From contig CAZSTG010000001.1 in the NCBI GenBank assembly GCA_964609895.1, forward strand, positions 59,202 through 123,201: a stretch of 64,000 nt of DNA, given 5' to 3'. The notes beneath the pieces were generated by a model. That model was not told the DNA's origin and made no database searches. It worked only from the letters and a program-made list of their open reading frames with translations. Of this stretch, positions 1-64,000 are shown in pieces. The stretch comes from an uncultured Gammaproteobacteria bacterium (GTDB lineage Bacteria; Patescibacteriota; Microgenomatia; UBA10105; UBA927). The position numbers were made by a program, and so were the translations under genes. How positions within the stretch are numbered: position 1 is the stretch's first letter; every line of letters begins with the position of its first letter.

Positions 1-250
1 GCGCTTTCTTTACCCAGTCTACCTTGATATGTGCCTGCAGAGTCAGATAGGACTTGATTGCCGAGTAGGCAAGCGTAAAGGATTTGTAAAACCAATAGAC
101 GTCGAAGGTAATGATGAGATAGGCAACCAGAGCAGGATGCCAGAATGACAGCCATAACGGCATGGTAATAAACGCCCATGAAGTGAGGGGGATCATGATC
201 TCCAGCAGGCGCTGTGTCTTATTCGGATAGAGAAGAAACAATTGGCGCAT
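1..250 (-). CDS. Partial CDS (N-terminal ~83 aa; continues past the window start) of a hydrophobic membrane protein immediately downstream of the GT2 gene. Possibly a GT-C/ArnT-like partner.
   Basis: Manual translation of the minus strand from ATG at 250: MRQLFLLYPNKTQRLLEIMIPLTSWAFITMPLWLSFWHPALVAYLIITFDVYWFYKSF..., with no stop before the window edge. It is not in the ORF track because it runs off the edge. Function is a guess. Confidence 0.4.
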   Translation of the reverse strand, partial: MRQLFLLYPNKTQRLLEIMIPLTSWAFITMPLWLSFWHPALVAYLIITFDVYWFYKSFTLAYSAIKSYLTLQAHIKVDWVKKA

Positions 251-287
251 ACGGATAACCTTTGTATTGTACCACGGACAAACGGTT

Positions 288-980
288 TTAACGAACTTCA
301 GGGAAGCCGATATCTGCTTTGCGAAACAGGAAATATTGGGTAAAAACTTTGATTTCTCTCCATAAGAGTCCTTTTTCAAATCCACGTCTTCCTGATGCCG
401 ATACGGTATCCTGTAGCGAAAAAATGATTTTTCCGACGGTCATGAGCCTTCTGGCAATTTCTATATCTTCCGCCATTTTAAAATTTTCCGGAATTCCTCC
501 AACGGTAAGCGCTTTATTTTTGTAAAATGCCATATTTTGTCCTGTGGTCATAGGAATACGGAACAGCACCCATATAAACCAGTTTGCAATCGGCTGTAGA
601 TAATTGATGAGAAAGAGATAAAAAGGTGGTCCATCGAACAGATGCACCCTTCCGAAATAACCGACTACATTTGGTTTTGTAAGTGCGCGTTCGATACGAT
701 TAAGCCAATCATGAGGAAGTATTGCATCGGCATCGGTGAATGCAACGACATCTCCTGTTGCCGCCTCAATACCTTTTTGTCTGGAAAAACCGATTGTTTT
801 TTTGGTCACTGTAATGACGCGTGCACCAGCCTTTTTTGCGACCTCCGCCGTTTTATCTGTGGAGGATGCATCAACGATAAGCACTTCATCCGGTTTTCTG
901 TCTAATGAAAAAATGGTCTCCAGTGTTTTTGGGAGCAATTTTTCTTCGTTTAAGGCAGGGATGACGACGGATATTTTCAT
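288..980 (-). CDS. Family 2 glycosyltransferase (polyprenyl-phosphate sugar transferase-like, DPM1/ArnC-like)
   Basis: MKISVVIPALNEE...LIVDASSTDKT...FTDADAI: GT2 N-terminal DxD-type signature. The start is placed at ATG 978-980 rather than the upstream TTG at 998. Confidence 0.8.
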   Translation of the reverse strand: MKISVVIPALNEEKLLPKTLETIFSLDRKPDEVLIVDASSTDKTAEVAKKAGARVITVTKKTIGFSRQKGIEAATGDVVAFTDADAILPHDWLNRIERALTKPNVVGYFGRVHLFDGPPFYLFLINYLQPIANWFIWVLFRIPMTTGQNMAFYKNKALTVGGIPENFKMAEDIEIARRLMTVGKIIFSLQDTVSASGRRGFEKGLLWREIKVFTQYFLFRKADIGFPEVR

Positions 981-1030
981 ATATATCAATACTAGCAAAA
1001 TTATAACGGAATACCCAGCGGTGATATACT

Positions 1031-2314
1031 ATGGACATGATTACAGAAGGATTGACGCCCAAAATGGAGCGAATTCAGGGGGAACGGTTTGGGGCGGAGG
1101 GACTCTTTGCATTAAGCAAATTTATTATTCCCATCCAGACAGAGACCGTCGGGAAAATTGATTACACGGCACATATCATCAGAAGAGCGGAAAACCCACA
1201 GCTTGGTGCGGAACTTGCTCGGGGAGAAAAACGGCAGATGATCATGCTTTCCGGACTTGACACTTCGGGTCAGGATTGGCTTCGGATGGCTTCACAACTG
1301 ATGACGGATATGCCGGATGTGGAACAGCTGACGCTGCTTGATCACCCGTCCACCTCCGGCGTACGGCATGAACGAAGGGATGTTGCAATTAATACCACCT
1401 CATTTGAGAATTCAGCAAAAGTTATCTCTACTGCAATGGAGCGACTGGTCGAACAGGGTGAGATGAAGACCGGACAGATTGCCATCGGTATTTCCACAGG
1501 AAGCGCAGTACTTGAGGAACTGGTTGCACTTAATCCGAAAATGATTGACATTATGGTGCTTTGTGCGCCTGCAAGTATGCTCGATAGAACAGAAGAAAAA
1601 ATGATGAAAGGCGGTGCTCATGGAGGTACAGAATATTTAAAACAGTTTTTTACTGATCTTTTGAGAAGAATTCCAGAAAGACATTTGAAACCGAAATCAG
1701 AACGGAGCCCCGTCGCCCCAGTTGCCGTTGTAAAATCTATTCCAGAGGCAGCAAAAGGCATCATACCTGCTGATGATCTCAAAAAGATTCGATTTCAAAA
1801 CTTTGCTTTTGAAGGCGCGTTTTCTATCGGAAGAAAATTCCCTCGTTTTTGGCAACACTTTACCGGTATGTGGGGCGACAGTAATCCACACGTTCCTATA
1901 ATACAAGCAGATTACAAAAAAGATCTTGCGCTCGTTTCAAAAAACACGACAGAAAAAGCAAGGGAACAAATATCAGGAAAAAAAGTTGTTGTTGTGTTGG
2001 GTGTGGATGATCAGGCTGTTCCACCTGCGGAGTTTTTGTTGGAAGAAGACAAAAGACAACTTGAAACAATTGCTGATCAAAATGAAAAATCGGAAAAAAC
2101 AATCGACACAATTATTTCCAGAGTAAAAGGGAAGTTCAAAAATAATGTTGATACAACAGTTGTACTTGCGGTGGGAGGTCCAGATACACACGTTGGCATA
2201 AAAACAAACACGGAAGTATATGGACCGGTTATTGCCAATATTTTGGAGCCGATTGTGCCAAAATTGTCACTTTCAGGCGACTCGCTTAAACAATGGTTTG
2301 GAAAAAGTAATTAA
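1031..2314 (+). CDS. Hypothetical protein, alpha/beta-hydrolase-like (GxSxG nucleophile elbow 'GISTGS')
   Basis: 427 aa ORF with a G-I-S-T-G-S motif followed by a hydrophobic strand. No confident family assignment. Confidence 0.5.
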   Translation: MDMITEGLTPKMERIQGERFGAEGLFALSKFIIPIQTETVGKIDYTAHIIRRAENPQLGAELARGEKRQMIMLSGLDTSGQDWLRMASQLMTDMPDVEQLTLLDHPSTSGVRHERRDVAINTTSFENSAKVISTAMERLVEQGEMKTGQIAIGISTGSAVLEELVALNPKMIDIMVLCAPASMLDRTEEKMMKGGAHGGTEYLKQFFTDLLRRIPERHLKPKSERSPVAPVAVVKSIPEAAKGIIPADDLKKIRFQNFAFEGAFSIGRKFPRFWQHFTGMWGDSNPHVPIIQADYKKDLALVSKNTTEKAREQISGKKVVVVLGVDDQAVPPAEFLLEEDKRQLETIADQNEKSEKTIDTIISRVKGKFKNNVDTTVVLAVGGPDTHVGIKTNTEVYGPVIANILEPIVPKLSLSGDSLKQWFGKSN

Positions 2315-3078
2315 GAAAGTGTAAAAAGTGTCTCTGCATTTTTTGTCGTTTGTTCTTCAACAATCTGTATATCTATGTTTTGAAGTTTTGCAACAGTTTT
2401 GGCAATCAGCGGAACATATTTTGGTTCAGAACGCTGTCCTCGATGTCCTTCCGGAGGAAGATATGGTGAATCAGTTTCAAGGAGTAGTCTGTTAAGGGGA
2501 ATGGATGGAATCACCATCGCTAATTGTTTTGAATAGGTGGCATTTCCATCAAGGCCTATATAGAATCCGCGTTCAGTGATGTTTCTGATGTCTGCCAGTC
2601 CGCCCGAAAAACAGTGAAACACGCCATGCGGCATTGACGGCAGACTGTCGAGTACGTCAAAGATATCATCAAATGCATCTCTGCTGTGGATGATGACGGG
2701 CAGATTCAATTCGAGTGCAACGCGAAGCTGCATTTCAAAAAGTTGTTTCTGTTCCTCTTTTTTTCCGGTTGCGGGGTATTCTCCGTACGGATGGTAATCA
2801 AGTCCGCATTCACCGATGGCAACGTTGGTTTTGGTGATGAGTTTTTTTATGTCATTCGGAGAAAATTTATCCATCGCATTATACGGATGGATGCCGACGG
2901 CGGAATAAATGACACTGGGATTTGCAGCGGCAAGTGTCGCAGCACTAATGGACGTTTTGATGTCATCTCCCGGATTGATAAACTTTTTCACTCCTGCTTT
3001 TTTGGCGTTGCCGATCACCATCGCGCGGTCTTCATCGAAATTGGAAAAGTTGAGATGACAATGTGTATCGATAAACAT
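2311..3078 (-). CDS. tatD: TatD-family metal-dependent DNase/hydrolase
   Basis: MFIDTHCHLNF... canonical TatD N-terminus (HxH), ...GLDYH..., ...ETDSPYL. The start is set at ATG 3076-3078. Confidence 0.85.
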   Translation of the reverse strand: MFIDTHCHLNFSNFDEDRAMVIGNAKKAGVKKFINPGDDIKTSISAATLAAANPSVIYSAVGIHPYNAMDKFSPNDIKKLITKTNVAIGECGLDYHPYGEYPATGKKEEQKQLFEMQLRVALELNLPVIIHSRDAFDDIFDVLDSLPSMPHGVFHCFSGGLADIRNITERGFYIGLDGNATYSKQLAMVIPSIPLNRLLLETDSPYLPPEGHRGQRSEPKYVPLIAKTVAKLQNIDIQIVEEQTTKNAETLFTLS

Positions 3079-3088
3079 AACAGAATAA

Positions 3089-3128
3089 TACCAATAAATA
3101 CCAATAAGTACCAATAATTCAATAAATT
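3089..3128. repeat. 10-bp tandem repeat (TACCAATAAN x ~3.5) between the metG stop and the tatD start
   Basis: Plus strand reads taccaataaa|taccaataag|taccaataat|tcaataaatt. It shares a 15-nt core (atttattgaattatt on the opposite strand) and ttattggtatttattg with the region 53557-53615. Confidence 0.7.
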
Positions 3129-4554
3129 AGATGATGCGTGGAAACAGAGGTGTTTGAGACTGAATAGTGGGGCCTTTAAATTGGTTTAGTATTTTCTCCG
3201 CTGTTTCCGGAAGAAACGGCTGTAATTGCACAGCAATGGAGTGAATATTCTCAATTGTTGGAATAAGAGTTTTTTGCAGTTCATCTCCGGATAATGTCCA
3301 TGGTTTTTTGTCGTTCATATATTGATCCGTTTCTTTTATTTTTTCCCAAATAATTGAAAGTGCGTCATGTAAACGAAATTCTTCAATCGCTTTTTTATAA
3401 TCATTGGTATACATGTCCACATATTTCGCATTTAGCATTGGCCATGTAGCATTACCTGCGAGTTTAGCAATCCTTGATATAAGATTTCCCAAACCATTTG
3501 CGAGATCTGAGTTGTAGAGTTCCTTAAATCTTCGTTCGGAAAAATCTCCGTCAGCAAATGTCGGCAGTTCCCGAAGGAAATAGTAGCGCAGGCTTTCTGC
3601 GCCGTATTTTTCAATGAGTGTAACCGGATCAACGATGTTACCGACAGTTTTGCTCATCTTCTGTCCGTCGACGGTGAAGTATCCATGTACCAAAATTGTC
3701 TTTGGCAACGCAAGTCCCGCGGAGAGCAGAAATGCCGGCCAGTAAATCGCATGAAACCTATTGATACCTTTGCCGATGACATGAACATCGGCGGGCCACC
3801 ACTTTTTGTATTGTTTCTCGTCCCATCCGAAACCGACGCCCGACTGATAGATATTGAGCGCGTCAAACCACACATACATCCGTTGCGAGTTATCATCTGG
3901 CACTGGCACGCCCCAGTTTTTTGCCCGTTCATTGCTTCTGGAAATGCTGATATCTTGCAGTGGTTGTTTCAGGAATGCGAGCACCTCATTTTTTCTTGTT
4001 TCAGGAACAATACGAAGCGTATCTGATGTGACAAGATCTATAATTTGTTTTTGATATGTGGACAGCCGGAAAAAATAATTTTCTTCTTTCACGAGTTCGA
4101 GTTTTTTCCCAGGATGCTCGAAACATTCACCTTGGTTGTTCAGTTCGTCTTTCGTATAGTATTGTTCGCACCCGACACAATACAAACCCTCATAGGATTT
4201 TTTGTAGATGTCATGTTCGCAGAGTTTCCACAGTTTTTGGCTTGCTTTATAGTGATGTTCTTTATCGCTGCCTTTCTGGAATACATCAAACTGAACATTG
4301 AGTTTTTTGGCGAGCTCTCGGAACAGAACTGAGTTTTTGTCGATAAATTCCTGAAGCGGTACACCTGCTTTTTCCGCGGCCTGCACATTTTTCAGGGCAT
4401 TTTCGTCGCCGCCCGAGAGTAGGCATGTGTCATCACCCAACAGCCGGTGTGTGCGTGCAATGGTATCCGCCTGCACAAATTCCAGTGCATGACCTACGTG
4501 GGGAGCTGCGTTGACATACGGGATTGCTGTGGTGATATAAAACTTGTCTGCCAT
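3127..4554 (-). CDS. metG: Methionyl-tRNA synthetase (short form, 475 aa, no C-terminal tRNA-binding extension)
   Basis: MADKFYITTAIPYVNAAPHVGHALE (HIGH-type motif) ... KMSKT (KMSKS motif). Class I aaRS. Confidence 0.92.
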   Translation of the reverse strand: MADKFYITTAIPYVNAAPHVGHALEFVQADTIARTHRLLGDDTCLLSGGDENALKNVQAAEKAGVPLQEFIDKNSVLFRELAKKLNVQFDVFQKGSDKEHHYKASQKLWKLCEHDIYKKSYEGLYCVGCEQYYTKDELNNQGECFEHPGKKLELVKEENYFFRLSTYQKQIIDLVTSDTLRIVPETRKNEVLAFLKQPLQDISISRSNERAKNWGVPVPDDNSQRMYVWFDALNIYQSGVGFGWDEKQYKKWWPADVHVIGKGINRFHAIYWPAFLLSAGLALPKTILVHGYFTVDGQKMSKTVGNIVDPVTLIEKYGAESLRYYFLRELPTFADGDFSERRFKELYNSDLANGLGNLISRIAKLAGNATWPMLNAKYVDMYTNDYKKAIEEFRLHDALSIIWEKIKETDQYMNDKKPWTLSGDELQKTLIPTIENIHSIAVQLQPFLPETAEKILNQFKGPTIQSQTPLFPRII

Positions 4555-4598
4555 AGTTTGTATTATACAGCCTTTGTTTATTTCTCGGGTGATATAAT

Positions 4599-4880
4599 GT
4601 GCTCATGCTCACATTTGCCGTTGTCATCGGATTTCTGACGACCGTCATGACCGTCCTCATTAAAGTGGTCGGCTTTCCCGATCAGATTAAGAAGAATTAC
4701 CAGAGAAAATCGACAGAAGGGATTTCCGCGCTGTTTTATATCATGTCATTTGCCACCTATATATTATGGACATTGCACGGCATCATGCAAAAAGACTGGG
4801 TGGTCATTCTCGGACAGGGGCTTGGAATTATTACCACAGGAATTATTGTTTATCAGATCCTTCTTTATAGGAAAAAGTGA
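4599..4880 (+). CDS. Small membrane protein with an LAB_N-like (lipid-A-disaccharide synthase N-terminal-like) domain
   Basis: ...ALFYIMSFATYILWTLHGIMQKDWVVILGQGLGIITTGIIVYQILLY resembles the LAB_N consensus with a conserved ILGQ. Three predicted TM helices. Confidence 0.55.
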   Translation: MLMLTFAVVIGFLTTVMTVLIKVVGFPDQIKKNYQRKSTEGISALFYIMSFATYILWTLHGIMQKDWVVILGQGLGIITTGIIVYQILLYRKK

Positions 4881-5216
4881 TCAATTTGTTCTCTTCCGTT
4901 CTCTTGGAGAGGTAAGCCGAAGCACAGCCAAGCAACACATGAACAGCAAAATTGCATAAAGCGGATGTCGCAGGTGGAGAAAACGGAGGAAAAAATACAT
5001 GACAATTCCGCCCGAGCATATGTACGACACTTTAACCGCAGCAAAGATGAACTGAAAAAGGGCAAACGAAAAACAGAAGAGCAGGACATAAAAGACTACG
5101 TGGGAGAATATGGTGTCTGGTGGCACGGAGATGACAAACCATGAAAAAAATGAAAGACACATAACGGCAAGAACGAGAAAACCGATATTTCTTTTTCTTG
5201 TGAGGAATCTGTTCAT
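4881..5216 (-). CDS. Hypothetical small membrane protein (111 aa)
   Basis: Shortened version of track ORF 4881..5429. From internal ATG 5214-5216: MNRFLTRKRNIGFLVLAVMCLSFF... (3 hydrophobic helices). The longer ORF would overlap the rmuC promoter and start. Confidence 0.35.
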   Translation of the reverse strand: MNRFLTRKRNIGFLVLAVMCLSFFSWFVISVPPDTIFSHVVFYVLLFCFSFALFQFIFAAVKVSYICSGGIVMYFFLRFLHLRHPLYAILLFMCCLAVLRLTSPRERKRTN

Positions 5217-5222
5217 ACCTGT

Positions 5223-5251
5223 ATTGTAACCCGAAAAGCGCAATGCTAGAA
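5223..5251 (+). promoter_or_regulatory. Sigma70-like promoter TTGTAA-17-TAGAAT directly upstream of rmuC (very short leader)
   Basis: ttgtaa (5223-5228), 17-nt spacer, tagaat (5246-5251). ATG at 5263. Confidence 0.5.
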
Positions 5252-5262
5252 TAGCCCTACCT

Positions 5263-6267
5263 ATGGAATTGCTTCCTGTCCTCCTCGTATTGGTTATTGG
5301 CATAGTCGTTATTGTTATTTTCCTTAAATCAGAATTGGCAAAAATTAAAAAACCGGATGAGAATACCGCGCTGATGCAGTGGTTGCAGTCCATGCAGGCA
5401 ACCATAGAGCATACAAACAAAACGCTCAATGAATCTATGCGCGGTCAGACAGGGGATGTCTCTCGACTGTTGGCGGCTAATTCCAGAGAGCTCAATGAGC
5501 GCCTTGATAGCGCGACACGGGTGATCGGAGACCTCAAACAACATCTTGGGGAAATGTCGGAGGTGGGAAAGGGTATCAGGAGTCTGCAGGAATTTCTGCA
5601 ATCGCCGAAACTTCGGGGGAATATCGGAGAACAGGTGTTGAGTGACATGATAGGACAGACGTTTCCGAAAAATGCATTTCATTTGCAGTACAGTTTTCGG
5701 TCGGGGGTAAAGGTGGATGCTGTGTTAAAAACCGATGCGGGATTGTTGTGCATTGATTCCAAATTTCCCATGGAGAATTTTTCCGTCGCCCACAACGGCG
5801 AAACGGAGAAAATGCGCGCAGAAGCAAAAAAACAATTCGCTGCTGACGTGAAGAAGCATATCACGGATATTGCCAAGAAATATATTCTTCCGGAAGAAGG
5901 CACAATGGATTTTGCGCTTATGTACATTCCTTCGGAATCCGTATACTACGACATTGTAAACAATGAATCGCTCATGGAGCTGGCGCGGAAGTCGCGCGTC
6001 TATTGTGTTTCTCCGAATACGCTGTATGCACATTTGCAGGTTCTTCTGTTGTCGTTTCAGGGAAAGGAAATGGAAAGCAAAACAAAAGAACTGTTTCAAC
6101 TGCTCCACGCGGTGGAAAAAGATTATGAAAAAATCAATGAACACGTTGGAACACTGGGAAAGCATGTAACCAATGCGTTTAACAGCATGAACACAGTCGC
6201 ATCCGGTTTTTCAACACTGGGTCAGAAACTGCAGAAAACAAAAGAACTTTCAGTCTCGGAAGAGTAA
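5263..6267 (+). CDS. rmuC: DNA recombination protein RmuC
   Basis: N-terminal TM helix, long coiled-coil region and a C-terminal nuclease-like domain (...FALMYIPSESVYYDIV...VSPNTLYA...). Architecture typical of RmuC. Confidence 0.75.
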   Translation: MELLPVLLVLVIGIVVIVIFLKSELAKIKKPDENTALMQWLQSMQATIEHTNKTLNESMRGQTGDVSRLLAANSRELNERLDSATRVIGDLKQHLGEMSEVGKGIRSLQEFLQSPKLRGNIGEQVLSDMIGQTFPKNAFHLQYSFRSGVKVDAVLKTDAGLLCIDSKFPMENFSVAHNGETEKMRAEAKKQFAADVKKHITDIAKKYILPEEGTMDFALMYIPSESVYYDIVNNESLMELARKSRVYCVSPNTLYAHLQVLLLSFQGKEMESKTKELFQLLHAVEKDYEKINEHVGTLGKHVTNAFNSMNTVASGFSTLGQKLQKTKELSVSEE

Positions 6268-6290
6268 AATATTGTATACTAAGGCCTCAT

Positions 6291-7550
6291 ATGCTCCGTA
6301 GGGTAAAACATAGAATTGCCAGTTTCATGCCTGCGCTCCGGTCTCCCAACTACCGGCTGTTTTTTGTGGGACAAGGCATATCCCTTGTCGGTTCATGGAT
6401 GCAGTCCGTGGCCGAACAATGGCTTGTGTATCCGGTGTTAACTACGAATCAGGCACTCCTCGGATACATCAGTATTGTGAATATGATTCCAACATTGCTG
6501 TTTGTTTTGTTTGCGGGTGTGTTGGTTGACCGAATGAACAAACGGAACATGTTTATAGGATTCCAGATCATCTACGCCGCCATTGCATTTTCCCTGTATC
6601 TGCTCATCGTGACGCATCATATACAGCTATGGCATATTTTCGCGGCGGCCGCCATCGGGGGCATCATTTTTTCTTTTGAAAATCCGACACGGCAGACGTT
6701 TATGATGGAGCTTGTTGAAAAACAACATTTGCCATCAGCAATGTCGTTGTCTTCGGCGTTGTTTAATACCGCACGCGCCATTGGACCTGCTATTGCGGGT
6801 ATTGTTATTGCGACTCTTGGCATTGCCCCAGCATATTTCATAAACAGCATTAGTTTTTTTGCCGTGATTACTAGTTTGTTGTTTATGAAGTTTCCTAAAC
6901 AGCAACAGGAGGAGGATAAAGAAGTGAAGCCGTTTTTTGAAGGATTAAAAGAGGGATTAGTCTACATCAAAACGCATAAGGTGTACCTTGCAATTCTTGC
7001 GATCGTTGGAACGATGACATTTTTTAGCTGGCCCGCCTCCATTTTACAGCCAGTATTTGCGCACGATATTTTTAAAAAAGGAGAACTCGGGTTTGGTCTG
7101 ATACAAAGTTCATTTGGTATTGGTGCCATGATGGGAGGGATCACATTCTCCAAGATATTTGAAAAACTCAAATACAAACACCGGTTACTGTTTATTGCAA
7201 TTGCCGTTGAAGTGTTGATGATGATTGGTTATGTGTGGTCTCCATGGTTTTGGCTTGCCTTGGTGTTTCAGATGATAGGAGGGTGGGCAATCTCAACAAC
7301 ATACTCCATCTGCGGAACGCTCATGATTATAGCTATTCCTGATTACTTACGCGGAAGATTCTCCAGTATTTATACATTTGTCTTTATGGGATGTATGCCG
7401 TTTGGTGCAATGCTTTCCAGTTTGCTTGTTGGCATCTTAGGTCCTCAAGTGCTTGTAACACTGTGTGCAATTGGGATTGCAGTAACAATTACAGTACTCA
7501 TAACAGGACTCAAAGGGAAGTTCCAAGAAAAAATCGCCGCGATGGTATAA
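6291..7550 (+). CDS. MFS transporter (12-TM)
   Basis: 419 aa, multiple hydrophobic helices, MFS-like loop motif ...GVLVDRMNKR... Confidence 0.8.
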   Translation: MLRRVKHRIASFMPALRSPNYRLFFVGQGISLVGSWMQSVAEQWLVYPVLTTNQALLGYISIVNMIPTLLFVLFAGVLVDRMNKRNMFIGFQIIYAAIAFSLYLLIVTHHIQLWHIFAAAAIGGIIFSFENPTRQTFMMELVEKQHLPSAMSLSSALFNTARAIGPAIAGIVIATLGIAPAYFINSISFFAVITSLLFMKFPKQQQEEDKEVKPFFEGLKEGLVYIKTHKVYLAILAIVGTMTFFSWPASILQPVFAHDIFKKGELGFGLIQSSFGIGAMMGGITFSKIFEKLKYKHRLLFIAIAVEVLMMIGYVWSPWFWLALVFQMIGGWAISTTYSICGTLMIIAIPDYLRGRFSSIYTFVFMGCMPFGAMLSSLLVGILGPQVLVTLCAIGIAVTITVLITGLKGKFQEKIAAMV

Positions 7551-7557
7551 TATTTGT

Positions 7558-8181
7558 ATGAAATTTGTTATCGTTCATGGTGCATTTGGTTCCATAAAAG
7601 AAAATTGGTTTTCAGATTTACAAAACGATTTATTAGCCCTTGGTCAAGAGGTTATTCTTCCACAATTTCCAGTTGATGATTGGGATAAGATAACAAACGC
7701 TGGCCCAACAATTCCACAAGAACACCAGTATCTAAAAAACTGGTTGGCCACATTTGAGCCTATTGCAAAAACATGTAAACCAACAGATCAACTATGTTTT
7801 ATTGGTCATTCATTGGGTCCAGTTTTTATTCTTCATGTTGTTGAACAATTTCAATTACAACTCAACAGTGCAATTTTTGTCAGTCCGTTTATGGAATCGC
7901 TTCATTCTAAAGAATACTGGCAATTTGATCACGTTAATGATAGTTTTTATAAAAAAGATTTTGATTTTGCAGCAATGAAAAAACAAATCCCATTTTCTTA
8001 CGTAGTTTATTCAGATAATGATCCATATGTTGATAAAAAATTCCCCTTAGCATTTGCTGCATCACTTGGAAGTTCTTTGATACCAGTTGTCAACGCGGGT
8101 CATGTAAGTAATCCAAGGTATGAGTCATTATTACTTGAATTGTGTAAGACGAGAATAGATATAGCTTCATACTCGAAATAA
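7558..8181 (+). CDS. Alpha/beta-hydrolase, serine hydrolase (RBBP9/YdeN-like)
   Basis: MKFVIVHG...FIGHSLG (GHSLG nucleophile motif)...DNDPYV. The gene is distinctly AT-rich compared with its neighbours. Confidence 0.7.
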   Translation: MKFVIVHGAFGSIKENWFSDLQNDLLALGQEVILPQFPVDDWDKITNAGPTIPQEHQYLKNWLATFEPIAKTCKPTDQLCFIGHSLGPVFILHVVEQFQLQLNSAIFVSPFMESLHSKEYWQFDHVNDSFYKKDFDFAAMKKQIPFSYVVYSDNDPYVDKKFPLAFAASLGSSLIPVVNAGHVSNPRYESLLLELCKTRIDIASYSK

Positions 8182-8207
8182 CTATTCGGTGTTATAATCT
8201 TTTCACT

Positions 8208-11114
8208 GTGAGTAACACAACTTCTAAACGGATACTTAACACTGAACAGAAAAAGGCTGTTCATTTTGGGAATGGTCCGTTGCTCATCATTGCAGGTGCT
8301 GGTACTGGAAAAACAACCGTTGTTACTGAGCGTATTTTGTATCTTCTGGCAAGGAAGAAGGCAAAACCTGAGGAAATATTAGCCCTCACGTTTACAGAAA
8401 AAGCTGCACGAGAAATGGAAGAAAGAGTAGATCAGAAGCTTCCTTATGGTACGACCAAATTATGGATTTCTACCTTCCATGCATTTTGTGACCGGATAGT
8501 GAAAAATGATGGTCTGTCTGTTGGATTAAATCCCAATTTCAAACTCATGGGAGAAGCAGAAAGTATTCAGTTTTTTACCAAACATCTTTTTTCTTTCCAT
8601 CTTGATTATTTTCGTCCACTCGGCAATCCTACAAAATTCATTGCAGGAATGCTTCAACATTTCTCACGGCTTAAAGATGAGGATATCTCACCTCATGCGT
8701 ACAGTGAGTGGGTAGAGAAATTTCAAAAAAAAGCGAAAACAGAAGAAGAAAAAGAAGAAGGGAAAAAATATAAAGAACTGGCAGATGCATATAGAACATA
8801 TGAGGAGCTAAAAACAAAAGAAGGGCGCGCTGATTATGGAGATTTGATTGCACATACACTGACCATTCTTAGAACAAGGAAAAAAATTCTTTCACAGTAC
8901 CAACAACAATTTAAATATATATTAATTGATGAATTTCAGGATACAAATTTTGCGCAAAACGAACTCGCCATCCTCCTTGCAGGAAAAAGAAAAAATATCA
9001 CCGTGGTTGGAGACGATGATCAGGCAATTTACAGGTGGCGTGGCGCAGCAATTTCAAACATTATTCAATTTCGAAAACGATTTAAGGATACAAAAATTGT
9101 AGTTCTTACCAAAAACTATCGTTCAACACAGGAAATACTCAATCGTTCCTATGACCTCATTCAACATAACAATCCAGACAGGTTGGAGATTGTGGAAAAG
9201 ATAAACAAACAGCTGGAGTGTGTACGGCGAGTAAATGGGCAGCCGGTACAACTGTTGTATGCTGACCGAGTGGAAGATGAAGCAGAGCTAGTTGCGCATG
9301 AAATTCAGGAATTGGTAGAGAATGAGAAAAACAATATCACGTGGAAAGACATTGCGATTTTAGTACGAGCAAACACACATGCTGAACCATTCATTCGTGC
9401 GTTTGGAAGAACGGGTATTCCATTCCAATTTTTAGGTCCTGGACAGTTATTCAGACAACCAGAGGTAAAAGATATTATTGCATATTTACGATTGCTTACG
9501 AATATTCATGACAACATATCAATGTATCGCGTGCTCGTCATGGATGTATTTGGTATTTCCCCAAGGGATGTTGCAGAACTCGTTTCCCAAGCAAAACAAA
9601 ACACCATTTCTATCTTTAGTGCCTGTGAACAGTTTGCTTCAGTATTGTCTCAAGAAGGGAAACAAAAGATTGAAACAATGCTTTCCATGATACAAAGACA
9701 TTTGGGACTCATCAAAAAAGAAACAGCGGGACAGATTGCCTACTATTTCTTGTCTGATTCAGGGTTGTTGAAGGAGTATACAAAAATTGAAAGCAAGAAA
9801 GAGGAACAGAAGGCTGAAAATATTGCAAAATTCTTTGACAAGATAAAAACATATGAAGTGGATCATGAAGACGCAAGCGTGTTTGCCGTTGTTGAATGGC
9901 TGGATCTGGCAATGGACTTGGGTGAATCGCCACTTGCAACAAACAGCGATTGGGGAGAGGTGAATGCAGTGAACATATTAACAGTACACTCTGCAAAAGG
10001 TCTTGAGTTTCCCGTTGTGTTTATTATTAATCTTGTTGGTGCTCGGTTTCCCACAACGGAACGCCATGAACAAATTCCCATTCCCGATGAACTTGTCAAA
10101 GAGGTTTTACCAGTTGGAGACTATCATCTGGAGGAAGAACGGAGGCTGTTTTATGTTGCCATAACAAGGGCAAGAGACCGAGCATATCTTACTGCTGCAA
10201 AATATTACGGCGATGGAAAGCGTGAGAAGAAATTATCGCCATTTATTGCTGAATGTTTAGGAAACCAAGACGTAAAGACAGTCACAAAGACAGACGACAA
10301 AACTGACAATCAATTGTTTCTTTTAGATTGGGCAAAACCTGCAAAGAATACAGAGTCCAACGAAAAAATGATAGTTAAGCCAGTGTCGTATGTGTGGTAT
10401 ACCCATATCGAATCGTTCAGACGGTGTCCTCTGCAATACAAATACCGGTATGTTATCAAAATTCCTGTACCGACGTCAGCCGCGCTTTCATTTGGTGACA
10501 TCATTCACCGCTCCATGCAGGAGTTTTATAAGCGTGTGATTGCAGGAGAGAAAGTGTCTGAAAGCGCATTGCTCGCAATCTATGATGACGCATGGCGATC
10601 AAAGGGATTCATGAGCAAATCCTATGAAGATGAGATGAAAAAACACGGAGAAGAGTTGTTGTCCGAATACTACAAAAGAGGATATGACGCAAAAACCAAA
10701 ACGATTGCAGTGGAACAGGCGTTTAAGATAAAAATTACGAAAGACATCACTCTCGGTGGAAAAATCGACAGGGTGGACAGGCGGACGGACGGAACATTGG
10801 AAATCATTGATTACAAAACGGGAGCTGCGCCAAAAAAACGTGATCCGCAGGAAGACTTTCAGCTTTCCATCTATGCGCTCGCTGCAACAGACAAAGGTGT
10901 ATATGATATGGCGGCAGAAAAAATGCTTGTTTCGTTTTATTTCTTTGAGGGGCAGGAACGCGTCTCTGGTACGCGGACAAAAGAACAGTTGGAGGCAGTG
11001 AAAGAGGAAATTATTACCGCTGCAAATGAGATTAACAAAAGCCAGTTTTTACCGACCCCCGGTATGCATTGTGCATTTTGTGAATTCCGACTTCTCTGTG
11101 AAGCGTGGAAATAA
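8208..11114 (+). CDS. UvrD/PcrA-family SF1 helicase fused to a C-terminal Cas4/RecB-like PD-(D/E)XK nuclease domain with a Cys cluster
   Basis: N-terminus: LNTEQKKAVHFGNGPLLIIAGAGTGKTTV (Walker A), ILIDEFQDTNFAQ (motif II), VGDDDQAIYRWRGA, KNYRS, LTVHSAKGLEFPVVFI, AITRARDRAY. C-terminus: ...YTHIESFRRCPLQYKYRY...IIDYKTG...GMHCAFCEFRLLCEAW (Cas4/AddB-type nuclease with 4 Cys). A GTG start was used in the track. Confidence 0.85.
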   Translation: MSNTTSKRILNTEQKKAVHFGNGPLLIIAGAGTGKTTVVTERILYLLARKKAKPEEILALTFTEKAAREMEERVDQKLPYGTTKLWISTFHAFCDRIVKNDGLSVGLNPNFKLMGEAESIQFFTKHLFSFHLDYFRPLGNPTKFIAGMLQHFSRLKDEDISPHAYSEWVEKFQKKAKTEEEKEEGKKYKELADAYRTYEELKTKEGRADYGDLIAHTLTILRTRKKILSQYQQQFKYILIDEFQDTNFAQNELAILLAGKRKNITVVGDDDQAIYRWRGAAISNIIQFRKRFKDTKIVVLTKNYRSTQEILNRSYDLIQHNNPDRLEIVEKINKQLECVRRVNGQPVQLLYADRVEDEAELVAHEIQELVENEKNNITWKDIAILVRANTHAEPFIRAFGRTGIPFQFLGPGQLFRQPEVKDIIAYLRLLTNIHDNISMYRVLVMDVFGISPRDVAELVSQAKQNTISIFSACEQFASVLSQEGKQKIETMLSMIQRHLGLIKKETAGQIAYYFLSDSGLLKEYTKIESKKEEQKAENIAKFFDKIKTYEVDHEDASVFAVVEWLDLAMDLGESPLATNSDWGEVNAVNILTVHSAKGLEFPVVFIINLVGARFPTTERHEQIPIPDELVKEVLPVGDYHLEEERRLFYVAITRARDRAYLTAAKYYGDGKREKKLSPFIAECLGNQDVKTVTKTDDKTDNQLFLLDWAKPAKNTESNEKMIVKPVSYVWYTHIESFRRCPLQYKYRYVIKIPVPTSAALSFGDIIHRSMQEFYKRVIAGEKVSESALLAIYDDAWRSKGFMSKSYEDEMKKHGEELLSEYYKRGYDAKTKTIAVEQAFKIKITKDITLGGKIDRVDRRTDGTLEIIDYKTGAAPKKRDPQEDFQLSIYALAATDKGVYDMAAEKMLVSFYFFEGQERVSGTRTKEQLEAVKEEIITAANEINKSQFLPTPGMHCAFCEFRLLCEAWK

Positions 11115-11172
11115 CGTCGGTTGACAAAACAGAAACATACCTTTACGTTAGATATAAAGGGGAAATAGGTTT

Positions 11173-12006
11173 ATGCTGTTGCATACAGACCATCTAAAAA
11201 AACATTCGTTTTTTTCTCTATTTTTTGCTATTTTCGGCGCGATGATTAGTGTGGCCGTCATCGTATCGTTGTTTATAGCGATGAAACAAAATACGGAAAT
11301 ACGGTCACGGGCTGCAACAGGAGAAAGAACAACAATAAAATCATGGACGTTTGACACATCCGTTGAAGGTTGGAAAAACACGTCGAGAGCGGGAAAATTA
11401 GAAGCAATTGACAAATATCTTGTTTTTCAGTTAAACCATACCGGCTCAATGCGTATTCAGAAGGCAGAGAAAATTATATTGCCTGAAGGGAATAAATATA
11501 TTCGTTTTTCCACGGTTATTCAAAAACAAAAAGCCGCCACAGAAACAAAAGTAAACAATAAAGAATCAGTTGTTTCAGAGGGTGGGGGAGGACCGTGTTC
11601 GGCAACCAGAACATGTCCAGCTGGATATGCATGTGTCAATGTGGATTCGGCAGGATCAGAAAATTATCGATGTCTTGGAATACAACCTACTGACGCCGTC
11701 ACACGCATTTCTATGATACTGAAAATGATAGTGAACAAACCGGCAAAATCAACTAAAGAAAGTCTGATTTCCGTTCCTGTCGAATTGACTGCAGACGGTG
11801 AATATCATACATACGATATATTGATCCCGAACAACATCAACAGCATGACTTTGCGGTACTTGATTTTTGAATTCGCCGACAGCAAAAAAGCAGTACCCCC
11901 GCAAATAGTAAAAATTGACAATGTTGCATTGGAATTGCTTCCGATAGTCCGAAAAGTTACCCCGACAGCCTTACCTCTTATCAACGATGAGCGGACGGCT
12001 CATTAA
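11173..12006 (+). CDS. Secreted or N-terminally anchored hypothetical protein carrying the shared 'EIRSRAA' N-terminal motif. Member of the local surface-protein family.
   Basis: N-terminal TM helix (FFSLFFAIFGAMISVAVIVSLFIAM) followed by KQNTEIRSRAAT, then a small Cys-rich block (CSATRTCPAGYACVN...YRCLG). No C-terminal anchor. Confidence 0.6.
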   Translation: MLLHTDHLKKHSFFSLFFAIFGAMISVAVIVSLFIAMKQNTEIRSRAATGERTTIKSWTFDTSVEGWKNTSRAGKLEAIDKYLVFQLNHTGSMRIQKAEKIILPEGNKYIRFSTVIQKQKAATETKVNNKESVVSEGGGGPCSATRTCPAGYACVNVDSAGSENYRCLGIQPTDAVTRISMILKMIVNKPAKSTKESLISVPVELTADGEYHTYDILIPNNINSMTLRYLIFEFADSKKAVPPQIVKIDNVALELLPIVRKVTPTALPLINDERTAH

Positions 12007-12055
12007 CCGGTGAGTCAGTGAGAATGTCCAAAAAGACAGTGGGGAGGGAAGTGCA

Positions 12056-12889
12056 TTATTTTTGAACAATCGGATAATATATGGCAGTTCCGCCGAATCC
12101 TTCCTTGAATTTGGTAAACCCCTTCCACTGACGATATTGTTTTGGTGTGCGTTCATCCCAAACACCCACAAAATCAAATTGTCTGCATCGTTTTGCATGG
12201 GCAAACTTTAAGGCCTCCCAAACAAGAAGCGTTGGTGCAAACATGTGTTTTCCTTTTTTGGTCGCCCCTGCTATCCAGTAATAACACGTGTCACCAGAGA
12301 GAAGAAGAAGTACACCTCCGACAATGATATCTTTTTCGGTTTTTGCAAGAAGAATATGTGCCTGCTTTTTTATATGAAAAATATTCCATAATCGGTCAAT
12401 GCCATATGTAGTTATGCCCCCAAACATTCCGGCTGATTTGTTTTTTATTGCAATGAGATCCTGAATATTGTCTGATGGAAGAATAGAAATCCCGTATTTT
12501 TCCGCACGCCTCACTGCTCTGCGCTTAGCGGGCGTCATGGAAGAAAACATGTGTTCCTCCGAAGGAGTCACGTCAACACACATAGTTTTTGTTGGAAGAA
12601 ACGGTGAAGTTATGATTTTGAAAAATTTTGAAAGTGAACGGATATAGTTTGTAAAAAACGTAGGATTTTCGTCCGCTTTTGCCTCAACAAGAAGTGTGCG
12701 TACATGAAGCTTTTGCAGAAAAGGAATGAGTTTCGGAATATACGGAAGATGTTCCGGTCGCTGTATCTTTGCCATGACGCCGACGAAAGGGAGATGTTTA
12801 TAAAAAACCGCAACATCGTCAATGGTCTGTACCGACCACCCAAGGGATAGAATATATTGCCGATACAAAGGGGTCTGTTGTACTTCCAT
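12056..12889 (-). CDS. FemAB-family aminoacyl-tRNA-dependent peptidyltransferase (peptidoglycan interpeptide bridge formation), copy 2
   Basis: FemAB/MurM-like sequence (...DIIVGGVLLLLSGDTCYYWIAGATKKGKHMFAPTLLVWEALKFAHAKRCRQFDFVGVW...). The start is reset to ATG 12887-12889 (MEVQQTPLYRQY), immediately after the stop of the upstream paralogue. Confidence 0.75.
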   Translation of the reverse strand: MEVQQTPLYRQYILSLGWSVQTIDDVAVFYKHLPFVGVMAKIQRPEHLPYIPKLIPFLQKLHVRTLLVEAKADENPTFFTNYIRSLSKFFKIITSPFLPTKTMCVDVTPSEEHMFSSMTPAKRRAVRRAEKYGISILPSDNIQDLIAIKNKSAGMFGGITTYGIDRLWNIFHIKKQAHILLAKTEKDIIVGGVLLLLSGDTCYYWIAGATKKGKHMFAPTLLVWEALKFAHAKRCRQFDFVGVWDERTPKQYRQWKGFTKFKEGFGGTAIYYPIVQK

Positions 12890-12890
12890 A

Positions 12891-13820
12891 CTAGGTAAGA
12901 AGTTTGAGCAGTGTCCATCGTGCGGCGTCTGCAAACCTGTAGAGTTGGTAGAGAAACGGTCTGAGAACGAGGTCATAAGATCCGATAAACGTGACATGTT
13001 TGGGATTATATCCGGTTTTAAACCTGTGAAATCCATACCATGGATCTTTCTCGTCCGGTTTCGGCCCCATTGCGCCCCAGAGATCAAAGGTGGTGCATTG
13101 TTTTTGTTTTCCCCATTTCATAAGCTCCCATAAAAGCAGATTTGGCGCCATGACTTCCCGATGATTTCTTGAGGATGCGCCGTAGGGATAATACATGACA
13201 CCGTCGTAGACGAAGAGAATCCATGCGGCAAGCGTTTCACCTTTGTATGTTGCCGTGAACAGATGGGCAATGCCGGCATCGTACATAATACGCCACATGG
13301 TTTTATGATACAGAGGACTATGTGCATAGAATTTTTGCCGTTCTGTCGTTTCTTTTTCAAGTCTGAGATATTCAGAAAATGCGATATCAGTGTTATCCTC
13401 CTGAATTTTTACCCCATGTTTTTCTGCAAGTCTAATGTTATACCTAGTTTTTGGATGCATCGCGGCAAGTAAATCTGACTCTGATTTGGTCAGGTCGAGT
13501 ATATAGGTATATTTTGTAAATAATGGGTGATGCGACGGTCGGATTGATTTTAAATTCTTTATTCCAGATTCTTTATTCTCCAGTATGTTTGGTTCAAACT
13601 GGATATAGATCGCATTATGTTTTTTCCCTGCAGTAATTGCTTCCTTCATCATTGTGTGTGTGATCATTGGACCTTTTGGCATATATCCGATAGTCCAAGC
13701 AGTATGCGGAATGTTGTGGAACGAAATATATCCCGAAGAAATCTTTTCGGTGGCGATACCCATGGCGGTACGGAAATCAGCCCAAGCGGCGGTTTGTAAC
13801 GGGTGTACCGGAGATCTCAT
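12891..13820 (-). CDS. FemAB-family peptidyltransferase (FemX/MurM-like), copy 1
   Basis: MRSPVHPLQTAAWADF (classic FemAB N-terminus)...AAWILFVYDGVMYYPYGASS...MAPNLLLWELMKWGKQKQCTTFDLWG. Confidence 0.8.
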   Translation of the reverse strand: MRSPVHPLQTAAWADFRTAMGIATEKISSGYISFHNIPHTAWTIGYMPKGPMITHTMMKEAITAGKKHNAIYIQFEPNILENKESGIKNLKSIRPSHHPLFTKYTYILDLTKSESDLLAAMHPKTRYNIRLAEKHGVKIQEDNTDIAFSEYLRLEKETTERQKFYAHSPLYHKTMWRIMYDAGIAHLFTATYKGETLAAWILFVYDGVMYYPYGASSRNHREVMAPNLLLWELMKWGKQKQCTTFDLWGAMGPKPDEKDPWYGFHRFKTGYNPKHVTFIGSYDLVLRPFLYQLYRFADAARWTLLKLLT

Positions 13821-14073
13821 ACTGGTATTATCGCGTTTTTTTTGATGTGTTACAATAGTAACAGCTTATGAAGAAACGTTCGCTCCCACGACGAAAAGCT
13901 TCAAGAAACGATAGATCGTTTACTCCCTTTATTGATCATAGGATTTTTCCGGATATTATTTCGTTCCATTATGTAAAAGGTCCGTTGCGGCTGTTTCTGC
14001 AGATAGAAATTGTTCTTGCCCTGTTGGTTGTGATTGGTTCCTGTGCCGTGCTTATCCTCAATGCAGTATCTGG

Positions 14074-15939
14074 TTAAAGAAGCAGGTCATCCTCCCGAAA
14101 GCCCCATGATGCATCAATAGATACGTGCCGTTCCATAAGTGTTTCGGGAATATCTGCAACAAATCGGGAAACCATGTTTTGTGTTCTGGTTCCAAAAAAG
14201 AGCCTGCGGTTTGCATACGTAAGATACAACTGTTCTTTTGCCCTTGTTACCGCAACATAACAGAGTCTGCGTTCTTCCTCCAGTTCATCTTTGTCCATGA
14301 GTGATCTGCTGTGTGGAAACAATCCTTCTTCCATGCCGACAATACATACAATCGGAAATTCCAGACCTTTGGCAGCGTGCATGGTCATAAGGGTAACCGC
14401 TTTTTTGTTCTCTTCCTTGGAAGATGTTTTCCGTTTAGCCGGTTGATCTTCAAGCAGTGCAACAACCTCCAAAAACTCCGGAAGTGTCGGATATTCCGCT
14501 GCAACCGAACGGAGTTCTTTGATGTTTTCCAGTCTACTGGCTTCTTCCTCGACGTTTTGATCATAGAGGGAGAGGTACTCTGTTTTATCCAGAATCTGAT
14601 CCATGAGTTGCAGTGTTGTGTCTTTGATGAGTTTTTCATCACAGGAAACATCCGCTTGATAAGCGAGAAATTTTGCGAGTCTACCCTTTCCGAGTTTTTC
14701 TACCCGTTTATAGGAAACAGTATCTTTCGGATTGGCAAGCAATTTCAGATATGCAAGGACATCCTTGATTTCCTTCCGCTCATAAAATCTGGTGCCACCG
14801 ACGAGCGTATAGGGTATACCTGCGTGTAAAAAAGCTTCCTCAATAGTTCTTGACTGTGCATTTGTGCGATAGAGAACTGCAAAGTCGGTATATGGCCGGT
14901 GTGACTGGAGGATGGTGGTGACAAGAAACAGTGCCTCATCATGTTCGGTTCTCGCCTCATACAAGACAATGGATGCGCCTGCCGGTTTTTCTGTCCAGAG
15001 CTTCAGGATCGGGTGGGAGGTATTTTTGGAAATCACATTCGTGGCTGCGTCCAAAATATTCTGCGTAGAACGGTAATTCTGTTCCAAATGAAACTCCTTT
15101 GTTTCCTTGTAGTCTTTTTTAAAATTGGTGATGTTGGTAAAATCAGCACCTCTGAATTTATAAATACTTTGCGAAGCATCCCCGACAATCGTGATATTCC
15201 TATACCGCTTTGCCAATTGTTTCGTGATGGTGTACTGTGCGCGATTGGTGTCTTGGTATTCGTCGATGAGAATGTAGCGGTATTGCTCCTGATACCCGCC
15301 GAGTATAGCAGGATGTTTTTCAAATAGCTCAACGGTTTTCATAAGCAAATCATCAAAATCAAGTGCGTTGTTTTCCATAAGTTTTTTTTGATACAGGAGA
15401 TAGATACGTGCAACACTTTCCTGAAAAAATCCACGTGCATATTGTGGATATTCCAGCGGCCCGATGAGCTCGTTTTTCGCCTGCGAAATAGTCGCAAGAG
15501 CGGCATGCGGATTGACCTCTTTGACGGAAATAGCCGCCTCCTTCATGACGTCCTTTACCGCATCGAGCTGATCCTGACTGTCATAGATGGTAAAATTAAC
15601 CGGAATACCGATGGCATTTCCTTTGTTTCGTAATACCTTTGCGCAGAAAGAATGAAATGTTCCCGCAAACGGCAGATCGGTTTTGGTACCGAGAAGTTTT
15701 GCTATACGCTCCTTCATTTCGCCCGCCGCCTTGTTGGTGAATGTCACCATGAGAACAGAAGTCGGGTCAACATGATGTTCCTGAATGAGATACGCTACCT
15801 TAAACGTAAGGACGCGCGTTTTGCCGCTTCCGGCACCCGCCAAAATGAGAATCGGTCCGTCTGTTGCCAGTACTGCTTTTTGCTGATCTGTGTTTAATTC
15901 ATTGAGGAGACCCGTTCCCATAGAGTATAATCTTATCAT
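14074..15939 (-). CDS. pcrA: ATP-dependent DNA helicase PcrA/UvrD
   Basis: LNTDQQKAVLATDGPILILAGAGSGKTRVLTFKVAYL...YILIDEYQDTN...IVGDASQSIYKFRGAD...NYRST...LMTMHAAKGLEFPIVCI...AVTRAKEQLYLT. The start is ATG at 15939 (MIRLYSMG) or 15921 (MGTGLL). Confidence 0.9.
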   Translation of the reverse strand: MIRLYSMGTGLLNELNTDQQKAVLATDGPILILAGAGSGKTRVLTFKVAYLIQEHHVDPTSVLMVTFTNKAAGEMKERIAKLLGTKTDLPFAGTFHSFCAKVLRNKGNAIGIPVNFTIYDSQDQLDAVKDVMKEAAISVKEVNPHAALATISQAKNELIGPLEYPQYARGFFQESVARIYLLYQKKLMENNALDFDDLLMKTVELFEKHPAILGGYQEQYRYILIDEYQDTNRAQYTITKQLAKRYRNITIVGDASQSIYKFRGADFTNITNFKKDYKETKEFHLEQNYRSTQNILDAATNVISKNTSHPILKLWTEKPAGASIVLYEARTEHDEALFLVTTILQSHRPYTDFAVLYRTNAQSRTIEEAFLHAGIPYTLVGGTRFYERKEIKDVLAYLKLLANPKDTVSYKRVEKLGKGRLAKFLAYQADVSCDEKLIKDTTLQLMDQILDKTEYLSLYDQNVEEEASRLENIKELRSVAAEYPTLPEFLEVVALLEDQPAKRKTSSKEENKKAVTLMTMHAAKGLEFPIVCIVGMEEGLFPHSRSLMDKDELEEERRLCYVAVTRAKEQLYLTYANRRLFFGTRTQNMVSRFVADIPETLMERHVSIDASWGFREDDLLL

Positions 15940-15940
15940 A

Positions 15941-16600
15941 ATGACTCCTCCGTTTTTGATCGGAAACTGGAAAAGCAACATGACGGTAGTCGCAATGCAG
16001 GAATGGTTTTCATTGTATCGTCCAGCTCCCCATATCACCACTGTGCTGTGTGTTCCGTTTACATTGTTGTCATCCGCAGCCGCAGTAATTCAGGAAAAAC
16101 AATTGGGGATTTTTTTGGGTGCTCAGGATGTGTCTCCATTTGGGAACGGACCATATACAGGGGAAATCAGCGCAGATATGATTCGGGAATTTGCCACGTA
16201 TGTGCTGGTGGGACATTCCGAACGAAGACAATATTTTAATGAATCCGCGGAAGAACTTGCATTCCAGTCATTGCAGGCAAAAACAGCCGGACTTACTGTT
16301 ATATACTGCACAAGTGATGCGTCGGAAGTGTTGCCAAAGTCGATTGATCTAGTAGCATATGAACCGGTGGAAGCTATCGGAACTGGAATGCCGGAAGATC
16401 TAGATACAATCCGGTCAGTGTGTTCCAATTTCAGGAAACTGTCAGGAAAACCCGTTATGTATGGGGGAAGCGTTACGGATGAAACGCTCACAAGTATTGT
16501 AAAAACCAATGCTGTCGACGGTCTGTTGGTGGGTGGCGCAAGTCTGGATCCCGAAAAGTTTTCGGCGATTGGGGAACTATACACCAATATGCTTATATGA
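15941..16600 (+). CDS. tpiA: Triosephosphate isomerase
   Basis: MTPPFLIGNWKSNMT...YVLVGHSERRQYF...AYEPVEAIGTG...GGSV. Start ATG 15941, head-to-head and 2-20 bp from the pcrA start. Confidence 0.88.
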   Translation: MTPPFLIGNWKSNMTVVAMQEWFSLYRPAPHITTVLCVPFTLLSSAAAVIQEKQLGIFLGAQDVSPFGNGPYTGEISADMIREFATYVLVGHSERRQYFNESAEELAFQSLQAKTAGLTVIYCTSDASEVLPKSIDLVAYEPVEAIGTGMPEDLDTIRSVCSNFRKLSGKPVMYGGSVTDETLTSIVKTNAVDGLLVGGASLDPEKFSAIGELYTNMLI

Positions 16601-17613
16601 GACGCAGATCATTTTCCATTGCAAGTGCCGTTGTTTTTTTGTCGCTGGTCATAGTGCTAGTGTTTGGTGTTGTAAAACTGGTGAAATTGAATACAGACTT
16701 TTCCAAAAATACGGGATTGAGTTTGGTAACGATAGGAAAACTTCTTTTAGACGGGGGCGCACCACTGAAAACAACGGACGACAGGGTGAATATTCTCTTG
16801 CTTGGTATGGCGGGAGGTATCCATGATGGTCCCGATTTGACCGATACTATTCTCATCGTGTCCTTCGAAACAAAAAAAAGGAGCATATCACTGTTATCAC
16901 TTCCTCGTGACATCTGGTCTGACGCATTGAAAGACAAGATAAACAGCGCATACCATTACGGCGAAGTAAAAAAAACAGGAGGCGGCATTGTACTTGCACG
17001 CGCGATCATGGAAGACGTGACAGGTCTGCCCATGCATTATGTGGTGACACTGGATTTTACACAGTTTGAAAATCTTATTGATGTCGTCGGTGGGATTGAT
17101 GTAAACGTCGCCAGTGCCTTTACCGATACGGAATTTCCGATTGCAGGGAAGGAAAATGACGAATGCGACGGCGATCCGAATTATGCATGCCGGTATGAAA
17201 CAATTCAGTTTGCATCAGGAATACAGCATATGGACGGGGCAACGGCACTTAAATATGTACGAAGCAGACATGCGGAAGGGGATGAGGGAACGGATTTTGC
17301 CAGAGGAAGAAGACAGCAGGATGTTATTTTGGCGCTCAAGGAAAAAATCATGAATTTGCGGCCATGGTTTCACCCATCTGTTGCCAAAAAATTGCTTGCT
17401 GCCGCTGATACGGCGACAGATACGGATATGACCATTGGAGAACAATTAACGATAGGTAAAAAGGCATTACAGGTATCCGGATCGATGCAGAAGATTTCCA
17501 TTGAACATCTGTTGACTGTTCCGCCGGCATGGTTGTACGGCAGATATGTCCTTGTTCCAGAGACAGATTACGATACGGTGCATGCATATATACGGCAGGA
17601 ACTTCTCAAATAA
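16597..17613 (+). CDS. LytR-CpsA-Psr (LCP) family cell-envelope phosphotransferase
   Basis: N-terminal TM helix, then ...NILLLGMAGGIHDGPDLTDTILIVSF...SLLSLPRDIW...VVTLDFTQFENLIDVVGGIDV. ATGA overlap with the tpiA stop. Confidence 0.85.
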   Translation: MRRRSFSIASAVVFLSLVIVLVFGVVKLVKLNTDFSKNTGLSLVTIGKLLLDGGAPLKTTDDRVNILLLGMAGGIHDGPDLTDTILIVSFETKKRSISLLSLPRDIWSDALKDKINSAYHYGEVKKTGGGIVLARAIMEDVTGLPMHYVVTLDFTQFENLIDVVGGIDVNVASAFTDTEFPIAGKENDECDGDPNYACRYETIQFASGIQHMDGATALKYVRSRHAEGDEGTDFARGRRQQDVILALKEKIMNLRPWFHPSVAKKLLAAADTATDTDMTIGEQLTIGKKALQVSGSMQKISIEHLLTVPPAWLYGRYVLVPETDYDTVHAYIRQELLK

Positions 17614-17664
17614 ACCTCATACACATGGTGAATTCTTGGGGCACCATTCGGAAGGCCACAGGTA

Positions 17665-19263
17665 TTAGAGGATAAGTCCGAGAATGAGCAAGAGAATGCT
17701 TCCTGCAACACTGATTGCCCCGATGATTCCAGGACCCTCTCCTGCTACAGGAATTTTTGGAGTTGGTTGACCAGTTGGTGTCGGTGTTGCTGGAGTGTCG
17801 GCAATGAGCCGTACTCTGGTTGGAGTCGGAGTTTGATGTTGTTCTGCGGGTGTTGCAGTGGGATCTGTATATGCCGTAGTCGGCGTAGCCTGAACAACAG
17901 GAGGTGTTGTCGGTGTCGGAGTTGGTTCGTCTGTCGGTGTCGGAGTGACGGCACTTTCGTCCGTGTATCCGATAAATACGTTAAAGTCCTCAAAATCCCA
18001 GTTTGCATCCAATTGTCCGCGCTGATCGGTGTCTTGTCCCTGAATTGCGTCTGCCCAACACTGATACGGTCTGTCTACACCAGAAGTGGTTTTAATGCCG
18101 GAGTCGGACAGGGAAGAAATATACGAACTGATGTCCCGTGTCGGTCCCGGATACCTACCGCATTTATTAGCACTGGTCGGGAGAATAAATCCGACGGAAT
18201 TCGTATCTTCGTTTCCGAGTCGTACGGCAATGGTATATGTTCCTGCGGTCACTGTTGTTTCAAAATTGCCGTCGCTGATTTTTGTCATAGAAGCAGCGGA
18301 TCCGCCTTTGGTCATCGATACAGTGGTGTCAGCATGCACGTTTACCATATGTATGCGAATTTTGCCGTCGGAATCAAAGGTTACGGTATTCAACTTGCTT
18401 CTGTCCGGATCGCATACAATGCTGTTTTCGCTCGGTGCCGCTTCTTCAGGATAATGATAACAATTTCCCGGCGGTGTTTCGCAGTTGTATGGTGCTTTGG
18501 AACAGTCTGTTCCTTTTGGATAACATCCCATGCAACAGCAGACTGAGTCGTTTCTGTTACAGCATAAGTTGCCGCAGTCGAGCGGACAGAAACTGCTGGT
18601 TACCGTTCCCTTGCTTGCACATGCTCCTGTTGTATACAGTACTCTGCCGATGATACAAGAGCCTGTTCCACCTCCACCACCACCGATAGGCGTTGGAGTG
18701 ATGGAAGGATAGACAGCCCTGCTTCTAATTTCCGCAAATTGCGGAGACTGTGTTATGTAATAAATGGCAATGGGAAGAGTAAAAACCAGAAATAACAGGG
18801 TCGCTATCAGAATGCCTTTTTCTGACTTTTTCTTTTTCTGCTGAGGCGGTTTTTTTTCTTGCGTGTCCTGTGTTTCTGTTTCCCCAGAAGGAACAATGAC
18901 AGATTCTGTTGCCGCTTTCACCATAGGTTCCGGAATCGGAGGCGGTGGAGGATCTGGAGATACAGGTGCTATCGGTTGCTGACTGACAGTATCAGGAACA
19001 GGAATTTCTACCGGCGGTTTCTCGGGAATTTCCGGAGGAGGTGCGATAGGAGAAGGTGCTATCGGTTCAGGAAGTATGGGAATTGCCTCGGGCGACTCTA
19101 AAGATGGTGTTTCCGGTTTCACCTGCGTATCAGAAGTGTTTTGAATTGTACCGGCAGCAGATTCTTCAGGTGATGCGTTTTCATCAACTGGAAGCGGTGT
19201 TTCACCTAACGCTTTTGCAGCATCATCTATGACTTGCTGTGGAGATACCGGTTCATCCGCCAT
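17665..19263 (-). CDS. Cell-surface protein: N-terminal TM + 'EIRSRA' motif, Cys-rich module, Pro/Thr-rich linkers, C-terminal IPVAG-hydrophobic sorting signal
   Basis: ...ILIATLLFLVFTLPIAIYYITQSPQFAEIRSRAV...CPLDCGNLCCNRNDSVCCCMGCYPKGTDCSKAPYNCETPPGNCYHY...TPTPTDEPTPTPTTPP...KIPVAGEGPGIIGAISVAGSILLLILGLIL*. Start at ATG 19263 (MADEPV) or 19278. Confidence 0.7.
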   Translation of the reverse strand: MADEPVSPQQVIDDAAKALGETPLPVDENASPEESAAGTIQNTSDTQVKPETPSLESPEAIPILPEPIAPSPIAPPPEIPEKPPVEIPVPDTVSQQPIAPVSPDPPPPPIPEPMVKAATESVIVPSGETETQDTQEKKPPQQKKKKSEKGILIATLLFLVFTLPIAIYYITQSPQFAEIRSRAVYPSITPTPIGGGGGGTGSCIIGRVLYTTGACASKGTVTSSFCPLDCGNLCCNRNDSVCCCMGCYPKGTDCSKAPYNCETPPGNCYHYPEEAAPSENSIVCDPDRSKLNTVTFDSDGKIRIHMVNVHADTTVSMTKGGSAASMTKISDGNFETTVTAGTYTIAVRLGNEDTNSVGFILPTSANKCGRYPGPTRDISSYISSLSDSGIKTTSGVDRPYQCWADAIQGQDTDQRGQLDANWDFEDFNVFIGYTDESAVTPTPTDEPTPTPTTPPVVQATPTTAYTDPTATPAEQHQTPTPTRVRLIADTPATPTPTGQPTPKIPVAGEGPGIIGAISVAGSILLLILGLIL

Positions 19264-19342
19264 GAAAAATACCAGCAAAAAATCAGTACTATATATTAGA
19301 GTAAACTATCTAAGATGAAACTTCAACAAACAAGATCTGTGT

Positions 19343-20278
19343 TTATAATGTTAATCCGATAAGCAGTAGTAGGACGCTGCCTAGTGCAGTGACGGATCCG
19401 AGTAATCCCGGACCTATGCCTGACACCGGCATTGCCTGACCGGCTGTATCCTCAACAGTTTCCTGCGTTGCTGTTTCACTGGTGGTTTCCGGACAGGAGC
19501 ATGTTGATTCCGCCGGACAACTTGCATTTCTGCATCTGTTTATTCCATTTACGGAAGAACAGGTAAGTCCCGATGTACAGTCATTGTCATTTGCACAGGA
19601 AGCGTCGCAGGCGGCAGAATTTGGTTCATTCGTTGGTGCAGGTGTCGGTGCTTCAGTTGGTTCAGGAGTATCGGTCGGATTTGCGTCAGTTGTTTCTGCC
19701 TTCGCTCCGACTCCTTCACCGGACGCACAGCCTGCTTTTGCGCAGGACTGATCAAAACAAAGGTTGCCGCAGTCGCCGGTATATACACCGCAACTTCCTC
19801 CACACGTTTCTGCATTGCATGGTTTTAGTCCAGAAAGCGGCGGCTTTTGTATGTATTTGCATCCACCAGCAACACCATCTTCCTTTACGCGTACATTTGG
19901 TAATTCTCCTGTTACAATATCTTTTGTCGCAACTTCAACAGGACATTGCGCGGGGGCGGATGTGCCGCAACTCCAAACATATCCGCTTTCTGTATCCACA
20001 CATTTACACATATATCCTGTATTTTTCCCCGTTGTTTTGCTGATTTGGCACGCCTGCGTCCCTTTGGTACAAGATTCTGAAGCGGCGCGGCTTCTGGTAT
20101 CTGCAAGTTGCTGCTGCTTGGCAATATAGTAGACTGCTACGGGAAGTGTAACAATCAGAAGAATAATTCCTATTAATAACGGGGTTTTTCCGCCCCCAGT
20201 TTTTTTTCCTGCAGGCTTATCCTTTGCCGGTTCCGGCGGTTGCATCGGGGGAATGATAAAAGTGTCTGTGGTTGGCAT
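19343..20278 (-). CDS. Cell-surface Cys-rich protein, paralogue of 17665..19263 (N-terminal TM + 'DTRSRAA', C-terminal MPVSG-hydrophobic sorting signal)
   Basis: ...LLIGIILLIVTLPVAVYYIAKQQQLADTRSRAAS...multiple Cys-rich blocks (CGGSCGVYTGDCGNLCFDQSCAKAGC...CDASCANDNDCTSGLTCS...)...QAMPVSGIGPGLLGSVTALGSVLLLLIGLTL*. Confidence 0.7.
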   Translation of the reverse strand: MPTTDTFIIPPMQPPEPAKDKPAGKKTGGGKTPLLIGIILLIVTLPVAVYYIAKQQQLADTRSRAASESCTKGTQACQISKTTGKNTGYMCKCVDTESGYVWSCGTSAPAQCPVEVATKDIVTGELPNVRVKEDGVAGGCKYIQKPPLSGLKPCNAETCGGSCGVYTGDCGNLCFDQSCAKAGCASGEGVGAKAETTDANPTDTPEPTEAPTPAPTNEPNSAACDASCANDNDCTSGLTCSSVNGINRCRNASCPAESTCSCPETTSETATQETVEDTAGQAMPVSGIGPGLLGSVTALGSVLLLLIGLTL

Positions 20279-20312
20279 ACATTGTGCACTGTTAGTGTTG
20301 CATGTGGCAGTT

Positions 20313-21641
20313 TTACGTACGTTCTTTGACGAACAACAACGAACCGCCGCCGATAATCAATGCCGATCCGAGTAAAAGAAGCAGTAATGTCGGAATATAT
20401 GATCCGCTTGTCGGCATCGGTTCGGACGCAAGATCTGCTTCCTCTGTGGCCACCTCTTCAGGCGTCGGTGTCGGCGTTTCCAGTTCTGCTGATGCAGTTG
20501 CATCTCCCAAAACTTGTGTGCCGCTTTTCATCACAATAAATGTATGTGTAATGACAATGGGTTTGTTTTTTGCATCTACACTGCTGATGGTGACACGTTG
20601 TTTTCCCGGAGAGAGTGATTTTGTCGATGTATATTTCCATAATCCGTCCTTATCAACAGTTGTCGTTCCCGTTGTCGGATTGGTGAGTCCGAGAGAAACG
20701 GTTACTTTTTTTCCTGCCACACCAGTTCCCCTGATCTGCGGCCGGTATGTGGACACGGTAGCCCCCTCCATTGGTGCGGTAAGGGAAACAGCGCCCGTTG
20801 TTGCGCCCAATACCGCCGTTTGTGTGTTGGTTGACTTCAACGCGGCAGGTGTTGTGCTTGTGTTTGCAGCAGAAGCAAGGGAGGAAGATACAGGTTTTTT
20901 TGCATCGCGGTTTCGGAAATCATAGGTCTGTCCGAGAATAATATCGGGTACAGGAGCATCATTGAATGTGTCTGTCAGCACGTTTGATTCCGTTGTTCCT
21001 TTTTGGATAACCAGTGTTTCCGTATACCGGTCGCTGCTTGGCACATAGGAACTTCCGTCAGGTGTCCGTATTGTGGAAAGGGGAATGATCCATGAGCCGG
21101 AATTTCTGACGAGTGTGGAAAGCGTCTGACTGCCGGTAAGAGTAAGAAAAACAAGCGCGCCTTCCGCCGGTGTTGTTTCATCCAGCGTTACCTTTCCGTA
21201 TGCAGGATCGATATTCGGTGGCATGTCGGTAAGTGATGCAAAAGTGGAAACCTGATAGCTTTTTTTATCCGTCGGATATTTTTTCCCGTTGGAGAGAATC
21301 GTAACGTCAAACAACGTCGCAGGAGGCAGCGATCGTATAGACACGCTGTGGGTATTATATTTACCTAATTTTCCGGTTGCGTCCCGCTCGTCGAATCCAG
21401 AATATTTTTTTCCATTGGTATCAACAGCCAATATGGTTCCGCTTGCCGTTTCCTCTGTCTGCCAGACGATAGTAAAACTTGTATCAGTAATGTTGGTTAC
21501 CGTTACCTGCTGCGGTTCTATGGAAGCGCCGGCACGCGTCTGTGTTTTGGAAAATAACTGAAACAGAAAGCTGATTCCTGTCATCAATAGCACGACAAGA
21601 ATGATGCCGACAATCGTAGGTATTTTTCTTGGCCCTTGCAT
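20313..21641 (-). CDS. Cell-surface protein with Fn3/Ig-like beta domains. N-terminal TM + 'TQTRAGAS', C-terminal PMPTSG-TM-KERT sorting signal.
   Basis: MQGPRKIPTIVGIILVVLLMTGISFLFQLFSKTQTRAGAS...VTVTNITDTSFTIVWQTEE (Fn3-like)...EPMPTSGSYIPTLLLLLLGSALIIGGGSLLFVKERT*. Confidence 0.7.
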   Translation of the reverse strand: MQGPRKIPTIVGIILVVLLMTGISFLFQLFSKTQTRAGASIEPQQVTVTNITDTSFTIVWQTEETASGTILAVDTNGKKYSGFDERDATGKLGKYNTHSVSIRSLPPATLFDVTILSNGKKYPTDKKSYQVSTFASLTDMPPNIDPAYGKVTLDETTPAEGALVFLTLTGSQTLSTLVRNSGSWIIPLSTIRTPDGSSYVPSSDRYTETLVIQKGTTESNVLTDTFNDAPVPDIILGQTYDFRNRDAKKPVSSSLASAANTSTTPAALKSTNTQTAVLGATTGAVSLTAPMEGATVSTYRPQIRGTGVAGKKVTVSLGLTNPTTGTTTVDKDGLWKYTSTKSLSPGKQRVTISSVDAKNKPIVITHTFIVMKSGTQVLGDATASAELETPTPTPEEVATEEADLASEPMPTSGSYIPTLLLLLLGSALIIGGGSLLFVKERT

Positions 21642-21650
21642 AATAAATCA

Positions 21651-21845
21651 TTAGAACTTGGTTTTTTGTTCTAATATATCCAGTGTATCAGTATCGAGCT
21701 TCGGTGTTAAGGGTGTGATCACCTGATTGACGGTGGAAGACACCGTTGACGTTTTGGTGGTTTTTACCAGTTCAAAAAATATCCATGACAAGACGGTGAC
21801 AAACGTGAATATTGAGATAAGGAATAAGTCGCGGTCTGATTTCAT
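21651..21845 (-). CDS. Small single-pass membrane protein downstream of pilO (possible pilus-assembly accessory)
   Basis: 64 aa: MKSDRDLFLISIFTFVTVLSWIFFELV... Tightly packed 7 bp after pilO. No recognisable family. Confidence 0.35.
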   Translation of the reverse strand: MKSDRDLFLISIFTFVTVLSWIFFELVKTTKTSTVSSTVNQVITPLTPKLDTDTLDILEQKTKF

Positions 21846-21851
21846 AGCGTG

Positions 21852-22502
21852 TTAGGGTGTTGCATAATACGCATTCATTTTTAATACCAGCTGAATGGAC
21901 GGCGAAGCGGAGATGGTTGTCGCCTGTTTTTTGTTCGGCGTGAATGAGATGGATTCAATGGTTATAATTCTGCGCATGGCAATGCAATTGCGTAAAAATG
22001 AGGAAAGCGCATCGTAATTGCCTTCAATAGACATGGAGACGGCAAAATCAATCTGTTTGACTGTATAGGATTTGGATGCACTTGCACTGGCAGACGGCAG
22101 CATGGGGGCGGAGGCAACCTGAATGGCGGAAATGGATGCGCCGGCGCTCGTTGCAATGTCGCGCAGTTGTCTTACGACATCTATGGCATTTGGATCGGTT
22201 GGCGTTGCGTCTTGGATGTAGGATGCGCGTTGTCCTATGGATTCAAGCAGCGCCTGCGCCTCTATCAGCGCTTCTATTTTTTCATCCATTTTTTTGTTCA
22301 CCGATTTTTTATCGACAATTTCTCGCCTTAGGTAGAGAATGGTCTGCACTGTCGGTTTGACTGCATACCACCCGAACAATGCAACAACCAAGAAAATAAA
22401 TATAACGGTTGAATACACCCGTGTTTTCGGTTTTGCCAAAATCGGTTCAAGCGAATGATAGTATTTTCTGTATTGTTCCGGTAGGTTGAATTTGCTTGCC
22501 AT
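21852..22502 (-). CDS. pilO: Type IV pilus assembly protein PilO-like
   Basis: N-terminal cytoplasmic segment, one TM helix (VIFIFLVVALFGWYAV), coiled coil, then a periplasmic domain. Position directly after pilN. Confidence 0.6.
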   Translation of the reverse strand: MASKFNLPEQYRKYYHSLEPILAKPKTRVYSTVIFIFLVVALFGWYAVKPTVQTILYLRREIVDKKSVNKKMDEKIEALIEAQALLESIGQRASYIQDATPTDPNAIDVVRQLRDIATSAGASISAIQVASAPMLPSASASASKSYTVKQIDFAVSMSIEGNYDALSSFLRNCIAMRRIITIESISFTPNKKQATTISASPSIQLVLKMNAYYATP

Positions 22503-22509
22503 AATCGTA

Positions 22510-23076
22510 TTATTTTTTCCCTGCGGCGGTGTTGACGCCCACCAGTTCGGCTTCCAAAGTATATTGGATGCCTATACTCGTTGCTTTGTCGATAGTGCCG
22601 ATTTCAATATTTTTGAGTGATTTGGTTGCATTGAGATTTAACAGGAGTTGTGAAAAACTCTGCACTGTAAGGGAAGTGATCTGCGCGGTAACTTTTCCGT
22701 TATTTATTGACAGCGTTTGGAAATAGGTACCGGACGGAAGAAGCGTGTGCAGTGTCTGGATTGTGTCCGTCGGTTTACTTTGGCGGTCGAGTAGCACTTT
22801 GATTTTGTTTAACGAATCCTGTGTCCTTTTGAATGTTATTTCCAAACCCTGATTATAGGCAATGATGTCCTGTTTTTGTGAAATTTCATCTTTCAGGTCT
22901 GTGAGTTGCCGGTCAAGGCTGAACCGAGAAATAAAAGCGATAAGCACAATCATTTCCGTCGTAATCATGATATATCTTCCATACGTGGTGATCCACGTGA
23001 TCATTCGTCCGACGGGGGAGAGTTCTTGTTTTGATGAACCCAGAAGATTTATCTCAACTGTTGATGTGGCAGGCAT
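22510..23076 (-). CDS. pilN: Type IV pilus assembly protein PilN-like
   Basis: MPATSTVEINLL (the conserved PilN 'INLL' N-terminus)... one TM helix (IMITTEMIVLIAFI), then coiled coil (LTDLKDEISQKQ). Confidence 0.65.
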   Translation of the reverse strand: MPATSTVEINLLGSSKQELSPVGRMITWITTYGRYIMITTEMIVLIAFISRFSLDRQLTDLKDEISQKQDIIAYNQGLEITFKRTQDSLNKIKVLLDRQSKPTDTIQTLHTLLPSGTYFQTLSINNGKVTAQITSLTVQSFSQLLLNLNATKSLKNIEIGTIDKATSIGIQYTLEAELVGVNTAAGKK

Positions 23077-23125
23077 GCATTCATTATAAGGGGAAAAACA
23101 AGAATCCTCAATGATGGGAGTTGCT

Positions 23126-23365
23126 TTACTTGGCTTGAACGAGTTTGGAAAGACGTGACTTGAGTCGTGCTGCTTTATTTTTGTGGATAACGTGCATTTT
23201 TACCGCTTTATCAAGCGTCGCGAATACAGCAGAAAGCTGTTTGGCGTTTGGTGTTTTTCGCATGTCTTTCACGACACTGCGGACATACGCCCGTTTCGTT
23301 GCGGTTGCAACAGAGCGTTTTTTGTCGTGACGCAGTTTCTTTAATGCTTGTGCGGTTATTGGCAT
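23126..23365 (-). CDS. rpsT: 30S ribosomal protein S20
   Basis: MPITAQALKKLRHDKKRSVATATKRAYVRSVVK...KNKAARLKSRLSKLVQAK. Typical S20. Confidence 0.9.
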   Translation of the reverse strand: MPITAQALKKLRHDKKRSVATATKRAYVRSVVKDMRKTPNAKQLSAVFATLDKAVKMHVIHKNKAARLKSRLSKLVQAK

Positions 23366-23432
23366 AGGGGAAAGTATAGCAGAGAGGTATCTATCCGGTC
23401 AAGGTTGGAGTGCGTTATAATAGACAACAGAA

Positions 23433-25088
23433 ATGAAATCCTTGCTGGAATTACTTACCAAAAAACAGTCTTCCGTCCGGTCGGCAGCTATCGTGTTAAT
23501 GGCAATGGTGTTTGTTTCCCGCATATTGGGATTGGTCAGAGACCGGCTGTTGGCGGCACGGTTTTCTCCGGATGAACTGGGTGTATATCTGGCGGCATTC
23601 CGTATGCCGAACTTTTTGTTTGAACTGTTGGTTATGGGTGCACTCACATCCGCGTTTATTCCTGTCTATACGAAATATGTGGCAAAAGGAAAACAGGATG
23701 AGGCGTGGAGGATTTCCAACACCCTCATTACTGTATCAGTTGCAATTCTTCTTGTTATTTCTATTCCGCTTCTTATCTGGACGAGTCAGATTTCAGCACT
23801 CATTGCTCCGGGATTTTCCCCTGCGGAAATCGACCGCATGGTGCAGTTTACGCGGTTTATGGTGGTATTGCAGGTATTTCCGCTGTTAATCGGCAATTTT
23901 TTTACCGGCATTCTGCAGTCACACAAGATGTTTTTTCTTCCGGCGCTCGCCCCTGTGGTGTATAACATGGGAATTATTCTGGGAATTCTGCTGTTCAGCG
24001 GAAGCATCGGGTTGTGGGGACCGGTGGTGGGTGTCGGTATTGGTGCGTTTTTGTTTATGAGCATTCAGATACCGCCGCTAATGAAACTGGGATTCAGGCA
24101 AAAGCCGTCGATGGATCTTCGGAATGAGGGTGTACGTGAAGTGGGAAAACTGATGCTGCCCCGTACGGCAGGTCTTGCTGTTTCGCAGATTGACACCACT
24201 GTTGACCTGATATTGTCTTCACTACTCGGTACACGCATGGTAACGGTATTCAGTTTTGCGCAGCAACTCCAACAGTTGCCCATCGGCCTGTTTGGAGCAA
24301 CGGTTGCGCAGGCGGCGTTTCCTTTGTTGTCTCAGGCGTCTGCAAGCGACGATAAGGAGCAATACATGAAAACGATTACCTCTGCGCTCAACCAGATCAT
24401 GTTTTTCATCATGCCGATCTCCGTATTATTCATCGTACTCCGCATTCCCATTGTCCGGTTGGTGTTTGGCGCATCGCGGTTTGACTGGCAGGCAACAGTA
24501 TTGACGGGCATGACCTTGTCGGCGTTTAGCGTGTCCCTGTCCGCGCAGGCGATATCACAGTTGCTGACCCGCGGATTCTATGCGCTTTTTGACACCATGA
24601 CACCGATGATCATCGCCGTCATCACCATTGTCATGAACACGGTGTTAAGTATAGTGTTTGTCCAGATAGTGCACCTGCCGGTTTGGTCGCTTGGACTTTC
24701 CACAACGATTGCCAGTTTTGTCAATGTGTTTCTGCTTTTTGTTTATCTGGAGCGGCGGCTGGGAAGTCGGATTTTGGTGAAATTGCTTACAACACCAGCA
24801 AAAATTATTATTGCCTCTTTGGTAACCGGCGTTGCACTGTACGTCCCGCTGAAATTATTCGACCAGCTGATTTTTGATACCACCAGAACATTCGGCCTCT
24901 TGCTCCTTGCCGGCGTAAGCAGTGTGATCGGTCTTGCTGTGTATTTGTTTTTAGTGTGGATGTTCGGCGTAACGGAAGCAAAATCGTTCATTGCACTGCT
25001 GACTAAATTCAGACATCCAAAGCAGATTATTTTGGAGCCGGCAAACGAAGTGGTAGGGAACGGCAGCCAGAATACGCCGATGACATAA
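23433..25088 (+). CDS. murJ: Lipid II flippase MurJ (MviN)
   Basis: ...VFVSRILGLVRDRLLAARFSPDELGVYLAAFRMPNFLFELLVMGALTSAFIPVY... canonical MurJ N-terminus. 14 predicted TM segments. Confidence 0.9.
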   Translation: MKSLLELLTKKQSSVRSAAIVLMAMVFVSRILGLVRDRLLAARFSPDELGVYLAAFRMPNFLFELLVMGALTSAFIPVYTKYVAKGKQDEAWRISNTLITVSVAILLVISIPLLIWTSQISALIAPGFSPAEIDRMVQFTRFMVVLQVFPLLIGNFFTGILQSHKMFFLPALAPVVYNMGIILGILLFSGSIGLWGPVVGVGIGAFLFMSIQIPPLMKLGFRQKPSMDLRNEGVREVGKLMLPRTAGLAVSQIDTTVDLILSSLLGTRMVTVFSFAQQLQQLPIGLFGATVAQAAFPLLSQASASDDKEQYMKTITSALNQIMFFIMPISVLFIVLRIPIVRLVFGASRFDWQATVLTGMTLSAFSVSLSAQAISQLLTRGFYALFDTMTPMIIAVITIVMNTVLSIVFVQIVHLPVWSLGLSTTIASFVNVFLLFVYLERRLGSRILVKLLTTPAKIIIASLVTGVALYVPLKLFDQLIFDTTRTFGLLLLAGVSSVIGLAVYLFLVWMFGVTEAKSFIALLTKFRHPKQIILEPANEVVGNGSQNTPMT

Positions 25089-25097
25089 AAAAACGCA

Positions 25098-26504
25098 TCA
25101 CTTCATCCGTTGCACTTCCAGCTGTATGACACTTTGGGGAGTTGCCACAACCGTTTTTTTCAGCACGCCGTTCGTAACCGTTTCCTGACTTTGTGTTGTT
25201 TTTCCGGAGAGTATTGTTTCCTTATATGTATATGTACCGTTGGGGAGATGCATAAATGTGACAGGAACCTGTTCCGTATGTGTTCCCTTGGCGTCAAAGT
25301 TTACCAGCAGCACTTTGATGATGTTGTTTTTGACTGATGCAAATCCGGTAACCCATGATCCTTCACCCGAAAGTTGCAGCCGTGTTCCTTTCATCGCATC
25401 AAAAAATGAATAGACATAATAGCGCGGTTTGATCTTTTTTCCGTTTGTCGGATGTGTAATCAGCCCCCAGCCGCTTCCGTTTTCCTGATTCGGTCCATCC
25501 ACAAGTTCAAAGGAAAACAGATACGTCGGTCCGCCGGAAATAAGTTCCCGAAGTACTGATGCGGTATGAGCAGTCCCGAATGAGGTACCGTATGCCGTGC
25601 TTTTTGCGCCGGTAAAACCGAATTCCGTAATGATGGTCGGTTTGGTGGTGTATGCGGGATATGCCATGAGCCAACCACTCAAATTATGCTGGTCTGTGGT
25701 GAACTGCTTGGGATTGGCTAAGTAGGAATGCCACGAAAAAAAGTCCAACCGGCTGCCGGTGTTGATCACTCCAAGAATCCAGTTTTTGTAGAGACCTGTT
25801 GTTGCCGGTCCGCCGAACATAAACGGATTGACGTTGTTTGCCTGATTTGCTCCGGTTGCCGCATACCGGTATAACGTCAGATAGTTTTTTTCTCCGCTCA
25901 GTTTCCATGAGCCGAACTGGTCAAGATCTGGTTCGTTCCATACTTCGTAGTACATGCCACTGATGTTTTTCCCCGATTTTCCGCTGTAATGCTCTATTGT
26001 TTTCTGCACAACTGTCGCCCAATCGTTCCAGTCGTTCGGCGGATTGATGACAACGCCGTCTTTTGCAATAGCTTGTGGCATAAAAGAAAGAGACAGAAAC
26101 GGTTTTGCTCCTGTTGCCAGAATGGTATTGACGGCAGTATCAAGCTTTGAAAAATCAAAGGAAAGTGTGCTGCCGTTTTTTGACACAACGTCATAATGAT
26201 CAAAAATATGATCCAGTCTGATAACTTTTGGTGACAGTGCCTTTGTTTCCTGCAGGACAGGGGCGATCATATCGCCTGCCTCTTCACCGCCCTGTGCAAA
26301 AGCGTGGAAAAAGTCAGTGTTGATTTCCTCCAGTTTTGTCTGCGTGTCTATGACAATGGTTGCTTTTGTGCCGGATGCTTTGGAAACCAGCTGTGTTGTT
26401 TTGTATACCACGGCGATCAGAAGTGGAATAAATACAAGGAGGGCAAGGATGGAAGTAAATGTGGTGAATTTGGATGGTGCGGTTTTTTCCAGAAATGATG
26501 TCAT
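25098..26504 (-). CDS. Secreted/anchored clan GH-A glycoside hydrolase (GH39/GH5-like)
   Basis: N-terminal TM helix. ...YYEVWNEPDL (catalytic acid/base 'NEP' of clan GH-A)...ITEFGFTG (nucleophile Glu context). Confidence 0.65.
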   Translation of the reverse strand: MTSFLEKTAPSKFTTFTSILALLVFIPLLIAVVYKTTQLVSKASGTKATIVIDTQTKLEEINTDFFHAFAQGGEEAGDMIAPVLQETKALSPKVIRLDHIFDHYDVVSKNGSTLSFDFSKLDTAVNTILATGAKPFLSLSFMPQAIAKDGVVINPPNDWNDWATVVQKTIEHYSGKSGKNISGMYYEVWNEPDLDQFGSWKLSGEKNYLTLYRYAATGANQANNVNPFMFGGPATTGLYKNWILGVINTGSRLDFFSWHSYLANPKQFTTDQHNLSGWLMAYPAYTTKPTIITEFGFTGAKSTAYGTSFGTAHTASVLRELISGGPTYLFSFELVDGPNQENGSGWGLITHPTNGKKIKPRYYVYSFFDAMKGTRLQLSGEGSWVTGFASVKNNIIKVLLVNFDAKGTHTEQVPVTFMHLPNGTYTYKETILSGKTTQSQETVTNGVLKKTVVATPQSVIQLEVQRMK

Positions 26505-27298
26505 ACAGTCTGTTTTGCTTTTGCGTATACAACACCGCTCACTGCAATGCAGCAGATACCTGCAATAAGCAGTGCGACGGTTGTTTCTGTTGATCCCGTT
26601 ACGGGCACTTCGTCACTGCCGCCTCCCATGCCGTCGGTGGTAATGAGCGCGCTGTCTGTTGCCTCTGTTTCGGGTGTCACTGTCGGTTCTGCAGGAGTCT
26701 CCGTGGGTGTGACAGCGGAAAGGAGTGCTGCCTGCGTGGGTGTCGGCATGACGGTAGTTGTGGTGGTGGTTGTTGATGTCCCGAGAATATTTACGGAAGC
26801 GGTTCCCATGGTGGTAATCACATTGGTTGATTCCGCCAGTCCTGATGCAAATGTGGTGGTGTCAAATTTCAACTGGACGGGCGCGGTTGTTCCTGTTTTT
26901 CCCTTAAAGCGGATGACGGCAATAGTGCCGGTACCTGTTATGGGGGAAGTGGTGCTGTTAGCAGCTACGGTAATAGATGCGGTGCCCGCCCCTACGATTC
27001 CGGAAGCGGTGATTTTTGGTGCCAATGCGCCATTCGTGATGCTTGTGGCTTCGAGTTTCGTGGAATCGAAGGTAACAACGACTTTGACCGCGGTAACATT
27101 GTTTGTGCCTGTGTTGATGTCGACGTTGACGGCAAATTGTTCATCCACTGGCTTAGTGATGGTTGTCGGATTAAAAGAAAGAGCGGTTGCTGGCGCGGCG
27201 CGGCTGCGGATATCCTGCTGCCTTCCCACCAAGTAGACTGATGCAGGGACCGCGACCAAAAGAAGTATACCAACAATAAGTAAGACGATTTTTTTCAT
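26501..27298 (-). CDS. Thr-rich cell-surface protein. N-terminal TM + 'DIRSRAAP', C-terminal VPVTG-TM-KAKQTV sorting signal.
   Basis: MKKIVLLIVGILLLVAVPASVYLVGRQQDIRSRAAP...TSTTTTTTTVMPTPTQ...EVPVTGSTETTVALLIAGICCIAVSGVVYAKAKQTV*. Start at ATG 27296-27298. Confidence 0.7.
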   Translation of the reverse strand: MKKIVLLIVGILLLVAVPASVYLVGRQQDIRSRAAPATALSFNPTTITKPVDEQFAVNVDINTGTNNVTAVKVVVTFDSTKLEATSITNGALAPKITASGIVGAGTASITVAANSTTSPITGTGTIAVIRFKGKTGTTAPVQLKFDTTTFASGLAESTNVITTMGTASVNILGTSTTTTTTTVMPTPTQAALLSAVTPTETPAEPTVTPETEATDSALITTDGMGGGSDEVPVTGSTETTVALLIAGICCIAVSGVVYAKAKQTV

Positions 27299-27344
27299 CC
27301 TATATTTAGTATGCCGTAAACAGACAAGGGAAGACAATAGGGTA

Positions 27345-27381
27345 TTGACAGATATTAGCACTCGTTATATATTACTGCTAA
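27345..27381 (+). promoter_or_regulatory. Sigma70-like promoter (TTGACA-17-TATATT) overlapping a CIRCE-like HrcA operator (TTAGCACTC-N9-TACTGCTAA)
   Basis: ttgaca 27345-27350; TTAGCACTC 27355-27363; N9 gttatatat; tactgctaa 27373-27381 (7/9 to GAGTGCTAA). Lies ~85 nt upstream of hrcA. Confidence 0.75.
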
Positions 27382-27463
27382 TTGTCTCTTTTTCGGAATC
27401 ACGGATGTATACAAAAAGAGGAAGAAATTGAGGCAAGAATGAACACATAAGAGGACAACTCAT

Positions 27464-28198
27464 ATGGAAACATCATTTGATCTTACGCCGCGGCAGGTTC
27501 TTATTTTAAAGGCTATTATTGAAGAGTACATTCAAACTGCTGAGTCGGTCGGATCGGAAACTTTGGATAAAAAATACAATCTCGGAGTCTCGCCCGCAAC
27601 AATCCGGAATGAAATGGTGCGGTTGACCGAGATGAAACTCTTAAAACAGCCGCACACATCGGCAGGTCGCAGTCCGACGCCGGCGGCACTCAAGTTTTAT
27701 GTAGAACATCTGATGAAAGCCAAGGACATGTCTGTGGCAGAGGAAATTTCCGTGAAGGAAAAGATCTGGGACTACCGGCAGGAAGTGGACAAACTGCTTA
27801 GGGAAGCGACACGGACGCTGGCGTCCTATACAAAGACGTTGGCAATTGCCGCGACGAAAGACGGGGACATGTATATGTCCGGCGCGGCCAATATTTTGGA
27901 TATGCCGGAATTTTATGATTATGATTTGACGCATGCACTGTTTTCCGCGCTTGATCAGGTGGATTTTTGGTGGGAACTGGTGGAACGACAACCTGAGACC
28001 GTCGATATTCTCTTGGGAGATGAATTCGGTGGCAGAGGGGCGCTTGGGGAATGCGGATTTGTCTTTAACAAATTTGAAACACCGCATGTGTCGGGAATGA
28101 TCGGCGTCGTGGGGCCGTCTCGGCTGAACTATCCGCGACTTGTTCCTGTTGTCCGGTATATGGGTGGACTGATCAAAGAATTATCAACTAACTGGTAA
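27464..28198 (+). CDS. hrcA: Heat-inducible transcription repressor HrcA (short, 244 aa)
   Basis: METSFDLTPRQVLILKAIIEEYIQTAESVGSETL...VSPATIRNEMVRLTEMKLL. HrcA winged-HTH N-terminus. First gene of the hrcA-grpE-dnaK-dnaJ order. Confidence 0.88.
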   Translation: METSFDLTPRQVLILKAIIEEYIQTAESVGSETLDKKYNLGVSPATIRNEMVRLTEMKLLKQPHTSAGRSPTPAALKFYVEHLMKAKDMSVAEEISVKEKIWDYRQEVDKLLREATRTLASYTKTLAIAATKDGDMYMSGAANILDMPEFYDYDLTHALFSALDQVDFWWELVERQPETVDILLGDEFGGRGALGECGFVFNKFETPHVSGMIGVVGPSRLNYPRLVPVVRYMGGLIKELSTNW

Positions 28199-28202
28199 AC
28201 AT

Positions 28203-28709
28203 ATGAAAAATACACAGACTTCGCCCAAGGCAAATCAGCCGTTGGCTGAAAAACAAGAAAACAAAAATTTGGAACTGCAAAAAGCAGTGGAAGAAGCTGA
28301 AGTTTGGAAAAACAAATATATTCGCGCACTTGCGGATTATCAGAATTTGGAAAAGCGGACGGAGGAAGAAAAACAGGAAGTTAGAGTGTATGCGACAAAA
28401 CTATTTTTGGAAAAACTGCTTCCTGTCATTGATACCTTGGAGATGGCAGATGTTCATATTAACGATGAGGGCCTCAGTATCGCGATGAAAGAACTGCATG
28501 CGCTGCTTGCCAAATTCGGTGTAGAAAAAGTGCAAGTATTAGGAGAAACATTTGATCCATACAAAATGGAATGCATTGAGCTTGTCGAAGGAGAAAAAAA
28601 CAAAGTTGTCGAAGTGACGAGTTCCGGATACGTCATGCACGGCAAACTTCTTCGGGAGGCAAAAGTAAAAGTGGGTGGAGGAACAACCACCAAGGAAGAA
28701 AAAGTATAA
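28203..28709 (+). CDS. grpE: Nucleotide exchange factor GrpE
   Basis: ...YIRALADYQNLEKRTEEEK...ETFDPYKMECIE...SGYVMHGKLLREAKVKV. Confidence 0.9.
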   Translation: MKNTQTSPKANQPLAEKQENKNLELQKAVEEAEVWKNKYIRALADYQNLEKRTEEEKQEVRVYATKLFLEKLLPVIDTLEMADVHINDEGLSIAMKELHALLAKFGVEKVQVLGETFDPYKMECIELVEGEKNKVVEVTSSGYVMHGKLLREAKVKVGGGTTTKEEKV

Positions 28710-28739
28710 AAAGTTTTTACGTTTATAAGGAGGCGTAAT

Positions 28740-30638
28740 ATGGCTAAAATTATAGGAATTGATCTCGGTACCACAAATTCATGTGTTGCCATTATGGAAG
28801 GCGGATCACCAAAAGTGATTCATTCAGAAGAAGGAAGAAACACAATCCCTTCCGTCGTTGACCCAATCAAAAATATCGTTGGTGATGTCGCTAAACGGCA
28901 GGTCGTCATTCATCCGGAATCCACAGTCTTTTCCGTGAAGCGGCTTGTGGGACGAAAGTTTTCTGACAAAAGTGTCGAGACAGACAAAAAATGGTTGCCA
29001 TACACGATCAAAGCAGGGAAAAATGATATGGCAGTGGTGGAAGTGGGCGGTAAACAATTCACCCCACAGGAAATTTCTGCAATGATTTTGTCCAAAATCA
29101 AAAAGGATGCGGAAAAGTATCTTGGTGGTACTGTCACACAGGCAGTCATTACCGTACCTGCATATTTTGATGACAGTCAGAGACAGGCCACCAAACAGGC
29201 AGGAGAAATTGCAGGACTTGAGGTGCTCCGTATCTTAAACGAGCCGACAGCTGCAGCACTTGCCTACGGACTCGACAAGAAAAATGCACACACCATCGCA
29301 GTCTACGATCTTGGTGGAGGAACATTTGATATTTCCATTCTTGAACTCGGTGAGGGTGTGTATGAAGTGAAAGCAACCAATGGAGACACGCATCTTGGAG
29401 GAGATGATTTTGACAAGCATGTGTTGGATTTCCTTGCGGATGAATTTAAGAAAGAACACGGCGTGGATCTCCGGAAAGATCCGCAGGCACTGCAACGGCT
29501 CCGTGATGCTGCAGAAAAAGCAAAGATTGAACTGTCTACTTCTCTAGAGACAGAAATCAATTTGCCGTTCATCACTCAAGGGAAAGATGGTCCAGTGCAT
29601 TTGGTCACTAAATTGTCACGGGCAAAATTGGAAGCACTGGTTGATGATCTCATCAGAAAATCAATTGAGCCGGTCAAAAAATGTTTGGCTGATGCAAAAA
29701 TTGATGTCAAAAAAATTGATGAAGTGGTCTTGGTCGGAGGAATGACCAGAATGCCAAAAGTCGTGGAAGTGGTGAAAGAATTCTTTGGCAAACAACCAAA
29801 CCAGTCCGTCAATCCTGATGAAGTGGTGGCAATTGGTGCAGCAGTGCAAGCAGGAGTCTTGGCAGGGGATGTGAAAGATGTTGTACTTCTCGATGTCACG
29901 CCGCTCACGCTTGGACTGGAAACGCTTGGTGCAGTATCCACACCGCTCATTCCAAGAAATACAACGGTCCCAACCAGCAAAACGGAGATTTTCTCAACTG
30001 CTGCCGACAATCAGACATCAGTGGAAATCAATGTTTTGCAGGGTGAGCGATCGATGGCAGCTGATAACAAGTCACTCGGTCGGTTTATCCTTTCGGGTAT
30101 CCCACCTGCACCGCGCGGTGTGCCGCAGGTTGAGGTAACCTTTGACATCGATGCGTCAGGTATTTTGAATGTCACTGCAAAAGACAAAGCAACCGGAAAA
30201 GTGAGCACGATTAAGATCACTGGTTCCACAGGACTTTCCAAAGATGAGGTGGAAAAGATGAAAAAAGAAGCGGAAGAACATGCTGCGGAAGATACGGAGA
30301 AGAAAGAAAAGATTGAGGTGAAGAATCGTGCGGAAAACTCCATCTATGTTGCCGAAAAAACCATCAAGGATGCAGGTGACAAAGCAAAACCGGAAGACAA
30401 AACTGCGGTTGAGGAAAAAATTAAAGCCTTAAAAGATATCCTTGAAACTGGTAGCAAAGAGGATTTGGAAGCAAAAACCAATGAACTGTCAGAGGTGATA
30501 CAAAAAGTAGGTGCTTCCATGTATCAAAAACCGGAAGGCACGCCGGAAGGGCAACCTGCAGGAGAAGAACCGAAAGCAGAAGAAGCGGGTGCAGCAAAAG
30601 ACGAGAAAAAGGTTGAAGAAGGCGAAGTCGTGAGCTAA
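28740..30638 (+). CDS. dnaK: Chaperone DnaK (Hsp70)
   Basis: [22 protein letters not shown]...[12 protein letters not shown]...[12 protein letters not shown]... SD aaggagg 28722-28728. Confidence 0.97.
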
Positions 30639-30665
30639 AAAAAGAAAAAAATAGTATTTTGGAAG

Positions 30666-30700
30666 CATCCCGCGAATTTGTTCATGCGGGATGTTTCCGG
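30666..30700 (+). terminator. Hairpin (8-bp perfect stem catcccgc/gcgggatg, 12-nt loop) followed by a T-rich tract, between dnaK and dnaJ. Candidate partial intrinsic terminator.
   Basis: catcccgc (30666-30673) ... gcgggatg (30686-30693) then tttccggttt. Confidence 0.5.
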
Positions 30701-30720
30701 TTTATATATAATGTATCGTT

Positions 30721-31620
30721 ATGGCGAGTAAAAAAGACTATTACGAAGTATTGGGAGTTTCTAAATCAGCAAGCGCTGAGGAACTGAAGAAAGCATACCG
30801 CAAACTTGCGCTGGAATGGCATCCCGACAGAAACAAGTCGGCAAACGCAAACGAAAAATTCAAAGAGATAAATGAAGCATACGCAGTGCTTTCCGATACG
30901 AAGAAACGCGCGACATATGACCAGTTCGGCGCGGACGCATTTGCCCCAGGATCGGGCATGGGTGGCGGCGCAGGACAGGGGCCATTTGGCGGATTTGGCG
31001 GGCAAGGACCATTTCAGTATTCGTATTCTTCATCAGGTGGCAATCCGTTCGGCAACGATTTTGTCGATCCGTTTGAAATATTCGAACAATTCTTCGGCGG
31101 TGGATTCGGCGGAGCACGGGGTGGCGGCAGACAGCGAAGAAACGCCTATGAAATTTCCATTTCCTTCATGGAAGCGGTACACGGCGTGACCAAGGAAGTG
31201 ATGGTACCGAAAGGACAGGCAGGCGAGGGATCAATGAAAAAGACCATCAAAATCCCTGCAGGTGTCGATTCAGGATCCCGCATCCGGTTTGATGAGTTTG
31301 ATATCGTGATTTCTGTGCAAAAAAGCAACGAATTTGTGCGGGAAGGCGATGATATCGTCGTGACGCACGAAATTCCATTTACCAAAGCAGCGCTTGGCGG
31401 CATAGAAGAAGTGCCTACCATAGATAAGCCTGTAAAAATCAGAATACCTGCAGGAACGCAGGCGGGCACACTTATCCGGCTTCGCGGGCAGGGTGTGCCG
31501 CACGTCAGGGGTGGAGGTCGGGGGGATGAATACGTTAAGATTCAGCTCAAAGTGCCAACAAAGCTGTCACGACGGCAAAAAGAGCTTTTGGACGAGCTAG
31601 ATGCCACAATGCATGAATAA
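30721..31620 (+). CDS. dnaJ: DnaJ-family co-chaperone (J-domain + G/F-rich region + C-terminal substrate-binding domains; no CxxCxGxG zinc-finger repeats, CbpA/type II-like)
   Basis: [33 protein letters not shown] (J-domain, HPD). Gly/Phe-rich tract. No Cys-repeat zinc finger visible. Confidence 0.85.
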
Positions 31621-31650
31621 TTGACGATATTTTCGCTTCTGTGCTATACT
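31621..31650 (+). promoter_or_regulatory. Candidate sigma70-like promoter TTGACG-18-TATACT upstream of nusA
   Basis: ttgacg 31621-31626; tatact 31645-31650. Confidence 0.4.
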
Positions 31651-31673
31651 ACCTGATAGTTGAAGTGTTTGTG

Positions 31674-31700
31674 AGGTGGGCCTGAAACCCGCCTTTTTTT
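31674..31700 (+). terminator. Hairpin with a G·U wobble (GGUGGG/CCCGCC) plus a T7 run. Terminator of dnaJ or an attenuator in the nusA leader.
   Basis: aggtgggcctgaaacccgcc followed by ttttttt (31694-31700). Confidence 0.5.
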
Positions 31701-31719
31701 ATAAATAAGGAATAAACAT

Positions 31720-32835
31720 ATGCCAGCAACAGTCAGAAGCGAATTTTCACTCGCATTAAACCAAGTAGCAACCGAACGCGGACTCGATCCGAAAATTGTT
31801 CTCGAAACAATCCGTGCCGCCATTCTTGCCGCATATCGCAAGGATTACGGCTCCGATGAACTCGATCTGTATACAGTTGAGGTTGATGGAGATACAGGGG
31901 AGGCAAAAGTCCTCAAAGAAGGCAAAGATGTCACTCCTCCAGGATTTGGCCGCATTGCGGCGCAAACTGCTAAACAAGTCATTTTACAGAGAATTCGAGA
32001 AGCGGAAAAGCAGGCGGTGCTTTCCGACTATCAGACAAAAATTGGCAATATCGTTCCAGGAATGATTCTTCGTTTTGACGGACCGAATGTCGTTGTCGAC
32101 ATCGGCAGAACGCAGGCAATCATGCCTGTATCCGAACAGAATCAGGGCGAACGCTATCACTTAAATCAGCGACTGACTTTTTATATCGATGGTATTCGTG
32201 AAACACCACGTGGGAACGAAATTATCGTTTCTCGTGCTAGCAAAGGCTTGGTCGAAGGATTGTTTGCGAGAGAAGTACCAGAAGTTGCGCAGGGCGCAGT
32301 TGAACTTCGGACAGTGGTCAGAGAAGCGGGCGGACGCACTAAAGTAGCAGTATTTTCCAAACAATCAGGTGTTGATCCAGTGGGATCTTGTGTCGGACAA
32401 AAAGGTGTGCGTGTGACAGCGGTCATCAACGAACTTGGTGGCAACGAAAAAGTGGACATTATCCAATGGAGTGATGAGCCAAAGGCATTTATCATTGCAG
32501 CCTTAGCTCCCGCAAAAGACATGGATGTCACGCTTGATGAGGCGACCAAAACAGCAACAGTCAAAGTACCGGAAGATCAGTTGTCTCTTGCCATCGGCCG
32601 TGACGGACAAAATGTCAGACTTGCGGCAAAACTGACAGGGTGGAAAATTGATATTCAAGGAAAAGAAGGTACAAAACCGGTCGCTGACGTGGTAACACCG
32701 GAAACCACAAATGTGGAAGTGGCAGAACCCGTCAAGGAAGAACAACCGGTAGAGAAAAAAGAAGAGGAAGCACCGGCAGAAACACTAGAAGAACCGAAAG
32801 CAGACGTTGCAGTTCCAGCAAATACGACGGAATAA
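31720..32835 (+). CDS. nusA: Transcription termination/antitermination factor NusA
   Basis: ...LALNQVATERGLDPKIVLETIRAAILAAYRK..., S1 and two KH regions (VGSCVGQKGVRV...; LAIGRDGQNVRLAAKLTGWKIDI), acidic C-terminal tail. Confidence 0.92.
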   Translation: MPATVRSEFSLALNQVATERGLDPKIVLETIRAAILAAYRKDYGSDELDLYTVEVDGDTGEAKVLKEGKDVTPPGFGRIAAQTAKQVILQRIREAEKQAVLSDYQTKIGNIVPGMILRFDGPNVVVDIGRTQAIMPVSEQNQGERYHLNQRLTFYIDGIRETPRGNEIIVSRASKGLVEGLFAREVPEVAQGAVELRTVVREAGGRTKVAVFSKQSGVDPVGSCVGQKGVRVTAVINELGGNEKVDIIQWSDEPKAFIIAALAPAKDMDVTLDEATKTATVKVPEDQLSLAIGRDGQNVRLAAKLTGWKIDIQGKEGTKPVADVVTPETTNVEVAEPVKEEQPVEKKEEEAPAETLEEPKADVAVPANTTE

Positions 32836-32871
32836 ACGTATGAGCGGATCAATTGTTACGAGTGAAGGAAT

Positions 32872-34326
32872 ATGGCCAAAAAAGACAAAGCACCAGAGAG
32901 TACTCAATTTCGACCGCCGATCGTTGCGGTATTAGGCCACGTTGACCACGGCAAAACTTCCTTGTTAGACTACATCAGAAAATCCCATGTTGCGGCAGGG
33001 GAACATGGCGGTATTACACAGGCCATCGGTGCATATCAGATTCCGGGAATTACCTTCATCGATACGCCGGGGCACGAAGCATTTGCAAAAATGCGTTCCC
33101 GTGGTGCCATGGTGTCTGATATTGCAATTCTTGTAGTTGCAGCCGATGACGGCGTGATGCCGCAGACAAAAGAATCCATTCGGATGATCCAGGAAGCGGG
33201 AGTTACGATGATCGTTGCCATCAACAAAATTGACATGGAAGCGGCAAACGTGGATAAGGTAAAACAGGATTTGGCGAGAAACGGCGTACAAGTGGAAGGA
33301 TTCGGTGGAGATATTCCCTGTGTTTCCGTTTCCGCAAAAGCAGGGACGGGTGTCAAAGAACTTCTCGACACGATTAAAGTTGCTGCAGAAATGAAAGAAC
33401 TGAAAAATGAGCCCGACGCACCAATGGAAGCAGTTGTCATCGAAAACAGAATCGATAAAGGCAAGGGTATGGTGGCAACAGTTGTTGTGAAAAAGGGAAC
33501 ACTCAAATTTGGAAGTCCATTGTTTGACGGCGAGAAACAGGTGGCAAAAGTGAGAGCAATGTTTGATGAAAACGGCACGGGCGTCGCTGCTGCCGGCCCT
33601 TCCAAGCCGGTCGAAGTTTTGGGGTTTACCGCACTTCCACAGGTGGGCGCAGTGTTGACGACTGTGGCTGTTGCCAAAGCAGAAGTGGCACAAGACAAAA
33701 CAGTAGATAGTGCACAATCTGTTGCTGATTTCTTGGCGGCTATGAACGGCAAGAAAAAACTTGCCATCATCGTGAAAGCGGATGTGTACGGATCACTGGA
33801 GGCAATTCTTGAGGCACTTGGCGATGATGTCGATATCGTGACAGCGGGTGTTGGAGAGATCAACGATGCGGATGTTTTGATGGCTAAATCCACGGGCGCA
33901 TTTGTCATCGGATTTAATGTGAAACTCAAGCAGGAAATCGAAAAACTTGCACAGATAGAAGGCGTCATCTGCAGAACATACACGATTATCTATGAACTGC
34001 TCGACGAACTACATGACGTTATCGAAGGCGCTATGGAAGTCATCTCCAAAGAGCGCGAACTGGGTACTGCCAGAATTCTTGCGGAATTTCCATTCTCGGG
34101 CGTGCGGATTGCGGGTATCAAAGTGCTTTCCGGTCGTATCGCCAAAGGCGATCAGGTAAAAGTTATGCGGAAAGAGGAAGAAATCGGACGTGCAAAGATC
34201 AAATCTGTCAGGCACGGGAAAGAGGAAGAAACACGTATGGATGTGGGAGATGAATGCGGATTGTTGTTTGATAAAATCGTTGATTTCGCGATTGGCGATG
34301 ATATAATTGCGTTTACGAACCATTAA
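32872..34326 (+). CDS. infB: Translation initiation factor IF-2 (short form lacking the long N-terminal region)
   Basis: PPIVAVLGHVDHGKTSLLDYIRKS...ITFIDTPGHEAF...NKID (G1-G4 GTPase motifs). C-terminal beta-barrel domains. Confidence 0.92.
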   Translation: MAKKDKAPESTQFRPPIVAVLGHVDHGKTSLLDYIRKSHVAAGEHGGITQAIGAYQIPGITFIDTPGHEAFAKMRSRGAMVSDIAILVVAADDGVMPQTKESIRMIQEAGVTMIVAINKIDMEAANVDKVKQDLARNGVQVEGFGGDIPCVSVSAKAGTGVKELLDTIKVAAEMKELKNEPDAPMEAVVIENRIDKGKGMVATVVVKKGTLKFGSPLFDGEKQVAKVRAMFDENGTGVAAAGPSKPVEVLGFTALPQVGAVLTTVAVAKAEVAQDKTVDSAQSVADFLAAMNGKKKLAIIVKADVYGSLEAILEALGDDVDIVTAGVGEINDADVLMAKSTGAFVIGFNVKLKQEIEKLAQIEGVICRTYTIIYELLDELHDVIEGAMEVISKERELGTARILAEFPFSGVRIAGIKVLSGRIAKGDQVKVMRKEEEIGRAKIKSVRHGKEEETRMDVGDECGLLFDKIVDFAIGDDIIAFTNH

Positions 34327-34350
34327 CCCAGCCGCTCGCGAGCAGCTGGG
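34327..34350 (+). other. 24-nt GC-rich near-perfect palindrome/hairpin immediately after the infB stop (no T-tract)
   Basis: cccagccgctcgcgagcagctggg. 22/24 self-complementary, with an internal perfect palindrome gctcgcgagc. Confidence 0.6.
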
Positions 34351-34377
34351 CTAGGTCTGCCCCACAAATGTGCTTTT

Positions 34378-35343
34378 ATGGATGAAGCAACACAGACAGA
34401 TATTCTTCGAATCAAAGACCTCACTGCGCAGGCAAAAGATGTTTTAATCCTCACACATAAAGACCCAACAGCTGACGGCATCGGAAGTGCACTGGCACTG
34501 TATGTTGCGATGAAAAATGCAGGGAAGCATGTGGTGATTGGCTGTCCGACACCGATGATTGTGGAATTTTCCTCGTTTGTGGGTGCGGACAAAGTGGAAA
34601 CTAAATTTTCCAAGAAAAACTTTGTTATTTCCCTCGACTATGAGGACGGATCCATCGATAAGGTGACGTACAACATCGAAGGACAGAAATTTAACCTCAT
34701 TATTGAGCCGCGTCCGGGGTTTGAAAACTTCAATGAAGAGCATGTAAGTTTTCATCACAAGGGAACTGCGGCTGATGTCATTTTTATCATCGACACCATG
34801 CACCTCGGTGAACTGGGAGAATTGTATGAAGGGGAGAAGGAACTGTTTGCAACACGACCGATCATCAATATCGACAAACATATTGAGAACGCAAAATATG
34901 GTGCAGTAAACATTATCGATCATGCGGCAACAACAGCAGAACTTGTGGCAACGGTGATGTCGGAAATTGGCACACCACTGACGGAAGACATCGCAACAAA
35001 CCTTTTAAATGCAATCTACAGCGCATCAAATAATTTTCAAGAAATTACTGCGCGGACATTTGAAGTGGCAGCAGCGTGTGTGAAAGCAGGAGGAAAACGA
35101 TTCCCCACTGAACTGCCCGTTGCGCCGGAATTTATCAAAGAACTTTCCCAACCTGTTGTTGATGAAAAACCACAGGAAGTTGCAGCACCTCAGCCTCAGC
35201 CAAAGCCTGATCGTCCTTTGGACGATGCAGCTCAAACGATTTCCGCTCCACCTATTGAACCTGAAAAAACGCCTGCACAACCTCAAAATCCGCCGGAAGA
35301 TTGGTTAAAACCAAAGATATTTAAGAGTTCATCGATTGCTTAA
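34378..35343 (+). CDS. DHH-family phosphoesterase (NrnA-like nanoRNase / pAp phosphatase) with a Pro/Gln-rich C-terminal tail
   Basis: ...LILTHKDPTADGIGSALAL (DHH motif II context)...IIDHAATTAEL..., C-terminus ...PQEVAAPQPQPKPDRP...PAQPQNPPEDW. Confidence 0.7.
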   Translation: MDEATQTDILRIKDLTAQAKDVLILTHKDPTADGIGSALALYVAMKNAGKHVVIGCPTPMIVEFSSFVGADKVETKFSKKNFVISLDYEDGSIDKVTYNIEGQKFNLIIEPRPGFENFNEEHVSFHHKGTAADVIFIIDTMHLGELGELYEGEKELFATRPIINIDKHIENAKYGAVNIIDHAATTAELVATVMSEIGTPLTEDIATNLLNAIYSASNNFQEITARTFEVAAACVKAGGKRFPTELPVAPEFIKELSQPVVDEKPQEVAAPQPQPKPDRPLDDAAQTISAPPIEPEKTPAQPQNPPEDWLKPKIFKSSSIA

Positions 35344-35346
35344 AAT

Positions 35347-35682
35347 ATGTTTAAGCTGCAGAAAATAGTTCCAATAATTAAAGAATTGTTGAGGTACTTT
35401 GCGTTTTTAGTAGAAGAAATTCCTAACATCTTAACTATTATTGTCGTTCCAACATTTTTAGGAATGTTTGTTTTACTTCCCAACATAAATAATTGGATTT
35501 CAAGTATTATTACAGTTCTTTTAATGCTTTTTTTATTCGTTCGAAGTTTTAGATATTTAAATGTTAAAAATTTAAGTACCCTATGGATGGTGTATTTAGG
35601 AATTACAGGTTTTGCCTTATTTATGTTTGAAGCATGTGTGATACTTGTCGCGATTGAAAATGCTAAATTGAATTTTAAATAA
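35347..35682 (+). CDS. Small hydrophobic membrane protein at the start of the AT-rich island
   Basis: 111 aa, 3 predicted TM helices. The AT-rich composition matches the downstream R-M genes. Confidence 0.4.
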   Translation: MFKLQKIVPIIKELLRYFAFLVEEIPNILTIIVVPTFLGMFVLLPNINNWISSIITVLLMLFLFVRSFRYLNVKNLSTLWMVYLGITGFALFMFEACVILVAIENAKLNFK

Positions 35683-35730
35683 TTCGGATTTTTAAATTTT
35701 TACAATTTCTATTCATAGAAATTCTTTAGA

Positions 35731-35759
35731 TTCACCCAAAGTTAGTAATGGGTTATAAT
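35731..35759 (+). promoter_or_regulatory. Candidate promoter TTCACC-17-TATAAT for the first methyltransferase gene (the -10 lies inside the annotated ORF start; the true start may be ATG 35772)
   Basis: ttcacc 35731-35736; tataat 35754-35759; in-frame ATG 35772 (MNKNFQSTKPIVIDLF). Confidence 0.4.
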
Positions 35760-36851
35760 GTAATTCCGATAATGAATAAAAATTTTCAATCCACTAAACC
35801 TATCGTTATTGACCTCTTTTCTGGTTGTGGAGGATTATCATATGGATTTTCTCAAGCGGGGTATGATGTTAGATTAGGAATAGATAATGATGAAACTGCT
35901 TTAAAAACTTTTGAATTAAACCATCCACATAGCAAAGGTGTAAATATTGATTTATCAGATAAATTTGCGATTAGTAAGATTAAAAAAATATTAGGTAATT
36001 CTAAGGTAGACGTTATTATCGGTGGTCCACCCTGTCAAGGATTTTCTTTAACAGGTACAAGAAAATTTGATGATGATCGAAATAAATTATATTTGTCTGT
36101 TATAAAGGCTGTAAAAGAATTAAAACCAAAAGCTTTTATGATAGAAAATGTAACTGGGATGGCCACCTTATATAAAGGAAAGGTAAAAGAAGAAATTATA
36201 AAGAGATTTAATAAATTAGGTTATAACGTCAATAGTCAAGTTTTATGTGCGGCTGACTATGGAGTACCTCAGATACGAAAAAGATTAATATTTATTGGAT
36301 TAAGAAAAAAATTAGGTGAATACGATTTCCCAATACCAACAAATAATCCAACAAATTATATATCTACCGCAGATGCCATAAGCGATTTACCTTCTCGAGA
36401 AAATAATATTGGTATTGAAGCAGATCAATATTTAAATAAACCAAAAACTGAATATCAAATTTTAATGAGAAAAAATTCAATTAAACTTTATAATCATGTT
36501 GCGACAATTCATTCTAAAAAGGTTATAGACGTGATTAAACTGGTACCAGAAGGGAAAAATTATAAAAGTTTACCAGAAGGCGTCGGCTCTCATAGAAAAT
36601 TTCATGAAGCTTGGACACGTTATCATAGTAAAAAACCTTCAAGGACTATCGACACAGGCCATCGTAATCATTTTCACTATAAGTATAATAGAGTTCCTAC
36701 AGTTCGCGAGAACGCCAGATTGCAATCCTTTCCAGATGTGTTTATTTTTCTTGGAAGTAAAACTCAGCAGAATAAGCATGTTGGCAATGCCGTTCCACCA
36801 CTACTAGGATATTGCGTTGCTAAAAAACTTTTACCTTATCTAAAAAAGTAG
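35748..36851 (+). CDS. DNA (cytosine-5)-methyltransferase (Dcm family), M1
   Basis: Motif I VIDLFSGCGGLSYGF; motif IV GGPPCQGFS; motif VI ENV; motif VIII QIRKRLIFIG; motif X GNAVPPLL. Confidence 0.92.
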   Translation: MGYNVIPIMNKNFQSTKPIVIDLFSGCGGLSYGFSQAGYDVRLGIDNDETALKTFELNHPHSKGVNIDLSDKFAISKIKKILGNSKVDVIIGGPPCQGFSLTGTRKFDDDRNKLYLSVIKAVKELKPKAFMIENVTGMATLYKGKVKEEIIKRFNKLGYNVNSQVLCAADYGVPQIRKRLIFIGLRKKLGEYDFPIPTNNPTNYISTADAISDLPSRENNIGIEADQYLNKPKTEYQILMRKNSIKLYNHVATIHSKKVIDVIKLVPEGKNYKSLPEGVGSHRKFHEAWTRYHSKKPSRTIDTGHRNHFHYKYNRVPTVRENARLQSFPDVFIFLGSKTQQNKHVGNAVPPLLGYCVAKKLLPYLKK

Positions 36852-36880
36852 CTAAAAATTTTAATTGCATCACGTTCAAT

Positions 36881-38110
36881 ATGAGGAAACTTAATGTTAT
36901 AGATTTGTTTGCCGGATGTGGAGGTTTAACTGATGGTTTTGAACAATCAGGTTTTTTTAAAACTCTAGCTTGTGTTGAATGGGATAAATCTTGTTGTGCA
37001 ACATTAGCTAAAAGATTAGCAAATAAATGGAATTATAAAAATGGTTCTGAAGTTGTTATCAGGTATGACATACAAAAAACTGCAGATTTGCTAAAAGGAT
37101 TTAATGATCCAAAATACGGATTTAATCTTGGGTTAAATAAACTTATTGAAAATAAAGTCGATTTATTGATTGGTGGTCCTCCATGTCAGGCGTATTCAGT
37201 TGCTGGTAGAATTAGAGACAAACACGGAATGCAACTAGATTATCGTAATTATCTTTTTGAAAGTTATATTAAAGTATTAGATAAATTTAGGCCAGAAATA
37301 TTTATTTTTGAAAATGTTTTAGGACTACTGAGTGCAAAGCCAGGTGGTGTTTCTATCATTAATAGAATAAAAAAAGCTTTTTCACAAATCGGTTATGAAA
37401 TTGTCGATGACATAAGGGGAAATGCAGTTTTTGACGTTGCGGATTATGGAGTTCCTCAAATAAGAAAACGTGTTATATTACTTGGTTTAAATAAAAATGT
37501 GTATAAAGAAAATAGGCAAAAAATTTTAATTGATTTTTATCAAAATATATTACCCTCATTTAAAGAACAACATAGGAAAACAGTTAAAGATGCAATTTTT
37601 GACCTTCCAAAATTTCAAATAAATAAATTAGAAATTGATTCAAACAACAAAGTGCAACCACATTTTTCTGAATCCATGTCTATATTAAATCATTATCCAA
37701 GATATCATAGTAAAAGAGATATTCAAATATTTTATGAATTAGCTTTGGATCAAAGTAAGGGGAATAAAAAATTTCATTCAGTTAAGGATATCAAAAAATT
37801 ATATACAGAAAAAACCGGTAAAATTTCTAATGTACATAAATATTTTGTTTTAAAATGGAATGAGCCTAGTAATACAATAGTTGCGCATCTATATAAAGAT
37901 GGGTTAAGACATATACATCCAGATTATAAGCAAGCGAGATCGATTTCCGTGCGTGAAGCGGCACGACTACAGTCGTTCGATGACGATTTTGAATTTTTAG
38001 GATCAATGGGTGATCAATATAAAATGATTGGAAATGCAGTTCCTCCGCTCTTTGCTAAAAAATTAGCTTGTGCCGTGCACAAGTTTAAAGTTAAATATAA
38101 TGGAGTATAA
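36881..38110 (+). CDS. DNA (cytosine-5)-methyltransferase (Dcm family), M2
   Basis: VIDLFAGCGGLTDGF; GGPPCQAYSVAGR; FENV; QIRKRVILLG; GNAVPPLF. The second adjacent m5C MTase has a distinct target-recognition domain insert. Confidence 0.92.
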   Translation: MRKLNVIDLFAGCGGLTDGFEQSGFFKTLACVEWDKSCCATLAKRLANKWNYKNGSEVVIRYDIQKTADLLKGFNDPKYGFNLGLNKLIENKVDLLIGGPPCQAYSVAGRIRDKHGMQLDYRNYLFESYIKVLDKFRPEIFIFENVLGLLSAKPGGVSIINRIKKAFSQIGYEIVDDIRGNAVFDVADYGVPQIRKRVILLGLNKNVYKENRQKILIDFYQNILPSFKEQHRKTVKDAIFDLPKFQINKLEIDSNNKVQPHFSESMSILNHYPRYHSKRDIQIFYELALDQSKGNKKFHSVKDIKKLYTEKTGKISNVHKYFVLKWNEPSNTIVAHLYKDGLRHIHPDYKQARSISVREAARLQSFDDDFEFLGSMGDQYKMIGNAVPPLFAKKLACAVHKFKVKYNGV

Positions 38111-38118
38111 TAAGATAA

Positions 38119-39117
38119 ATGAATGAACAGATATTATATATTCATAAACTGAACGCCCAAGAATTGGGTTTTAGACACGGTTCTTCTCATAAGGCTGGAA
38201 GATATATATATGTATCAAAAAAGTATTTAAATTTTTTTCCTCAATTAAGTGAATCGATTAAAAACGATCATATTCTTATTGATATTATTCCACCCGATTC
38301 TGACAAATTAATTTTGACTAATTATGTTTATCATAACGATAAAATAGTAGATTCAAAATCAAATGGTAGAAATGAATTTAGAATTTATTTGAATGAAGGA
38401 AATGATTTAGAAGGAAATTATTATCAGCCAAATGATATTGTTGTTATTCAGTCAGTAAAAATTGATGATAGTGCAACGTATAAAATATATAAATTTGACC
38501 AAATTCAACATGGTGTTGTATATCGACAACTTGACGAGTTATTGCGTAGATATGATAGTGCAGGAGCTTCTCATGCAATGATTCCGTTTGATGAACTTAA
38601 ATTTTTATCTATTCCTCAATATCCTACCGTAGATTTACAAAGTAAAGTTTTACCAAATGATGTAAAAGAAACAATTTTTAGTGCCCCAGTAGGTGTTTCA
38701 CTTCCATCTGAAGGGGAAGTGATTCGAAAAATTCGAAGCGCTAATTTTCGCGACTTAGTTCTCATGTTTTATGATTATAAATGTGCCGTCACTGGTAGAA
38801 GTAAAATAATTGAATATGGAACATTAACAAATCTTGAAGCGGCACATATTTATGCTTTTTCTAAAAGTGGAGGAGATAATCCATCAAACGGAATACCTTT
38901 GATTAAGGATATCCATTGGGCTTTTGATAATGGATTTTTTACTTTGACACCAGAATTTAAAATAAAAGTACATGATAATGCAATGAAAATTTCTTATTTA
39001 GCTGAATATAACAATAGGATTATAAATTTACCTGAAGATTCAAGAGCTAGACCTAATATGTCATCAATTGAGTGGCATAATAAGAATGTATTTGGTCAAT
39101 TTGTTAGGAAACAGTAA
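38119..39117 (+). CDS. Putative restriction endonuclease: N-terminal DNA-recognition domain fused to a C-terminal HNH nuclease domain
   Basis: C-terminal region CAVTGRSKI...LEAAHIYAFSKSGGDNPSNGIPLIKDIHWAFDNGFF matches the HNH (ββα-Me) signature (Cys/His-His...Asn...His). Immediately downstream of, and co-oriented with, the two MTases. Confidence 0.7.
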   Translation: MNEQILYIHKLNAQELGFRHGSSHKAGRYIYVSKKYLNFFPQLSESIKNDHILIDIIPPDSDKLILTNYVYHNDKIVDSKSNGRNEFRIYLNEGNDLEGNYYQPNDIVVIQSVKIDDSATYKIYKFDQIQHGVVYRQLDELLRRYDSAGASHAMIPFDELKFLSIPQYPTVDLQSKVLPNDVKETIFSAPVGVSLPSEGEVIRKIRSANFRDLVLMFYDYKCAVTGRSKIIEYGTLTNLEAAHIYAFSKSGGDNPSNGIPLIKDIHWAFDNGFFTLTPEFKIKVHDNAMKISYLAEYNNRIINLPEDSRARPNMSSIEWHNKNVFGQFVRKQ

Positions 39118-39276
39118 TTTTTTGCAGAGGTTAGTTTTATGAAGTTTGTTCCAAAATAACCTTAAGATTTGATCTTCGTTTCGATTTGTTATATACCAAC
39201 GGTAATCGATTTTGCTCCTTAAGAAGTTGGCGAGGATAACTTTCTCCCCAATAATTTGGGTTTCAGTTTATTTCAG

Positions 39277-39297
39277 CCCTCCTCGAGAGGGTATTTT
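39277..39297 (+). terminator. Intrinsic-terminator-like hairpin (CCCTC-ctcga-GAGGG) + TATTTT downstream of the endonuclease gene
   Basis: ccctcctcgagagggtatttt at 39277-39297. Confidence 0.5.
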
Positions 39298-39356
39298 AAA
39301 AATGCTTTCTCGGGGGAGGCAGTATTTAGACTTCCCAAATTTATTATAGAGAGGAG

Positions 39357-39542
39357 GTGAAAGGTATGGCATACTTTGTTATCTATACGGATTATAAAGG
39401 AGAATACCGTTGGAGGTTAAAAGCCAATAACGGTGAAATAGTTGCAGATAGTGAAGGTTATCAAACCAAACAATCGGCAATAAATTCGGCAAATTGGGTA
39501 AAAACCAATGCGCCTAATGCATCCATACAGGATCAAGTCTAA
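39357..39542 (+). CDS. DUF1508/YegP-family small protein
   Basis: MAYFVIYTDYKGEYRWRLKANNGEIVADSEGYQTKQSAINSANWVKTNA. Matches the YegP/UPF0339 repeat pattern (KGEYRFRLKA.NGEII..SEGY..K......I). Strong RBS gagaggaggtg upstream. Confidence 0.7.
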   Translation: MKGMAYFVIYTDYKGEYRWRLKANNGEIVADSEGYQTKQSAINSANWVKTNAPNASIQDQV

Positions 39543-39550
39543 CACTTGAT

Positions 39551-40075
39551 TCACGCCTCGTCAGCTTTTTGAGGAGCTATTTTAATATATACTCTAACTT
39601 TTCCTCGTTTTAGAATCAGCTTTTTTCTGAGCGCTTCGAGAAGATAGGGAATGCTCAGATATTGTGCGAGTTGTTTTATGAGAAGTTTTTGTACTTCCAT
39701 TGGTAACGCAAACACATTTGGTGCTTCCATAAACCTAGCGGCATTTGTCAGATGTTGGAGGATAGGACAGGAGGACATCACACAGAGTGATTTTTCTTTT
39801 TGTTTTTCAACAACGGTGTTGAATAGTAATTTTCCTAGTCCTTTTCCCTGAAATCTTAGGAGTGTGACAAGCGGCCCGATTTTTACCCAGTTTTTTGTTT
39901 CAGCTATGCAGCACACCCCTGCAAATTCTTTGTCCACAAAGATACAGTATGGATTTGGATATCGTTTCCAGTTTTTTCGATCGACGAATGCGAGGTCTGG
40001 CGCGGTTTTGATGGAGGAAATAAGCTCGGTAATTTCTTGTTCCGTGAGCGTGTGTTTTTCGATTGTGACTTGCAT
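39551..40075 (-). CDS. GNAT-family N-acetyltransferase
   Basis: ...LRFQGKGLGKLLFNTVVEKQ (acetyl-CoA-binding Q/RxxGxG/A motif). Confidence 0.75.
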   Translation of the reverse strand: MQVTIEKHTLTEQEITELISSIKTAPDLAFVDRKNWKRYPNPYCIFVDKEFAGVCCIAETKNWVKIGPLVTLLRFQGKGLGKLLFNTVVEKQKEKSLCVMSSCPILQHLTNAARFMEAPNVFALPMEVQKLLIKQLAQYLSIPYLLEALRKKLILKRGKVRVYIKIAPQKADEA

Positions 40076-40151
40076 TTATTTGATTATACTATGAGGAAAG
40101 AAGATTTTAGGCTAACTAGCACTATGATGACATAAGGAAATCGTTATAATG

Positions 40152-40739
40152 TCATCTCATGGGTGGATCAGACAGACGCGTGCTTGACTCATGTCTCGGA
40201 TGTAAATAACCTCTTTCGATCGCATTACTAACTGTCTTTATATTACCCCTCCATTTTTCTTCGGGAATTTTAGAAAAACCTCCAGTAAGCCATTTCCCAT
40301 CAACTATTAAGGAATGATCTTGCAAAAATCCAACGTTAATTTCAGACCAAGTTTCTTCATCTGTCCCACGCCATTGAGAAAAATTTTTATTCCATTTTAG
40401 TGTAATAGTGAAATATTTTTTATCAGTTGGATCTGTTTCTTTGTACGCGTAATTTTTCGCGAAAGAAGAATCTTCTCCATAGTAATCTGAAGGCGTCATT
40501 GGCCATTTTTCCATACCAGAGATAAGTTTCAGTAATTCATTAGTCAATTCATCAATTTGACTGGATTCAAAGCATTCTCGAAGTTGGGCAGTTTTAGCGG
40601 CTTCACGTCGTTCTCTGTTATTCTGTTGAATTAAATCCGTTGATTTTTGTTGACTGAGCAGTGTTTGGTCACGTCGGAGCTTTGCGTTTGCCTCTTGTGT
40701 TTGGGTGATAATTTGAGTTTTTAATCTTTCAAATGCCAT
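40152..40739 (-). CDS. Hypothetical protein (N-terminal Gln-rich coiled coil, C-terminal Trp-rich globular region), AT-rich
   Basis: 195 aa ORF. No recognisable motif. Codon usage and GC are similar to the island. Confidence 0.45.
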   Translation of the reverse strand: MAFERLKTQIITQTQEANAKLRRDQTLLSQQKSTDLIQQNNRERREAAKTAQLRECFESSQIDELTNELLKLISGMEKWPMTPSDYYGEDSSFAKNYAYKETDPTDKKYFTITLKWNKNFSQWRGTDEETWSEINVGFLQDHSLIVDGKWLTGGFSKIPEEKWRGNIKTVSNAIERGYLHPRHESSTRLSDPPMR

Positions 40740-40815
40740 ATAAGTATTGTTCTAACGCGATATTATCATTTTTTATCTTAAAGTCAAGAAAAAGGTAGTA
40801 CCTTAAACCTCTTCC

Positions 40816-40844
40816 TTGTAATTTGACCTCATTTAGTGTAAAAT
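40816..40844 (+). promoter_or_regulatory. Sigma70-like promoter TTGTAA-17-TAAAAT upstream of rpsO
   Basis: ttgtaa 40816-40821; taaaat 40839-40844. Same -35/-10 flavour as the rmuC promoter. Confidence 0.5.
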
Positions 40845-40854
40845 ACCCATTACT

Positions 40855-40882
40855 GGAGCAGGAAAGAGCCGCTCCCTTTTTA
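40855..40882 (+). promoter_or_regulatory. Leader hairpin GGAGC-N11-GCTCC followed by CTTTTTAATT in the rpsO 5' UTR (candidate attenuator / S15 autoregulatory structure)
   Basis: ggagcaggaaagagccgctccctttttaatt begins ~10 nt downstream of the -10 and ends ~12 nt before the ATG. Confidence 0.45.
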
Positions 40883-40893
40883 ATTAAACAGTT

Positions 40894-41298
40894 ATGGCAA
40901 CAAAAGCAAAAAAAGTTACAAAAAAAGAAGAAAAAGTTGAAAAGAAAGCCGTGAAAACAGCTTCAAAAGTAGAAAAGAAAACAGTGAAGAAAGCTGTAAA
41001 AGCAGTCAAATCCGCACCTGTTGAAGAAATTCCGGCGCCAAGTGAAGAAAAAGCACAAATTATCGCTGAATATCAGGTAAAAGCAGGCGATACAGGAAGT
41101 CCGGAAGTGCAGATTGCGCTTCTCACCGCCCGTATTGAAAAGCTTGCATCCCACCTGAAAACAAACAACAAAGATAATCATTCCCGTCGGGGACTGTTGG
41201 GAATCATCTCAAAACGCCGAAGACTCTTGAACTACCTTGAAACCAAGGAAAAAGCACGGTTTAAAGAAATACAAAAAAAGTTAGGTTTAACAAAATAA
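40894..41298 (+). CDS. rpsO: 30S ribosomal protein S15 with a ~45-aa Lys/Ala/Val-rich N-terminal extension
   Basis: Core: ...[51 protein letters not shown]... (canonical S15). N-terminal extension [39 protein letters not shown]... with no internal Met before the core. Confidence 0.88.
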
Positions 41299-41332
41299 TT
41301 TTTCCCTCCGCATACGAATGTGAGAGGAGAAC

Positions 41333-41411
41333 AGACAAGGAAGTGCGATGTCTTGAATTTTTGATACTCTGACAGCACTGGAGTATCGAAGACTCGAATT
41401 GTCTCACTTCC
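41333..41411 (+). promoter_or_regulatory. Structured rpsO-pnp intergenic leader with nested inverted repeats (candidate pnp autoregulatory/processing hairpin)
   Basis: ggaagtg (41339-41345)/cacttcc (41405-41411) outer stem; inner gatactc (41363-41369)/gagtatc (41381-41387); agacaa/ttgtct alternative pairing. Confidence 0.45.
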
Positions 41412-41451
41412 CCCTTTCTCCATCCTCCCTATTGGTAGGCGAGAAGATTCT

Positions 41452-43635
41452 ATGAATATAGTAAAAAAATCCGTTGAAGTCGGTGGACGAACGTTATCAC
41501 TCGAAATTGGACGCTATGCCGAACAGGCAGGCGCAGCCGTGGTTGCCCAGTATGGCGATACCATGGTTTTGGCCGCAGTGACGGCATCCAGCAAAGAAAC
41601 AACACTCGATTATTTTCCACTTTCCGTTGAATACGTTGAACGCCTGTATGCAGGCGGACGCATCAAGGGATCACGTTGGGTAAAACGCGAAGGCAGACCG
41701 ACAGACGATGCAGTACTTGCGGGTCGTGTCATTGACCGTTCTATCAGACCGCTTTTTCCAAAAACATACAAACATGATGTACAGGTGATCATTACCACAC
41801 TTTCTGTTGATGGAGAAAATGATCCCGATGTTTTGGCACTTGTTGCCGCATCGGCTGCCATTGCTGTTTCCGAAGTTCCATGGAATGGACCGGTCGGAGG
41901 CGTTCGTGTCGGATGCATTAAAGAGGAAGGACAGGAAAAAGGAACCATCCTGATTAATCCGACAGCACCACAACAGGAAATGAGTGAATTTGATTTCATC
42001 GTTTCCTCAAACGCAGATCGCGTCATGATGCTTGAAGGAGGATTCTGCGAAACACCGGAAGATGTGGTGTTTGAGGCAGTCGAAGCAGCGAAAGTTGCAA
42101 ACAAAGCAATCATTGACTGTATCAATGACCTCGTCAAAGAAGTGGGAAAAACAAAAGCGGTCATTGCTGATCCGGTTTCAACGGAAGAGCTGGAAGCAAA
42201 ATTGAAAAAAGATTACAAAAAAGAACTCGATGAACAGTTCAAGAAAACAACGCAAAAAGAAGGTGGAGATACGGGAATGGGCGAACTTGCCAAGGCAATT
42301 GCCGAAAAGTATGAACAGGCATACACGATCCCGCAAATTATGGCGGCAATTGATCATATTTTCAAAAATCGTATTCGTGAAGATGTGCTTGTTCACAGCA
42401 AACGTGTTGACGGACGAAAGATTGATGAGGTAAGACCCATTACTATGGATTTGAGCCTACTTCCACGAGCACATGGAAGTGCCATGTTCAAACGAGGGCA
42501 AACGCAGGTCTTGACTGTCGCAACCCTTGGCTCTCCTGACATGGCACAGCTCATTGAGAGCCCGGCCGGAGAAGAATCACGAAGATATATTCATCATTAC
42601 ACCATGCCTCCATATTCTGTTGGAGAAACAGGCAGAGTGGGTACACCATCCAGACGCGAAATCGGTCATGGAGCACTTGCTGAACGCGCGCTCATTGCCG
42701 TGATTCCTGATGAAACAGAATTTCCATATACCATCAGATTGGTATCTGAAATTATGTCCTCTAACGGATCCACATCCATGGCATCCACCTGCGGATCAAC
42801 ACTCGCTCTTATGGATGCAGGCGTTCCCATCAAAGAACCAGTTGCTGGAATTTCCGTTGGTCTCATGACCAATCCAAAAGACAAAAAAGAATTCGTGCTT
42901 TTAACTGACATCGTCGGTGTCGAAGATTTCGGCGGAGACATGGATTTCAAAGTGGCAGGTACGAAAAACGGTATCACCGCCATTCAACTCGATATGAAAG
43001 TTGATGGTATCAGCGATGAAATCGTTAAAGGTGCACTGGAACGGGCAAAAGTAGCTCGCGCCATGATCTTAGAGAAAATGCACGCATTAATTGCTGTTTC
43101 AAGACCAAATCTTTCCCAGTATGCACCAAAAGTGCAGATGATGAAGATTCCTGTTGATAGCATCGGTACAGTGATCGGACCGGGAGGAAAAATGATTCGT
43201 CAAATCCAGACTATCACAGGAGCAATCCTCGATGTGAAAGATGACGGATCAGTATTTATTACCAGTACGAAAGATGAGGCAGTGAAAAAAGCAGCTGCTT
43301 GGATCGAAGGACTGACCCATGAAGTGAAAGCGGGCGAAGAATACGAAGGAGAAGTCAAACGTTTGATGGCATTTGGTGCATTTGTGGAAATTCTTCCGGG
43401 CAAAGAAGGATTAGTCCATGTATCACAGATGTCCACAGACTTTGTGCAGGATCCGTCAACGGTTGTACAAATCGGACAAAAAGTAAAAGTACGGGTGATC
43501 GAAATTGACGATCAGGGACGGGTGAATCTTTCCATGCTCTTTGGAGACGATGCTGCAAAAGCACCGCCACGGGAACGGCGGGAAGGCGGAGACCGCCCGC
43601 GTCGTCCTTTTAACCGCGGACCGCGAAGATATTAA
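41452..43635 (+). CDS. pnp: Polyribonucleotide nucleotidyltransferase (PNPase)
   Basis: Two RNase PH-like domains (...TMVLAAVTAS...; ...FKRGQTQVLTVATLGS...GHGALAERAL), then KH and S1 (...FGAFVEILPGKEGLVHVSQM...). Arg/Gly-rich C-terminal tail. Confidence 0.97.
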   Translation: MNIVKKSVEVGGRTLSLEIGRYAEQAGAAVVAQYGDTMVLAAVTASSKETTLDYFPLSVEYVERLYAGGRIKGSRWVKREGRPTDDAVLAGRVIDRSIRPLFPKTYKHDVQVIITTLSVDGENDPDVLALVAASAAIAVSEVPWNGPVGGVRVGCIKEEGQEKGTILINPTAPQQEMSEFDFIVSSNADRVMMLEGGFCETPEDVVFEAVEAAKVANKAIIDCINDLVKEVGKTKAVIADPVSTEELEAKLKKDYKKELDEQFKKTTQKEGGDTGMGELAKAIAEKYEQAYTIPQIMAAIDHIFKNRIREDVLVHSKRVDGRKIDEVRPITMDLSLLPRAHGSAMFKRGQTQVLTVATLGSPDMAQLIESPAGEESRRYIHHYTMPPYSVGETGRVGTPSRREIGHGALAERALIAVIPDETEFPYTIRLVSEIMSSNGSTSMASTCGSTLALMDAGVPIKEPVAGISVGLMTNPKDKKEFVLLTDIVGVEDFGGDMDFKVAGTKNGITAIQLDMKVDGISDEIVKGALERAKVARAMILEKMHALIAVSRPNLSQYAPKVQMMKIPVDSIGTVIGPGGKMIRQIQTITGAILDVKDDGSVFITSTKDEAVKKAAAWIEGLTHEVKAGEEYEGEVKRLMAFGAFVEILPGKEGLVHVSQMSTDFVQDPSTVVQIGQKVKVRVIEIDDQGRVNLSMLFGDDAAKAPPRERREGGDRPRRPFNRGPRRY

Positions 43636-43690
43636 AAACGAACGGAATATTTGTCATTTGGCACTGAGCATTTCGTGGTATCATTGATGT

Positions 43691-44782
43691 ATGTCATCCC
43701 TGTCTGATAGAGTGAGTATTCTTCGAAGAACATTATCCGATGTACAAGTGCCGCCGGAGCTAGGACTCCGTATCACGGGATATTTTGAAGAAATCGAACG
43801 GCTCCAAAACGATATCGCAGCTCAAGTGCACATTGAACAGCTGCTCGACTATATTGATTGGATTGTGAATCTTCCATGGAACAAACGGTCGGTGGATGAG
43901 ATTGATATAGAAAAAGCAAAAGAAATGCTGAATAGAAATCATTACGGCATGCAGTCGGTGAAGGACAATATTATTGAGTATCTGTCTGTCCTCAAACTGC
44001 AGCAGGAGAAAGGCATTGAGGAGAAAGATCTGAAGGCCGGCGATGCGGGACTCGTGCATGGCATGCTGGCACGTCGCGCACCAATTTTGTGTCTTATCGG
44101 ACTGGTTGGAACAGGAAAAACGACACTTGCCAAATCCGTGGCTGAGGCGATGGGAAGGAAATTCATCCGTATTCCGTTTGGAGGATTGTCAGATTCCCTT
44201 GATCTCCGCGGTCAGTCTCGCGTGAGGCCGGATGCGGAAATCGGACTGATTCTGAAAGGTCTTCGATATGCGGGAACGAAAAATCCCGTGATGCTCCTTG
44301 ATGAGGTCGATCGTGTTGCAGAACATGCCAGAGGTGACATCATGGGAGTATTGGTAGAACTGTTGGATCCCGAGCAGAACAAGGCATTCACCGATCATTA
44401 TCTTGATGTCCCGTTTGATCTGTCGGAAGTATTATTTATCGCAACCGCAAACAATACAACAAATATATCAACGGCAGTTCTTGATCGTTTGGAAGTGATT
44501 CAGATGCCGTCGTATAGTGATGAGGAAAAAATTACGATTGCAAAGGATTATGTTATGCCGGCTCTCCTGAAAGCATCAGGACTTACCAAAGAGAATCTGA
44601 CGATTGACGATTCGGTGTGGCCGAAGCTCGTCCGGCCGCTTGGATATGACGCGGGAATCCGTTCCATAGAACGGACGATGAACGGCGTCTGCCGAAAAGT
44701 AGCACGAGCAATAGTAGAAGGAAAAGGAAAAACGTTTCATATAACGGAGACTAACATCAAAGAGTATATAGAAACGTATTAA
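43691..44782 (+). CDS. Stand-alone Lon-type AAA+ ATPase module (no N-terminal LON domain, no C-terminal S16 protease domain)
   Basis: YIDWIVNLPWNKRSVDEIDIEKAKEMLNRNHYGMQSVKDNIIEYLSV closely parallels Lon (YIDWMVQVPWN...HYGLERVKDRILEYLAV). Walker A GLVGTGKTTLAKS; Walker B VMLLDEVDR; ELLDPEQNKAFTDHYLDVPFDLSEVLFIATAN; LDRLEVIQMPSYSDEEK. The ORF ends where the protease domain would begin. Confidence 0.8.
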   Translation: MSSLSDRVSILRRTLSDVQVPPELGLRITGYFEEIERLQNDIAAQVHIEQLLDYIDWIVNLPWNKRSVDEIDIEKAKEMLNRNHYGMQSVKDNIIEYLSVLKLQQEKGIEEKDLKAGDAGLVHGMLARRAPILCLIGLVGTGKTTLAKSVAEAMGRKFIRIPFGGLSDSLDLRGQSRVRPDAEIGLILKGLRYAGTKNPVMLLDEVDRVAEHARGDIMGVLVELLDPEQNKAFTDHYLDVPFDLSEVLFIATANNTTNISTAVLDRLEVIQMPSYSDEEKITIAKDYVMPALLKASGLTKENLTIDDSVWPKLVRPLGYDAGIRSIERTMNGVCRKVARAIVEGKGKTFHITETNIKEYIETY

Positions 44783-44787
44783 AGAAA

Positions 44788-46617
44788 GTGAAAGTATACA
44801 TGCAAAATAAGTTTAAGCACCATGGCAGTAGGCCATCGTGGTTCAGGAATCCCCAAGCGCAACCACAGCAAAAAAATGAGCAGGGGAAACGTACAAAACA
44901 ATTCGTGGGAGTCGGCAAAAGCGATTTTCGTGGCTCTCCTTCAGGCAAGGAATCATTGCGGTTTATCCCCATCGGCGGCAGCGGCAACGTGACGAAAAAC
45001 ATGTTCGCGTATGAACTGCGGTATGACGGACGGATAACAGATATCTTGCTCGTCGACTGCGGCATCGGATTTCCTGATGCGGACATGTACGGCGTGGATG
45101 TCGTTATTCCGGATGTCCGGTATTTGGAGGACAAAAAACAATACATCAGAGGGCTCGTGTTTACCCACGGACATGATGATCATATCGGGGCAATCCCGTA
45201 CATCTATCCGAAGTTAGGGAACATTCCCATGTGGGGAACACCGCTCACCGCGGCGTTTGCAAATTTGAAACTGAAGGAAACAAAAATTGCGTCCCGTGTG
45301 AAGTCTGTGGATTTTTCGGAAGTCCTGCATATCGGACCGTTTACGGTTTCGTTTGTCCGCATGACGCATTCCGTGCCGGACACATCCAACCTCATTATCG
45401 AGACGCCCGTCGGTATTTTTTACCACGGCAGTGATTTCAAGTTTGATTTCGATCCCTTGGATGGGAAAAAATCAGAACTGGACAAGATTAATGCAGCGGG
45501 AGACCGCGGAGTTTTGTGTCTCATGACGGATTCACTCGGGAGTGAACGTGCAGGGTTTACTCCATCAGAACAAAAGATTCGTGAGAGCATCGAAAAAGAA
45601 CTTGCGATGTGTCAGGGAAAGTTTTTGTTTACGACCCAATCATCAAACATTTCCCGTATCCAACTTGCGATAGACGTCGCAATTACAGCCGGTAGAAAGA
45701 TTGCATTTTTTGGGCGAAGCATCGATAAAAATGTAGAGGAAGCATTTAATCTCGGGTATATGAAATTCCCGAGGGATATGGTGGTACGCGACAGGGATCT
45801 CAAGAAGATGCCGGCCAACAAGATGTTTTTGATTGTGGCAGGAGCTCAAGGACAACCTGAATCAGCGCTCACCAGAATGGCAAATGACAATCATACATTT
45901 GTTTCCATTGCGGACGGGGATACCGTCATGTTCAGTGCAGATCCGATTCCAGGAAATGAAAACAGTGTCGGCACGATCATCGATCAGTTGTATCGGGATG
46001 GCGCACGCGTGTCATACACCAACATCATGGAAGACTTGCATGTGTCAGGACACGGATCGCAGGGGGATCACATGCTGATGCTCACGGCACTTGGCCCGTC
46101 GTTTGTATTGCCAATTGGAGGAACGTATCGGCATATCATGAATTACCGGACAATTGCCATGGAATGCGGCTGGAAAAAACACCAGATTCTGATGCCGGAT
46201 GAGGGGGATATTCTGGAATTTAGGAAAGGCCAAACACCAAAAGTTGCCCAACATATTACCCTTGAAAACGTCATGGTGGACGGACTCGGAATCGGCGATG
46301 TCGGCAGCATTGTACTGCGTGACCGTCAGACCATCGCAAACGAGGGAATTGTGGTTGTCGTCGTACCGGTGGAAAAATCAACAGGAAAAGTGACGAGTGC
46401 GCCCGATATTATCTCGCGGGGATTTGTGTATATCAAGGAATCCGGAGATTTGCTCAATCGCGCACGAAAAATCGTGAGCGATTCACTCCGCGTGAAACAC
46501 GGCAGATCCATGGATTGGCACTATATGCGGGAACTCATCGAAGACAATCTGCAGAAATTCCTCAAAAAAGAAACAGGCAGACAGCCCCTCATCGTTCCTG
46601 TCATTCTTGAGGTATAA
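44788..46617 (+). CDS. rnj: Ribonuclease J (metallo-beta-lactamase/beta-CASP RNase) with an ~80-aa basic N-terminal extension
   Basis: VFTHGHDDHIGAIPY (HxHxDH)...GSDFKFD...MTDSLG...VSGHGSQGD...beta-CASP and C-terminal domain. Confidence 0.9.
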   Translation: MKVYMQNKFKHHGSRPSWFRNPQAQPQQKNEQGKRTKQFVGVGKSDFRGSPSGKESLRFIPIGGSGNVTKNMFAYELRYDGRITDILLVDCGIGFPDADMYGVDVVIPDVRYLEDKKQYIRGLVFTHGHDDHIGAIPYIYPKLGNIPMWGTPLTAAFANLKLKETKIASRVKSVDFSEVLHIGPFTVSFVRMTHSVPDTSNLIIETPVGIFYHGSDFKFDFDPLDGKKSELDKINAAGDRGVLCLMTDSLGSERAGFTPSEQKIRESIEKELAMCQGKFLFTTQSSNISRIQLAIDVAITAGRKIAFFGRSIDKNVEEAFNLGYMKFPRDMVVRDRDLKKMPANKMFLIVAGAQGQPESALTRMANDNHTFVSIADGDTVMFSADPIPGNENSVGTIIDQLYRDGARVSYTNIMEDLHVSGHGSQGDHMLMLTALGPSFVLPIGGTYRHIMNYRTIAMECGWKKHQILMPDEGDILEFRKGQTPKVAQHITLENVMVDGLGIGDVGSIVLRDRQTIANEGIVVVVVPVEKSTGKVTSAPDIISRGFVYIKESGDLLNRARKIVSDSLRVKHGRSMDWHYMRELIEDNLQKFLKKETGRQPLIVPVILEV

Positions 46618-46624
46618 TTCCATC

Positions 46625-47386
46625 ATGAAAGACAAAGCAATCATTTTTGATATTGATGGAACCGCAGTCGATTCTCCCGAGCAAAAACTGCCGACGCCAT
46701 CTCTTGTTGCCGCGATGGAACAGCTGAAAGATCAATACTATTTATGTGCGGCAACGGGTCGCGTGTGGTCATACGGGAAAGCGGTGCTTCAGGCAATGCA
46801 TCTGACTGATCCATGCGTCATCTCTGCGGGAACACAAATCTGTAATCCTCAGACTGGCGAAATCCTTTGGCAAAAAACTGTTCCTGAAGAGGCATTAACC
46901 AAAGTGATTGAAGTGTTGAATAATTATCCCGAATACAAAGTGCTGTTTAATGACGGTACGGAGGATGATTATTTCAACGGCGGGGTGTATCCGAAAGATT
47001 TTCATACAACAGAACCGGTGTATTTTTTCGAAGTTGTGTTTGTTCCGGATAAAATTGCGGAAGAAATCCGTGAGAAGCTTTTGACAATAGAAGGAATTAC
47101 CTGTGTCATGGTGATTGCGCAGAAATCTGAAACTCGGGATCTGCATGTGATTAACCGCGATGCGACGAAGGAACATGCGATCGGAGAATTGTTGAAAATA
47201 TTGCAGGTGAGAAAGGAACAGACCATCGGTATCGGTGACGGGCACAATGATATTCATCTGTTCAATGCCGTTGGGAAAAAGATCGCGATGGGCAATGCGA
47301 CACAAATTCTGAAAGATGCGGCAGACGAAGTGATTGGATCAGTAAAAGAAGATGGAATGGCGAAGTATCTGCAGACGCTGCAGTAA
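46625..47386 (+). CDS. HAD-superfamily hydrolase, Cof-type (subfamily IIB) sugar-phosphatase-like
   Basis: MKDKAIIFDIDGTAV (motif I DxDGT)...IGIGDGHNDIHLFNAVGKKIAMGNA (motif IV). Confidence 0.8.
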   Translation: MKDKAIIFDIDGTAVDSPEQKLPTPSLVAAMEQLKDQYYLCAATGRVWSYGKAVLQAMHLTDPCVISAGTQICNPQTGEILWQKTVPEEALTKVIEVLNNYPEYKVLFNDGTEDDYFNGGVYPKDFHTTEPVYFFEVVFVPDKIAEEIREKLLTIEGITCVMVIAQKSETRDLHVINRDATKEHAIGELLKILQVRKEQTIGIGDGHNDIHLFNAVGKKIAMGNATQILKDAADEVIGSVKEDGMAKYLQTLQ

Positions 47387-47389
47387 CGC

Positions 47390-49222
47390 TTACACTTTTG
47401 CGGAAAGGCCGCGGTCGACTCTGTTTCGTTCAACAGACGTCAGGAATTTTTTTCGAAGCCTAAGGTTGAGCGGTGTGATTTCCAAGAGTTCATCTTCCTC
47501 GACGAAATCCAGACATTGTTCCAGCGAAAACTCCGTCGGCGGATCCAGTTGAATTGCGATGTCAGCATTTGCTGAATGGATATTGGTGAGTTTTTTGATT
47601 TTGCAGACATTGATTTCTATGTCATCCTGTCGGGCGTTGAGTCCGATGATCATGCCCGCGTATACGGGAACTCCCGGACCTATGAATGCTTTGCCGCGTT
47701 CTTGTACTGTCTGCAGTGCATATCCTGTGGATTTGCCGGATTCAAATGCAATGAGTACTCCATTTCGAAGTTTCGGCACGTGTGCACCAAGCGGGAAGTA
47801 TCCGATAAATCTGGTTGAGAAAATGCCATTTCCTCGTGTTTTTGTCATGATGTCGCCTCTAAATCCGAGGAGATTGCGGCTGGAAACTTTGTACACCATT
47901 TTGGTGACGCCGCGGTCTGAGGTGAATGTATCCAGCATTTCCGCTTTTCGTTTTCCAAGTTCTTCTGTGATAACACCGACGTATGCACTATCGATTTCAA
48001 TGGTTATTTCTTCGTATGGTTCATGAGTTTTTCCATCAATGTCCTTAAGGATTACTTCCGGTTTTCCCACCTGCATTTCGTATCCTTCGCGTCGTAGGTT
48101 CTCAAGTAAAATTGCCAAATGCAATTCTCCGCGGCCGGCGACGATAAATCCGTTACCCTGCGGATTGTCCGTGATGTTGATACCGATATTTGTCTGTTTC
48201 TCTTTGAGAAGTCGTGCATGAATTTGACGTGCAGTGCAGAATTTTCCCTCACGTCCTGCAAATGGGGAAGTGTTAGCTGCGAGGGAAATTTTCAGTGTCG
48301 GGTCTTCGAGTTTGATAGTTGGATATCCTGTCGGATCGGATGGATCAGTGATGGTCTGTCCGATGGCAACATCAGGAATTCCTGTCACAGCGATGATGTC
48401 GCCTGTTTTTCCTTCAGTTGTTTCCACGCGCTTGAGTCCCACACTGGTAAATACCTGTTCAATTCTGTATTGGCCGACTTTTTCATTTTCCTGCATGAGG
48501 AAAATAGACTGTCCTGCCTTGATTGTTCCCTGTGTCAGTTTGCCGATGGCGTATGTACCTTTGTAGTCATCGAAATCGAGGGTAGACACAAGCATTTTTG
48601 TCGGCATATCCGCGTTTGCTTTCGGCGCAGGAACGTACTGCAGGATAGATTCAAATACGGGAGTCAGATCTGCATCTGCTGTCATATCTTCCGGATATGG
48701 ATCCCACGCTTTGCCTTCGCGGCCGATGGCATAAATGACGGGATACATCAGATCATCTTCGTGGTTTGCAAGGTGAAGAAACAGTTCTTCAATCTCATGC
48801 GCTACTTCTTCGACTCTGGCATCTTTGCGGTCGATTTTGTTGATGACGACAATGAGTTTCAGGTGGAGTTCGAGCGCCTTTTTTAGTACAAACTGTGTCT
48901 GCGGCAGCGGGCCTTCCGCTGCATCGACGACCAAGACTGCACCGTCTGCCATATTGATGGTGCGTTCGACTTCTCCTGAAAAGTCCGCATGTCCGGGAGT
49001 GTCGATGATATTGATCTTGGTGCCTTTGTACATGACGCTTGTGTTTTTAGCAAGGATTGTGATGCCTTTTTCCCGTTCTAGGGTATTTGAATCGAGGATG
49101 GTTGTTTGATTCATTTCTGCTTCATTATCGCGGAAGGTGTGGGTCTGTTTGAGCATGCCATCGACAAGCGTGGTTTTCCCGTGGTCAACGTGGGCGATGA
49201 TGGCGACATTTCGAATATCCAT
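47390..49222 (-). CDS. typA: Translational GTPase TypA/BipA
   Basis: [26 protein letters not shown]...[16 protein letters not shown]...NKIDR. EF-G-like domains. Start reset to ATG 49220-49222. Confidence 0.93.
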
Positions 49223-49226
49223 AGAC

Positions 49227-49277
49227 AAAAAGAAAACCCCGCCCAAACGATGAATTGATATCCAAATCGTAGCGGGG
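49227..49277 (-). promoter_or_regulatory. Terminator-like hairpin (CCCCGC...GCGGGG with inner ACGAT/ATCGT) followed by a U-run on the typA sense strand, ending ~5 nt before the typA ATG. Candidate leader attenuator.
   Basis: Minus-strand sense: ccccgctacgatttggatatcaattcatcgtttgggcggggttttcttttt then gtctATG. Confidence 0.45.
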
Positions 49278-49368
49278 AGAACATATGAAGTATACCACAT
49301 TTTGCCGGTCTTTGCCCATGTAAAACAACCATACGATAAATGATATACTGGAGAGCGTCTGGAGAGTT

Positions 49369-50607
49369 ATGAATACAATCACGCAATCCTTTAAAAAACT
49401 GAAACACCTTCCGCAAAATGTCTGGGCGGTAGGTGTCACAAGTTTCCTCATGGATGTTTCCAGTGAGATGATCATAAATATCATTCCTTTGTTTCTTGCA
49501 AACGTAGCCGGAGTATCCACGGGTATTATCGGGTTTATCGAAGGTATGGGGGACACAACGGCAAGCCTGTTGAAGCTTGTTTCCGGTTGGCTGTCGGATA
49601 AACTGCGTGCCCGCAAATGGCTTGCAGTATTTGGATATGCACTGTCTGCGTTTTCCAAGCCGTTTTTTTATATCGCAAGTTCGTGGGGAGTGATTGCTGG
49701 AGTGAAATGGGCGGATCGTGTTGGAAAAGGCATTAGGACATCGCCGCGCGATGCGCTTGTTGCCGATTCCGTGACGAAGGAAACGCGCGGTATCGCGTTT
49801 GGTCTGCAGAAGGCACTTGATAGTGCGGGTGCTGTCCTTGGTTTTATCATAGCAACGCTCGTCGTATGGTTTACGCAGAAAAATGCGATGTATTTGTCGC
49901 GGCATACATTTCAGATTATCGTGCTCTTTAGCATCATCCCCGCCATTCTTTCCGTCATATCGCTTGCTGTCGGATCGAAGGATGTGCAGGTGAAGGACGA
50001 ACGGAAATTGCCGAACATCACGCTGAAGAAACTGGGAAAACCGTTTGCCGTCTATCTTTTCATTGTGAGCCTTTTTACACTCGGCAATTCATCAGATGCA
50101 TTTCTTGTCTTGCGTGCACAGAATCTTGGCGTGTCTGTCATCGGCATATTTCTCATGTTGGCGTTGTTTAAATTGGTTTATTCCATTACGGCAGTTCCGG
50201 CGGGAAACCTGTCAGACACCATTGGCAGAAGAAAAATAATCATTTGGGGATGGCTCATTTATGCGGTCTTATATCTCGGATTCGCATTTGCAGGCAAAGG
50301 GTGGCAGGTCGCGCTTCTCTACATTGTATATGGACTGTATTACGGACTGGCATTCGGGACGGCAAGTGCGTTTGTTGCTGATTTGGTGCCTCAAGAGCTG
50401 CGCGGCACCGCATACGGCACATATAACGCGGTGATCGGACTTTTAGCTCTTCCCGCATCCGCTATCGCGGGCGTGTTATGGCAGGGAATAGGGTTGTGGC
50501 ACGGGTTTGGACCGAGTGCGCCGTTTTTGTTCGGCGGGATACTGTCACTGACGGCCGTGCTTCTGATGGTGTTTGTCATGCCTGAAACGCGTGAAAAAAT
50601 TGCGTAA
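49369..50607 (+). CDS. MFS transporter
   Basis: 412 aa, 12 hydrophobic segments, MFS loop motif ...GWLSDKLRARK... Confidence 0.8.
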   Translation: MNTITQSFKKLKHLPQNVWAVGVTSFLMDVSSEMIINIIPLFLANVAGVSTGIIGFIEGMGDTTASLLKLVSGWLSDKLRARKWLAVFGYALSAFSKPFFYIASSWGVIAGVKWADRVGKGIRTSPRDALVADSVTKETRGIAFGLQKALDSAGAVLGFIIATLVVWFTQKNAMYLSRHTFQIIVLFSIIPAILSVISLAVGSKDVQVKDERKLPNITLKKLGKPFAVYLFIVSLFTLGNSSDAFLVLRAQNLGVSVIGIFLMLALFKLVYSITAVPAGNLSDTIGRRKIIIWGWLIYAVLYLGFAFAGKGWQVALLYIVYGLYYGLAFGTASAFVADLVPQELRGTAYGTYNAVIGLLALPASAIAGVLWQGIGLWHGFGPSAPFLFGGILSLTAVLLMVFVMPETREKIA

Positions 50608-50670
50608 AAAATGTTTTCTCTTGCACTCACTTGTTGAACTTAGACCTATTTCTTTCTATACTGATACAGT

Positions 50671-52857
50671 ATGCAACGAAAACGGAAATACAGAAAACGC
50701 GGACCGTTTAATCTGAAGCTGAAAAAACAGACGATTTATACTGTTGCAGCGATCTGGTTGTGGATCTTTTCCCTGATTATCATCTTTTCGTTTTTTGGTG
50801 AGGGATCGGCGTTACTGCGGCTTCGGGACGGATTGTATACGAAAATCGGCTGGGTGATGTATCCGTTCCCCGTATTTCTTGTGTCACTGAGTTTACTGTT
50901 TTTTAAAGTGAAATCTGATCTTGCCAAACCGAATGTGCCGACCGGATTTTTCCTGTTTTTATTGTCTCTGATCGGACTGACGCAGGCAGGAATGCTTGGG
51001 GAATGGATGATGCGGTGGCTGTCCGATGTGCTGACCATAGAAGTCGCGTATCTGTTGTTTATTGGTGTATTTATCGTCGGACTGATTATTGAATTTAACA
51101 CATCACTGGATGCATTTATCAACGTTCTCCTCATGGGTGTACAGAAAATTCTTGAATGGATCGGTGATTTTTTCAAAAATCTGGTGTCTCCGCAGGATAA
51201 ATTTGCAGGCGGCGGGAAACAAATGAAGATTAAGGGGGAAGAATTTATGGACAAGCCGATGACCATAAAAGGCGGCGCACCGATTGTTCCTGCTCCCACA
51301 GCTGCGGGTAAATCAGTGCCGACTGCAGCAGGAACCAACAAACCAATGGACGTGGGCGGAGAGTTTAAGGTAAACAGCTCCATGACACCGCCGCAGGAGC
51401 AACTGATCTGGGAATATCCACCACTGACACTATTATCGGACGGGCCAAATCAACGGGCGGATCGGGGAGACGTGAAGTACAATGCTGACACAATCAAAAA
51501 AACTCTCGGATCGTTTGGTATCATGGCAAACGTTGTGGAAGTCAATAAAGGTCCGGCCATTACCGAATATGCGTTGGAAATTGCCCTCGGCACAAAAGTA
51601 TCGAAAATTCAATCATTGTCCAGCGATCTCGCGCTTGCTCTTGCAGCTCCTACCGGACAAGTCCGCATCCAAACGCCGATTCCAGGAAGGAGTCTGATCG
51701 GTATCGAAATTCCGAACCGCGGTCTTGAATTTGTCACACTCAAACACATGTTGGAATCGGATAAAGTTGCAAAATCAAAAAGCAAACTGACAGTAGCACT
51801 TGGTCTGGATGTGGCAGGAAACCCCGTGACTGTTGATATTGGAAAAATGCCGCATATGCTTATTGCCGGTACGACCGGTTCGGGAAAATCCGTGCTGGTC
51901 AACGCGTTTATTACTTCGTTGTTGTTCAGGACTACGCCGCAGGAAGTCAAGCTCATTATGGTGGATCCGAAACGGGTAGAACTTACGGGATACAACGGCA
52001 TTCCACATCTGCTTGCTCCTGTGATCGTTGATGCGGACAAAGCGCTGTCGGCACTGCACTATGCAGTCAAAGAAATGGAAAACAGATACAAGCAACTTGC
52101 AGAAGTGGGAGTAAAAAATATCGACAGTTTTAATGAGCTTGCCGGCATGCAGGCAATGCCGTATATCGTCATTTTCATCGACGAACTTGCGACGCTCATG
52201 GCATACGCGCCGGTTGATGCGGAGGACACGATTTGTAAAATTGCACAGATGTCGAGAGCGGTCGGCATTCACTTGGTGCTTGCTACCCAGCGGCCGAGCG
52301 TTGACGTCATCACCGGTTTGATTAAAGCAAACATCCCCTCGCGCATCGCTTTCAACGTATCTTCCATGATTGATTCCCGTGTGGTTCTTGACATGCCGGG
52401 AGCAGAAAAGCTTCTTGGTCGGGGAGACATGCTTTTTATTCCGCCGGATCAAAGCAAACCAACCCGTATTCAGGGAACGTATGTGTCTGAACAGGAAGTG
52501 AATAAAGTGGTGGAATATCTGAAAGCGAAAAATTCTCCGGTGCAGTATACCGATGAAGTGGTGAATACGCCAGTTTCTGCCATGCATAAAGGTGGAGGTA
52601 TGGCAAACACGACTCCGGACGGAAAAGATCCGTTGTTTGATGACGCATTCCGGCTCATCTGTCAGCATGACAAAGCATCCGCATCCTTGTTACAGCGGAG
52701 ACTTTCCGTCGGGTATGCAAGAGCTGCACGTATTCTGGATCAGCTGGAGGCGGAAGGCATTATCGGCGCGGGTGAAGGCTCCAAGCCGCGGGATGTTCTG
52801 ATAAAAAATCCCGATGATTACTACGCAAATCAGCAGTCTGCGCAGGGACAACAGTAA
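50671..52857 (+). CDS. ftsK: DNA translocase FtsK/SpoIIIE
   Basis: N-terminal 4 TM helices, linker, motor domain ...HMLIAGTTGSGKSVLVNAFITSL (Walker A)...IVIFIDELA (Walker B)...ATQRPSVDVITG. C-terminal gamma winged helix ...LLQRRLSVGYARAARILDQLE. Confidence 0.93.
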   Translation: MQRKRKYRKRGPFNLKLKKQTIYTVAAIWLWIFSLIIIFSFFGEGSALLRLRDGLYTKIGWVMYPFPVFLVSLSLLFFKVKSDLAKPNVPTGFFLFLLSLIGLTQAGMLGEWMMRWLSDVLTIEVAYLLFIGVFIVGLIIEFNTSLDAFINVLLMGVQKILEWIGDFFKNLVSPQDKFAGGGKQMKIKGEEFMDKPMTIKGGAPIVPAPTAAGKSVPTAAGTNKPMDVGGEFKVNSSMTPPQEQLIWEYPPLTLLSDGPNQRADRGDVKYNADTIKKTLGSFGIMANVVEVNKGPAITEYALEIALGTKVSKIQSLSSDLALALAAPTGQVRIQTPIPGRSLIGIEIPNRGLEFVTLKHMLESDKVAKSKSKLTVALGLDVAGNPVTVDIGKMPHMLIAGTTGSGKSVLVNAFITSLLFRTTPQEVKLIMVDPKRVELTGYNGIPHLLAPVIVDADKALSALHYAVKEMENRYKQLAEVGVKNIDSFNELAGMQAMPYIVIFIDELATLMAYAPVDAEDTICKIAQMSRAVGIHLVLATQRPSVDVITGLIKANIPSRIAFNVSSMIDSRVVLDMPGAEKLLGRGDMLFIPPDQSKPTRIQGTYVSEQEVNKVVEYLKAKNSPVQYTDEVVNTPVSAMHKGGGMANTTPDGKDPLFDDAFRLICQHDKASASLLQRRLSVGYARAARILDQLEAEGIIGAGEGSKPRDVLIKNPDDYYANQQSAQGQQ

Positions 52858-52874
52858 GTACTTCATCATCCCAT

Positions 52875-53510
52875 ATGAACACCGTCGGCACCATGTTAAA
52901 ACAAGCAAGAGTCGCCAAAGGTATTACCCTGCAGGAAGTGGAGAAACAAACAAAGATCAGACTGAAATTTTTGGAAGCAATTGAGAAAGACGCATATCAC
53001 TTATTGCCATCTCCTGTCTACGCAAAAGGATTTGTAAAAAACTACAGTGAATATCTAGGGCTTGAGAGTGCGACAATCATGGCTTTTTTCCGGCGTCAGA
53101 GCGATGATGTAAAACGGACGGTGATTCTGCCGAAAAAAGCGCAGGAAATAGAAGCAAAAGGACTGCGGCTTACTCCAGGCAGGTTTATCACCATTTTACT
53201 GATCGGATTGTCCGTTTTGTTTTTGTCGTATTTTTTGATGCAATATCAGAAACTGCAGCGCCCGCCGGAACTCACCATTACCAAACCCGTTCATGAAAGC
53301 ATCGTTGGAGAAAAAAAGTTGGATGTGATGGGGCAGACTAATAGTGATACCACAGTGACGGTAAACGGACTCAGTGTCTCCGTACGGGGTGATGGGAAAT
53401 TTTTTACACAGGTGACACTTGAGTCGGGAGTGAACACTATTACGGTCATTGCAACGTCGAGGTTTGGTAAAACCAAAACAGAAGTGTTAAAAGTTGGCCT
53501 GCAGCAATAG
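52875..53510 (+). CDS. rodZ: RodZ-like cytoskeleton-associated protein (XRE-type HTH + TM + C-terminal beta domain)
   Basis: TMLKQARVAKGITLQEVEKQTKIRLKFLEAIEKDAY (HTH)...YAKGFVKNYSEYLGL...one TM helix (FITILLIGLSVLFL). Confidence 0.7.
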   Translation: MNTVGTMLKQARVAKGITLQEVEKQTKIRLKFLEAIEKDAYHLLPSPVYAKGFVKNYSEYLGLESATIMAFFRRQSDDVKRTVILPKKAQEIEAKGLRLTPGRFITILLIGLSVLFLSYFLMQYQKLQRPPELTITKPVHESIVGEKKLDVMGQTNSDTTVTVNGLSVSVRGDGKFFTQVTLESGVNTITVIATSRFGKTKTEVLKVGLQQ

Positions 53511-53517
53511 GATCTTA

Positions 53518-53546
53518 TTGACAGAAATAGTTGTTTGCTTTATTGT
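53518..53546 (+). promoter_or_regulatory. Candidate promoter TTGACA-17-TATTGT upstream of the small membrane protein / ytxH pair
   Basis: ttgaca 53518-53523; tattgt 53541-53546. Confidence 0.4.
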
Positions 53547-53556
53547 ATTCATACTA

Positions 53557-53615
53557 ATTCAATAAATATTTATATTTTGAGTATTGGTTTATTGGTATTT
53601 ATTGAATTATTACCG
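53557..53615. repeat. A/T-rich repeat element: 12-bp perfect inverted repeat aattcaataaat ... atttattgaatt flanking TATTGGT direct repeats. Related to the tandem repeat at 3089-3128.
   Basis: aattcaataaat (53557-53568); tattggt ttattggta tttattgaattatt (53583-53612). Shares atttattgaattatt and ttattggtatttattg with the complement of 3085-3128. Confidence 0.65.
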
Positions 53616-53630
53616 TAAGGTATCCTGCCT

Positions 53631-53894
53631 ATGGATCCAGTACAGATAACGATCATCGTAATAAGCTTCATTTTAGTCACCCTCATTGTCATTTTGACGA
53701 TTCAGACGATCGGCATCATGAAAGAATTCAAGTTAACAGTGCAAAAAATTAATAAGATGCTTGATGACGGCGGAAAAGTCACGGGTATTGTGAGTGATTC
53801 AGCTACAAGTATTGCGGGTGTGATTGGCGGCATTAAAACTGGTATGAATGTGTTTTCGATGTTTCGTCGGAAAGGAGAATCCCATGAACAATGA
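53631..53894 (+). CDS. Small membrane protein (DUF948-like: N-terminal TM + short coiled region)
   Basis: MDPVQITIIVISFILVTLIVILTIQTIGIMKEFKLTVQKINKMLDD... Confidence 0.5.
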   Translation: MDPVQITIIVISFILVTLIVILTIQTIGIMKEFKLTVQKINKMLDDGGKVTGIVSDSATSIAGVIGGIKTGMNVFSMFRRKGESHEQ

Positions 53895-54264
53895 CAGAGA
53901 CAATAAGTTTATGATCGGTTTTTTCATCGGGGGACTCATCGGCGCAGGCGTCATGTTTTTGATGGGAACAAAAGAAGGAAAAAAAGTTGAGAAGATGTTG
54001 GAGAGGAAAGGAAAAGAGGCACTGGATGATATAGAAGACAAAGTGGATGAACTGAAGGAAAAAGGGGAAGAACTGTTGAAAAAAGGCGAAGCGATTAAGG
54101 AACAAGTGCTGGAACAAATCGAAGATAAAAAAGATGACTTAACGGAAGAAGCGTCAAGACGCTTAGATAGTGCGCTTGCAAATGTCGTGGAGATTCAGGA
54201 AAAAGGTGTTGCAACAACCACCAACCTTCGGAAGCGCCTGTTCAAGAACGTGCCAAAGAGATAA
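53884..54264 (+). CDS. YtxH-like protein (Gly-rich N-terminal helix + coiled-coil)
   Basis: MNNDRDNKFMIGFFIGGLIGAGVMFLMGTKEGKKVEKMLERKGKEALDDIEDKVDELKEKGEELLKKGE. Start reset to ATG 53884. Confidence 0.6.
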   Translation: MNNDRDNKFMIGFFIGGLIGAGVMFLMGTKEGKKVEKMLERKGKEALDDIEDKVDELKEKGEELLKKGEAIKEQVLEQIEDKKDDLTEEASRRLDSALANVVEIQEKGVATTTNLRKRLFKNVPKR

Positions 54265-54339
54265 TAATTATTTCTTCTTGCAAAACTACGTCTCCTGTCC
54301 TATGGTAGTGCTTAGGTTATTCTTTAAGGAGGACTTCCT

Positions 54340-55284
54340 ATGAAGATTGCGATCTTTTTGCCGAAAACTGTTTTTACAGAGAATCAACTTCAAAAACTAT
54401 CCGGTCTTGGTGATGTTGTTTTTACCGCAGATGATAAAGAAATGACACTTGATGCGTGTATAGCGCACGCAAAAGATGCAGAAATCTTAGGAATTGATCT
54501 TGATAATTTTGGAGGATTTGATAAAGGACGTGAACAAACGACAAAACTCTTGCTTGCAAGTCCTTCAGTAAAAGGCATTTCATTGTCTACAACCTCTTTT
54601 GGTTGGGTGGATTTGGAGTACTGCAAAAAACAGAACATTCCTGTTTGTAATGTCCCCGGATATTCCCGCGAATCTGTTGCTGAACACACCATTGCACTGC
54701 TGATGTGTATGGCAAAACGAATATTGCTTTCTGACAGGCGCACGCAAAAAGGTGAGTTTAAAATGGAAATGGGATTCGAACTCGCAGGCAAAACACTCGG
54801 TATTATCGGACTTGGAAATATCGGTACGCGAACGGCAGAACTTGCACGGGGGATTGGCATGAACGTGATTGCATATAATCATTCGCCAAAGACCGTTTCC
54901 GGTGTGACGATGAAAACGTTGGATGAGGTACTTGCAGAATCTGATGCAATCGCATTTCATACAACACATACGGACGCAAACAAAGGATTTATTGGAAAAG
55001 AACAAATTGCAAAAATGAAAAAAGGTGTGATCATCGTTAACACTGCTGATGAAACACTCGTAGATGAGGCGGCAATGGCGGAAGCATTAAAGAGTGGTCA
55101 GGTCGATACCTATACAAGTGAGGGAACCCTATTTGAAGGCACGCCGCTTGCCGGTATGGAGCGGGCGATAGGGCTTAAAGGATTCGGTTATTTTACAAAA
55201 GAGGCACTGCAGAATCTATTTGAAATATTTGTCGAAAATATCGAGGCGTTAGTTCAAGGAAAACCAATTCATACAGTTCAGTAA
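54340..55284 (+). CDS. D-isomer-specific 2-hydroxyacid dehydrogenase (NAD-binding; glyoxylate/hydroxypyruvate reductase or PGDH-like)
   Basis: GKTLGIIGLGNIGTRTAELARGIGMNVIAYN (Rossmann GxGxxG)...catalytic His/Glu/Arg context (AIAFHTTHTD). Confidence 0.8.
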   Translation: MKIAIFLPKTVFTENQLQKLSGLGDVVFTADDKEMTLDACIAHAKDAEILGIDLDNFGGFDKGREQTTKLLLASPSVKGISLSTTSFGWVDLEYCKKQNIPVCNVPGYSRESVAEHTIALLMCMAKRILLSDRRTQKGEFKMEMGFELAGKTLGIIGLGNIGTRTAELARGIGMNVIAYNHSPKTVSGVTMKTLDEVLAESDAIAFHTTHTDANKGFIGKEQIAKMKKGVIIVNTADETLVDEAAMAEALKSGQVDTYTSEGTLFEGTPLAGMERAIGLKGFGYFTKEALQNLFEIFVENIEALVQGKPIHTVQ

Positions 55285-55295
55285 TCATAATATAT

Positions 55296-55748
55296 ATGGA
55301 TAATGTGATTTTTTCTAAAGTAAAAACAGATAAAGATTGGGAGTTGTTGCTAGAGTTGGAGAAGAAAGCGGCAGATTGTAGTCCGTATTATTTGGCCTTC
55401 ACTAATATTACTGATCTAAAAAAATTTGTTGGTGACAGTGTTATTTATCTTATGTTTGAATCAAGAATTCCTATCGGTCACGTAGAGTATGAATTAAAAA
55501 ATAATAGAGCAGAAATCACGGGCTTTGTATTATTGCCGGAATATAGAGGAAAAGGTTTAGGAAAATTATTATTTGGAAAGGCAATGGATGATTTGAAAGA
55601 GATAAAAAATATTTTTCTTATGACCCATCCAGAAAATACAGCTGCTTTAAAAGTATATCTTTCAGCAGGATTTACAATCAAAGCATGGAAGGATAATTAT
55701 TACGGCAACGGTCAACCCAGACTGCAATTAGAAATAAATAGAGGATAA
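55296..55748 (+). CDS. GNAT-family N-acetyltransferase (AT-rich)
   Basis: ...LLPEYRGKGLGKLLFGKAMDD... acetyl-CoA motif. Confidence 0.75.
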   Translation: MDNVIFSKVKTDKDWELLLELEKKAADCSPYYLAFTNITDLKKFVGDSVIYLMFESRIPIGHVEYELKNNRAEITGFVLLPEYRGKGLGKLLFGKAMDDLKEIKNIFLMTHPENTAALKVYLSAGFTIKAWKDNYYGNGQPRLQLEINRG

Positions 55749-55750
55749 TT

Positions 55751-56935
55751 TCATCTTCCTTTGTGGTTTTTTAGAAGAACTATTGTCGTTGGTATTGTTG
55801 TTACAACAGTGAGTATTCCAAGACTAAACATCACCCATCCGCTTCCAAGTTTTGTAAGTATTGGATTTAATGCAAACGTTAAAAGAAAATAAACAAGACT
55901 CACACTCATGTTGAGCGCAGAAATAGCTGTTGCGCGGTATTTCGATTCAAACTCTTGGTTGGTATATTGATCAAGAAATGTAAATCGGACGATACTGATG
56001 AAATAGATGAGGAAGATCATAATTGCAGCACCGATTTTGGGTACAAAGGGAGAGGGTAAAAATCCAAGCATCATGATGATTGGGAAAAGCGTATAAGTTG
56101 CTGTTTTTGAAAGAATTTTTTTCTTTGTTAGAACGATACTTAATACTCCAACGAATAGACTGTTGATTGCAGACAACCATCCACGTGTGACTGGAGAAAA
56201 TCCGACATCTGTCATGTAGGCATTTAAGAGGAAATAAAGATAATACCACGTAATTCCTCCGATAGAGATGTAGTACAGAGAAAAATCTCTGATATATGGA
56301 GTTTTCCATAGTTCTGCAAATCCTCGTTTTGTTTGCCGGATGTAATTTGATAATGTGAATTTTTCTGTATCAATATGGGGTTCGACCATAAAAAGAGTAA
56401 TGATACCGGAAATGATCATCGATACACCGACCAATGTGTATGGAAGTCCTTTGTTGAGAAGAAAGATATATCCGCCAAGCGCCGTTCCGATGATGACGCC
56501 TATTCGATACACCATTTCATTTTCGCTGACTTTCACATTGAAGGATTGTTCCTCGTGAAGTTCTTTCAACGTATCGTAATACAACGCGATATTTGCGCCC
56601 GAGATAAATGTGTTGCCGATCTGTGCAATCACATATCCTGCCCATAGCCATGAGACATCTTTCGCACATGCGATCACGATCCAAGCTGCGCCATGAATCG
56701 CATATCCGAAGGCGACGATAATTTTTCTGCCGAGAAGATCGGCAAGCGCGCCGGTTGGTAGTTCTAAAATGACTGCAATGAGATGTGTGACAGCATAGAT
56801 AACTGCGAGTGTCGCACCGTCAGTAAATTGTGTTTCGTAGGCATACCAGATCGGCATGAAAAACAGTAGAGAGTTAAAAAACCACGAGATGCGGTAGAGA
56901 ATGAGATTCTTTCGGAGGTTGTCTTGATAGGACAT
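55751..56935 (-). CDS. MFS transporter
   Basis: 394 aa, 12 predicted TM helices. Confidence 0.75.
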   Translation of the reverse strand: MSYQDNLRKNLILYRISWFFNSLLFFMPIWYAYETQFTDGATLAVIYAVTHLIAVILELPTGALADLLGRKIIVAFGYAIHGAAWIVIACAKDVSWLWAGYVIAQIGNTFISGANIALYYDTLKELHEEQSFNVKVSENEMVYRIGVIIGTALGGYIFLLNKGLPYTLVGVSMIISGIITLFMVEPHIDTEKFTLSNYIRQTKRGFAELWKTPYIRDFSLYYISIGGITWYYLYFLLNAYMTDVGFSPVTRGWLSAINSLFVGVLSIVLTKKKILSKTATYTLFPIIMMLGFLPSPFVPKIGAAIMIFLIYFISIVRFTFLDQYTNQEFESKYRATAISALNMSVSLVYFLLTFALNPILTKLGSGWVMFSLGILTVVTTIPTTIVLLKNHKGR

Positions 56936-56995
56936 AACCGCATTATACGTCTTCTTCTGTTTCTAGCGAAGAGATTGAATGATATAATCGAGGTC

Positions 56996-58882
56996 ATGAC
57001 AGCAAATGAAATCCGCGAAAAATATCTGAAGTTTTTTTCTTCTGTACCACGGAGTCATGCGGTGATTCCGTCTGCACCCTTAGTTCCGGAAAATGATCCG
57101 ACAACACTGTTTAATAGTGCGGGTATGCAGCCCCTTATCCCATATTTATTGGGTCAACCACACCCACAAGGGAAGCGATTGGTAAACAGTCAAAAATCTT
57201 TCAGATCACAGGACATTGATGAAATCGGAGACAATCGTCACATGACATTTTTTGAGATGCTTGGAAATTGGTCACTTGGTGATTATTTTAAGAGTGAACA
57301 ACTTCCTTGGTTTTTGGAGTTTGTTACAAAAGAATTAGGACTGGATCCAAAACGGATTTATGTGTCTGTGTTTGCAGGAAATGACGCGGTTCCTAAAGAT
57401 GATGAATCAATTCAGATCTGGAAACGTTTGGGAATTTCTGATGATCATATTTATTCCTATGATGTGGAAAAGAATTGGTGGAGTAGATCGGGAACACCGG
57501 AAAAAATGCCAACGGGTGAACTTGGAGGACCGGACAGTGAAATGTTTTACGATTTTGGTGAAGAACTTCATTTACATGAAAACTCACAATATAAAAATGA
57601 GACATGTCATCCAAATTGTGATTGTGGTCGGTTTTTGGAAATCGGTAATTCTGTTTTTATGCAGTACAAAAAAATGGCGGGTGGCACGCTTGAAGAACTG
57701 CCTCAAAAGAATGTTGATTTTGGTGGTGGACTTGAGAGGCTCAATGCCGCCGCAAATGGGAAACCGGATAGTTTTTTGACGGATTCGTTTTCCTCAATCA
57801 TTGCTGCAATTGAAAAAGGTTCAAACAAAACATATGGAACGAATGTTGAAGAGACCCGATCCATGCGAATCATCGCAGATCATATGCGAGGTGCTGTGAT
57901 GATGATTACAGATGGTGTTGTGCCAAGTAACAAACAACAGGGATATATTTTGCGAAAATTAATCAGACGTTCGATGCTTCACGCAAAGCGATTAGGAATT
58001 GAAAAAAGTGAGGATTTTATCCCGACACTCGTTGCACCAATTGCCACTATGTACGCTGACGCGTATCCAGAAGTTGCAGCTCAGCAACAAACAACATACA
58101 CAACTATCCTTGATGAAGGAAAACGATTTGGAAAAACAATTGAAAAAGGTTTGAAAGAATTGGAGAAAATGGCAACAGTTGATGGAAAAGAAGCGTTTAC
58201 ACTTTATGAAACATATGGATTCCCATGGGAATTGACAGAAGAAATTGTTGTTGCCCGCGGACAAACAGTGAATAGACAGCAATTTGAAGAAGCGTTTAAA
58301 CAGCATCAACTGCTGTCTCGTACCGCAAGCGCCGGTATGTTTAAAGGCGGACTGGCAGACAACAGTGTGGAAACAACACGGCTGCATACAGCACATCATT
58401 TGCTTCTTGCCGCCCTTCAAACTGTGATTGATCCTACTATTAAACAACGGGGAAGCAATATTACCGTTGAACGATTGCGGATGGACTTTAATTTTGGAAG
58501 AAAAGTGACACCTGAAGAGCTCAACCAAGTCGAAGCGTTGGTAAACCAGAAAATCAGAGAAAATCTGCCGGTGACACGTGTGGAAATGCCGAGGGAAATC
58601 GCCGAAAAAACCGGCGCACAGATGGAATTCGGCCACAAATATCCGGACAAAGTGAGCCTCTATTTTGTCGGTTTGAAGGAAGGAACATCGCCGGAAATTG
58701 CACAGAAAGACGATTATTCCTCCGCGGAATTCTGCGGCGGACCACATGTTTCCTTTACAGGCGAGTTGGGTCACTTTACAATAGATAAAGAGGAGTCTGC
58801 CAGTGCCGGTATCCGCCGGATATATGGTCATCTCAATCATGAAGATAGCGGATCAACTACAACATCTATTCCACAAAAGTGA
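56996..58882 (+). CDS. alaS: Alanyl-tRNA synthetase, short form (catalytic + tRNA-binding + editing domains; no C-Ala domain)
   Basis: MTANEIREKYLKFF...DPTTLFNSAGMQPL...GPCGPD-like region...editing-domain HxxxH (TRLHTAHHLLLAAL) and FCGGPHV. Start reset to ATG 56996. Confidence 0.88.
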   Translation: MTANEIREKYLKFFSSVPRSHAVIPSAPLVPENDPTTLFNSAGMQPLIPYLLGQPHPQGKRLVNSQKSFRSQDIDEIGDNRHMTFFEMLGNWSLGDYFKSEQLPWFLEFVTKELGLDPKRIYVSVFAGNDAVPKDDESIQIWKRLGISDDHIYSYDVEKNWWSRSGTPEKMPTGELGGPDSEMFYDFGEELHLHENSQYKNETCHPNCDCGRFLEIGNSVFMQYKKMAGGTLEELPQKNVDFGGGLERLNAAANGKPDSFLTDSFSSIIAAIEKGSNKTYGTNVEETRSMRIIADHMRGAVMMITDGVVPSNKQQGYILRKLIRRSMLHAKRLGIEKSEDFIPTLVAPIATMYADAYPEVAAQQQTTYTTILDEGKRFGKTIEKGLKELEKMATVDGKEAFTLYETYGFPWELTEEIVVARGQTVNRQQFEEAFKQHQLLSRTASAGMFKGGLADNSVETTRLHTAHHLLLAALQTVIDPTIKQRGSNITVERLRMDFNFGRKVTPEELNQVEALVNQKIRENLPVTRVEMPREIAEKTGAQMEFGHKYPDKVSLYFVGLKEGTSPEIAQKDDYSSAEFCGGPHVSFTGELGHFTIDKEESASAGIRRIYGHLNHEDSGSTTTSIPQK

Positions 58883-61184
58883 ACCCGTAAAAGACGTGTA
58901 TCTTTCATTGACGTTGTTTCACCAGCAAGTATCAGGATGCGTGTGGACGATCGGACAGGAATCGGTGCTGGATGTCATCAACTGCACGCACGCAACAAGT
59001 CAGGACGGCTCATGGGAAAAGCGCATTGAAGCTGCGGATGTTGTTGTAAGCGGGTTGGAGGAAAAGAGTGGAGTGGGAGAATTGCATAAAACCGTGCTTG
59101 GGTTTACTCCTGAATTTTTAACCAAAGAAGGGGATATCAACAAAGCAATCAGGGCTGATATCAAACGGATGACATCCTTGTTGGATTTGCAGCCGGTGGG
59201 TTTTGTGAGCATTGAAACGGCAATCGTGTTTCAGATAAAACATGAAGAAGGTGTACCGCCGAGCATCATTCTTATATATGTTGCAGGTGAGGAGATGAAT
59301 ATTGCCTTGTATCGTGTCGGCAATCCGGTCGGAGAACGCAGTGTACATATCAGTGAATTCATCGTCGAAGATGTGGAAAAAGCCATCAAAAGTTTTTCCG
59401 ATGTGGAGGTGCTGCCGTCTCGGATGATTCTGTATGGAGAGGATGGGGAACAGCTGGAAACAATCAAATCACAGTTGTTGACACATCAGTGGACCAGTCG
59501 TGCAAATTTTCTTCATTACCCGACAATCGATATTTTCGGGTCGGAACAGGTTGCACGGGCGGTGGCGCTTGCGGGAGCAAGTGAATTGACCGCAAATTAT
59601 GTGGAGGAAAAAACCGAAGAAAAGGAAGCGGAAGAGAACCTCGGTGAAGATACAATTGCGGAAACAGTTGTTGCTCAACAGGATATTGAAAATACAGATG
59701 AAAAAACTATTGAAGAAGTGATACAGGAAGAACAGATCGCAGCACCCGCAAAGCTATATACGGAGGACAAAGAAGAGGTGCAAGAAGAAAAAGATTTGTT
59801 GGACGAAACGGAAGAACTCCCCGAGGTGCATCCGGAAGATATGAACGTTCTCCCTGTTGCTCCGGAGTCACTGGGATTTCAGCAGGGAACAGATGTGCTG
59901 GAAAAACCGGTGACACGGCAGATGCCACATCAGGAAACACAGGATACCCGCGATATAGAAACGCCCAAGCAGTCGGTAATCCGGACAATCGGCGCAAAAA
60001 TTGCCGCCGTATTTGCGGGAATATCATTACCGTCCATACAAATGTCGACAAAATTCCCTGTTCTTCCTGTTGCGCTTATTTCCCTTGTCCTATTTGCTGT
60101 TTTCGGGCTGATCTATTATTTTATGCCAAAGGCAACAGTTACTATCGGCGTTATTCCGCACAGTATCCAGAAGTCAAAGACAATTACCATTGCTCCCGCC
60201 GCCACCGCGGTTGATCAGTCAAAATTTGTTATTCCGGCAAAAAAACTGGAACAGTCGGTGACAGGGGAAAAAACAGCGGCGGTGACCGGCAAGAAACGCA
60301 TCGGAGATCCGGCCAAAGGGACAGTAACCATTTATAACAAGGCGGTATCCTCTCGTGTGCTGAAAAAAGGAACAGTACTCGTCAGCGGCAACGCACTGCA
60401 GTTTACGTTGGACAATGAAATAACGATTGCATCGGCAAGCGAATCGATCGGTTCCATAACATTCGGGAAAACCACAGCCGCAGTTACCGCGGTTGCCATC
60501 GGAGAAGAGGGAAACCTTGCGGCAGGAACAGACTTCACATTTAAGGAGTTGTCTTCCGGTATTGCAATAGCCAGAAATGATCAGGCGTTTACCGGCGGTA
60601 CAAGCCGTGAAACAACAGTTGTTTCACGATCCGATTATGACGCGATGGTAAAAGCATTGTCTGAGGAGTTGGTTGCCAAGGCAAAGACAGATTTGCTTGC
60701 GGGAGTGGCGGGGGGAGAAAAACTGATTGATTCTACAATAAAAACGACAGTGACCAGTAAGACATTCCGCGAGGAGTTGGATCAGGAAGCAACGGAATTA
60801 CACGGTAAAGTTACGTTAACCATTTCGGGAATTTCCTACAATGAGCAGGACATCAAAGCGGTGCTTCTGCCGACCGCCTCCAGTGAAATCCCGAGCGGCT
60901 ATGTTATGAATGAAGGGAGAACGGCCGTGACCATTGATACCCCGACAGTAAAAAAAGACGGAACAATAACCGCCGTGTCATCCATATCCTTGGTCTCTTT
61001 GCCGGCTGTTGATGTTGAGGTAGTACGAAAGGAATTGGTTGGAAAAACTATTGCCGCTACACAGGAAATTATCAAAAAACTGCAGGGAGTCGGCAGCGTA
61101 GAATTTTTCTTTTCGAGAACTGTCAGCAAGAACAGGCTTCCCCTGAATCCTGCAAATATTACAGTTGAAGTTGTGGTTCAATAA
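58839..61184 (+). CDS. Large bitopic membrane protein (cytoplasmic N-domain ~400 aa with an acidic coiled stretch, one TM helix, extracytoplasmic beta-rich C-domain ~350 aa) directly upstream of the sortase gene
   Basis: TM helix FPVLPVALISLVLFAVFGLIYYFM near residue 420. The C-domain is Thr/Val/Gly-rich with a beta-strand periodicity. Overlaps the alaS 3' end by ~45 nt. Confidence 0.55.
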   Translation: MKIADQLQHLFHKSEPVKDVYLSLTLFHQQVSGCVWTIGQESVLDVINCTHATSQDGSWEKRIEAADVVVSGLEEKSGVGELHKTVLGFTPEFLTKEGDINKAIRADIKRMTSLLDLQPVGFVSIETAIVFQIKHEEGVPPSIILIYVAGEEMNIALYRVGNPVGERSVHISEFIVEDVEKAIKSFSDVEVLPSRMILYGEDGEQLETIKSQLLTHQWTSRANFLHYPTIDIFGSEQVARAVALAGASELTANYVEEKTEEKEAEENLGEDTIAETVVAQQDIENTDEKTIEEVIQEEQIAAPAKLYTEDKEEVQEEKDLLDETEELPEVHPEDMNVLPVAPESLGFQQGTDVLEKPVTRQMPHQETQDTRDIETPKQSVIRTIGAKIAAVFAGISLPSIQMSTKFPVLPVALISLVLFAVFGLIYYFMPKATVTIGVIPHSIQKSKTITIAPAATAVDQSKFVIPAKKLEQSVTGEKTAAVTGKKRIGDPAKGTVTIYNKAVSSRVLKKGTVLVSGNALQFTLDNEITIASASESIGSITFGKTTAAVTAVAIGEEGNLAAGTDFTFKELSSGIAIARNDQAFTGGTSRETTVVSRSDYDAMVKALSEELVAKAKTDLLAGVAGGEKLIDSTIKTTVTSKTFREELDQEATELHGKVTLTISGISYNEQDIKAVLLPTASSEIPSGYVMNEGRTAVTIDTPTVKKDGTITAVSSISLVSLPAVDVEVVRKELVGKTIAATQEIIKKLQGVGSVEFFFSRTVSKNRLPLNPANITVEVVVQ

Positions 61185-61186
61185 TT

Positions 61187-61891
61187 ATGCCGCTGTATCG
61201 TTATGTAAAACAGGTTCCGAAACCGCCGGTAAAGCGGTCTGTTGTCATATCGTTTCTGTTTATGGGACTTGGTATTGTGCTGTTGGTTTGGACGCTGTGG
61301 CCGATTCTTTCATTCAGTCTGATAACGCAGGATCTGCTTGCCAAAACAATTTCCCCTGTTGCCGACACCGCATACGCCGCAGGAAGATATCTTGCCGCGA
61401 GCGCACAGGCTGCGGAATATGAAAATCCAAGTGCATGGTATCCGACAAGACCGCAAAAAAAAGTAACCGCCGCGGTCAACATGTACGCGCTGTCTATTCC
61501 GAAACTGCGCATTGAGAATGCGAAAGTGATTGTCTCAGGAGACGATTTGGGTGTCAGTTTGGTGCATTACGGCGGAACACCGCTTCCCGGCCAATACGGC
61601 AATGCGGTGGTATTCGGACATTCCACACTGCCGCAGTTTTATAATCCGACAAGTTATAAAACCATTTTTTCGCTGCTGCCGACGTTGGAAATCGGCGATA
61701 CTGTCACTGTGCATTTTGACAACATAGAGTACGAATATAAAGTATTCGACAAAATTGTCGTTGAACCGACCGATTTGTCACCGCTGGAGCAGAAGTTTGA
61801 TGATTCTTATCTAACGTTGGTAACGTGTGTTCCCCCTGGCACGTATTGGAAACGGCTGAACGTAAAACTGCGGATCGTCAAAAATCTATGA
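61187..61891 (+). CDS. srt: Sortase-family transpeptidase
   Basis: N-terminal TM anchor (VVISFLFMGLGIVLLVWTLWPI). Active-site His context NAVVFGHSTL. Catalytic Cys in LTLVTCVPPG (the TLxTC motif). Conserved Arg downstream (KRLNVKLR). Confidence 0.8.
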   Translation: MPLYRYVKQVPKPPVKRSVVISFLFMGLGIVLLVWTLWPILSFSLITQDLLAKTISPVADTAYAAGRYLAASAQAAEYENPSAWYPTRPQKKVTAAVNMYALSIPKLRIENAKVIVSGDDLGVSLVHYGGTPLPGQYGNAVVFGHSTLPQFYNPTSYKTIFSLLPTLEIGDTVTVHFDNIEYEYKVFDKIVVEPTDLSPLEQKFDDSYLTLVTCVPPGTYWKRLNVKLRIVKNL

Positions 61892-63141
61892 AACAGAAAA
61901 CGATTGCCCTTGAGGCGATTAAAAAAAAGCTGCTTGGAAAAAAACTAACCTATCGGGAGATATTTTCCGTCATGGATGAAATTGCTCACGAGCGGTTGGG
62001 GCCGGTACTCACTACATATTTTACCGCGGCAGGATTCAGGGAAGGGTTTTCTCCGGATGAATTGTATTTTATGACAAAAGCCATGGTGGAAACGGGAAAT
62101 AGGCTGCAGTTTGAGGGAATTGTTGCTGACAAACACAGTACGGGAGGAGTCGCAGGAACCAGAACAACCATGATTCTTGTGCCGATCATCGCAGCGGCGG
62201 GATTTCAGATACCGAAAAATTCTACGCGGGCAATTACCAGTCCGGCGGGCACTGCAGATACAATGGAAGTGGTTGCGCCGGTCACATTTGAAGCGTCACA
62301 GATTAAAAAAATCATCAGCGATGTCGGCGGCTGTATTGTATGGGGTGGTCATCTGGGTTTAGCGCCGGCCGATGATGTCATCATAGAAATCGGTCAGCCG
62401 CTCGGATTTGAATCGTACGATAAATTCATTATCGCCATCATGGCAAAAAAGATTGCCGTTGGCGCAACACATCTGGTTATAGATATTCCCGTCGGATCAA
62501 AAATGAAGGTGCAGCATTTTGCCGATGCGGAAATCATTGCCAAAAAATTTTCCTATCTCGCCGAAAAATTCAATATAAAAATCACCATTGACATCAACGA
62601 AACAACACAAAATGCGGGATTCGGTATTGGGCCGGTATTGGAGGCGCATGACGTATTTGAAGTGCTGGAGCAAAAAGCTGAGAGACCGATTACGCTTGAA
62701 AATAAAGCGCTGCGGCTGGCGGGAAAGTTATTGAATATCTGCATTGCAGATACCCCTGCCATGAAAGGGGTACAGGGAGAAGAACTGGCGCGGGAGCTGT
62801 TAACGTCGGGGAAAGCACTTGCCAAAATGCGTGAAATTATCGCCGCACAGGGGGGGAATCCGGATATAACCAGCGAACAGCTTGTCGCCGGCGGGGAGAA
62901 ATATGAACTGCCTGCTTTAAACAGCGGCAGAGTGATAAGAATCGACAATAAGGAAATAAGTATGATCTGCAGAATTCTCGGCTGCCCTACAGATAAGAAG
63001 GCCGGCATGTTCTTAAACCGAAAACTTGAAGAACATGTGGATAAAGGTGATATACTATGCACACTGTATAGTCAGGATGCATATCGGATGCGCGAAGCGA
63101 TAGAAACAGTAAAAAATATTCCGGTCTATACGGTTGAATAA
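61888..63141 (+). CDS. Thymidine/pyrimidine-nucleoside phosphorylase family protein (glycosyl transferase family 3). Could be an AMP-phosphorylase-type enzyme.
   Basis: ...DKHSTGGVAG (phosphate-binding DKHSTGGVGD-like motif)...TSPAGTADTMEV... ATGA overlap with the sortase stop. Confidence 0.8.
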   Translation: MKQKTIALEAIKKKLLGKKLTYREIFSVMDEIAHERLGPVLTTYFTAAGFREGFSPDELYFMTKAMVETGNRLQFEGIVADKHSTGGVAGTRTTMILVPIIAAAGFQIPKNSTRAITSPAGTADTMEVVAPVTFEASQIKKIISDVGGCIVWGGHLGLAPADDVIIEIGQPLGFESYDKFIIAIMAKKIAVGATHLVIDIPVGSKMKVQHFADAEIIAKKFSYLAEKFNIKITIDINETTQNAGFGIGPVLEAHDVFEVLEQKAERPITLENKALRLAGKLLNICIADTPAMKGVQGEELARELLTSGKALAKMREIIAAQGGNPDITSEQLVAGGEKYELPALNSGRVIRIDNKEISMICRILGCPTDKKAGMFLNRKLEEHVDKGDILCTLYSQDAYRMREAIETVKNIPVYTVE

Positions 63142-63142
63142 T

Positions 63143-63334
63143 ATGTTTAAAAATATCATTGCTCCAGTACAAGCATGGTTATTGTCTCAGGGAAAATGTG
63201 TCGGCTGTGGCAAGGAACTTCCGAAATCTCAGGGAACCGGACTTATTCAGATAACGTGCGAATGCGGCCGTATTTATATGTACGATGCTGCAGCAAACAA
63301 ATACAGGAGAGCTACACTTGATGAAATCAAATAA
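63143..63334 (+). CDS. Small zinc-ribbon protein
   Basis: MFKNIIAPVQAWLLSQGKCVGCGKELPKSQGTGLIQITCECGRIYMYD. CxxC...CxC. Confidence 0.5.
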   Translation: MFKNIIAPVQAWLLSQGKCVGCGKELPKSQGTGLIQITCECGRIYMYDAAANKYRRATLDEIK

Positions 63335-64000
63335 TACGATTATCACCCGCGTCTTCAGTCTGTTGGCCGTTCTGCTCATTGTCGCCGGTGTCGGATTGGT
63401 TTGGTGGAAAAACGCCATGAGTCCGGTGGATGAAACAGATACAAACCTCATCACTTTTGTTGTTCCGAGCGGTCAGGGTTCAAAAGAAATTGCACGGAGA
63501 CTTGCATCGGAAGGGCTTATCCGAAGTCAGATCGGTTTTTATCTTCTAGTCCGTTTTTTTAATACCAACGGACAGATTCAGGCGGGAGAATTCAGACTCA
63601 ACAAAACCATGGATACAAGAACCATTGCAAAAGAACTGACTCTCGGCACGATGGATGTTTGGTTGACTATTCCGGAAGGTTGGCGTGTGGAAGAAATAGC
63701 GACGAATATCGCAAAAGAGCTGAATATTCCGGAAAAAGAGTTTTTGTCGGCGGCACGGGAAGGGTATATGTTTCCCGACACCTATTCGGTTCCGCAGGAT
63801 GCCACAGCTGGAGGAGTCGCGAAAATACTTTCCGACACCTTTGCTGAAAAAGTCACTCCGCAGATGATCGCTGATGCCAAAAAAGCAGGCTTATCGCTCG
63901 AGGCGGTGGTGACGCTTGCTTCACTGGTGGAACGGGAGGGAAAAACAAATCAGGATAGACCCGTGATTGCAGGAATACTGCTCAACCGGCTGAATCAGGA
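63321..64000 (+). CDS. mltG: Endolytic murein transglycosylase MltG (YceG-like), partial (runs off the window end)
   Basis: MKSNNTIITRVFSLLAVLLIVAGVGLVWW (TM)...FVVPSGQGSKEIARRL...GEFRLNKTM...DVWLTIPEGWRVEEIA...MFPDTY...LVEREG. YceG family signature. Confidence 0.85.
   Translation, partial: MKSNNTIITRVFSLLAVLLIVAGVGLVWWKNAMSPVDETDTNLITFVVPSGQGSKEIARRLASEGLIRSQIGFYLLVRFFNTNGQIQAGEFRLNKTMDTRTIAKELTLGTMDVWLTIPEGWRVEEIATNIAKELNIPEKEFLSAAREGYMFPDTYSVPQDATAGGVAKILSDTFAEKVTPQMIADAKKAGLSLEAVVTLASLVEREGKTNQDRPVIAGILLNRLNQ

What the first reader, a model, noticed from the sequence alone, without database searches (positions are those of the whole stretch)
3085..3128. A/T-rich 'TTATTGGTA / TACCAATAA' repeat element found immediately upstream of two unrelated start codons
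3089-3128 holds 3.5 tandem copies of a 10-mer TACCAATAAN, ending 7 nt before the tatD ATG on the minus strand. Its complement shares a 15-nt identical core (ATTTATTGAATTATT) plus TTATTGGTATTTATTG with 53583-53612. That second region sits 16-70 nt upstream of the 53631 small-membrane-protein gene and contains a perfect 12-bp inverted repeat (aattcaataaat/atttattgaatt, 29-nt spacer). Recurrence of the same oligonucleotide architecture in two 5' regions suggests a regulator-binding site, an sRNA target, or a miniature repeat element.
Basis: seen in the sequence. Interest (0 to 1): 0.6.

Follow-up and report, generated by a model that had tools for sequence, protein, structure and literature searches.

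The report
Dispersed ATTGG-array repeat, promoter-bearing copy
The two look-alike AT-rich stretches are copies of a small repeat built from TTATTGG units that is scattered through the genomes of Microgenomates (candidate-phyla-radiation) bacteria, and the copy in front of tatD probably supplies that gene's own promoter.

Summary
R1 (3079-3126, minus strand) holds three exact TTATTGGTA units at a 10-nt period. R2 (53547-53612) shares a 16-mer and a 15-mer with R1 and carries a 13/17-bp inverted repeat.

The window comes from a Candidatus Gottesmanbacteria genome. A shared operator is not supported:
- R1 is absent from the metG|tatD junction in 6 of 7 related genomes.
- R2 is absent in all 3 distinct relatives checked.

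Arrays of the same TTATTGG units recur in many Microgenomates genomes. They occur as one-armed arrays or as inverted arms that fold into long hairpins. They lie in intergenic spacers in either orientation, between convergent genes, inside 16S rRNA genes, and in frame inside SufC and GatB. This resembles a small insertional repeat such as Correia elements or Rickettsia palindromic elements.

A non-sister genome has a 40/41-identical array at the same metG|tatD junction. The same 32-mer also precedes a radA-like gene.

R1 ends in TGgTATTAT six nt before the tatD ATG. That matches the leaderless-promoter geometry of 17 of 56 window genes, so R1 is probably a portable promoter. R2 is a short foldback copy in a 5'UTR.

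How the repeat spreads is unknown. I found no published description.

The parts
3079..3126 (-). R1: the whole 48-nt metG-stop to tatD-start spacer, a one-armed array (TTTATTGAA, TTATTGGTAC, TTATTGGTAT, TTATTGGTA, TTATTC-TGTT).
   Evidence: The orthologous spacer is 3-11 nt in L005/6, L009, L011, L210 and L212. It is 40/41 identical to the array at the same junction in L193.
3089..3117 (-). Three exact TTATTGGTA units at a 10-nt period.
3091..3115 (-). 25-mer ATTGGTACTTATTGGTATTTATTGG, shared with copies in other genomes.
   Evidence: present in L120 (inside 16S rRNA, twice), L145, L160, L180, L193 and 9 metagenome contigs.
3109..3114 (-). -35-like hexamer TTGGTA, 18 nt upstream of the -10.
   Evidence: Promoter scan.
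3085..3093 (-). Extended -10 TGgTATTAT formed by the last unit of the array.
   Evidence: The same terminus with the same spacing to an ATG is seen in L193, L175 and L180.
3076..3078 (-). tatD start codon, 6 nt downstream of the -10; inferred start of a leaderless transcript.
   Evidence: Pfam TatD_DNase. Geometry is shared with 17 of 56 window genes against 1.8 expected. The transcription start site is inferred, not measured.
3127..3129 (-). metG stop codon. Its last base is the first base of the shared 15-mer.
53518..53546 (+). Pre-existing sigma-70-type promoter TTGACA-17-TATTGT of the 87-aa membrane-protein gene, conserved in relatives.
   Evidence: conserved in L012-L017.
53547..53609 (+). 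R2: about 60 nt of extra sequence relative to the three distinct relatives checked (L012-15 are one sequence; L016; L017), lying between the conserved -10 and the start codon, so inferred to be in the 5'UTR.
   Evidence: The intergenic spacer is 60-83 nt in the relatives and 120 nt in the window.
53552..53568 (+). Left arm of the R2 inverted repeat (contains TCAATAA, a degenerate CCAATAA unit).
   Evidence: RNA fold: 17-bp stem, -17 kcal/mol, z -2.8.
53596..53612 (+). Right arm of the R2 inverted repeat (ATTTATTGAATTA).
53583..53605 (+). Three units in R2: ATTGG (53583), ATTGG (53591) and ATTGA (53601).
53598..53613 (+). Imperfect direct repeat (13/16) of the promoter -10 region at 53539-53554. 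The two copies flank the insert.
   Evidence: family D1. The empty site in L012 has a single copy.
53631..53894 (+). 87-aa small membrane-protein gene downstream of R2, conserved in Gottesmanbacteria, with no Pfam match.

Best explanation
R1 and R2 are two copies of a dispersed family of short AT-rich repeats found across Microgenomates (CPR bacteria). The repeats are built from 8-10-bp units with the near-invariant core TTATTGG, which I call 'ATTGG arrays'.

Shown:
- The family has two forms. One is a one-armed array of 3-20+ units. The other is two inverted arms (CCAATAA units, AT-rich spacer, TTATTGG units; 100-115 nt) that fold into a long imperfect hairpin.
- Copies are present or absent between close relatives.
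- Near-identical sequence recurs at unrelated loci and in different genomes.
- Copies are found wherever an insertion can be tolerated: gene-to-gene spacers in either orientation, between convergent genes, inside 16S rRNA genes (one mapped by eye to the tip of helix 40), and in frame inside housekeeping proteins.

Inferred:
- The family therefore behaves as a small non-autonomous insertional (selfish) repeat, like Correia elements or Rickettsia palindromic elements. Array length probably also changes by slippage.
- R1 is a solo arm. Its last unit is the variant TGgTATTAT, placed 6 nt before the tatD ATG. It most likely acts as a portable extended -10 promoter that gives tatD its own leaderless transcript. 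In relatives without the array, tatD follows metG after only 3-11 nt, leaving no room for a promoter of its own.
- R2 is a short, degenerate foldback copy just downstream of a conserved promoter. It lengthens the predicted 5'UTR from about 17 to about 77 nt. It also adds a 17-bp AU-rich hairpin at the predicted 5' end. That may be neutral or may stabilise the mRNA.
- The likeness of R1 and R2 reflects common descent within one repeat family. Both share the derived ATTGA unit, so they are probably related within this genome. It does not reflect co-regulation.

Not known: the enzyme or process that spreads the repeat.
For: Lineage-specific presence:
- The metG|tatD spacer is 3-11 nt in L005/6, L009, L011, L210 and L212, against 48 nt here.
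- R2 adds about 60 nt that are absent from L012-L017.

A real multi-copy family:
- A 20-base pattern hits at least 7 contigs of one Gottesmanbacteria genome, at least 3 sites on a 1.02-Mb Microgenomates contig, and many other Microgenomates genomes.
- Three further arrays lie away from the seed matches in 132 kb of CPR loci, against none in 606 kb of viral loci.
- The 25-mer occurs in 9 metagenome contigs with nine different sets of flanks.

Behaviour like mobile DNA:
- Two identical copies of about 105 nt lie inside one 16S rRNA gene (L120). Other copies lie in 16S of L135 and L129.
- There are in-frame insertions of 15 aa in SufC (L153) and about 11-13 aa in GatB (L095), relative to solved structures.
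- L095 and L110 carry near-identical arms with unrelated flanks.
- Arrays face the downstream gene in both orientations.

Same junction in a non-sister genome:
- L193 has a 40/41-identical array at metG|tatD, while MetG+TatD are only 80% identical.
- The two array-bearing genomes are not sisters on a MetG+TatD tree, although bootstrap support is weak.

Hairpins: full-size copies fold with z of -4.5 to -5.8, and R2 with z -2.8.

Promoter:
- TTGGTA-18-TGgTATTAT-6-ATG is found upstream of tatD.
- 17 of 56 window genes have a -10-like hexamer 4-10 nt upstream of the start codon, against 1.8 expected.
- Arrays ending in TATTAT have a long-ORF ATG at +12 or +13 in R1, L193 (tatD), L175 (T2SSE/PilT-like) and L180 (RadA-like).
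Against: - No target-site duplication could be defined. There is a possible TAC...TAC at R2 and nothing at R1.
- No transposase or other partner gene was found or searched for systematically.
- Array ends fade into AT-rich flanks, so element boundaries are soft.
- R2 is flanked by a 16-nt imperfect direct repeat of the local -10 region. Part of it could therefore have arisen by local duplication or template switching rather than insertion.
- R2's match to the family HMM is modest (17 bits, E=1e-4), and that test is partly circular.
- The same-site array in L193 could instead mean an old, selectively maintained promoter with several losses.
- The relatives are only about 75-87% identical at the DNA level, and the tree has weak support (bootstraps 0.45-0.56). 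Gain versus loss is not settled.
- Promoter activity is inferred from sequence only.
- Only 64 kb of this genome could be examined.
Confidence: 0.6

Rival explanations
1. Shared regulator-binding site. A DNA-binding protein recognises phased TTATTGG repeats and co-regulates tatD and the small membrane-protein gene. On this view the arrays elsewhere are other members of its regulon.
For: - The 10-bp phasing of direct repeats is typical of multimeric DNA-binding proteins.
- The 7-nt core TTATTGG is conserved across many Microgenomates lineages, while the 1-3-nt spacers vary. That suggests recognition by some protein, possibly the one that mobilises the repeat.
- An array is kept 40/41 identical at metG|tatD in two genomes.
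- L144 and L122 have arrays upstream of an orthologous small membrane gene.
Against: - It is absent from the orthologous sites in most relatives.
- Downstream genes are functionally unrelated: tatD, radA-like, pilT-like, atpC, cysS and RNase J.
- About half of the arrays between co-directional genes face away from the downstream gene. Some lie between convergent genes, inside 16S rRNA or inside SufC and GatB.
- Unit spacing alternates between 8 and 10 nt, so sites do not stay on one face of the helix.
Confidence: 0.15
2. RNA-level element. The repeats work in the transcript as hairpins that terminate transcription, or as RNase III-type processing sites like the intervening sequences of rRNA. 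Alternatively they are unstructured AU-rich leaders that help ribosomes start without a Shine-Dalgarno sequence, or targets of a small RNA.
For: - Full-size copies fold far better than shuffles (z -4.5 to -5.8), and R2 forms a 17-bp stem.
- Many arrays start 0-12 nt after a stop codon and are followed by T-rich sequence.
- Copies lie inside 16S rRNA genes, one mapped by eye to the tip of helix 40. Published surveys place short non-intron CPR rRNA insertions at known 23S intervening-sequence sites cleaved by RNase III (PMC11270868).
- R1 is unstructured and AU-rich right up to an AUG that lacks a Shine-Dalgarno sequence.
Against: - One-armed arrays, including R1, cannot form the hairpin (z +0.7).
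- The stems are AU-rich and R2 lacks a U-tract, so neither window copy matches an intrinsic terminator.
- There is no Rfam match.
- Function in both orientations and in frame inside proteins is hard to reconcile with a single RNA role.
- No candidate small RNA was found.
Confidence: 0.12
3. Independent local products of replication slippage or template switching in AT-rich spacers. The R1/R2 similarity would then be low-complexity coincidence, possibly seeded by -10-like TTATTG sequences.
For: - Exact 15-mers shared between distant sites are common in the window (31 k-mer pairs).
- Copy number varies from 3 to more than 20 units (L207).
- Perfect (TTATTGGTAT)n arrays exist in unrelated giant-virus-like contigs.
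- The right half of R2 resembles the adjacent promoter -10 region, and its left arm is an inverted copy of that region (D1, D2, I3).
Against: - The expected number of such arrays per window is 0.005.
- Identities of 25-41 nt between genomes whose proteins are about 80% identical.
- Identical 105-nt copies at two sites in one 16S gene.
- A consistent inverted-arm architecture with conserved termini and similar spacers within one genome.
- A strong concentration in Microgenomates.
Confidence: 0.08

Closest known systems
Rickettsia palindromic elements (RPE; named from my own knowledge, Ogata et al. 2000)
   Same: Small AT-rich repeats without an ORF, scattered through a reduced genome of a host-dependent bacterium. 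They are found in intergenic DNA, in RNA genes and in frame inside conserved protein-coding genes. Here that means SufC and GatB and 16S rRNA.
   Different: RPEs are single palindromes of about 100-150 bp. Here the arms are tandem arrays of 8-10-bp TTATTGG units, solo arms of 30-45 nt are common, and copy number varies. The host lineage differs (CPR/Microgenomates). There is no sequence similarity.
Correia elements (CREE) of Neisseria, a MITE family (named from my own knowledge)
   Same: A short inverted-repeat element inserted next to genes. It can bring outward-facing promoter elements, and when co-transcribed it forms hairpins. R1 gives TTGGTA-18-TGgTATTAT. Full copies fold strongly.
   Different: Correia elements have defined 26-bp terminal inverted repeats and a TA target duplication. 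Neither a fixed terminus nor a duplication could be shown here. The arms here are internally repetitive.
REP/BIME elements of proteobacteria
   Same: Very short extragenic palindromic repeats that sit just after stop codons within operons. They occur singly or in inverted clusters.
   Different: REPs are GC-rich units of 20-40 nt with a conserved GTAG head, linked to RAYT transposases. The units here are AT-rich TTATTGG repeats, and no RAYT link was examined. REPs are not reported inside rRNA or proteins.
Intervening sequences and other insertions in CPR rRNA genes (PMC11270868)
   Same: Copies in L120, L135 and L129 are hairpin-forming insertions in 16S rRNA genes; the L120 second copy and L135 map by eye to the tip of helix 40. 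The paper locates most CPR rRNA insertions at the top or base of stem-loops.
   Different: The paper catalogues introns, homing-endonuclease carriers and short unclassified insertions. A term search of its main text found no repeat, AT-rich or hairpin wording. The present family also lives outside rRNA genes.
Extended -10 (TGnTATAAT) promoters of leaderless mRNAs
   Same: R1's terminus TGgTATTAT lies 6 nt before the ATG. That matches the -10-to-ATG spacing of 4-10 nt seen for 17 of 56 genes in the window.
   Different: Here the promoter is the last unit of a repeat array and recurs as a 32-nt module upstream of unrelated genes in several genomes. Activity is untested.

Membership tests
MITE (miniature inverted-repeat transposable element) | Terminal inverted repeats | tested here: inconclusive
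   R2 has 13/17-bp inverted arms, and full-size family members have inverted arms of 30-45 nt. R1 and many other copies are one-armed.
MITE (miniature inverted-repeat transposable element) | Target-site duplication of fixed length | tested here: inconclusive
   Filled and empty sites were compared. R2 shows a possible TAC...TAC plus a 16-nt imperfect flanking repeat, and R1 shows nothing. The relatives are too diverged (about 75% DNA identity) to fix the boundaries.
MITE (miniature inverted-repeat transposable element) | Many dispersed copies, no coding capacity, presence/absence between relatives | tested here: met
   Absence in relatives.
MITE (miniature inverted-repeat transposable element) | An autonomous partner element with the same ends that encodes a transposase | not tested
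   No systematic search was possible. None was seen in the 8-kb loci examined by eye.
Rickettsia-palindromic-element-like selfish repeat | In-frame insertion into conserved protein-coding genes and insertion into structural RNA genes | tested here: met
   For the family, not for the two window copies. SufC has +15 aa relative to 2d2e. GatB has +11-13 aa relative to 3h0l_B. 16S rRNA insertions are in L120, L135 and L129.
Rickettsia-palindromic-element-like selfish repeat | Sequence homology to RPE families | not tested
   No RPE sequences were available to compare. The unit structure is visibly different.
REP/BIME | Imperfect palindrome of 20-40 nt with a conserved GTAG head, linked to a RAYT gene | tested here: not met
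   The sequences show AT-rich TTATTGG units and no GTAG head. RAYT genes were not searched.
Sigma-70 extended -10 promoter driving a leaderless mRNA (R1 only) | TGn + TAnnnT hexamer, with the start codon about 6-8 nt downstream | tested here: met
   TGgTATTAT is at 3093-3085 and the ATG at 3078. The same geometry is seen in L193, L175 and L180.
Sigma-70 extended -10 promoter driving a leaderless mRNA (R1 only) | A mapped transcription start at the A of the ATG | not testable with these tools
   This needs 5'-end mapping or metatranscriptomes.
Transcription-factor operator / regulon motif | Conservation at orthologous promoters and a fixed position and orientation relative to regulated genes | tested here: not met
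   It is absent at orthologous sites in most relatives. Both orientations occur, and sites lie between convergent genes, in rRNA and in coding sequence.
Intrinsic (rho-independent) terminator | GC-rich stem-loop followed by a U-tract | tested here: not met
   The terminator scans list nothing at R1 or R2. R1 is unstructured, and the R2 stem is AU-rich without a U-tract.
Known RNA families (Rfam 15) | A match at the gathering threshold | tested here: not met
   There are no hits at R1 or R2. The best sub-threshold hit has E=0.76.

The most novel reading that the evidence does not exclude
ATTGG arrays are a so far undescribed, CPR-specific mobile module, spread by an unknown protein that recognises the TTATTGG core. 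On this reading it does three things in these minimal genomes. It splits tightly coupled operons into separately transcribed leaderless genes by delivering a ready-made extended -10 promoter. It accounts for part of the unexplained non-intron insertions in CPR rRNA genes. It adds short peptide loops or hydrophobic segments to housekeeping proteins. Recurrent insertion of the same 32-41-nt module at the same metG|tatD junction in non-sister genomes would then reflect either target preference or repeated selection for an independent tatD promoter.
Probability: 0.3. Interest if true: 0.7.

Novelty: new member of a known kind. Interest (0 to 1): 0.5.

Why it matters
If this is right, the two sites are not a regulon signal. 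They are local traces of a repeat family that reshapes very small CPR genomes.

- It inserts between genes that are otherwise only 3-11 nt apart, and it can bring a promoter with it.
- It sits inside 16S rRNA genes, where CPR bacteria are known for puzzling insertions that disturb 16S surveys.
- It can even sit in frame inside essential proteins, as Rickettsia palindromic elements do.

That would give a concrete, searchable sequence signature (phased TTATTGG units). The signature could be used to annotate such insertions, avoid false ORF calls across arrays, and study how transcription units evolve in uncultured episymbionts.

For this window alone the consequence is modest. It amounts to a probable internal promoter for tatD and a longer, hairpin-capped 5'UTR for a small membrane-protein gene.

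Tried and rejected
1. Chance. Single exact 15/16-mers are common in the window, and the 16-mer alone gives 67 mostly single hits in viral contigs. I therefore did not rely on them. Array statistics and longer identities settle the question.

2. Type IV pilin remnant. The genome scan pattern also hits the coding sequence of prepilin N-termini, GFTLIELLVVIAIIG. By eye, R1's ATTGAATTATTGGTA equals the codons for IELLV. I rejected this as an origin. The resemblance follows from AT-rich Leu/Ile/Val codons, and family members in general carry no pilin signal.

3. Cross-phylum spread to Gammaproteobacteria. Several array-bearing MAGs are labelled Gammaproteobacteria.
   - The glutamate dehydrogenase of one such contig is closest to named Microgenomates proteins.
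   - The 16S fragment of another does not match E. coli 16S.
   - The labels are therefore unreliable.

4. Giant-virus link. Perfect (TTATTGGTAT)n arrays occur in NCLDV-like contigs. They have no inverted arms or unit variants, so I treat them as independent minisatellites.

5. Cold-shock-domain (Y-box ATTGG) binding.
   - This was a lead from memory.
   - The literature shows only low affinity of CspB for ATTGG (PMC1904285).
   - None of the 10 small ORFs I scanned in the window matched a cold-shock domain.
   - I did not pursue it.

6. DnaA box. TTATCCACA against TTATTGGTA matches at 5 of 9 positions by eye. I did not pursue it.

7. Known RNA families. None matched.

8. Strain-level polymorphism. 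The other assemblies of this genome are identical across R1 and R2, so they give no information.

9. Literature. Searches found no description of these repeats.

10. 'Recent gain in the window lineage only' was my working view until showed the same array at the same junction in L193. I replaced it with recurrent insertion, or with maintenance plus losses.

Full report
**Observation**

The window (43.8% G+C) has short intergenic spacers. Its TatD is closest to named proteins of Candidatus Gottesmanbacteria and other Patescibacteria.

R1 fills the whole 48-nt spacer between the metG stop (3127-3129) and the tatD ATG (3078), both on the minus strand. Read on the coding strand it is:

TAA-TTTATTGAA-TTATTGGTAC-TTATTGGTAT-TTATTGGTA-TTATTC-TGTT-ATG

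- Three exact TTATTGGTA units lie at a 10-nt period. Tandem Repeats Finder reports 3.1 copies at 95%.
- R2 lies between a RodZ-like HTH gene (ends 53510) and an 87-aa membrane-protein gene (ATG 53631).
- R2 shares the 16-mer TTATTGGTATTTATTG and the 15-mer ATTTATTGAATTATT with R1.
- R2 holds an inverted repeat, 13 bp exact and 17 nt at 94%.
- Single exact 15-mers shared between distant sites are common in this window (31 k-mer pairs).
- A cluster of three or more ATTGG within 12 nt is expected only 0.005 times per window.

**Comparison with relatives: not a conserved operator**

Other assemblies of the same genome are identical across both sites.

At the metG|tatD junction:
- The closest relatives are only 74-75% identical in metG/tatD DNA, and 74-87% in the genes around R2.
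- In L005/L006 metG and tatD are separated by TAA-tgt-ATG.
- The spacer is 7-11 nt in L009 and L011, 3 nt in L210 and 6 nt in L212.
- In L007 two small genes separate metG and tatD, so it has no such junction.

Upstream of the 87-aa gene:
- All relatives keep a promoter TTGACN-17-TATTGT.
- The window has about 60 extra nt between that -10 and the start codon. The spacer is 120 nt here against 60-83 nt in the relatives.
- So neither site is a conserved feature of these two genes.

**A repeat family across the lineage**

- One class of hit is coding sequence for type IV prepilin N-termini and is irrelevant.
- The other class is non-coding arrays of TTATTGG units, concentrated in Microgenomates:
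  - at least 7 contigs of Gottesmanbacteria RIFCSPHIGHO2_02_FULL_39_11;
  - five other Gottesmanbacteria genomes;
  - three sites on a 1.02-Mb Microgenomates contig (MFD12003);
  - Chisholm-, Roizman-, Ames- and Shapirobacteria.
- MAGs labelled 'Gammaproteobacteria' that carry arrays are mislabelled. Their glutamate dehydrogenase is closest to Microgenomates proteins.
- Away from the seed matches there are three further arrays in 132 kb of CPR loci, and none in 606 kb of viral loci.
- The 25-mer ATTGGTACTTATTGGTATTTATTGG is shared by R1 and a copy in another Gottesmanbacteria genome. It occurs in 9 JGI metagenome contigs, each with different flanks, and one of them has more than 20 units.

**Anatomy of the family**

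- Units are TTATTGG plus 1-3 variable bases, giving periods of mostly 8 or 10 nt.
- Copies are either one-armed or two inverted arms: CCAATAA units, an AT-rich spacer, then TTATTGG units.
- The two-armed form is 100-115 nt with termini AAATAA...TTATTT.
- The two-armed form folds into long imperfect hairpins (z -4.5 to -5.8). R2 gives a 17-bp stem (z -2.8). R1 is unstructured (z +0.7).

**Where copies sit**

- Between co-directional genes, about half of the arrays face the downstream start and half face away. One lies between convergent genes. Many begin 0-12 nt after a stop codon.
- Two identical copies of about 105 nt lie inside the 16S rRNA gene of L120. Others lie in 16S of L135 and L129.
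- Two copies are in frame inside conserved proteins:
  - SufC of a Chisholmbacteria genome carries the 15-aa insert IITTNKPINTNKYQC, encoded by the array and absent from the solved SufC.
  - GatB of a Gottesmanbacteria genome carries an NNPINTNNPILPINE insert (ORFs).
- L095 and L110 have near-identical arms with unrelated flanks.
- Together these are the marks of a small selfish insertional repeat. They are hard to reconcile with a dedicated operator or a single RNA function.

**The twist at metG|tatD**

- L193 (MFD12003) has an array at exactly the same junction. It is 40/41 identical to R1, although MetG is 81% and TatD 78% identical and the flanking DNA is visibly much more diverged.
- On a MetG+TatD tree the two array-bearing genomes are not sisters, and each has closer relatives without the array. 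Support is weak, with bootstraps of 0.45-0.56.
- The 32-mer ATTGGTACTTATTGGTATTTATTGGTATTATT also stands upstream of a RadA-like gene in L180 and occurs in L160.
- I read this as repeated insertion of one conserved module. The spacer is only 3 nt long, so any insertion between these genes must land at the 'same' site.
- An old, selectively maintained array with several losses is not excluded.
- Where L193 has ATTGG, the window has ATTGA. R2 shares this derived ATTGAATTATT, which points to copying within this genome.

**Function of R1 (inferred)**

- The last unit of R1 is TGgTATTAT, an extended -10, 6 nt before the ATG. TTGGTA lies 18 nt upstream.
- In this window 17 of 56 genes have a -10-like hexamer ending 4-10 nt before the start codon, against 1.8 expected. 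Leaderless transcription therefore appears to be common.
- Among arrays ending in TATTAT, a long-ORF ATG follows at +12 or +13 in R1, L193 (tatD), L175 (PilT-like) and L180 (RadA-like).
- L144 and L122 show the same 7-nt spacing upstream of an orthologous membrane gene. L140 has a short Shine-Dalgarno leader.
- R1 is therefore most likely a portable promoter that uncouples tatD from metG. Arrays with other termini or the opposite orientation show no such link.

**Function of R2 (inferred)**

- R2 starts at about the predicted transcription start of the conserved promoter. It lengthens the 5'UTR from about 17 to about 77 nt and places a hairpin (-17 kcal/mol) at the 5' end. The effect may be neutral or stabilising.
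- Its own -10-like TATTAC is poor.
- R2 is flanked by a 13/16 direct repeat of the -10 region, and its left arm is an inverted copy of that region. Template switching at the site may therefore have contributed.

**Comparison with what is known**

- No Rfam family matches.
- Literature searches found no description of such repeats.
- The survey of CPR rRNA insertions (PMC11270868) notes many short non-intron insertions at known 23S intervening-sequence sites. A term search of its main text found no repeat, AT-rich or hairpin wording.
- In behaviour, the family resembles Rickettsia palindromic elements (in-frame and RNA-gene insertions). It also resembles Correia elements (an inverted-repeat element that carries promoters). 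Both comparisons rest on my own knowledge.
- It fails the REP definition.
- MITE membership is unproven, because neither a target-site duplication nor an autonomous partner was shown.

**Verdict**

- The 'miniature repeat element' reading is supported.
- The 'shared regulator site' and 'sRNA target' readings are not supported.
- This is a new family of a known kind of element, with a probable promoter role for R1. The mechanism of spread is unknown.

Noticed in passing
L153:1952-1984 (SufC gene on the minus strand) and L095:5483-5514 (GatB gene on the plus strand): ATTGG arrays lie in frame inside conserved housekeeping genes. SufC gains 15 aa (IITTNKPINTNKYQC). GatB gains about 11-13 aa (NNPINTNNPILPINE). 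Both are measured against solved structures.
   Followed up: yes
L120:1-1230 (16S rRNA), arrays at 384-423 and 838-877; L135:23-63; L129 at about 1750-1850: Palindromic ATTGG-array copies sit inside 16S rRNA genes, two identical copies in one gene. L120 also has a LAGLIDADG-like ORF (1506-1970, recognised by eye) and a group II intron domain hit just after the 16S.
   Followed up: partly
window 35000-39200: A low-GC island (29-33% against about 45%) carries two C5 cytosine DNA methylases (35748-36851, 36881-38110) and an HNH endonuclease (38119-39117). It is probably an acquired restriction-modification module.
   Followed up: partly
window, upstream of 17 of 56 genes (for example 4554 metG, 7558, 22510-23076, 39551-40075, 55751-56935): A TATAAT-like hexamer ends 4-10 nt before the start codon, far more often than chance (17 against 1.8 expected). 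This suggests widespread leaderless transcription in this genome.
   Followed up: partly
window 53518-53546 and L012, L016, L017: A promoter TTGACN-17-TATTGT upstream of the conserved 87-aa membrane-protein gene is kept across relatives, although the rest of the spacer diverges.
   Followed up: partly
L110:3520-3740: The spacer between two ATTGG arms holds a different repeat with GTCATTGCGAGC...GCTCGCAATGAC inverted motifs. A second small repeat family appears to be nested in the first.
   Followed up: no
L122, L155, L180 (contig CAZWNZ010000001.1) and L124, L129, L140, L144, L165: Public records named 'uncultured Gammaproteobacteria bacterium' (binchicken assemblies) look like Microgenomates. 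Their glutamate dehydrogenase is 75-79% identical to named Microgenomates proteins, and the 16S fragment of L129 does not match E. coli 16S.
   Followed up: partly
L028:881-940, L070:2212-2280, L053:2336-2375: Perfect (TTATTGGTAT)n arrays of 4-7 units lie in intergenic DNA of very AT-rich viral contigs (L053 is named as a giant-virus MAG). They have the same 10-mer but no unit variants or inverted arms, so they are probably independent minisatellites.
   Followed up: partly
L096 (PBP1A-like ORF, array near aa 74) and L155 (331-aa ORF, array near aa 15): Read in the TTATTGG sense the arrays have no stop codons and encode hydrophobic LLVFIGIYWY-like stretches. These coincide with N-terminal membrane-anchor regions of called ORFs. 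Either the arrays are recruited as transmembrane segments or the ORF calls are over-extended.
   Followed up: no
window 40894-41298: The ribosomal protein S15 gene has a lysine/alanine-rich N-terminal extension of about 52 aa, encoded by 21- and 33-nt tandem repeats (Tandem Repeats Finder, 40902-41002).
   Followed up: no
L207:189-400: A metagenome contig (51% G+C) carries an uninterrupted array of 20 or more ATTGGTAYTT units, so arrays can grow to satellite size.
   Followed up: no
L090:7440-7570: A full palindromic copy sits between a 467-aa gene (likely atpD, not checked) and atpC (Pfam ATP synthase epsilon), apparently inside the ATP synthase operon.
   Followed up: partly

What the first reader, a model, noticed from the sequence alone, without database searches (positions are those of the whole stretch)
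17665..27361. Cluster of paralogous surface proteins sharing a conserved N-terminal 'TM-Q-x(2-3)-[DE][IT]RSRA[A]' motif
Five exported proteins (11173.., 17665.., 19343.., 20313.., 26501..) begin with a single hydrophobic helix followed within ~10 residues by EIRSRAA / EIRSRAV / DTRSRAA / DIRSRAA / TQTRAGA. Conservation of RSRA across otherwise divergent proteins exceeds what a generic AXA signal-peptidase site needs. The proteins are Cys-rich, Pro/Thr-rich or Fn3-like. This looks like a lineage-specific signal/processing or sorting motif, possibly a second cleavage or anchoring determinant.
Basis: seen in the sequence. Interest (0 to 1): 0.7.

Follow-up and report, generated by a model that had tools for sequence, protein, structure and literature searches.

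The report
Stereotyped export signal of Microgenomates surface proteins
Several unrelated surface proteins of this tiny uncultivated (Microgenomates/CPR) bacterium start with almost the same 35-residue export signal ending in Q-Q-[D/E]-I-R-S-R-A, a module found in hundreds of protein clusters of related organisms and kept more constant than ordinary export signals, so it probably marks a special subclass of secreted proteins.

Summary
The motif is real. [DE][IT]RSRA occurs four times in about 19,700 residues of window proteins, against 0.0025 expected. Each copy lies 6-13 residues after a membrane helix (genes 11173+, 17665-, 19343-, 26501-). The fifth example (20313-, TQTRAGA) is only a degenerate relative.

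The proteins are not recent paralogues. Similarity is confined to the N-terminal helix plus motif and to C-terminal Pro/Thr linkers with sortase-like signals, and the RSRA codons differ between genes.

A 37-position profile of the N-termini finds 644 cluster representatives (E<=1e-3) among 1.84 billion proteins. These carry at least 18 unrelated mature parts, including cohesin, GH5-dockerin, Big_13, SurA-like and Cys-rich families.

Conservation stops abruptly at A(-1)/A(+1). AlphaFold places the helix-to-coil break at that same point.

In orthologues from the same loci, the motif c-region is more conserved (67%) than its own mature domain (46%). Ordinary signal peptides in those loci show the opposite pattern (16-33% against 49-67%). 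Conventional AXA signals occur alongside it.

The most likely reading is a lineage-specific, unusually constrained subclass of Sec signal peptide, cleaved after R-x-[RK]-A. I found no published description or curated model. I class it as a new variant of a known kind, of moderate interest.

The parts
11173..12006 (+). Exported 277-aa protein of unknown fold with a strict motif-type signal peptide. The motif EIRSRA lies at 11296..11313 and the predicted cleavage is after A47. It has no C-terminal anchor.
   Evidence: No Pfam or NCBIfam family. Orphan in the word-index search. Single-sequence AlphaFold model unusable, pLDDT 38.7.
17665..19278 (-). Cys- and Pro/Thr-rich surface protein. The database start is probably M6 at 19263. 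Its parts are a conserved cytoplasmic N-terminal extension (about 19263..18802), a KKKK stretch plus TM helix, the motif EIRSRA at 18715..18732, and a C-terminal signal KIPVAGEGPG plus helix with no basic tail at 17668..17757.
19343..20278 (-). Cys-rich (7.1% Cys) surface protein, a short relative of 17665. The motif DTRSRA lies at 20084..20101. The C-terminal signal AMPVSGIGPG plus helix, with no basic tail, lies at 19346..19435.
26501..27361 (-). Cohesin-domain surface protein. The true start is MKK at about 27298 (265 aa). The motif DIRSRA lies at 27197..27214. A sortase-type signal, VPVTG plus helix plus KAKQTV tail, lies at 26504..26608.
   Evidence: Pfam Cohesin E=4e-9. 52 homologues all carry QQ[DE][ILV]R[SKN][RK]AAPAT. 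The AlphaFold model has a helix at 2-33, coil at 34-37 and the first strand at 38.
20313..21641 (-). Fn3/Big_13 surface protein with a degenerate signal. TQTRAGA lies at 21525..21545 and keeps R-x-x-A only. A sortase-type signal, PMPTSG plus helix plus KERT tail, lies at 20316..20420.
   Evidence: Its orthologues have ordinary A/S-x-A/S sites, with c-region identity 0.16.
25098..26504 (-). GH39 glycoside hydrolase with a related but simpler signal peptide. TQLVSKASG lies at 26370..26396 and the likely cleavage is SKA|S. It shares P(-17), [ST](-3), [RK](-2) and A(-1) but lacks E(-6) and R(-4). Its start codon overlaps the cohesin gene's stop codon (ATGA).
   Evidence: Pfam Glyco_hydro_39 E=2.5e-23. 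Orthologue alignment. Overlap.

Best explanation
The motif is the C-terminal (c-region) end of a stereotyped Sec-type signal peptide. This signal peptide is characteristic of Microgenomates (CPR/Patescibacteria) and is used as an interchangeable N-terminal module on many unrelated surface and secreted proteins.

The module has four parts:
- a basic n-region (MKK or KKKK);
- an h-region with a fixed Pro at -17 (A-I-P-x-T-V-Y-L-V);
- a long, polar, helix-prone c-region, Q-Q-Q-[ED]-[IL]-R-[SQK]-[RK]-A;
- a likely cleavage by a type I signal peptidase between A(-1) and A/S(+1).

The released ectodomain is then either free, dockerin-bearing, or held at the wall or membrane by a C-terminal [LIMV]Px[TSA]G-plus-helix (sortase-type) signal.

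The extra invariant positions (P-17, Q-7, E/D-6, R-4) are under purifying selection beyond what the generic Sec and signal peptidase I machinery needs. The signal therefore defines a subclass of the secretome.

Shown: the existence, significance, breadth, module boundary, extra constraint and coexistence with ordinary signal peptides.

Inferred: Sec dependence, the exact cleavage site, the enzyme, and the reason for the extra constraint.
For: - Chance is excluded.
- Selection acts at the amino-acid level. The R-S-R-A codons differ among the four genes (Ser TCA vs AGC; Arg CGG, AGA, AGG, CGC). The proteins are otherwise unrelated (Pfam).
- Breadth. The 37-position profile gives 644 hits at E<=1e-3 and 20 at <=1e-10 among 1.84e9 representatives. 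The mature parts fall into at least 18 unlinked clusters. These include GH5+LamG+dockerin, SurA_N, Big_13, cohesin, cohesin+dockerin and Cys-rich families.
- Orthologues in genomes with 62-93% MurJ identity keep the motif.
- Module boundary. In 26 non-cohesin proteins conservation is high to A(-1) and A/S(+1) and vanishes from +2.
- AlphaFold predicts one helix through R(-2), coil at A-A-P-A, and the first cohesin strand 4 residues later.
- In the strict forms -1 is Ala and -3 is most often Ser, as signal peptidase I requires.
- Extra constraint. c-region identity among cohesin orthologues is 0.67, against 0.46 for their mature domain. For GH39 the figures are 0.33 against 0.67, and for Fn3 0.16 against 0.49, in the same loci.
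- Subclass. Conventional AXA signals sit in the same loci: YkuD ALA|Q, M23 peptidase SFA|E, IYA|Q and a cyclophilin SQA|N.
- About 88% of full-length hits end in a C-terminal helix preceded by a sortase-like or related motif. [quoted passage not shown]
Against: - No cleavage has been observed, and SignalP or DeepTMHMM could not be run.
- Position -3 is Q, K, N or E in about 35% of sequences. Classical signal peptidase I tolerates these poorly (established -3/-1 rule).
- The c-region is 10-13 residues long, predicted helical, has no Pro or Gly, and carries two conserved basic residues. All four features are atypical for signal peptidase I substrates.
- In the Cys-rich family the helix plus motif sits 93-185 residues from the N-terminus, behind a conserved cytoplasmic peptide. 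That does not fit a classical signal peptide.
- In the cohesin family an alternative A-P-A|T site 3 residues downstream cannot be excluded.
- The statistics are dominated by one family (163 of 189 sequences are cohesin proteins), and the profile was itself cohesin-biased.
- Organism labels were seen for only four proteins or records: two 'Microgenomates group' and two 'Patescibacteria group'. The taxonomic range is therefore poorly defined.
Confidence: 0.6

Rival explanations
1. The module is a dedicated sorting or processing signal. It would be read by a specialised partner: a second signal-peptidase paralogue, another membrane protease, or a spatial targeting system. This would be analogous to the YSIRK/GXXS, KxYKxGKxW or SipW-cognate signal peptides. 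It would route a subset of surface proteins to a particular site or pathway, for example a host-contact zone, the septum or a wall-attachment machine.
For: - Positions that signal peptidase I does not read are the most conserved: P-17, Q-7, E/D-6 and R-4 at 94-98%. The -3 position is relaxed.
- The c-region is more conserved than the mature domain only in this class.
- Ordinary AXA signal peptides coexist in the same loci.
- Most carriers are wall- or membrane-anchored adhesin-like proteins.
- There is precedent in YSIRK/GXXS signal peptides, which direct sortase substrates to septal secretion and are themselves cleaved at the motif (PMC5962339).
Against: - No candidate partner gene is linked. 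A regex found no signal peptidase I or sortase gene in 293 kb of window and related loci.
- Carriers are functionally mixed: enzymes, a chaperone-like protein and adhesins. About half of the non-cohesin carriers lack any C-terminal anchor.
- GH39 and Fn3 signals form a continuum with the strict motif. That fits one enzyme with graded substrates.
Confidence: 0.25
2. The segment is not cleaved. It would be a signal-anchor with a conserved extracellular juxtamembrane stalk, a helix extension bearing the E/R/R residues. The proteins would stay tethered by the N-terminal helix. In the Cys-rich family this would physically couple a conserved cytoplasmic peptide to the ectodomain.
For: - AlphaFold predicts the motif as an uninterrupted extension of the TM helix, with no helix breaker.
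- Two basic residues and Q/K at -3 are unfavourable for signal peptidase I.
- The Cys-rich family has a conserved N-terminal cytoplasmic peptide, M-[AD]-[DI]-x-x-[ST]-x-Q-Q-x-I-[DN]-[DN]-A-A-K, with a Pro-rich linker ahead of the helix. This makes most sense if it stays attached.
Against: - Conservation ends exactly at A|A in unrelated families, the pattern expected at a processing site.
- -1 is always Ala and -3 is mostly Ser.
- Most carriers have a second, C-terminal anchoring signal, which would be redundant.
- Dockerin-bearing and enzyme carriers (P0087, P0068, P0173) are expected to be released.
Confidence: 0.12
3. The resemblance is only a product of recent gene duplication, gene conversion or cassette spread within one genome, or of chance, and has no functional meaning.
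For: 17665 and 19343 are related to each other. L001 carries an extra paralogue of this family.
Against: - Chance is excluded.
- Codons differ between the genes.
- The mature parts are unrelated.
- The motif is kept in genomes as distant as 62% MurJ identity and in 644 clusters defined at 50% identity.
- The c-region evolves more slowly than the mature domain.
Confidence: 0.02

Closest known systems
Generic Sec signal peptide cleaved by type I signal peptidase (the von Heijne n/h/c architecture with the -3/-1 'AXA' rule)
   Same: It has a basic n-region, a hydrophobic h-region, Ala at -1 and usually Ser at -3. Conservation ends at the predicted cleavage site. The carriers are extracytoplasmic proteins.
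   Different: - The whole 35-residue peptide is stereotyped across unrelated proteins (profile E down to 1e-13).
- The c-region is 10-13 residues, helix-prone and has two conserved basic residues and one acidic residue.
- -3 is Q, K, N or E in about a third of cases.
- P(-17), Q(-7), E/D(-6) and R(-4) are nearly invariant.
- In one family the peptide lies 93-185 residues from the N-terminus.
YSIRK/GXXS signal peptides of staphylococcal and streptococcal surface proteins (TIGR01168, PF04650)
   Same: It is a conserved sequence motif inside a subclass of Sec signal peptides. It coexists with ordinary signal peptides in the same organism and is enriched on sortase-type wall-anchored proteins.
   Different: - YSIRK/GXXS lies at the n-region/h-region junction, not after the h-region.
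- There is no sequence similarity.
- The present motif also occurs on proteins without C-terminal anchors.
- A targeting function is demonstrated for YSIRK (PMC5962339) but is unknown here.
Other curated special-purpose signal peptides: KxYKxGKxW (TIGR03715, accessory-Sec glycoproteins), SipW-cognate signal peptides (TIGR04088) and the autotransporter extended signal peptide region (ESPR)
   Same: These are family-independent N-terminal modules with conserved residues. They imply a dedicated partner or kinetic control of export. Long n-regions occur in KxYKxGKxW and ESPR, as they do in the Cys-rich family here.
   Different: No NCBIfam or Pfam model of these types matches the window proteins or ten representative hits. 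The conserved residues, their position relative to the helix and the host lineage all differ.
LPXTG-type sortase sorting signals (C-terminal)
   Same: Four of the six window proteins end in [IMV]P[VT][AST]G followed by a hydrophobic helix. Two of them also have a basic tail.
   Different: This concerns the other end of the proteins. 17665 and 19343, and many profile hits, carry a variant signal, PxxG-x-GPG or PGP[GS] followed by a Gly-rich helix that ends at the C-terminus with no basic tail. That variant may be read by a different enzyme.

Membership tests
Sec signal peptide cleaved by signal peptidase I | Positively charged n-region followed by a 15-25 residue hydrophobic h-region | tested here: met
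   MKK, KKHS or KKKKSEKG precede hydrophobic stretches of 19-28 residues in all six window proteins.
Sec signal peptide cleaved by signal peptidase I | Small residue (A/G/S) at -1 | tested here: met
   Ala in all 189 aligned sequences. The alignment was anchored on R-x-x-A, so this result is partly built in. Independent of that anchor, +1 is A, S or T in most sequences.
Sec signal peptide cleaved by signal peptidase I | Small or neutral residue (A/V/S/T/G/L/I) at -3 | tested here: inconclusive
   S in 58%, T in 3%, G in 1%. Q is 17%, K 14% and N/E 4%. In the non-cohesin set, S occurs in 17 of 27 and Q/K/E/N in 10 of 27.
Sec signal peptide cleaved by signal peptidase I | Short (about 3-7 residue) extended c-region, often with a helix breaker and without net positive charge | tested here: not met
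   There are 10-13 residues between the last hydrophobic residue and A(-1), with no Pro or Gly from -9 to -1. R(-4) and R/K(-2) are conserved. The region is predicted helical up to -2.
Sec signal peptide cleaved by signal peptidase I | Located at the extreme N-terminus | tested here: inconclusive
   True for 142 of the 150 top profile hits. In 8 of 150, including window protein 17665, the match starts at residue 72-148, behind a conserved cytoplasmic extension or, in P0170, an extra N-terminal helix.
Sec signal peptide cleaved by signal peptidase I | Experimentally observed cleavage, or a signal-peptide predictor call | not testable with these tools
   No SignalP or DeepTMHMM and no proteomics were available.
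YSIRK/GXXS signal peptide | YSIRK...GXXS consensus at the n-region/h-region junction | tested here: not met
   There is no such sequence. The conserved motif lies after the h-region. No NCBIfam or Pfam hit.
YSIRK/GXXS signal peptide | Restricted to sortase-anchored proteins | tested here: inconclusive
   88% of full-length hits have a C-terminal helix, but these are mostly cohesin proteins. About half of the non-cohesin carriers lack one.
Tat, lipoprotein or type IV prepilin signal peptides | Twin-Arg before the h-region; lipobox Cys at +1; G|F-T-L-I-E before the h-region | tested here: not met
   Direct reading of the six N-termini. The Arg residues lie after the helix, there is no Cys near the site, and there is no prepilin consensus.
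Sortase substrate (LPXTG-type C-terminal sorting signal) | LPXTG-like pentapeptide followed by a hydrophobic segment | tested here: met
   IPVAG (17665), MPVSG (19343), MPTSG (20313) and VPVTG (26501), each followed by a helix of 19-24 residues. 115 of 182 full-length hits have [LIMVAF]Px[TSA]G plus a helix.
Sortase substrate (LPXTG-type C-terminal sorting signal) | Positively charged tail after the hydrophobic segment | tested here: inconclusive
   Present in 20313 (KERT) and 26501 (KAKQTV). Absent in 17665 and 19343, which end ...LILGLIL and ...LIGLTL.
Sortase substrate (LPXTG-type C-terminal sorting signal) | A sortase encoded in the genome | not tested
   A regex found none in the 64-kb window or the related loci. 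The literature reports a sortase family as near ubiquitous in Microgenomates (PMC6744442).

The most novel reading that the evidence does not exclude
The 35-residue module may be a true sorting signal of CPR bacteria, read by a dedicated and still unidentified partner such as a specialised signal-peptidase paralogue, an intramembrane protease or a localisation factor. It would select which surface proteins (cohesin/dockerin assemblies, Cys-rich adhesins) are delivered to a particular envelope site, perhaps the host-contact zone. In the Cys-rich family, the conserved cytoplasmic N-terminal peptide attached to the same helix would make export or cleavage controllable from inside the cell.
Probability: 0.25. 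Interest if true: 0.7.

Novelty: new variant of a known kind. Interest (0 to 1): 0.5.

Why it matters
CPR/Patescibacteria are thought to live attached to other cells, so their surface proteins are central to their biology. Most of those proteins are unannotated.

A highly recognisable export module would be useful in three ways:
- It would give a cheap sequence tag for picking out a defined part of the Microgenomates surface proteome, including cohesin/dockerin proteins and Cys-rich putative adhesins.
- It points to unusual substrate recognition by the lineage's signal peptidase or by an unknown partner.
- It provides a ready-made signal peptide for heterologous secretion tests.

It is also an example of N-terminal module sharing between unrelated genes. 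If it turns out to be only a lineage-typical cleavage region, its value is mainly for annotation: a new HMM of the kind that already exists for YSIRK or PEP-CTERM.

Tried and rejected
1. A word-indexed search with the six aligned N-termini (A1) found nothing, because the query was too short for the word index.
2. Literal-string literature searches (IRSRA and similar) returned only unrelated words. Five further searches on CPR, Microgenomates, signal peptide, signal peptidase, sortase, cohesin and LPXTG found no description of the motif.
3. Pfam and NCBIfam have no model covering the N-terminal module or the C-terminal variant signal.
4. I looked for a linked dedicated peptidase. A regex for the signal peptidase I boxes and the sortase TLxTC motif found nothing in 293 kb. 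This is a crude test.
5. Two look-ups meant to extend the window failed, probably because my ORF starts differ from the called genes.
A narrower one gave only 9 loci.
7. Cluster look-ups returned almost no organism names, so the taxonomic range stays vague.
8. The 11173 protein has no detectable homologues in the word-index search. Its single-sequence AlphaFold model is unusable at pLDDT 38.7, so no fold search was run.
9. I considered and rejected Tat, lipoprotein, prepilin, rhomboid-type (wrong helix orientation) and furin-like R-x-[KR]-R readings. I also rejected mRNA-level conservation, because the codons differ.
10. No dockerin partner for the cohesin protein was found in the window or the loci.

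Full report
**Setting.** The window is a gene-dense stretch of a Microgenomates (CPR/Patescibacteria) genome.
- The MurJ gene (23433..25088) has a 93%-identical counterpart on a 1.02-Mb contig labelled 'Microgenomates group bacterium' (L001). It has 62-63% counterparts on two other MAG contigs.
- Gene order is conserved across these contigs and further metagenome contigs: HrcA, cohesin protein, GH39, MurJ, S20, PilN, PilO, a 64-aa membrane protein, Fn3/Big_13 protein, one to three Cys-rich proteins, LCP, TIM.

**1. The observation.** All five quoted strings are present, in frame, just after a hydrophobic helix.
- The strict pattern [DE][IT]RSRA occurs four times in real ORFs. Composition predicts 0.0025 occurrences in 19,687 residues (Poisson P about 2e-12), and 2 of 2000 shuffles gave any hit.
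- The codons encoding R-S-R-A differ among the four genes: Ser is TCA or AGC, and Arg is CGG, AGA, AGG or CGC. The conservation is therefore at the protein level.
- Pairwise BLASTP shows similarity only at the N-terminal helix plus motif and in the C-terminal Pro/Thr linker plus anchor. Only 17665 and 19343 are related beyond that.
- Pfam assigns different domains: cohesin (26501), GH39 (25098), Fn3/Pur_ac_phosph_N/Big_13 below the gathering scores (20313), and none for 11173, 17665 or 19343.
- 'Paralogous' in the title is therefore wrong.
They keep R-x-x-A or [ST]-[RK]-A, but their orthologues drift into ordinary A/S-x-A/S sites.
- Protein 17665 does not begin with the helix. The helix starts near residue 155, after an extension that is conserved in the orthologues.

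**2. What it is.** The conserved unit is larger than the motif.
- Aligned on the invariant Ala, 189 sequences give this consensus: L(-21), A(-19), I(-18), P(-17) 95%, T(-15), V(-14), Y/F(-13), V(-11), Q(-9), Q(-8), Q(-7) 94%, E/D(-6) 96%, I/L/T/V(-5), R(-4) 98%, S(-3) 58% (Q 17%, K 14%), R/K(-2) 92%, A(-1), A(+1) 80%.
- A 37-position profile of eleven N-termini was searched against 1.84 billion cluster representatives. It gave 644 hits at E<=1e-3 and 20 at E<=1e-10, a very strong result for so short a query.
- The top 150 hits are dominated by cohesin-domain proteins, because the profile was biased towards them. Single-linkage clustering of the mature parts still gives 18 unlinked groups.
- Those groups include a GH5 cellulase with LamG and dockerin, a SurA_N chaperone-like protein, Big_13 proteins, cohesin-plus-dockerin proteins, the Cys-rich family and several unknowns.
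- More examples on other families turned up in loci fetched for other reasons: L003_52, L006_10651, L009_9995 and L010_10445.

**3. Where the module ends.**
- In 26 correctly anchored non-cohesin proteins (the 27th row, P0195, was mis-anchored), conservation runs to A(-1) and A/S(+1) and is gone from +2 onward.
- An AlphaFold model of the cohesin protein was built with 38 homologues (mean pLDDT 83). It predicts a single helix over residues 2-33, that is the TM helix plus QQDIRSR. Coil follows at A34-A-P-A37, and the first cohesin strand begins at residue 38.
- Both results place a processing site at RSRA|A. This site has Ala at -1 and most often Ser at -3, as type I signal peptidase requires.

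**4. More than an AXA site.** I compared orthologues taken from the same set of loci.

| Family | c-region identity (-10..-1) | Mature-domain identity |
|---|---|---|
| Cohesin (motif-type signal) | 0.67 | 0.46 |
| GH39 (simpler signal) | 0.33 | 0.67 |
| Fn3 (degenerate signal) | 0.16 | 0.49 |

- The motif-type c-region therefore evolves more slowly than its own passenger. Ordinary signal peptides in the same genomes evolve faster than theirs.
- The best-kept positions (P-17, Q-7, E/D-6, R-4) are not those that signal peptidase I reads, while -3 is relaxed.
- Clearly conventional signal peptides occur in the same loci: YkuD ALA|Q in L005, M23 peptidase SFA|E in L006, IYA|Q in L009 and a cyclophilin SQA|N in L015.
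- The module therefore marks a subclass of the secretome. It is not simply the lineage's general cleavage consensus.

**5. The other end of the proteins.**
- Four of the six window proteins end in [IMV]P[VT][AST]G plus a hydrophobic helix. 20313 and 26501 also have a basic tail and look like classical sortase substrates. 17665 and 19343 end in ..PV[AS]G-x-GPG..helix with no tail.
- Among 182 full-length sequences in hand (profile hits plus the cohesin homologues), 115 have [LIMVAF]Px[TSA]G plus a helix. Another 24 have a distinct 'PGP[GS]..G.G..G..L[ST]IIGG.L.F.L-COOH' ending. 22 have no C-terminal helix, and some of those carry dockerins.
- A sortase family is reported as near ubiquitous in Microgenomates (PMC6744442).
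- The N-terminal module is not strictly coupled to a C-terminal anchor. About half of the non-cohesin carriers lack one.

**6. Mechanism.** My best reading (confidence about 0.6) is a Sec signal peptide cleaved after R-x-[RK]-A by a type I signal peptidase. It is used as an interchangeable module on a subclass of surface proteins.

Shown:
- existence and statistical significance;
- breadth across unrelated protein families;
- the module boundary;
- the extra constraint;
- coexistence with ordinary signals.

Inferred:
- Sec dependence;
- the cleavage site and the enzyme;
- why the extra positions are constrained.

Features that fit the classical model poorly:
- Q, K, N or E at -3 in about a third of sequences.
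- A c-region of 10-13 residues that is helix-prone and carries two conserved basic residues.
- The Cys-rich family, where the helix plus motif lies 93-185 residues from the N-terminus. It sits behind a conserved cytoplasmic peptide (M-[AD]-[DI]-x-x-[ST]-x-Q-Q-x-I-[DN]-[DN]-A-A-K) and a Pro-rich linker.

These features keep two rivals alive:
- A dedicated sorting or processing signal with its own partner, analogous to YSIRK/GXXS (about 0.25).
- An uncleaved signal-anchor with a conserved juxtamembrane stalk (about 0.12).

Duplication or chance is excluded. No peptidase or sortase gene is linked to the cluster, by a crude regex over 293 kb.

**7. Comparison with known systems.**
- The closest kind is the ordinary Sec/SPI signal peptide. 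The closest analogues in concept are the special signal-peptide classes YSIRK/GXXS, KxYKxGKxW, SipW-cognate and ESPR.
- None of their defining sequences or positions is met. No Pfam or NCBIfam model matches the module.
- Six targeted full-text searches found no description of it.
- I therefore class it as a new variant of a known kind. That rests on the libraries available here, and a description in a subscription journal cannot be excluded.

**8. Verdict.**
- The interpretation as a lineage-specific signal motif is supported.
- 'Second cleavage or anchoring determinant' is not supported.
- Interest is moderate (0.5). The module is unusually strongly conserved and easy to test. It would be useful for annotating CPR surface proteomes. 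Conceptually it stays within known signal-peptide biology unless a dedicated partner is found.

Noticed in passing
window 18802..19263 (-); also L001 2866..4470 and 4551..5852, L004 17672..19231, L005 17772..19184, and P0134, P0161, P0181, P0195: The Cys-rich surface-protein family has a conserved cytoplasmic N-terminal peptide (MADEPVSPQQVIDDAAKAL; in distant members MDILxxAQQQINDAAKQ). A Pro-rich linker of 60-130 residues follows, then a [ST]x[IV][IV]P[PS] element about 25 residues before the KKK-plus-helix. The export helix is therefore internal, and the cytoplasmic part is under selection. Its function is unknown.
   Followed up: partly
window 17668..17757 and 19346..19435 (-); P0051, P0076, P0078, P0093, P0103, P0104, P0111, P0113 and others: There is a second type of C-terminal signal: P-x-x-G-x-GPG or PGP[GS][DEN]x[IL], followed by a Gly-rich helix (G.G..G..L[ST]IIGG.L.F.L) that ends at the C-terminus with no basic tail. 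It is distinct from the LPXTG-plus-tail type and occurs in 24 of 182 full-length motif proteins. No NCBIfam model matches it. Some carriers give weak sub-threshold hits to NF058578, CPR_pilus_PamR.
   Followed up: partly
window 16597..28198; L001-L005, L007, L008, L010, L012: Gene order is conserved in Microgenomates: HrcA | cohesin protein | GH39 | (YkuD) | MurJ | S20 | PilN | PilO | 64-aa membrane protein | Fn3/Big_13 | Cys-rich proteins | LCP | TIM. The cohesin stop codon and the GH39 start codon overlap (ATGA at 26501..26504), which suggests translational coupling of an anchor protein and an enzyme. No dockerin was found in the window or the loci.
   Followed up: partly
window 21651..21845 (-): A 64-aa single-helix protein (MKSDRDLFLISIFTFVTVLSWIFFELVKTTKTST...) lies directly after PilO. 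It is conserved at the same position in L004, L005, L007 and L010. It is unannotated and may be a pilus-assembly accessory.
   Followed up: no
window about 35700..40100: A low-GC island (GC 0.30-0.34, against about 0.45 elsewhere) carries two ORFs with cytosine-5 DNA methyltransferase motifs (DLF[SA]GCGGL, GNAVPP) at 35748..36851 and 36881..38110. A 332-aa ORF follows at 38119..39117. This is probably an acquired restriction-modification system.
   Followed up: no
window 1..64000: There are no tRNA genes and no Rfam family at gathering score anywhere in the 64 kb.
   Followed up: yes
L002 (CAZKLT010000001.1) and L003 (CAYUKU010000001.1): These records are titled 'uncultured Gammaproteobacteria bacterium'. 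They share the Microgenomates gene order, have 62-63% MurJ identity to the window and carry the motif-type signal peptides. The taxonomic labels are probably wrong.
   Followed up: no
GH39 orthologues: window 25098..26504 and L001-L005, L007, L008, L010, L012: Pro at exactly -17 from the predicted cleavage site is invariant in the GH39 signal peptides too, although they lack E(-6) and R(-4). A fixed spacing from Pro to the cleavage site may be a general feature of signal peptides in this lineage.
   Followed up: partly
window 12056..13087 and 12891..13820 (-): Two adjacent ORFs that look FemAB-like by eye (possible peptidoglycan interpeptide-bridge formation; no domain search was run) overlap by about 200 bp as listed. 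The first start codon of the downstream gene is probably too far upstream.
   Followed up: no

What the first reader, a model, noticed from the sequence alone, without database searches (positions are those of the whole stretch)
17665..27361. Non-canonical C-terminal sorting signals [MIV]P[VT][AST]G-(short linker)-hydrophobic helix(-basic tail) on four surface proteins
C-termini: ...KIPVAGEGPGIIGAISVAGSILLLILGLIL*, ...AMPVSGIGPGLLGSVTALGSVLLLLIGLTL*, ...EPMPTSGSYIPTLLLLLLGSALIIGGGSLLFVKERT*, ...EVPVTGSTETTVALLIAGICCIAVSGVVYAKAKQTV*. The tripartite layout (motif, hydrophobic segment, optional basic tail) mimics LPXTG sorting signals, but the pentapeptide is xPV[STA]G rather than LPXTG/LAXTG. 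A sortase gene is present in the window (61187..61891). This may be a variant sortase recognition motif in this lineage.
Basis: partly seen in the sequence, partly recalled or inferred. Interest (0 to 1): 0.75.

Follow-up and report, generated by a model that had tools for sequence, protein, structure and literature searches.

The report
Variant sortase anchoring signals in CPR bacterium
Four surface proteins of an uncultivated ultra-small (Microgenomates/CPR) bacterium end in a relaxed version of the Gram-positive LPXTG cell-wall anchoring signal (x-P-x-Ser/Thr-Gly plus a helix). Hundreds of relatives keep it, and it most likely serves the single, unclassified sortase encoded in the same window.

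Summary
Four minus-strand genes end in IPVAG, MPVSG, MPTSG or VPVTG, then a hydrophobic helix. Two of the four also have a basic tail. Chance is excluded: about 5e-8 within the window, and blind motif discovery on two sets of homologs (75 and 141 tails) returns the same motif, with P in 91-95% and G in 87-90%.

The lineage consensus is [V/I/M/P/L]-P-x-[S>T]-G. Leu at position 1 occurs in only 7-14% of homologs, and Ser is commoner than Thr at position 4. About a third of tails lack a cationic end.

Each protein also has an N-terminal export signal and a Pro/Thr-rich stalk, which is the classic layout of a sortase substrate. The sortase at 61187-61891 is genuine: Pfam and TIGR01076 score above cut-off, His145/Cys214/Arg223 are invariant, and an AlphaFold model (pLDDT 90.7) matches class C/D/A sortases at TM about 0.8. 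It meets no class model.

One window tail passes the NCBIfam LPXTG_anchor cut-off, as do about 12% of homolog tails. No other sorting-signal model matches any tail.

The most likely mechanism is sortase cleavage at S/T|G and attachment to the wall. This is inferred, not shown.

It is a lineage-wide variant of a known system and I found no description of it in the paper library. Interest is moderate.

Side finding: the sortase gene is almost always preceded by a Baseplate_J-like membrane protein gene.

The parts
17665..19278 (-). Substrate 1. Surface protein of 537 codons from the TTG; the likely true start is M7 at 19260. It has a long Pro-rich cytoplasmic N-region, a TM helix, RSRA, a Cys-rich ectodomain and a PT-rich stalk, and ends IPVAG-EGPG-helix with no basic tail.
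   Evidence: positional orthologs L093 18178-19842 (IPVAG) and L094 17823-19184 (VPVAG)
17665..17754 (-). Sorting signal of substrate 1: IPVAGEGPGIIGAISVAGSILLLILGLIL*
19343..20278 (-). Substrate 2. Cys-rich surface protein of 311 aa. It has a conserved N-terminal peptide MPTTDTFIIPP, a TM helix and RSRA, and ends MPVSG-IGPG-helix with no basic tail.
   Evidence: seven full-length homologs keep [MV]P[VIT]SG plus GPGxxG...GS[VI]xLLxxGLA[LF]*
19343..19432 (-). Sorting signal of substrate 2: MPVSGIGPGLLGSVTALGSVLLLLIGLTL*
20313..21641 (-). Substrate 3. Protein of 442 aa with weak, sub-threshold fn3-like and Big_13-like matches. It has a signal anchor plus TQTRA and ends MPTSG-helix-KERT. It always follows pilN-pilO and a 64-aa gene.
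20313..20417 (-). Sorting signal of substrate 3: MPTSGSYIPTLLLLLLGSALIIGGGSLLFVKERT*
   Evidence: weak NCBIfam LPxTATN-signal hit
26501..27361 (-). Substrate 4. Cohesin-domain protein; the likely true start is 27298, giving 265 aa. It has a signal peptide plus RSRA and a PT-rich stalk, and ends VPVTG-helix-KAKQTV.
   Evidence: (PF00963, 4e-09)
26501..26608 (-). Sorting signal of substrate 4: VPVTGSTETTVALLIAGICCIAVSGVVYAKAKQTV*
   Evidence: the tail alone scores 17.6 bits on TIGR01167 LPXTG_anchor against a cut-off of 15.9
18715..18726 (-). RSRA after the N-terminal helix of substrate 1; putative signal-peptidase site.
20084..20095 (-). RSRA after the N-terminal helix of substrate 2.
21531..21545 (-). 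TQTRA after the N-terminal helix of substrate 3.
27197..27208 (-). RSRA after the N-terminal helix of substrate 4.
61187..61891 (+). Sortase of 234 aa, the presumed processing enzyme. It has a basic N-terminus, one TM helix and an outward-facing catalytic domain with His145, Cys214 (TLVTC) and Arg223.
58803..61184 (+). Membrane protein of 793 aa, ending 2 nt before the sortase gene. It has a cytoplasmic N-domain, one TM helix and a Baseplate_J-like ectodomain. It is a conserved operon partner of the sortase; its role is unknown.
12056..13820 (-). Two tandem FemAB-family genes. They could build the peptidoglycan cross-bridge that supplies the amine nucleophile. This is context and inference only.
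23433..25088 (+). MurJ lipid II flippase, inside the substrate cluster. Context only.
16597..17613 (+). LCP (LytR-CpsA-Psr) wall-polymer ligase, flanking the substrate cluster. Context only.

Best explanation
The four tails are cell-wall sorting signals of the LPXTG type, in the relaxed form used by Microgenomates and other CPR bacteria: [V/I/M/P/L]-P-x-[S/T(/A)]-G(/A), a hydrophobic helix, and an optional cationic end.

Proposed steps:
(1) The proteins are exported by Sec through an N-terminal helix followed by a conserved [ST]-[RQK]-A site (RSRA). This is inferred from sequence.
(2) The C-terminal helix holds the protein in the membrane. This is read from the sequence.
(3) The membrane-anchored sortase (61187-61891; His145/Cys214/Arg223) cleaves between Ser/Thr/Ala and Gly and forms an acyl-enzyme. 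This is inferred from the family mechanism.
(4) An amine resolves the acyl-enzyme, most likely from a lipid II or peptidoglycan cross-bridge. Two FemAB genes, MurJ and an LCP ligase are in the window. This is inferred.
(5) The Pro/Thr-rich stalk then spans the wall and displays the cohesin, fn3/Ig-like or Cys-rich domain.

The sortase belongs to a clade outside classes A-F. By sequence it is closest to class C.
For: - Anatomy: all four proteins have an N-terminal helix plus RSRA/TQTRA, a linker made 53-70% of P/T/S/A/E, the motif and a terminal helix.
- Blind EM motif discovery on the 25 residues upstream of the helix gives [VMI]-P-[VIT]-[ST]-G in the cohesin family (P 0.95, G 0.90). In the 442-aa family it gives [PVIL]-P-x-[ST]-G (P 0.91, G 0.87).
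- Counts: 68/75 and 106/139 strict; 73/75 and 124/139 relaxed.
- Synteny: orthologs in L093-L096 keep VPVTG/MPTSG/VPVSG/IPISG, MPTSG/MPTSG/VPTSG/IPTSG and MPVSG/IPVAG/VPVAG/IPVSG.
- HMMs: the tail of substrate 4 passes the TIGR01167 cut-off. 17 of 147 homolog tails match TIGR01167 and none matches any other C-terminal sorting-domain model.
- Enzyme: PF04203 5e-19 and TIGR01076 57.9 bits against a 39.35 cut-off. H145, C214 and R223 are invariant in 20 and in 114 homologs. The AF2 catalytic domain has pLDDT 90.7 and matches S. agalactiae SrtC1 (TMq 0.80), C. perfringens SrtD and class A sortases.
- Co-occurrence: contigs of 241,662, 1,020,031, 472,746, 389,955 and 327,799 bp each hold both a sortase and a substrate homolog, judged by matching contig lengths.
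- No exosortase, rhomboid or other sorting enzyme was found among about 40 window ORFs scanned against Pfam.
- Sortase is reported as near-ubiquitous in Microgenomates (PMC6744442).
Against: - There is no biochemical or proteomic evidence of cleavage.
- Position 1 is not Leu, and position 4 is Ser or Ala in three of the four window proteins. Wild-type S. aureus SrtA shows about a 40-fold preference for its expected LPETG substrate over the Ser-containing one (PMC9782347).
- Two of the four tails, and roughly 30-40% of homolog tails, lack the cationic end that the canonical signal has.
- Only 12% of homolog tails reach the LPXTG_anchor model.
- The substrates lie 34-43 kb from the sortase, so there is no operon link.
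- Only 64 kb of this genome was inspected. Canonical LPXTG proteins or another sorting enzyme could lie elsewhere.
Confidence: 0.8

Rival explanations
1. The tails are plain, uncleaved C-terminal membrane anchors. The P...G element is only a structural break or hinge before the helix, so the proteins stay tethered to the membrane.
For: Two window tails have no cationic end, unlike classical sortase signals. C-terminal helices of other CPR surface proteins have been read as membrane anchors (bioRxiv 10.64898/2026.03.03.709456). Most tails fall below the LPXTG_anchor threshold.
Against: A hinge would not need a fixed P-x-[S/T]-G register. Here P is at 91-95%, G at 87-90% and S/T at about 85-90% across representatives mostly below 50% identity to the query, inside otherwise unconserved linkers. 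The register is that of LPXTG, and a conserved, catalytically intact sortase is encoded on the same contigs.
Confidence: 0.1
2. The sortase does cleave the motif, but it acts like its closest solved relatives, the class C pilin polymerases. It would join the proteins to a lysine of another protein, in a fibre or on the conserved Baseplate_J-like partner, instead of joining them to peptidoglycan.
For: The best sequence and structure matches are class C sortases. Class C and pilin-specific signals often have a non-Leu position 1, such as IPXTG and IPNTG (PMC8225981). The sortase gene is coupled to a membrane protein gene in 54 of 56 loci. Substrate 3 always follows pilN-pilO.
Against: The class C HMM scores 58 bits against a cut-off of 160. 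The four substrates have unrelated domains, not a pilin-like repeat architecture. Only one sortase was found in the window and in each locus inspected, which suggests a housekeeping role. FemAB, MurJ and LCP genes are nearby. I did not test for a pilin motif or a lid.
Confidence: 0.07
3. A different, dedicated processing enzyme encoded elsewhere in the genome recognises the tails, for example one of exosortase, archaeosortase or rhombosortase type, or an unknown one. The sortase would then serve other substrates.
For: Some known non-sortase signals also contain Pro and Gly before a helix; VPDSG-CTERM and PGF-CTERM are examples from my own knowledge. Only 64 kb of the genome was seen.
Against: None of 147 homolog tails (E<=0.015) and none of the four window tails (E<=10) matched any such NCBIfam sorting-domain model. 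No such enzyme is in the window. No alternative set of sortase substrates was seen in the window or the loci.
Confidence: 0.03

Closest known systems
LPXTG cell-wall sorting signal with a class A housekeeping sortase (S. aureus SrtA paradigm)
   Same: Both have an N-terminal export signal, a passenger domain and a low-complexity stalk. Both have a pentapeptide with Pro at position 2 and Gly at position 5, followed by a hydrophobic helix. The enzyme has a His-Cys-Arg triad and an N-terminal membrane anchor, and a single sortase serves several unrelated substrates.
   Different: Leu at position 1 is rare here (7-14%). Ser is commoner than Thr at position 4. The cationic tail is optional. The enzyme does not match the class A model at E<=1e-3.
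Class C (pilin-specific) sortases and their signals (IPXTG, IPNTG and similar)
   Same: They are the closest solved relatives by sequence (E 5e-13) and by fold (TMq up to 0.80). Their substrates tolerate I, V or F at position 1.
   Different: The class C HMM scores 58 bits against a cut-off of 160. There is no pilin operon, and the substrates are heterogeneous. Thr is not preferred.
Clostridioides difficile SrtB with (S/P)PXTG signals
   Same: A single sortase acts as housekeeping enzyme with a non-Leu position 1, including Pro. PPxSG and PPxTG are common in the 442-aa family, with P at position 1 in 30 of 124.
   Different: This enzyme has no match to class B. Ser at position 4 and V/I/M at position 1 dominate here.
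Class E sortases with LAXTG; class D with LPXTA
   Same: Both are lineage-wide single-position departures from LPXTG. xPxTA variants occur among the CPR homologs, with position 5 = A in 5/73 and 11/124.
   Different: Pro at position 2 is kept here. The class E and class D HMMs score only 44-48 bits against cut-offs of 160-165.
Engineered eSrtA(4S-9), specific for LPXSG
   Same: It recognises Ser at the scissile position (PMC9782347).
   Different: That enzyme is a laboratory-evolved class A sortase. Here a Ser-tolerant specificity appears to be natural and lineage-wide.
Sortase-anchored cohesin scaffoldins of cellulosomal Firmicutes (for example Ruminococcus flavefaciens ScaE; my own knowledge)
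   Same: A cohesin domain is followed by a sortase signal, next to a glycoside hydrolase gene.
   Different: This is a single small cohesin protein. No dockerin partner was identified in the window, and the organism is a CPR bacterium.

Membership tests
LPXTG-type cell-wall sorting signal (sortase substrate) | N-terminal secretion signal | tested here: met
   All four proteins have an N-terminal hydrophobic helix followed by [ST]-[RQK]-A (RSRA x3, TQTRA), which fits the -3/-1 rule. No signal-peptide predictor was available. Substrates 1 and 2 have unusually long N-regions.
LPXTG-type cell-wall sorting signal (sortase substrate) | Pentapeptide L-P-x-T-G | tested here: not met
   The window has IPVAG, MPVSG, MPTSG and VPVTG. 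P2 and G5 are kept, L1 is never present, and T4 is present in only one of four. The lineage consensus is x-P-x-[S>T]-G.
LPXTG-type cell-wall sorting signal (sortase substrate) | Hydrophobic segment directly after the motif, reaching the C-terminus | tested here: met
LPXTG-type cell-wall sorting signal (sortase substrate) | Positively charged tail after the helix | tested here: inconclusive
   It is present in substrates 3 and 4 (KERT, KAKQTV) and absent in 1 and 2. K/R occurs in the last 10 aa of 60% and 71% of homolog tails.
LPXTG-type cell-wall sorting signal (sortase substrate) | Score at or above the cut-off of NCBIfam TIGR01167 LPXTG_anchor | tested here: inconclusive
   Met by the tail of substrate 4 (17.6 against 15.9) and not by the other three. 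17 of 147 homolog tails match at an equivalent E-value.
LPXTG-type cell-wall sorting signal (sortase substrate) | Cleavage within the motif and amide linkage to peptidoglycan | not testable with these tools
   This needs enzymology or proteomics.
Sortase superfamily (PF04203 / TIGR01076) | Domain HMM above cut-off, His-Cys-Arg triad, sortase beta-barrel fold, membrane anchor | tested here: met
   PF04203 68.7 against 26.6 and TIGR01076 57.9 against 39.35. H145, C214 and R223 are invariant. AF2 pLDDT is 90.7 and Foldseek probability 1.00 to many sortases. An N-terminal TM helix is present.
Sortase classes A-F and GN | Score at or above the NCBIfam class model cut-off | tested here: not met
   Class C 58.2 against 160; SrtD 48.7 against 140; class E 47.9 against 160; class D 44 against 165; GN 28.9 against 158; class F 23.8 against 166. 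Classes A and B are not matched at all. The pattern is the same in 20 homologs.
Exosortase / archaeosortase / rhombosortase signals (PEP-CTERM, PGF-CTERM, VPDSG-CTERM, GlyGly-CTERM and others) | Match to the corresponding C-terminal domain HMM | tested here: not met
   No such family matched the four window tails at E<=10 or the 147 homolog tails at E<=0.015.
Exosortase / archaeosortase / rhombosortase signals | Cognate multi-pass processing enzyme in the genome | tested here: inconclusive
   None was found among about 40 window ORFs scanned against Pfam. The rest of the genome was not available.
Sortase-assembled pilins (class C substrates) | Pilin motif lysine (YPKN-like), E-box, CnaB/Ig pilin domains, and a lid in the sortase | not tested
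   The substrates have cohesin, fn3/Big_13-like and Cys-rich domains. I made no dedicated search for a pilin motif or a lid.

The most novel reading that the evidence does not exclude
CPR/Microgenomates sortases form a separate class of sortase system. The enzyme lies outside classes A-F and is obligately co-encoded with a Baseplate_J-like bitopic membrane partner. Its natural specificity is x-P-x-Ser/Thr-Gly, indifferent to Leu at position 1. Its signal often does without the cationic retention tail, and its acceptor or docking logic may differ from the Gram-positive paradigm, for example by depending on the partner or attaching to it.
Probability: 0.2. Interest if true: 0.65.

Novelty: new variant of a known kind. 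Interest (0 to 1): 0.42.

Why it matters
**Annotation.** Standard tools miss most of these tails. NCBI calls the closest orthologs 'cohesin domain-containing protein' and 'hypothetical protein', and only about 12% of tails reach the LPXTG_anchor model. A lineage-specific model would let the wall-anchored surface proteins of a huge uncultivated radiation be read from genomes. These organisms live attached to other cells, so their surface proteins are central to their biology.

**Interpretation.** C-terminal helices of CPR surface proteins are currently read as membrane anchors, for example for the Pam pilus chaperones and terminator. If those helices are preceded by xPx[S/T]G, the proteins would be wall-linked, not membrane-anchored. 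I could not check those sequences.

**Tools.** Natural sortases that accept Ser at the scissile position and ignore position 1 could extend orthogonal sortase ligation. At present that use relies on an engineered LPXSG enzyme.

**Caveat.** The mechanism itself is the familiar one, so the conceptual surprise is modest.

Tried and rejected
- **Genome-wide census of tails.** This was not possible. The genome-contig scan gave only 10 loci. Look-ups to extend the window failed or added only 3.5 kb.
- **Scan of sortase-centred loci.** I scanned 914 kb (L001-L090) for substrates. Few lie near the sortase: 10 motif-plus-helix tails in 789 called proteins, four of them the window's own. The loci served mainly as background and as a check for LPXTG.
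- **First AlphaFold run.** The full-length sortase with 20 sequences gave pLDDT 60, and I did not use it. A catalytic-domain run with 114 sequences worked.
- **Fold search for class assignment.** It confirms the sortase fold but does not separate classes cleanly: C, D and A are all at TMq 0.7-0.8.
- **Tail-only profile search of the big protein databases.** I considered it and dropped it. A profile of about 30 hydrophobic residues cannot reach significance against 10^9 sequences.
- **Chance explanation.** Rejected.
- **PEP-CTERM or VPDSG-CTERM-like identity.** Rejected.
- **Literature.** I found no paper in the held library that describes a CPR sortase motif. Papers mention only that CPR genomes encode sortase or 'sortase motifs'.

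Full report
**Observation.** The pentapeptides are IPVAG (17740-17754), MPVSG (19418-19432), MPTSG (20403-20417) and VPVTG (26594-26608). Each is followed within a few residues by a hydrophobic stretch that runs to the stop codon. Only the last two have basic residues after the helix.

No ORF of the window ends in LPXTG plus a helix. The pattern xPx[STA]G occurs 17 times in the 19,973 residues of the 54 called window proteins, and at 5.2e-4 per residue in 273,306 residues of window plus related loci. Eight window proteins have a C-terminal hydrophobic helix. Four of them carry the motif right in front of it, and the other four are transporters or a small ORF. By my arithmetic this has a chance probability near 5e-8.

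**Organism and enzyme.** The ORF at 61187-61891 is a sortase: PF04203 at 5e-19 and TIGR01076 at 57.9 bits against a 39.35 cut-off. Its close homologs are labelled Gottesmanbacteria, Microgenomates or Patescibacteria, and an identical copy sits on a 241,662-bp contig. It has a basic N-terminus and one transmembrane helix. His145, Cys214 (TLVTC) and Arg223 are invariant in 20 and in 114 homologs.

No class model is met. Class C scores 58 bits against 160, with D, E, F and GN lower and A and B not matched. The pattern is the same in 20 homologs. By sequence the nearest solved proteins are class C sortases: 5e-13, against 3e-5 for class A.

A first full-length AlphaFold model was poor. The catalytic domain modelled with 114 sequences reached pLDDT 90.7. 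It superposes on S. agalactiae SrtC1 (TMq 0.80), C. perfringens SrtD, C. diphtheriae SrtA and class A sortases. So this is a bona fide, catalytically intact sortase of an unclassified clade. Méheust et al. reported the sortase family as near-ubiquitous in Microgenomates (PMC6744442).

**Is the motif functional?** I asked whether relatives keep it.

- Cohesin protein family: 82 homologs, 75 with a C-terminal helix.
- 442-aa protein family: 2,545 hits at E<=1e-3; the 150 best cluster representatives were read, and 141 had a C-terminal helix (139 after dropping proteins over 1,000 aa).

I took the 25 residues before the helix and ran an expectation-maximisation motif search with no prior pattern. 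Both sets returned the same motif. The cohesin family gave [V .34/M .30/I .17]-P(.95)-[V/I/T]-[S .55/T .34]-G(.90). The 442-aa family gave [P .23/V .21/I .20/L .14]-P(.91)-x-[S .44/T .36]-G(.87).

Direct counts agree:

| Measure | Cohesin family | 442-aa family |
|---|---|---|
| Strict xPx[STA]G | 68/75 | 106/139 |
| Relaxed, allowing P at position 4 or A at position 5 | 73/75 | 124/139 |
| Leu at position 1 | 7% | 14% |
| Ser at position 4 | 58% | 48% |
| Thr at position 4 | 36% | 36% |
| K/R in the last ten residues | 60% | 71% |

The 311-aa protein has few homologs. All seven full-length ones keep [MV]P[VIT]SG, followed by a strikingly conserved GPGxxG...GS[VI]xLLxxGLA[LF]* tail with no basic residue. 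Proteins 1 and 2 share only their two ends, not their ectodomains. Both ends therefore behave as portable targeting modules.

**Synteny.** In four other Microgenomates contigs the gene order is the same as in the window: HrcA, cohesin protein, GH39-like, MurJ, S20, PilN, PilO, a 64-71-aa gene, the 442-aa protein, variable Cys-rich proteins, LCP, TIM. The positional orthologs end in VPVTG/MPTSG/VPVSG/IPISG, MPTSG/MPTSG/VPTSG/IPTSG and MPVSG/IPVAG/VPVAG/IPVSG.

Judged by matching contig lengths, contigs of 241,662, 1,020,031, 472,746, 389,955 and 327,799 bp each hold both a sortase and a substrate homolog. In more distant loci, where the sortase is 44-48% identical, IPVAG sits next to LPTTG (L071) and PPVSG next to LPKTG (L074). 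Position 1 is therefore relaxed, not re-specified.

**Which known signal is it?** Scanned alone, the tail of substrate 4 passes the NCBIfam LPXTG_anchor cut-off (17.6 against 15.9). Tail 3 weakly resembles an LPxTATN signal, and tails 1 and 2 match nothing. Of 147 homolog tails, 17 match LPXTG_anchor and none matches any exosortase, archaeosortase or rhombosortase-type domain. Pfam scans of about 40 window ORFs show no alternative sorting enzyme.

The rest of the anatomy is that of a sortase substrate. Each protein has an N-terminal helix followed by RSRA or TQTRA, which fits the -3/-1 rule. Each also has a stalk made 53-70% of P/T/S/A/E before the motif.

The neighbourhood is a cell-envelope locus. 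It holds an LCP ligase, MurJ, PilN/PilO and a GH39-like protein, plus two FemAB-family genes at 12056-13820. FemAB enzymes could build a cross-bridge nucleophile.

**Mechanism.** The best-supported reading is Sec export, retention by the C-terminal helix, sortase cleavage between Ser/Thr/Ala and Gly, and transfer to a wall amine. The sequence features and their conservation are shown. Cleavage, the acceptor and the wall linkage are inferred from the family mechanism (PMC8225981). I put this at about 0.8.

The rivals are:
- uncleaved membrane anchors, about 0.1, which are hard to reconcile with the fixed P-x-[S/T]-G register;
- class C-like protein-to-protein ligation, about 0.07;
- another processing enzyme, about 0.03.

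**Comparison with the known.** Natural departures from LPXTG are well documented (PMC8225981):
- IPXTG, FPXTG, LPXTS and LPXTN in S. agalactiae;
- IPNTG in BcpB;
- (S/P)PXTG for C. difficile SrtB;
- LAXTG for class E;
- LPXTA for class D.

Here the difference is one of degree and breadth. A whole lineage has essentially no Leu preference, has Ser at least as often as Thr at the scissile position, and often lacks the cationic tail. Wild-type S. aureus SrtA shows about a 40-fold preference for its expected LPETG substrate over the Ser-containing one, and LPXSG specificity had to be engineered (PMC9782347). The enzyme also sits outside the defined classes.

I found no paper in the held library that describes this. 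I therefore file it as a new variant of a known kind, of moderate interest.

**Side findings.**
- The sortase gene is preceded by a homolog of the 793-aa ORF 58803-61184 in 54 of 56 loci with enough upstream sequence. This holds even where the other synteny (AlaRS, the downstream phosphorylase-like gene) is lost. The protein has a cytoplasmic domain, one helix and a Baseplate_J-like ectodomain. PF04865 matches 17 of 28 members, and there is a weak hit to diffocin TRI-2.
- R[ST][RK]A occurs only 8 times in 273,306 residues. Five of these lie just after an N-terminal helix, and four of those five are in this window.

Noticed in passing
window 58803-61184 (+), with homologs in L001-L090 immediately upstream of the sortase: A 793-aa bitopic membrane protein ends 2 nt before the sortase gene. 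It has a conserved cytoplasmic N-domain, an acidic linker, one TM helix and a Baseplate_J-like ectodomain, and its C-terminus is conserved as ...LPxNxxNIxVxV. A homolog sits directly upstream of the sortase in 54 of 56 loci. This holds in distant lineages where the AlaRS and downstream-gene synteny is lost, which suggests a functional sortase partner. A precedent for sortase-adjacent modulators exists in Actinobacteria (SafA; my own knowledge).
   Followed up: partly
window 18715-18726, 20084-20095, 27197-27208 and 11173-12006 (protein N-terminus); L028 3329-4201: The motif [DE]-[IVT]-R-S-R-A lies about 8-12 residues after an N-terminal helix. R[ST][RK]A occurs only 8 times in 273,306 residues, and 5 of these are at this position, four of them in this window. 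One is in a 277-aa protein without a sorting signal. It looks like a lineage-specific, unusually conserved signal-peptidase region, possibly analogous to YSIRK-type signals.
   Followed up: partly
window 20237-20278 (N-terminus of the 311-aa protein) and 19200-19260 (N-terminus of the 537-aa protein): The cytoplasmic N-terminal peptides are far more conserved than the ectodomains. MPTTDTFIIPP is almost unchanged in the seven full-length homologs, which are 39-63% identical overall. MAD..PQQ[VLI]ID[DEN]AAK.L is shared with P0361 and L093. These N-regions are too long and too conserved for ordinary signal peptides.
   Followed up: partly
window 21651-21845 (-): An unannotated 64-aa membrane protein gene (MKSDRDLFLISIF...) lies between pilO and the 442-aa substrate gene. 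It is conserved in the same place in L093-L096. The 442-aa sortase-signal protein thus always follows pilN-pilO-small gene, and could be a wall-anchored part of the type IV pilus apparatus.
   Followed up: partly
window 25098-27361 (-): The cohesin-domain protein gene overlaps a GH39-like gene by 4 nt, and the pair is conserved in L093-L096. Weak hits to the cohesin query include dockerin-bearing (P0198, PF00404) or dockerin-like-ending (P0202) proteins. This hints at a minimal cohesin-dockerin display system anchored through the sortase signal.
   Followed up: partly
window 12056-13820 (-): Two tandem FemAB-family genes are present, which implies a peptidoglycan interpeptide bridge in this CPR bacterium. 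That bridge could be the sortase nucleophile.
   Followed up: no
window 35748-39117 (+): Two C5 cytosine DNA methylase genes are followed by an HNH endonuclease gene. This is probably a restriction-modification cassette inserted between housekeeping genes.
   Followed up: no
L095 18411-18662 and L096 17448-19103: In the variable slot between the 442-aa gene and LCP, some genomes carry proteins that end ...FDGSAWH* and have no sorting signal. The set of anchored proteins at this locus therefore turns over between species.
   Followed up: no
window 61187-61210 (sortase N-terminus): The cytoplasmic N-terminal peptide of the sortase (M-x-L-YRYVK) is invariant across 20 homologs, as is WxxWPI at the outer end of its helix. 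This is unusual conservation for a mere membrane anchor.
   Followed up: no
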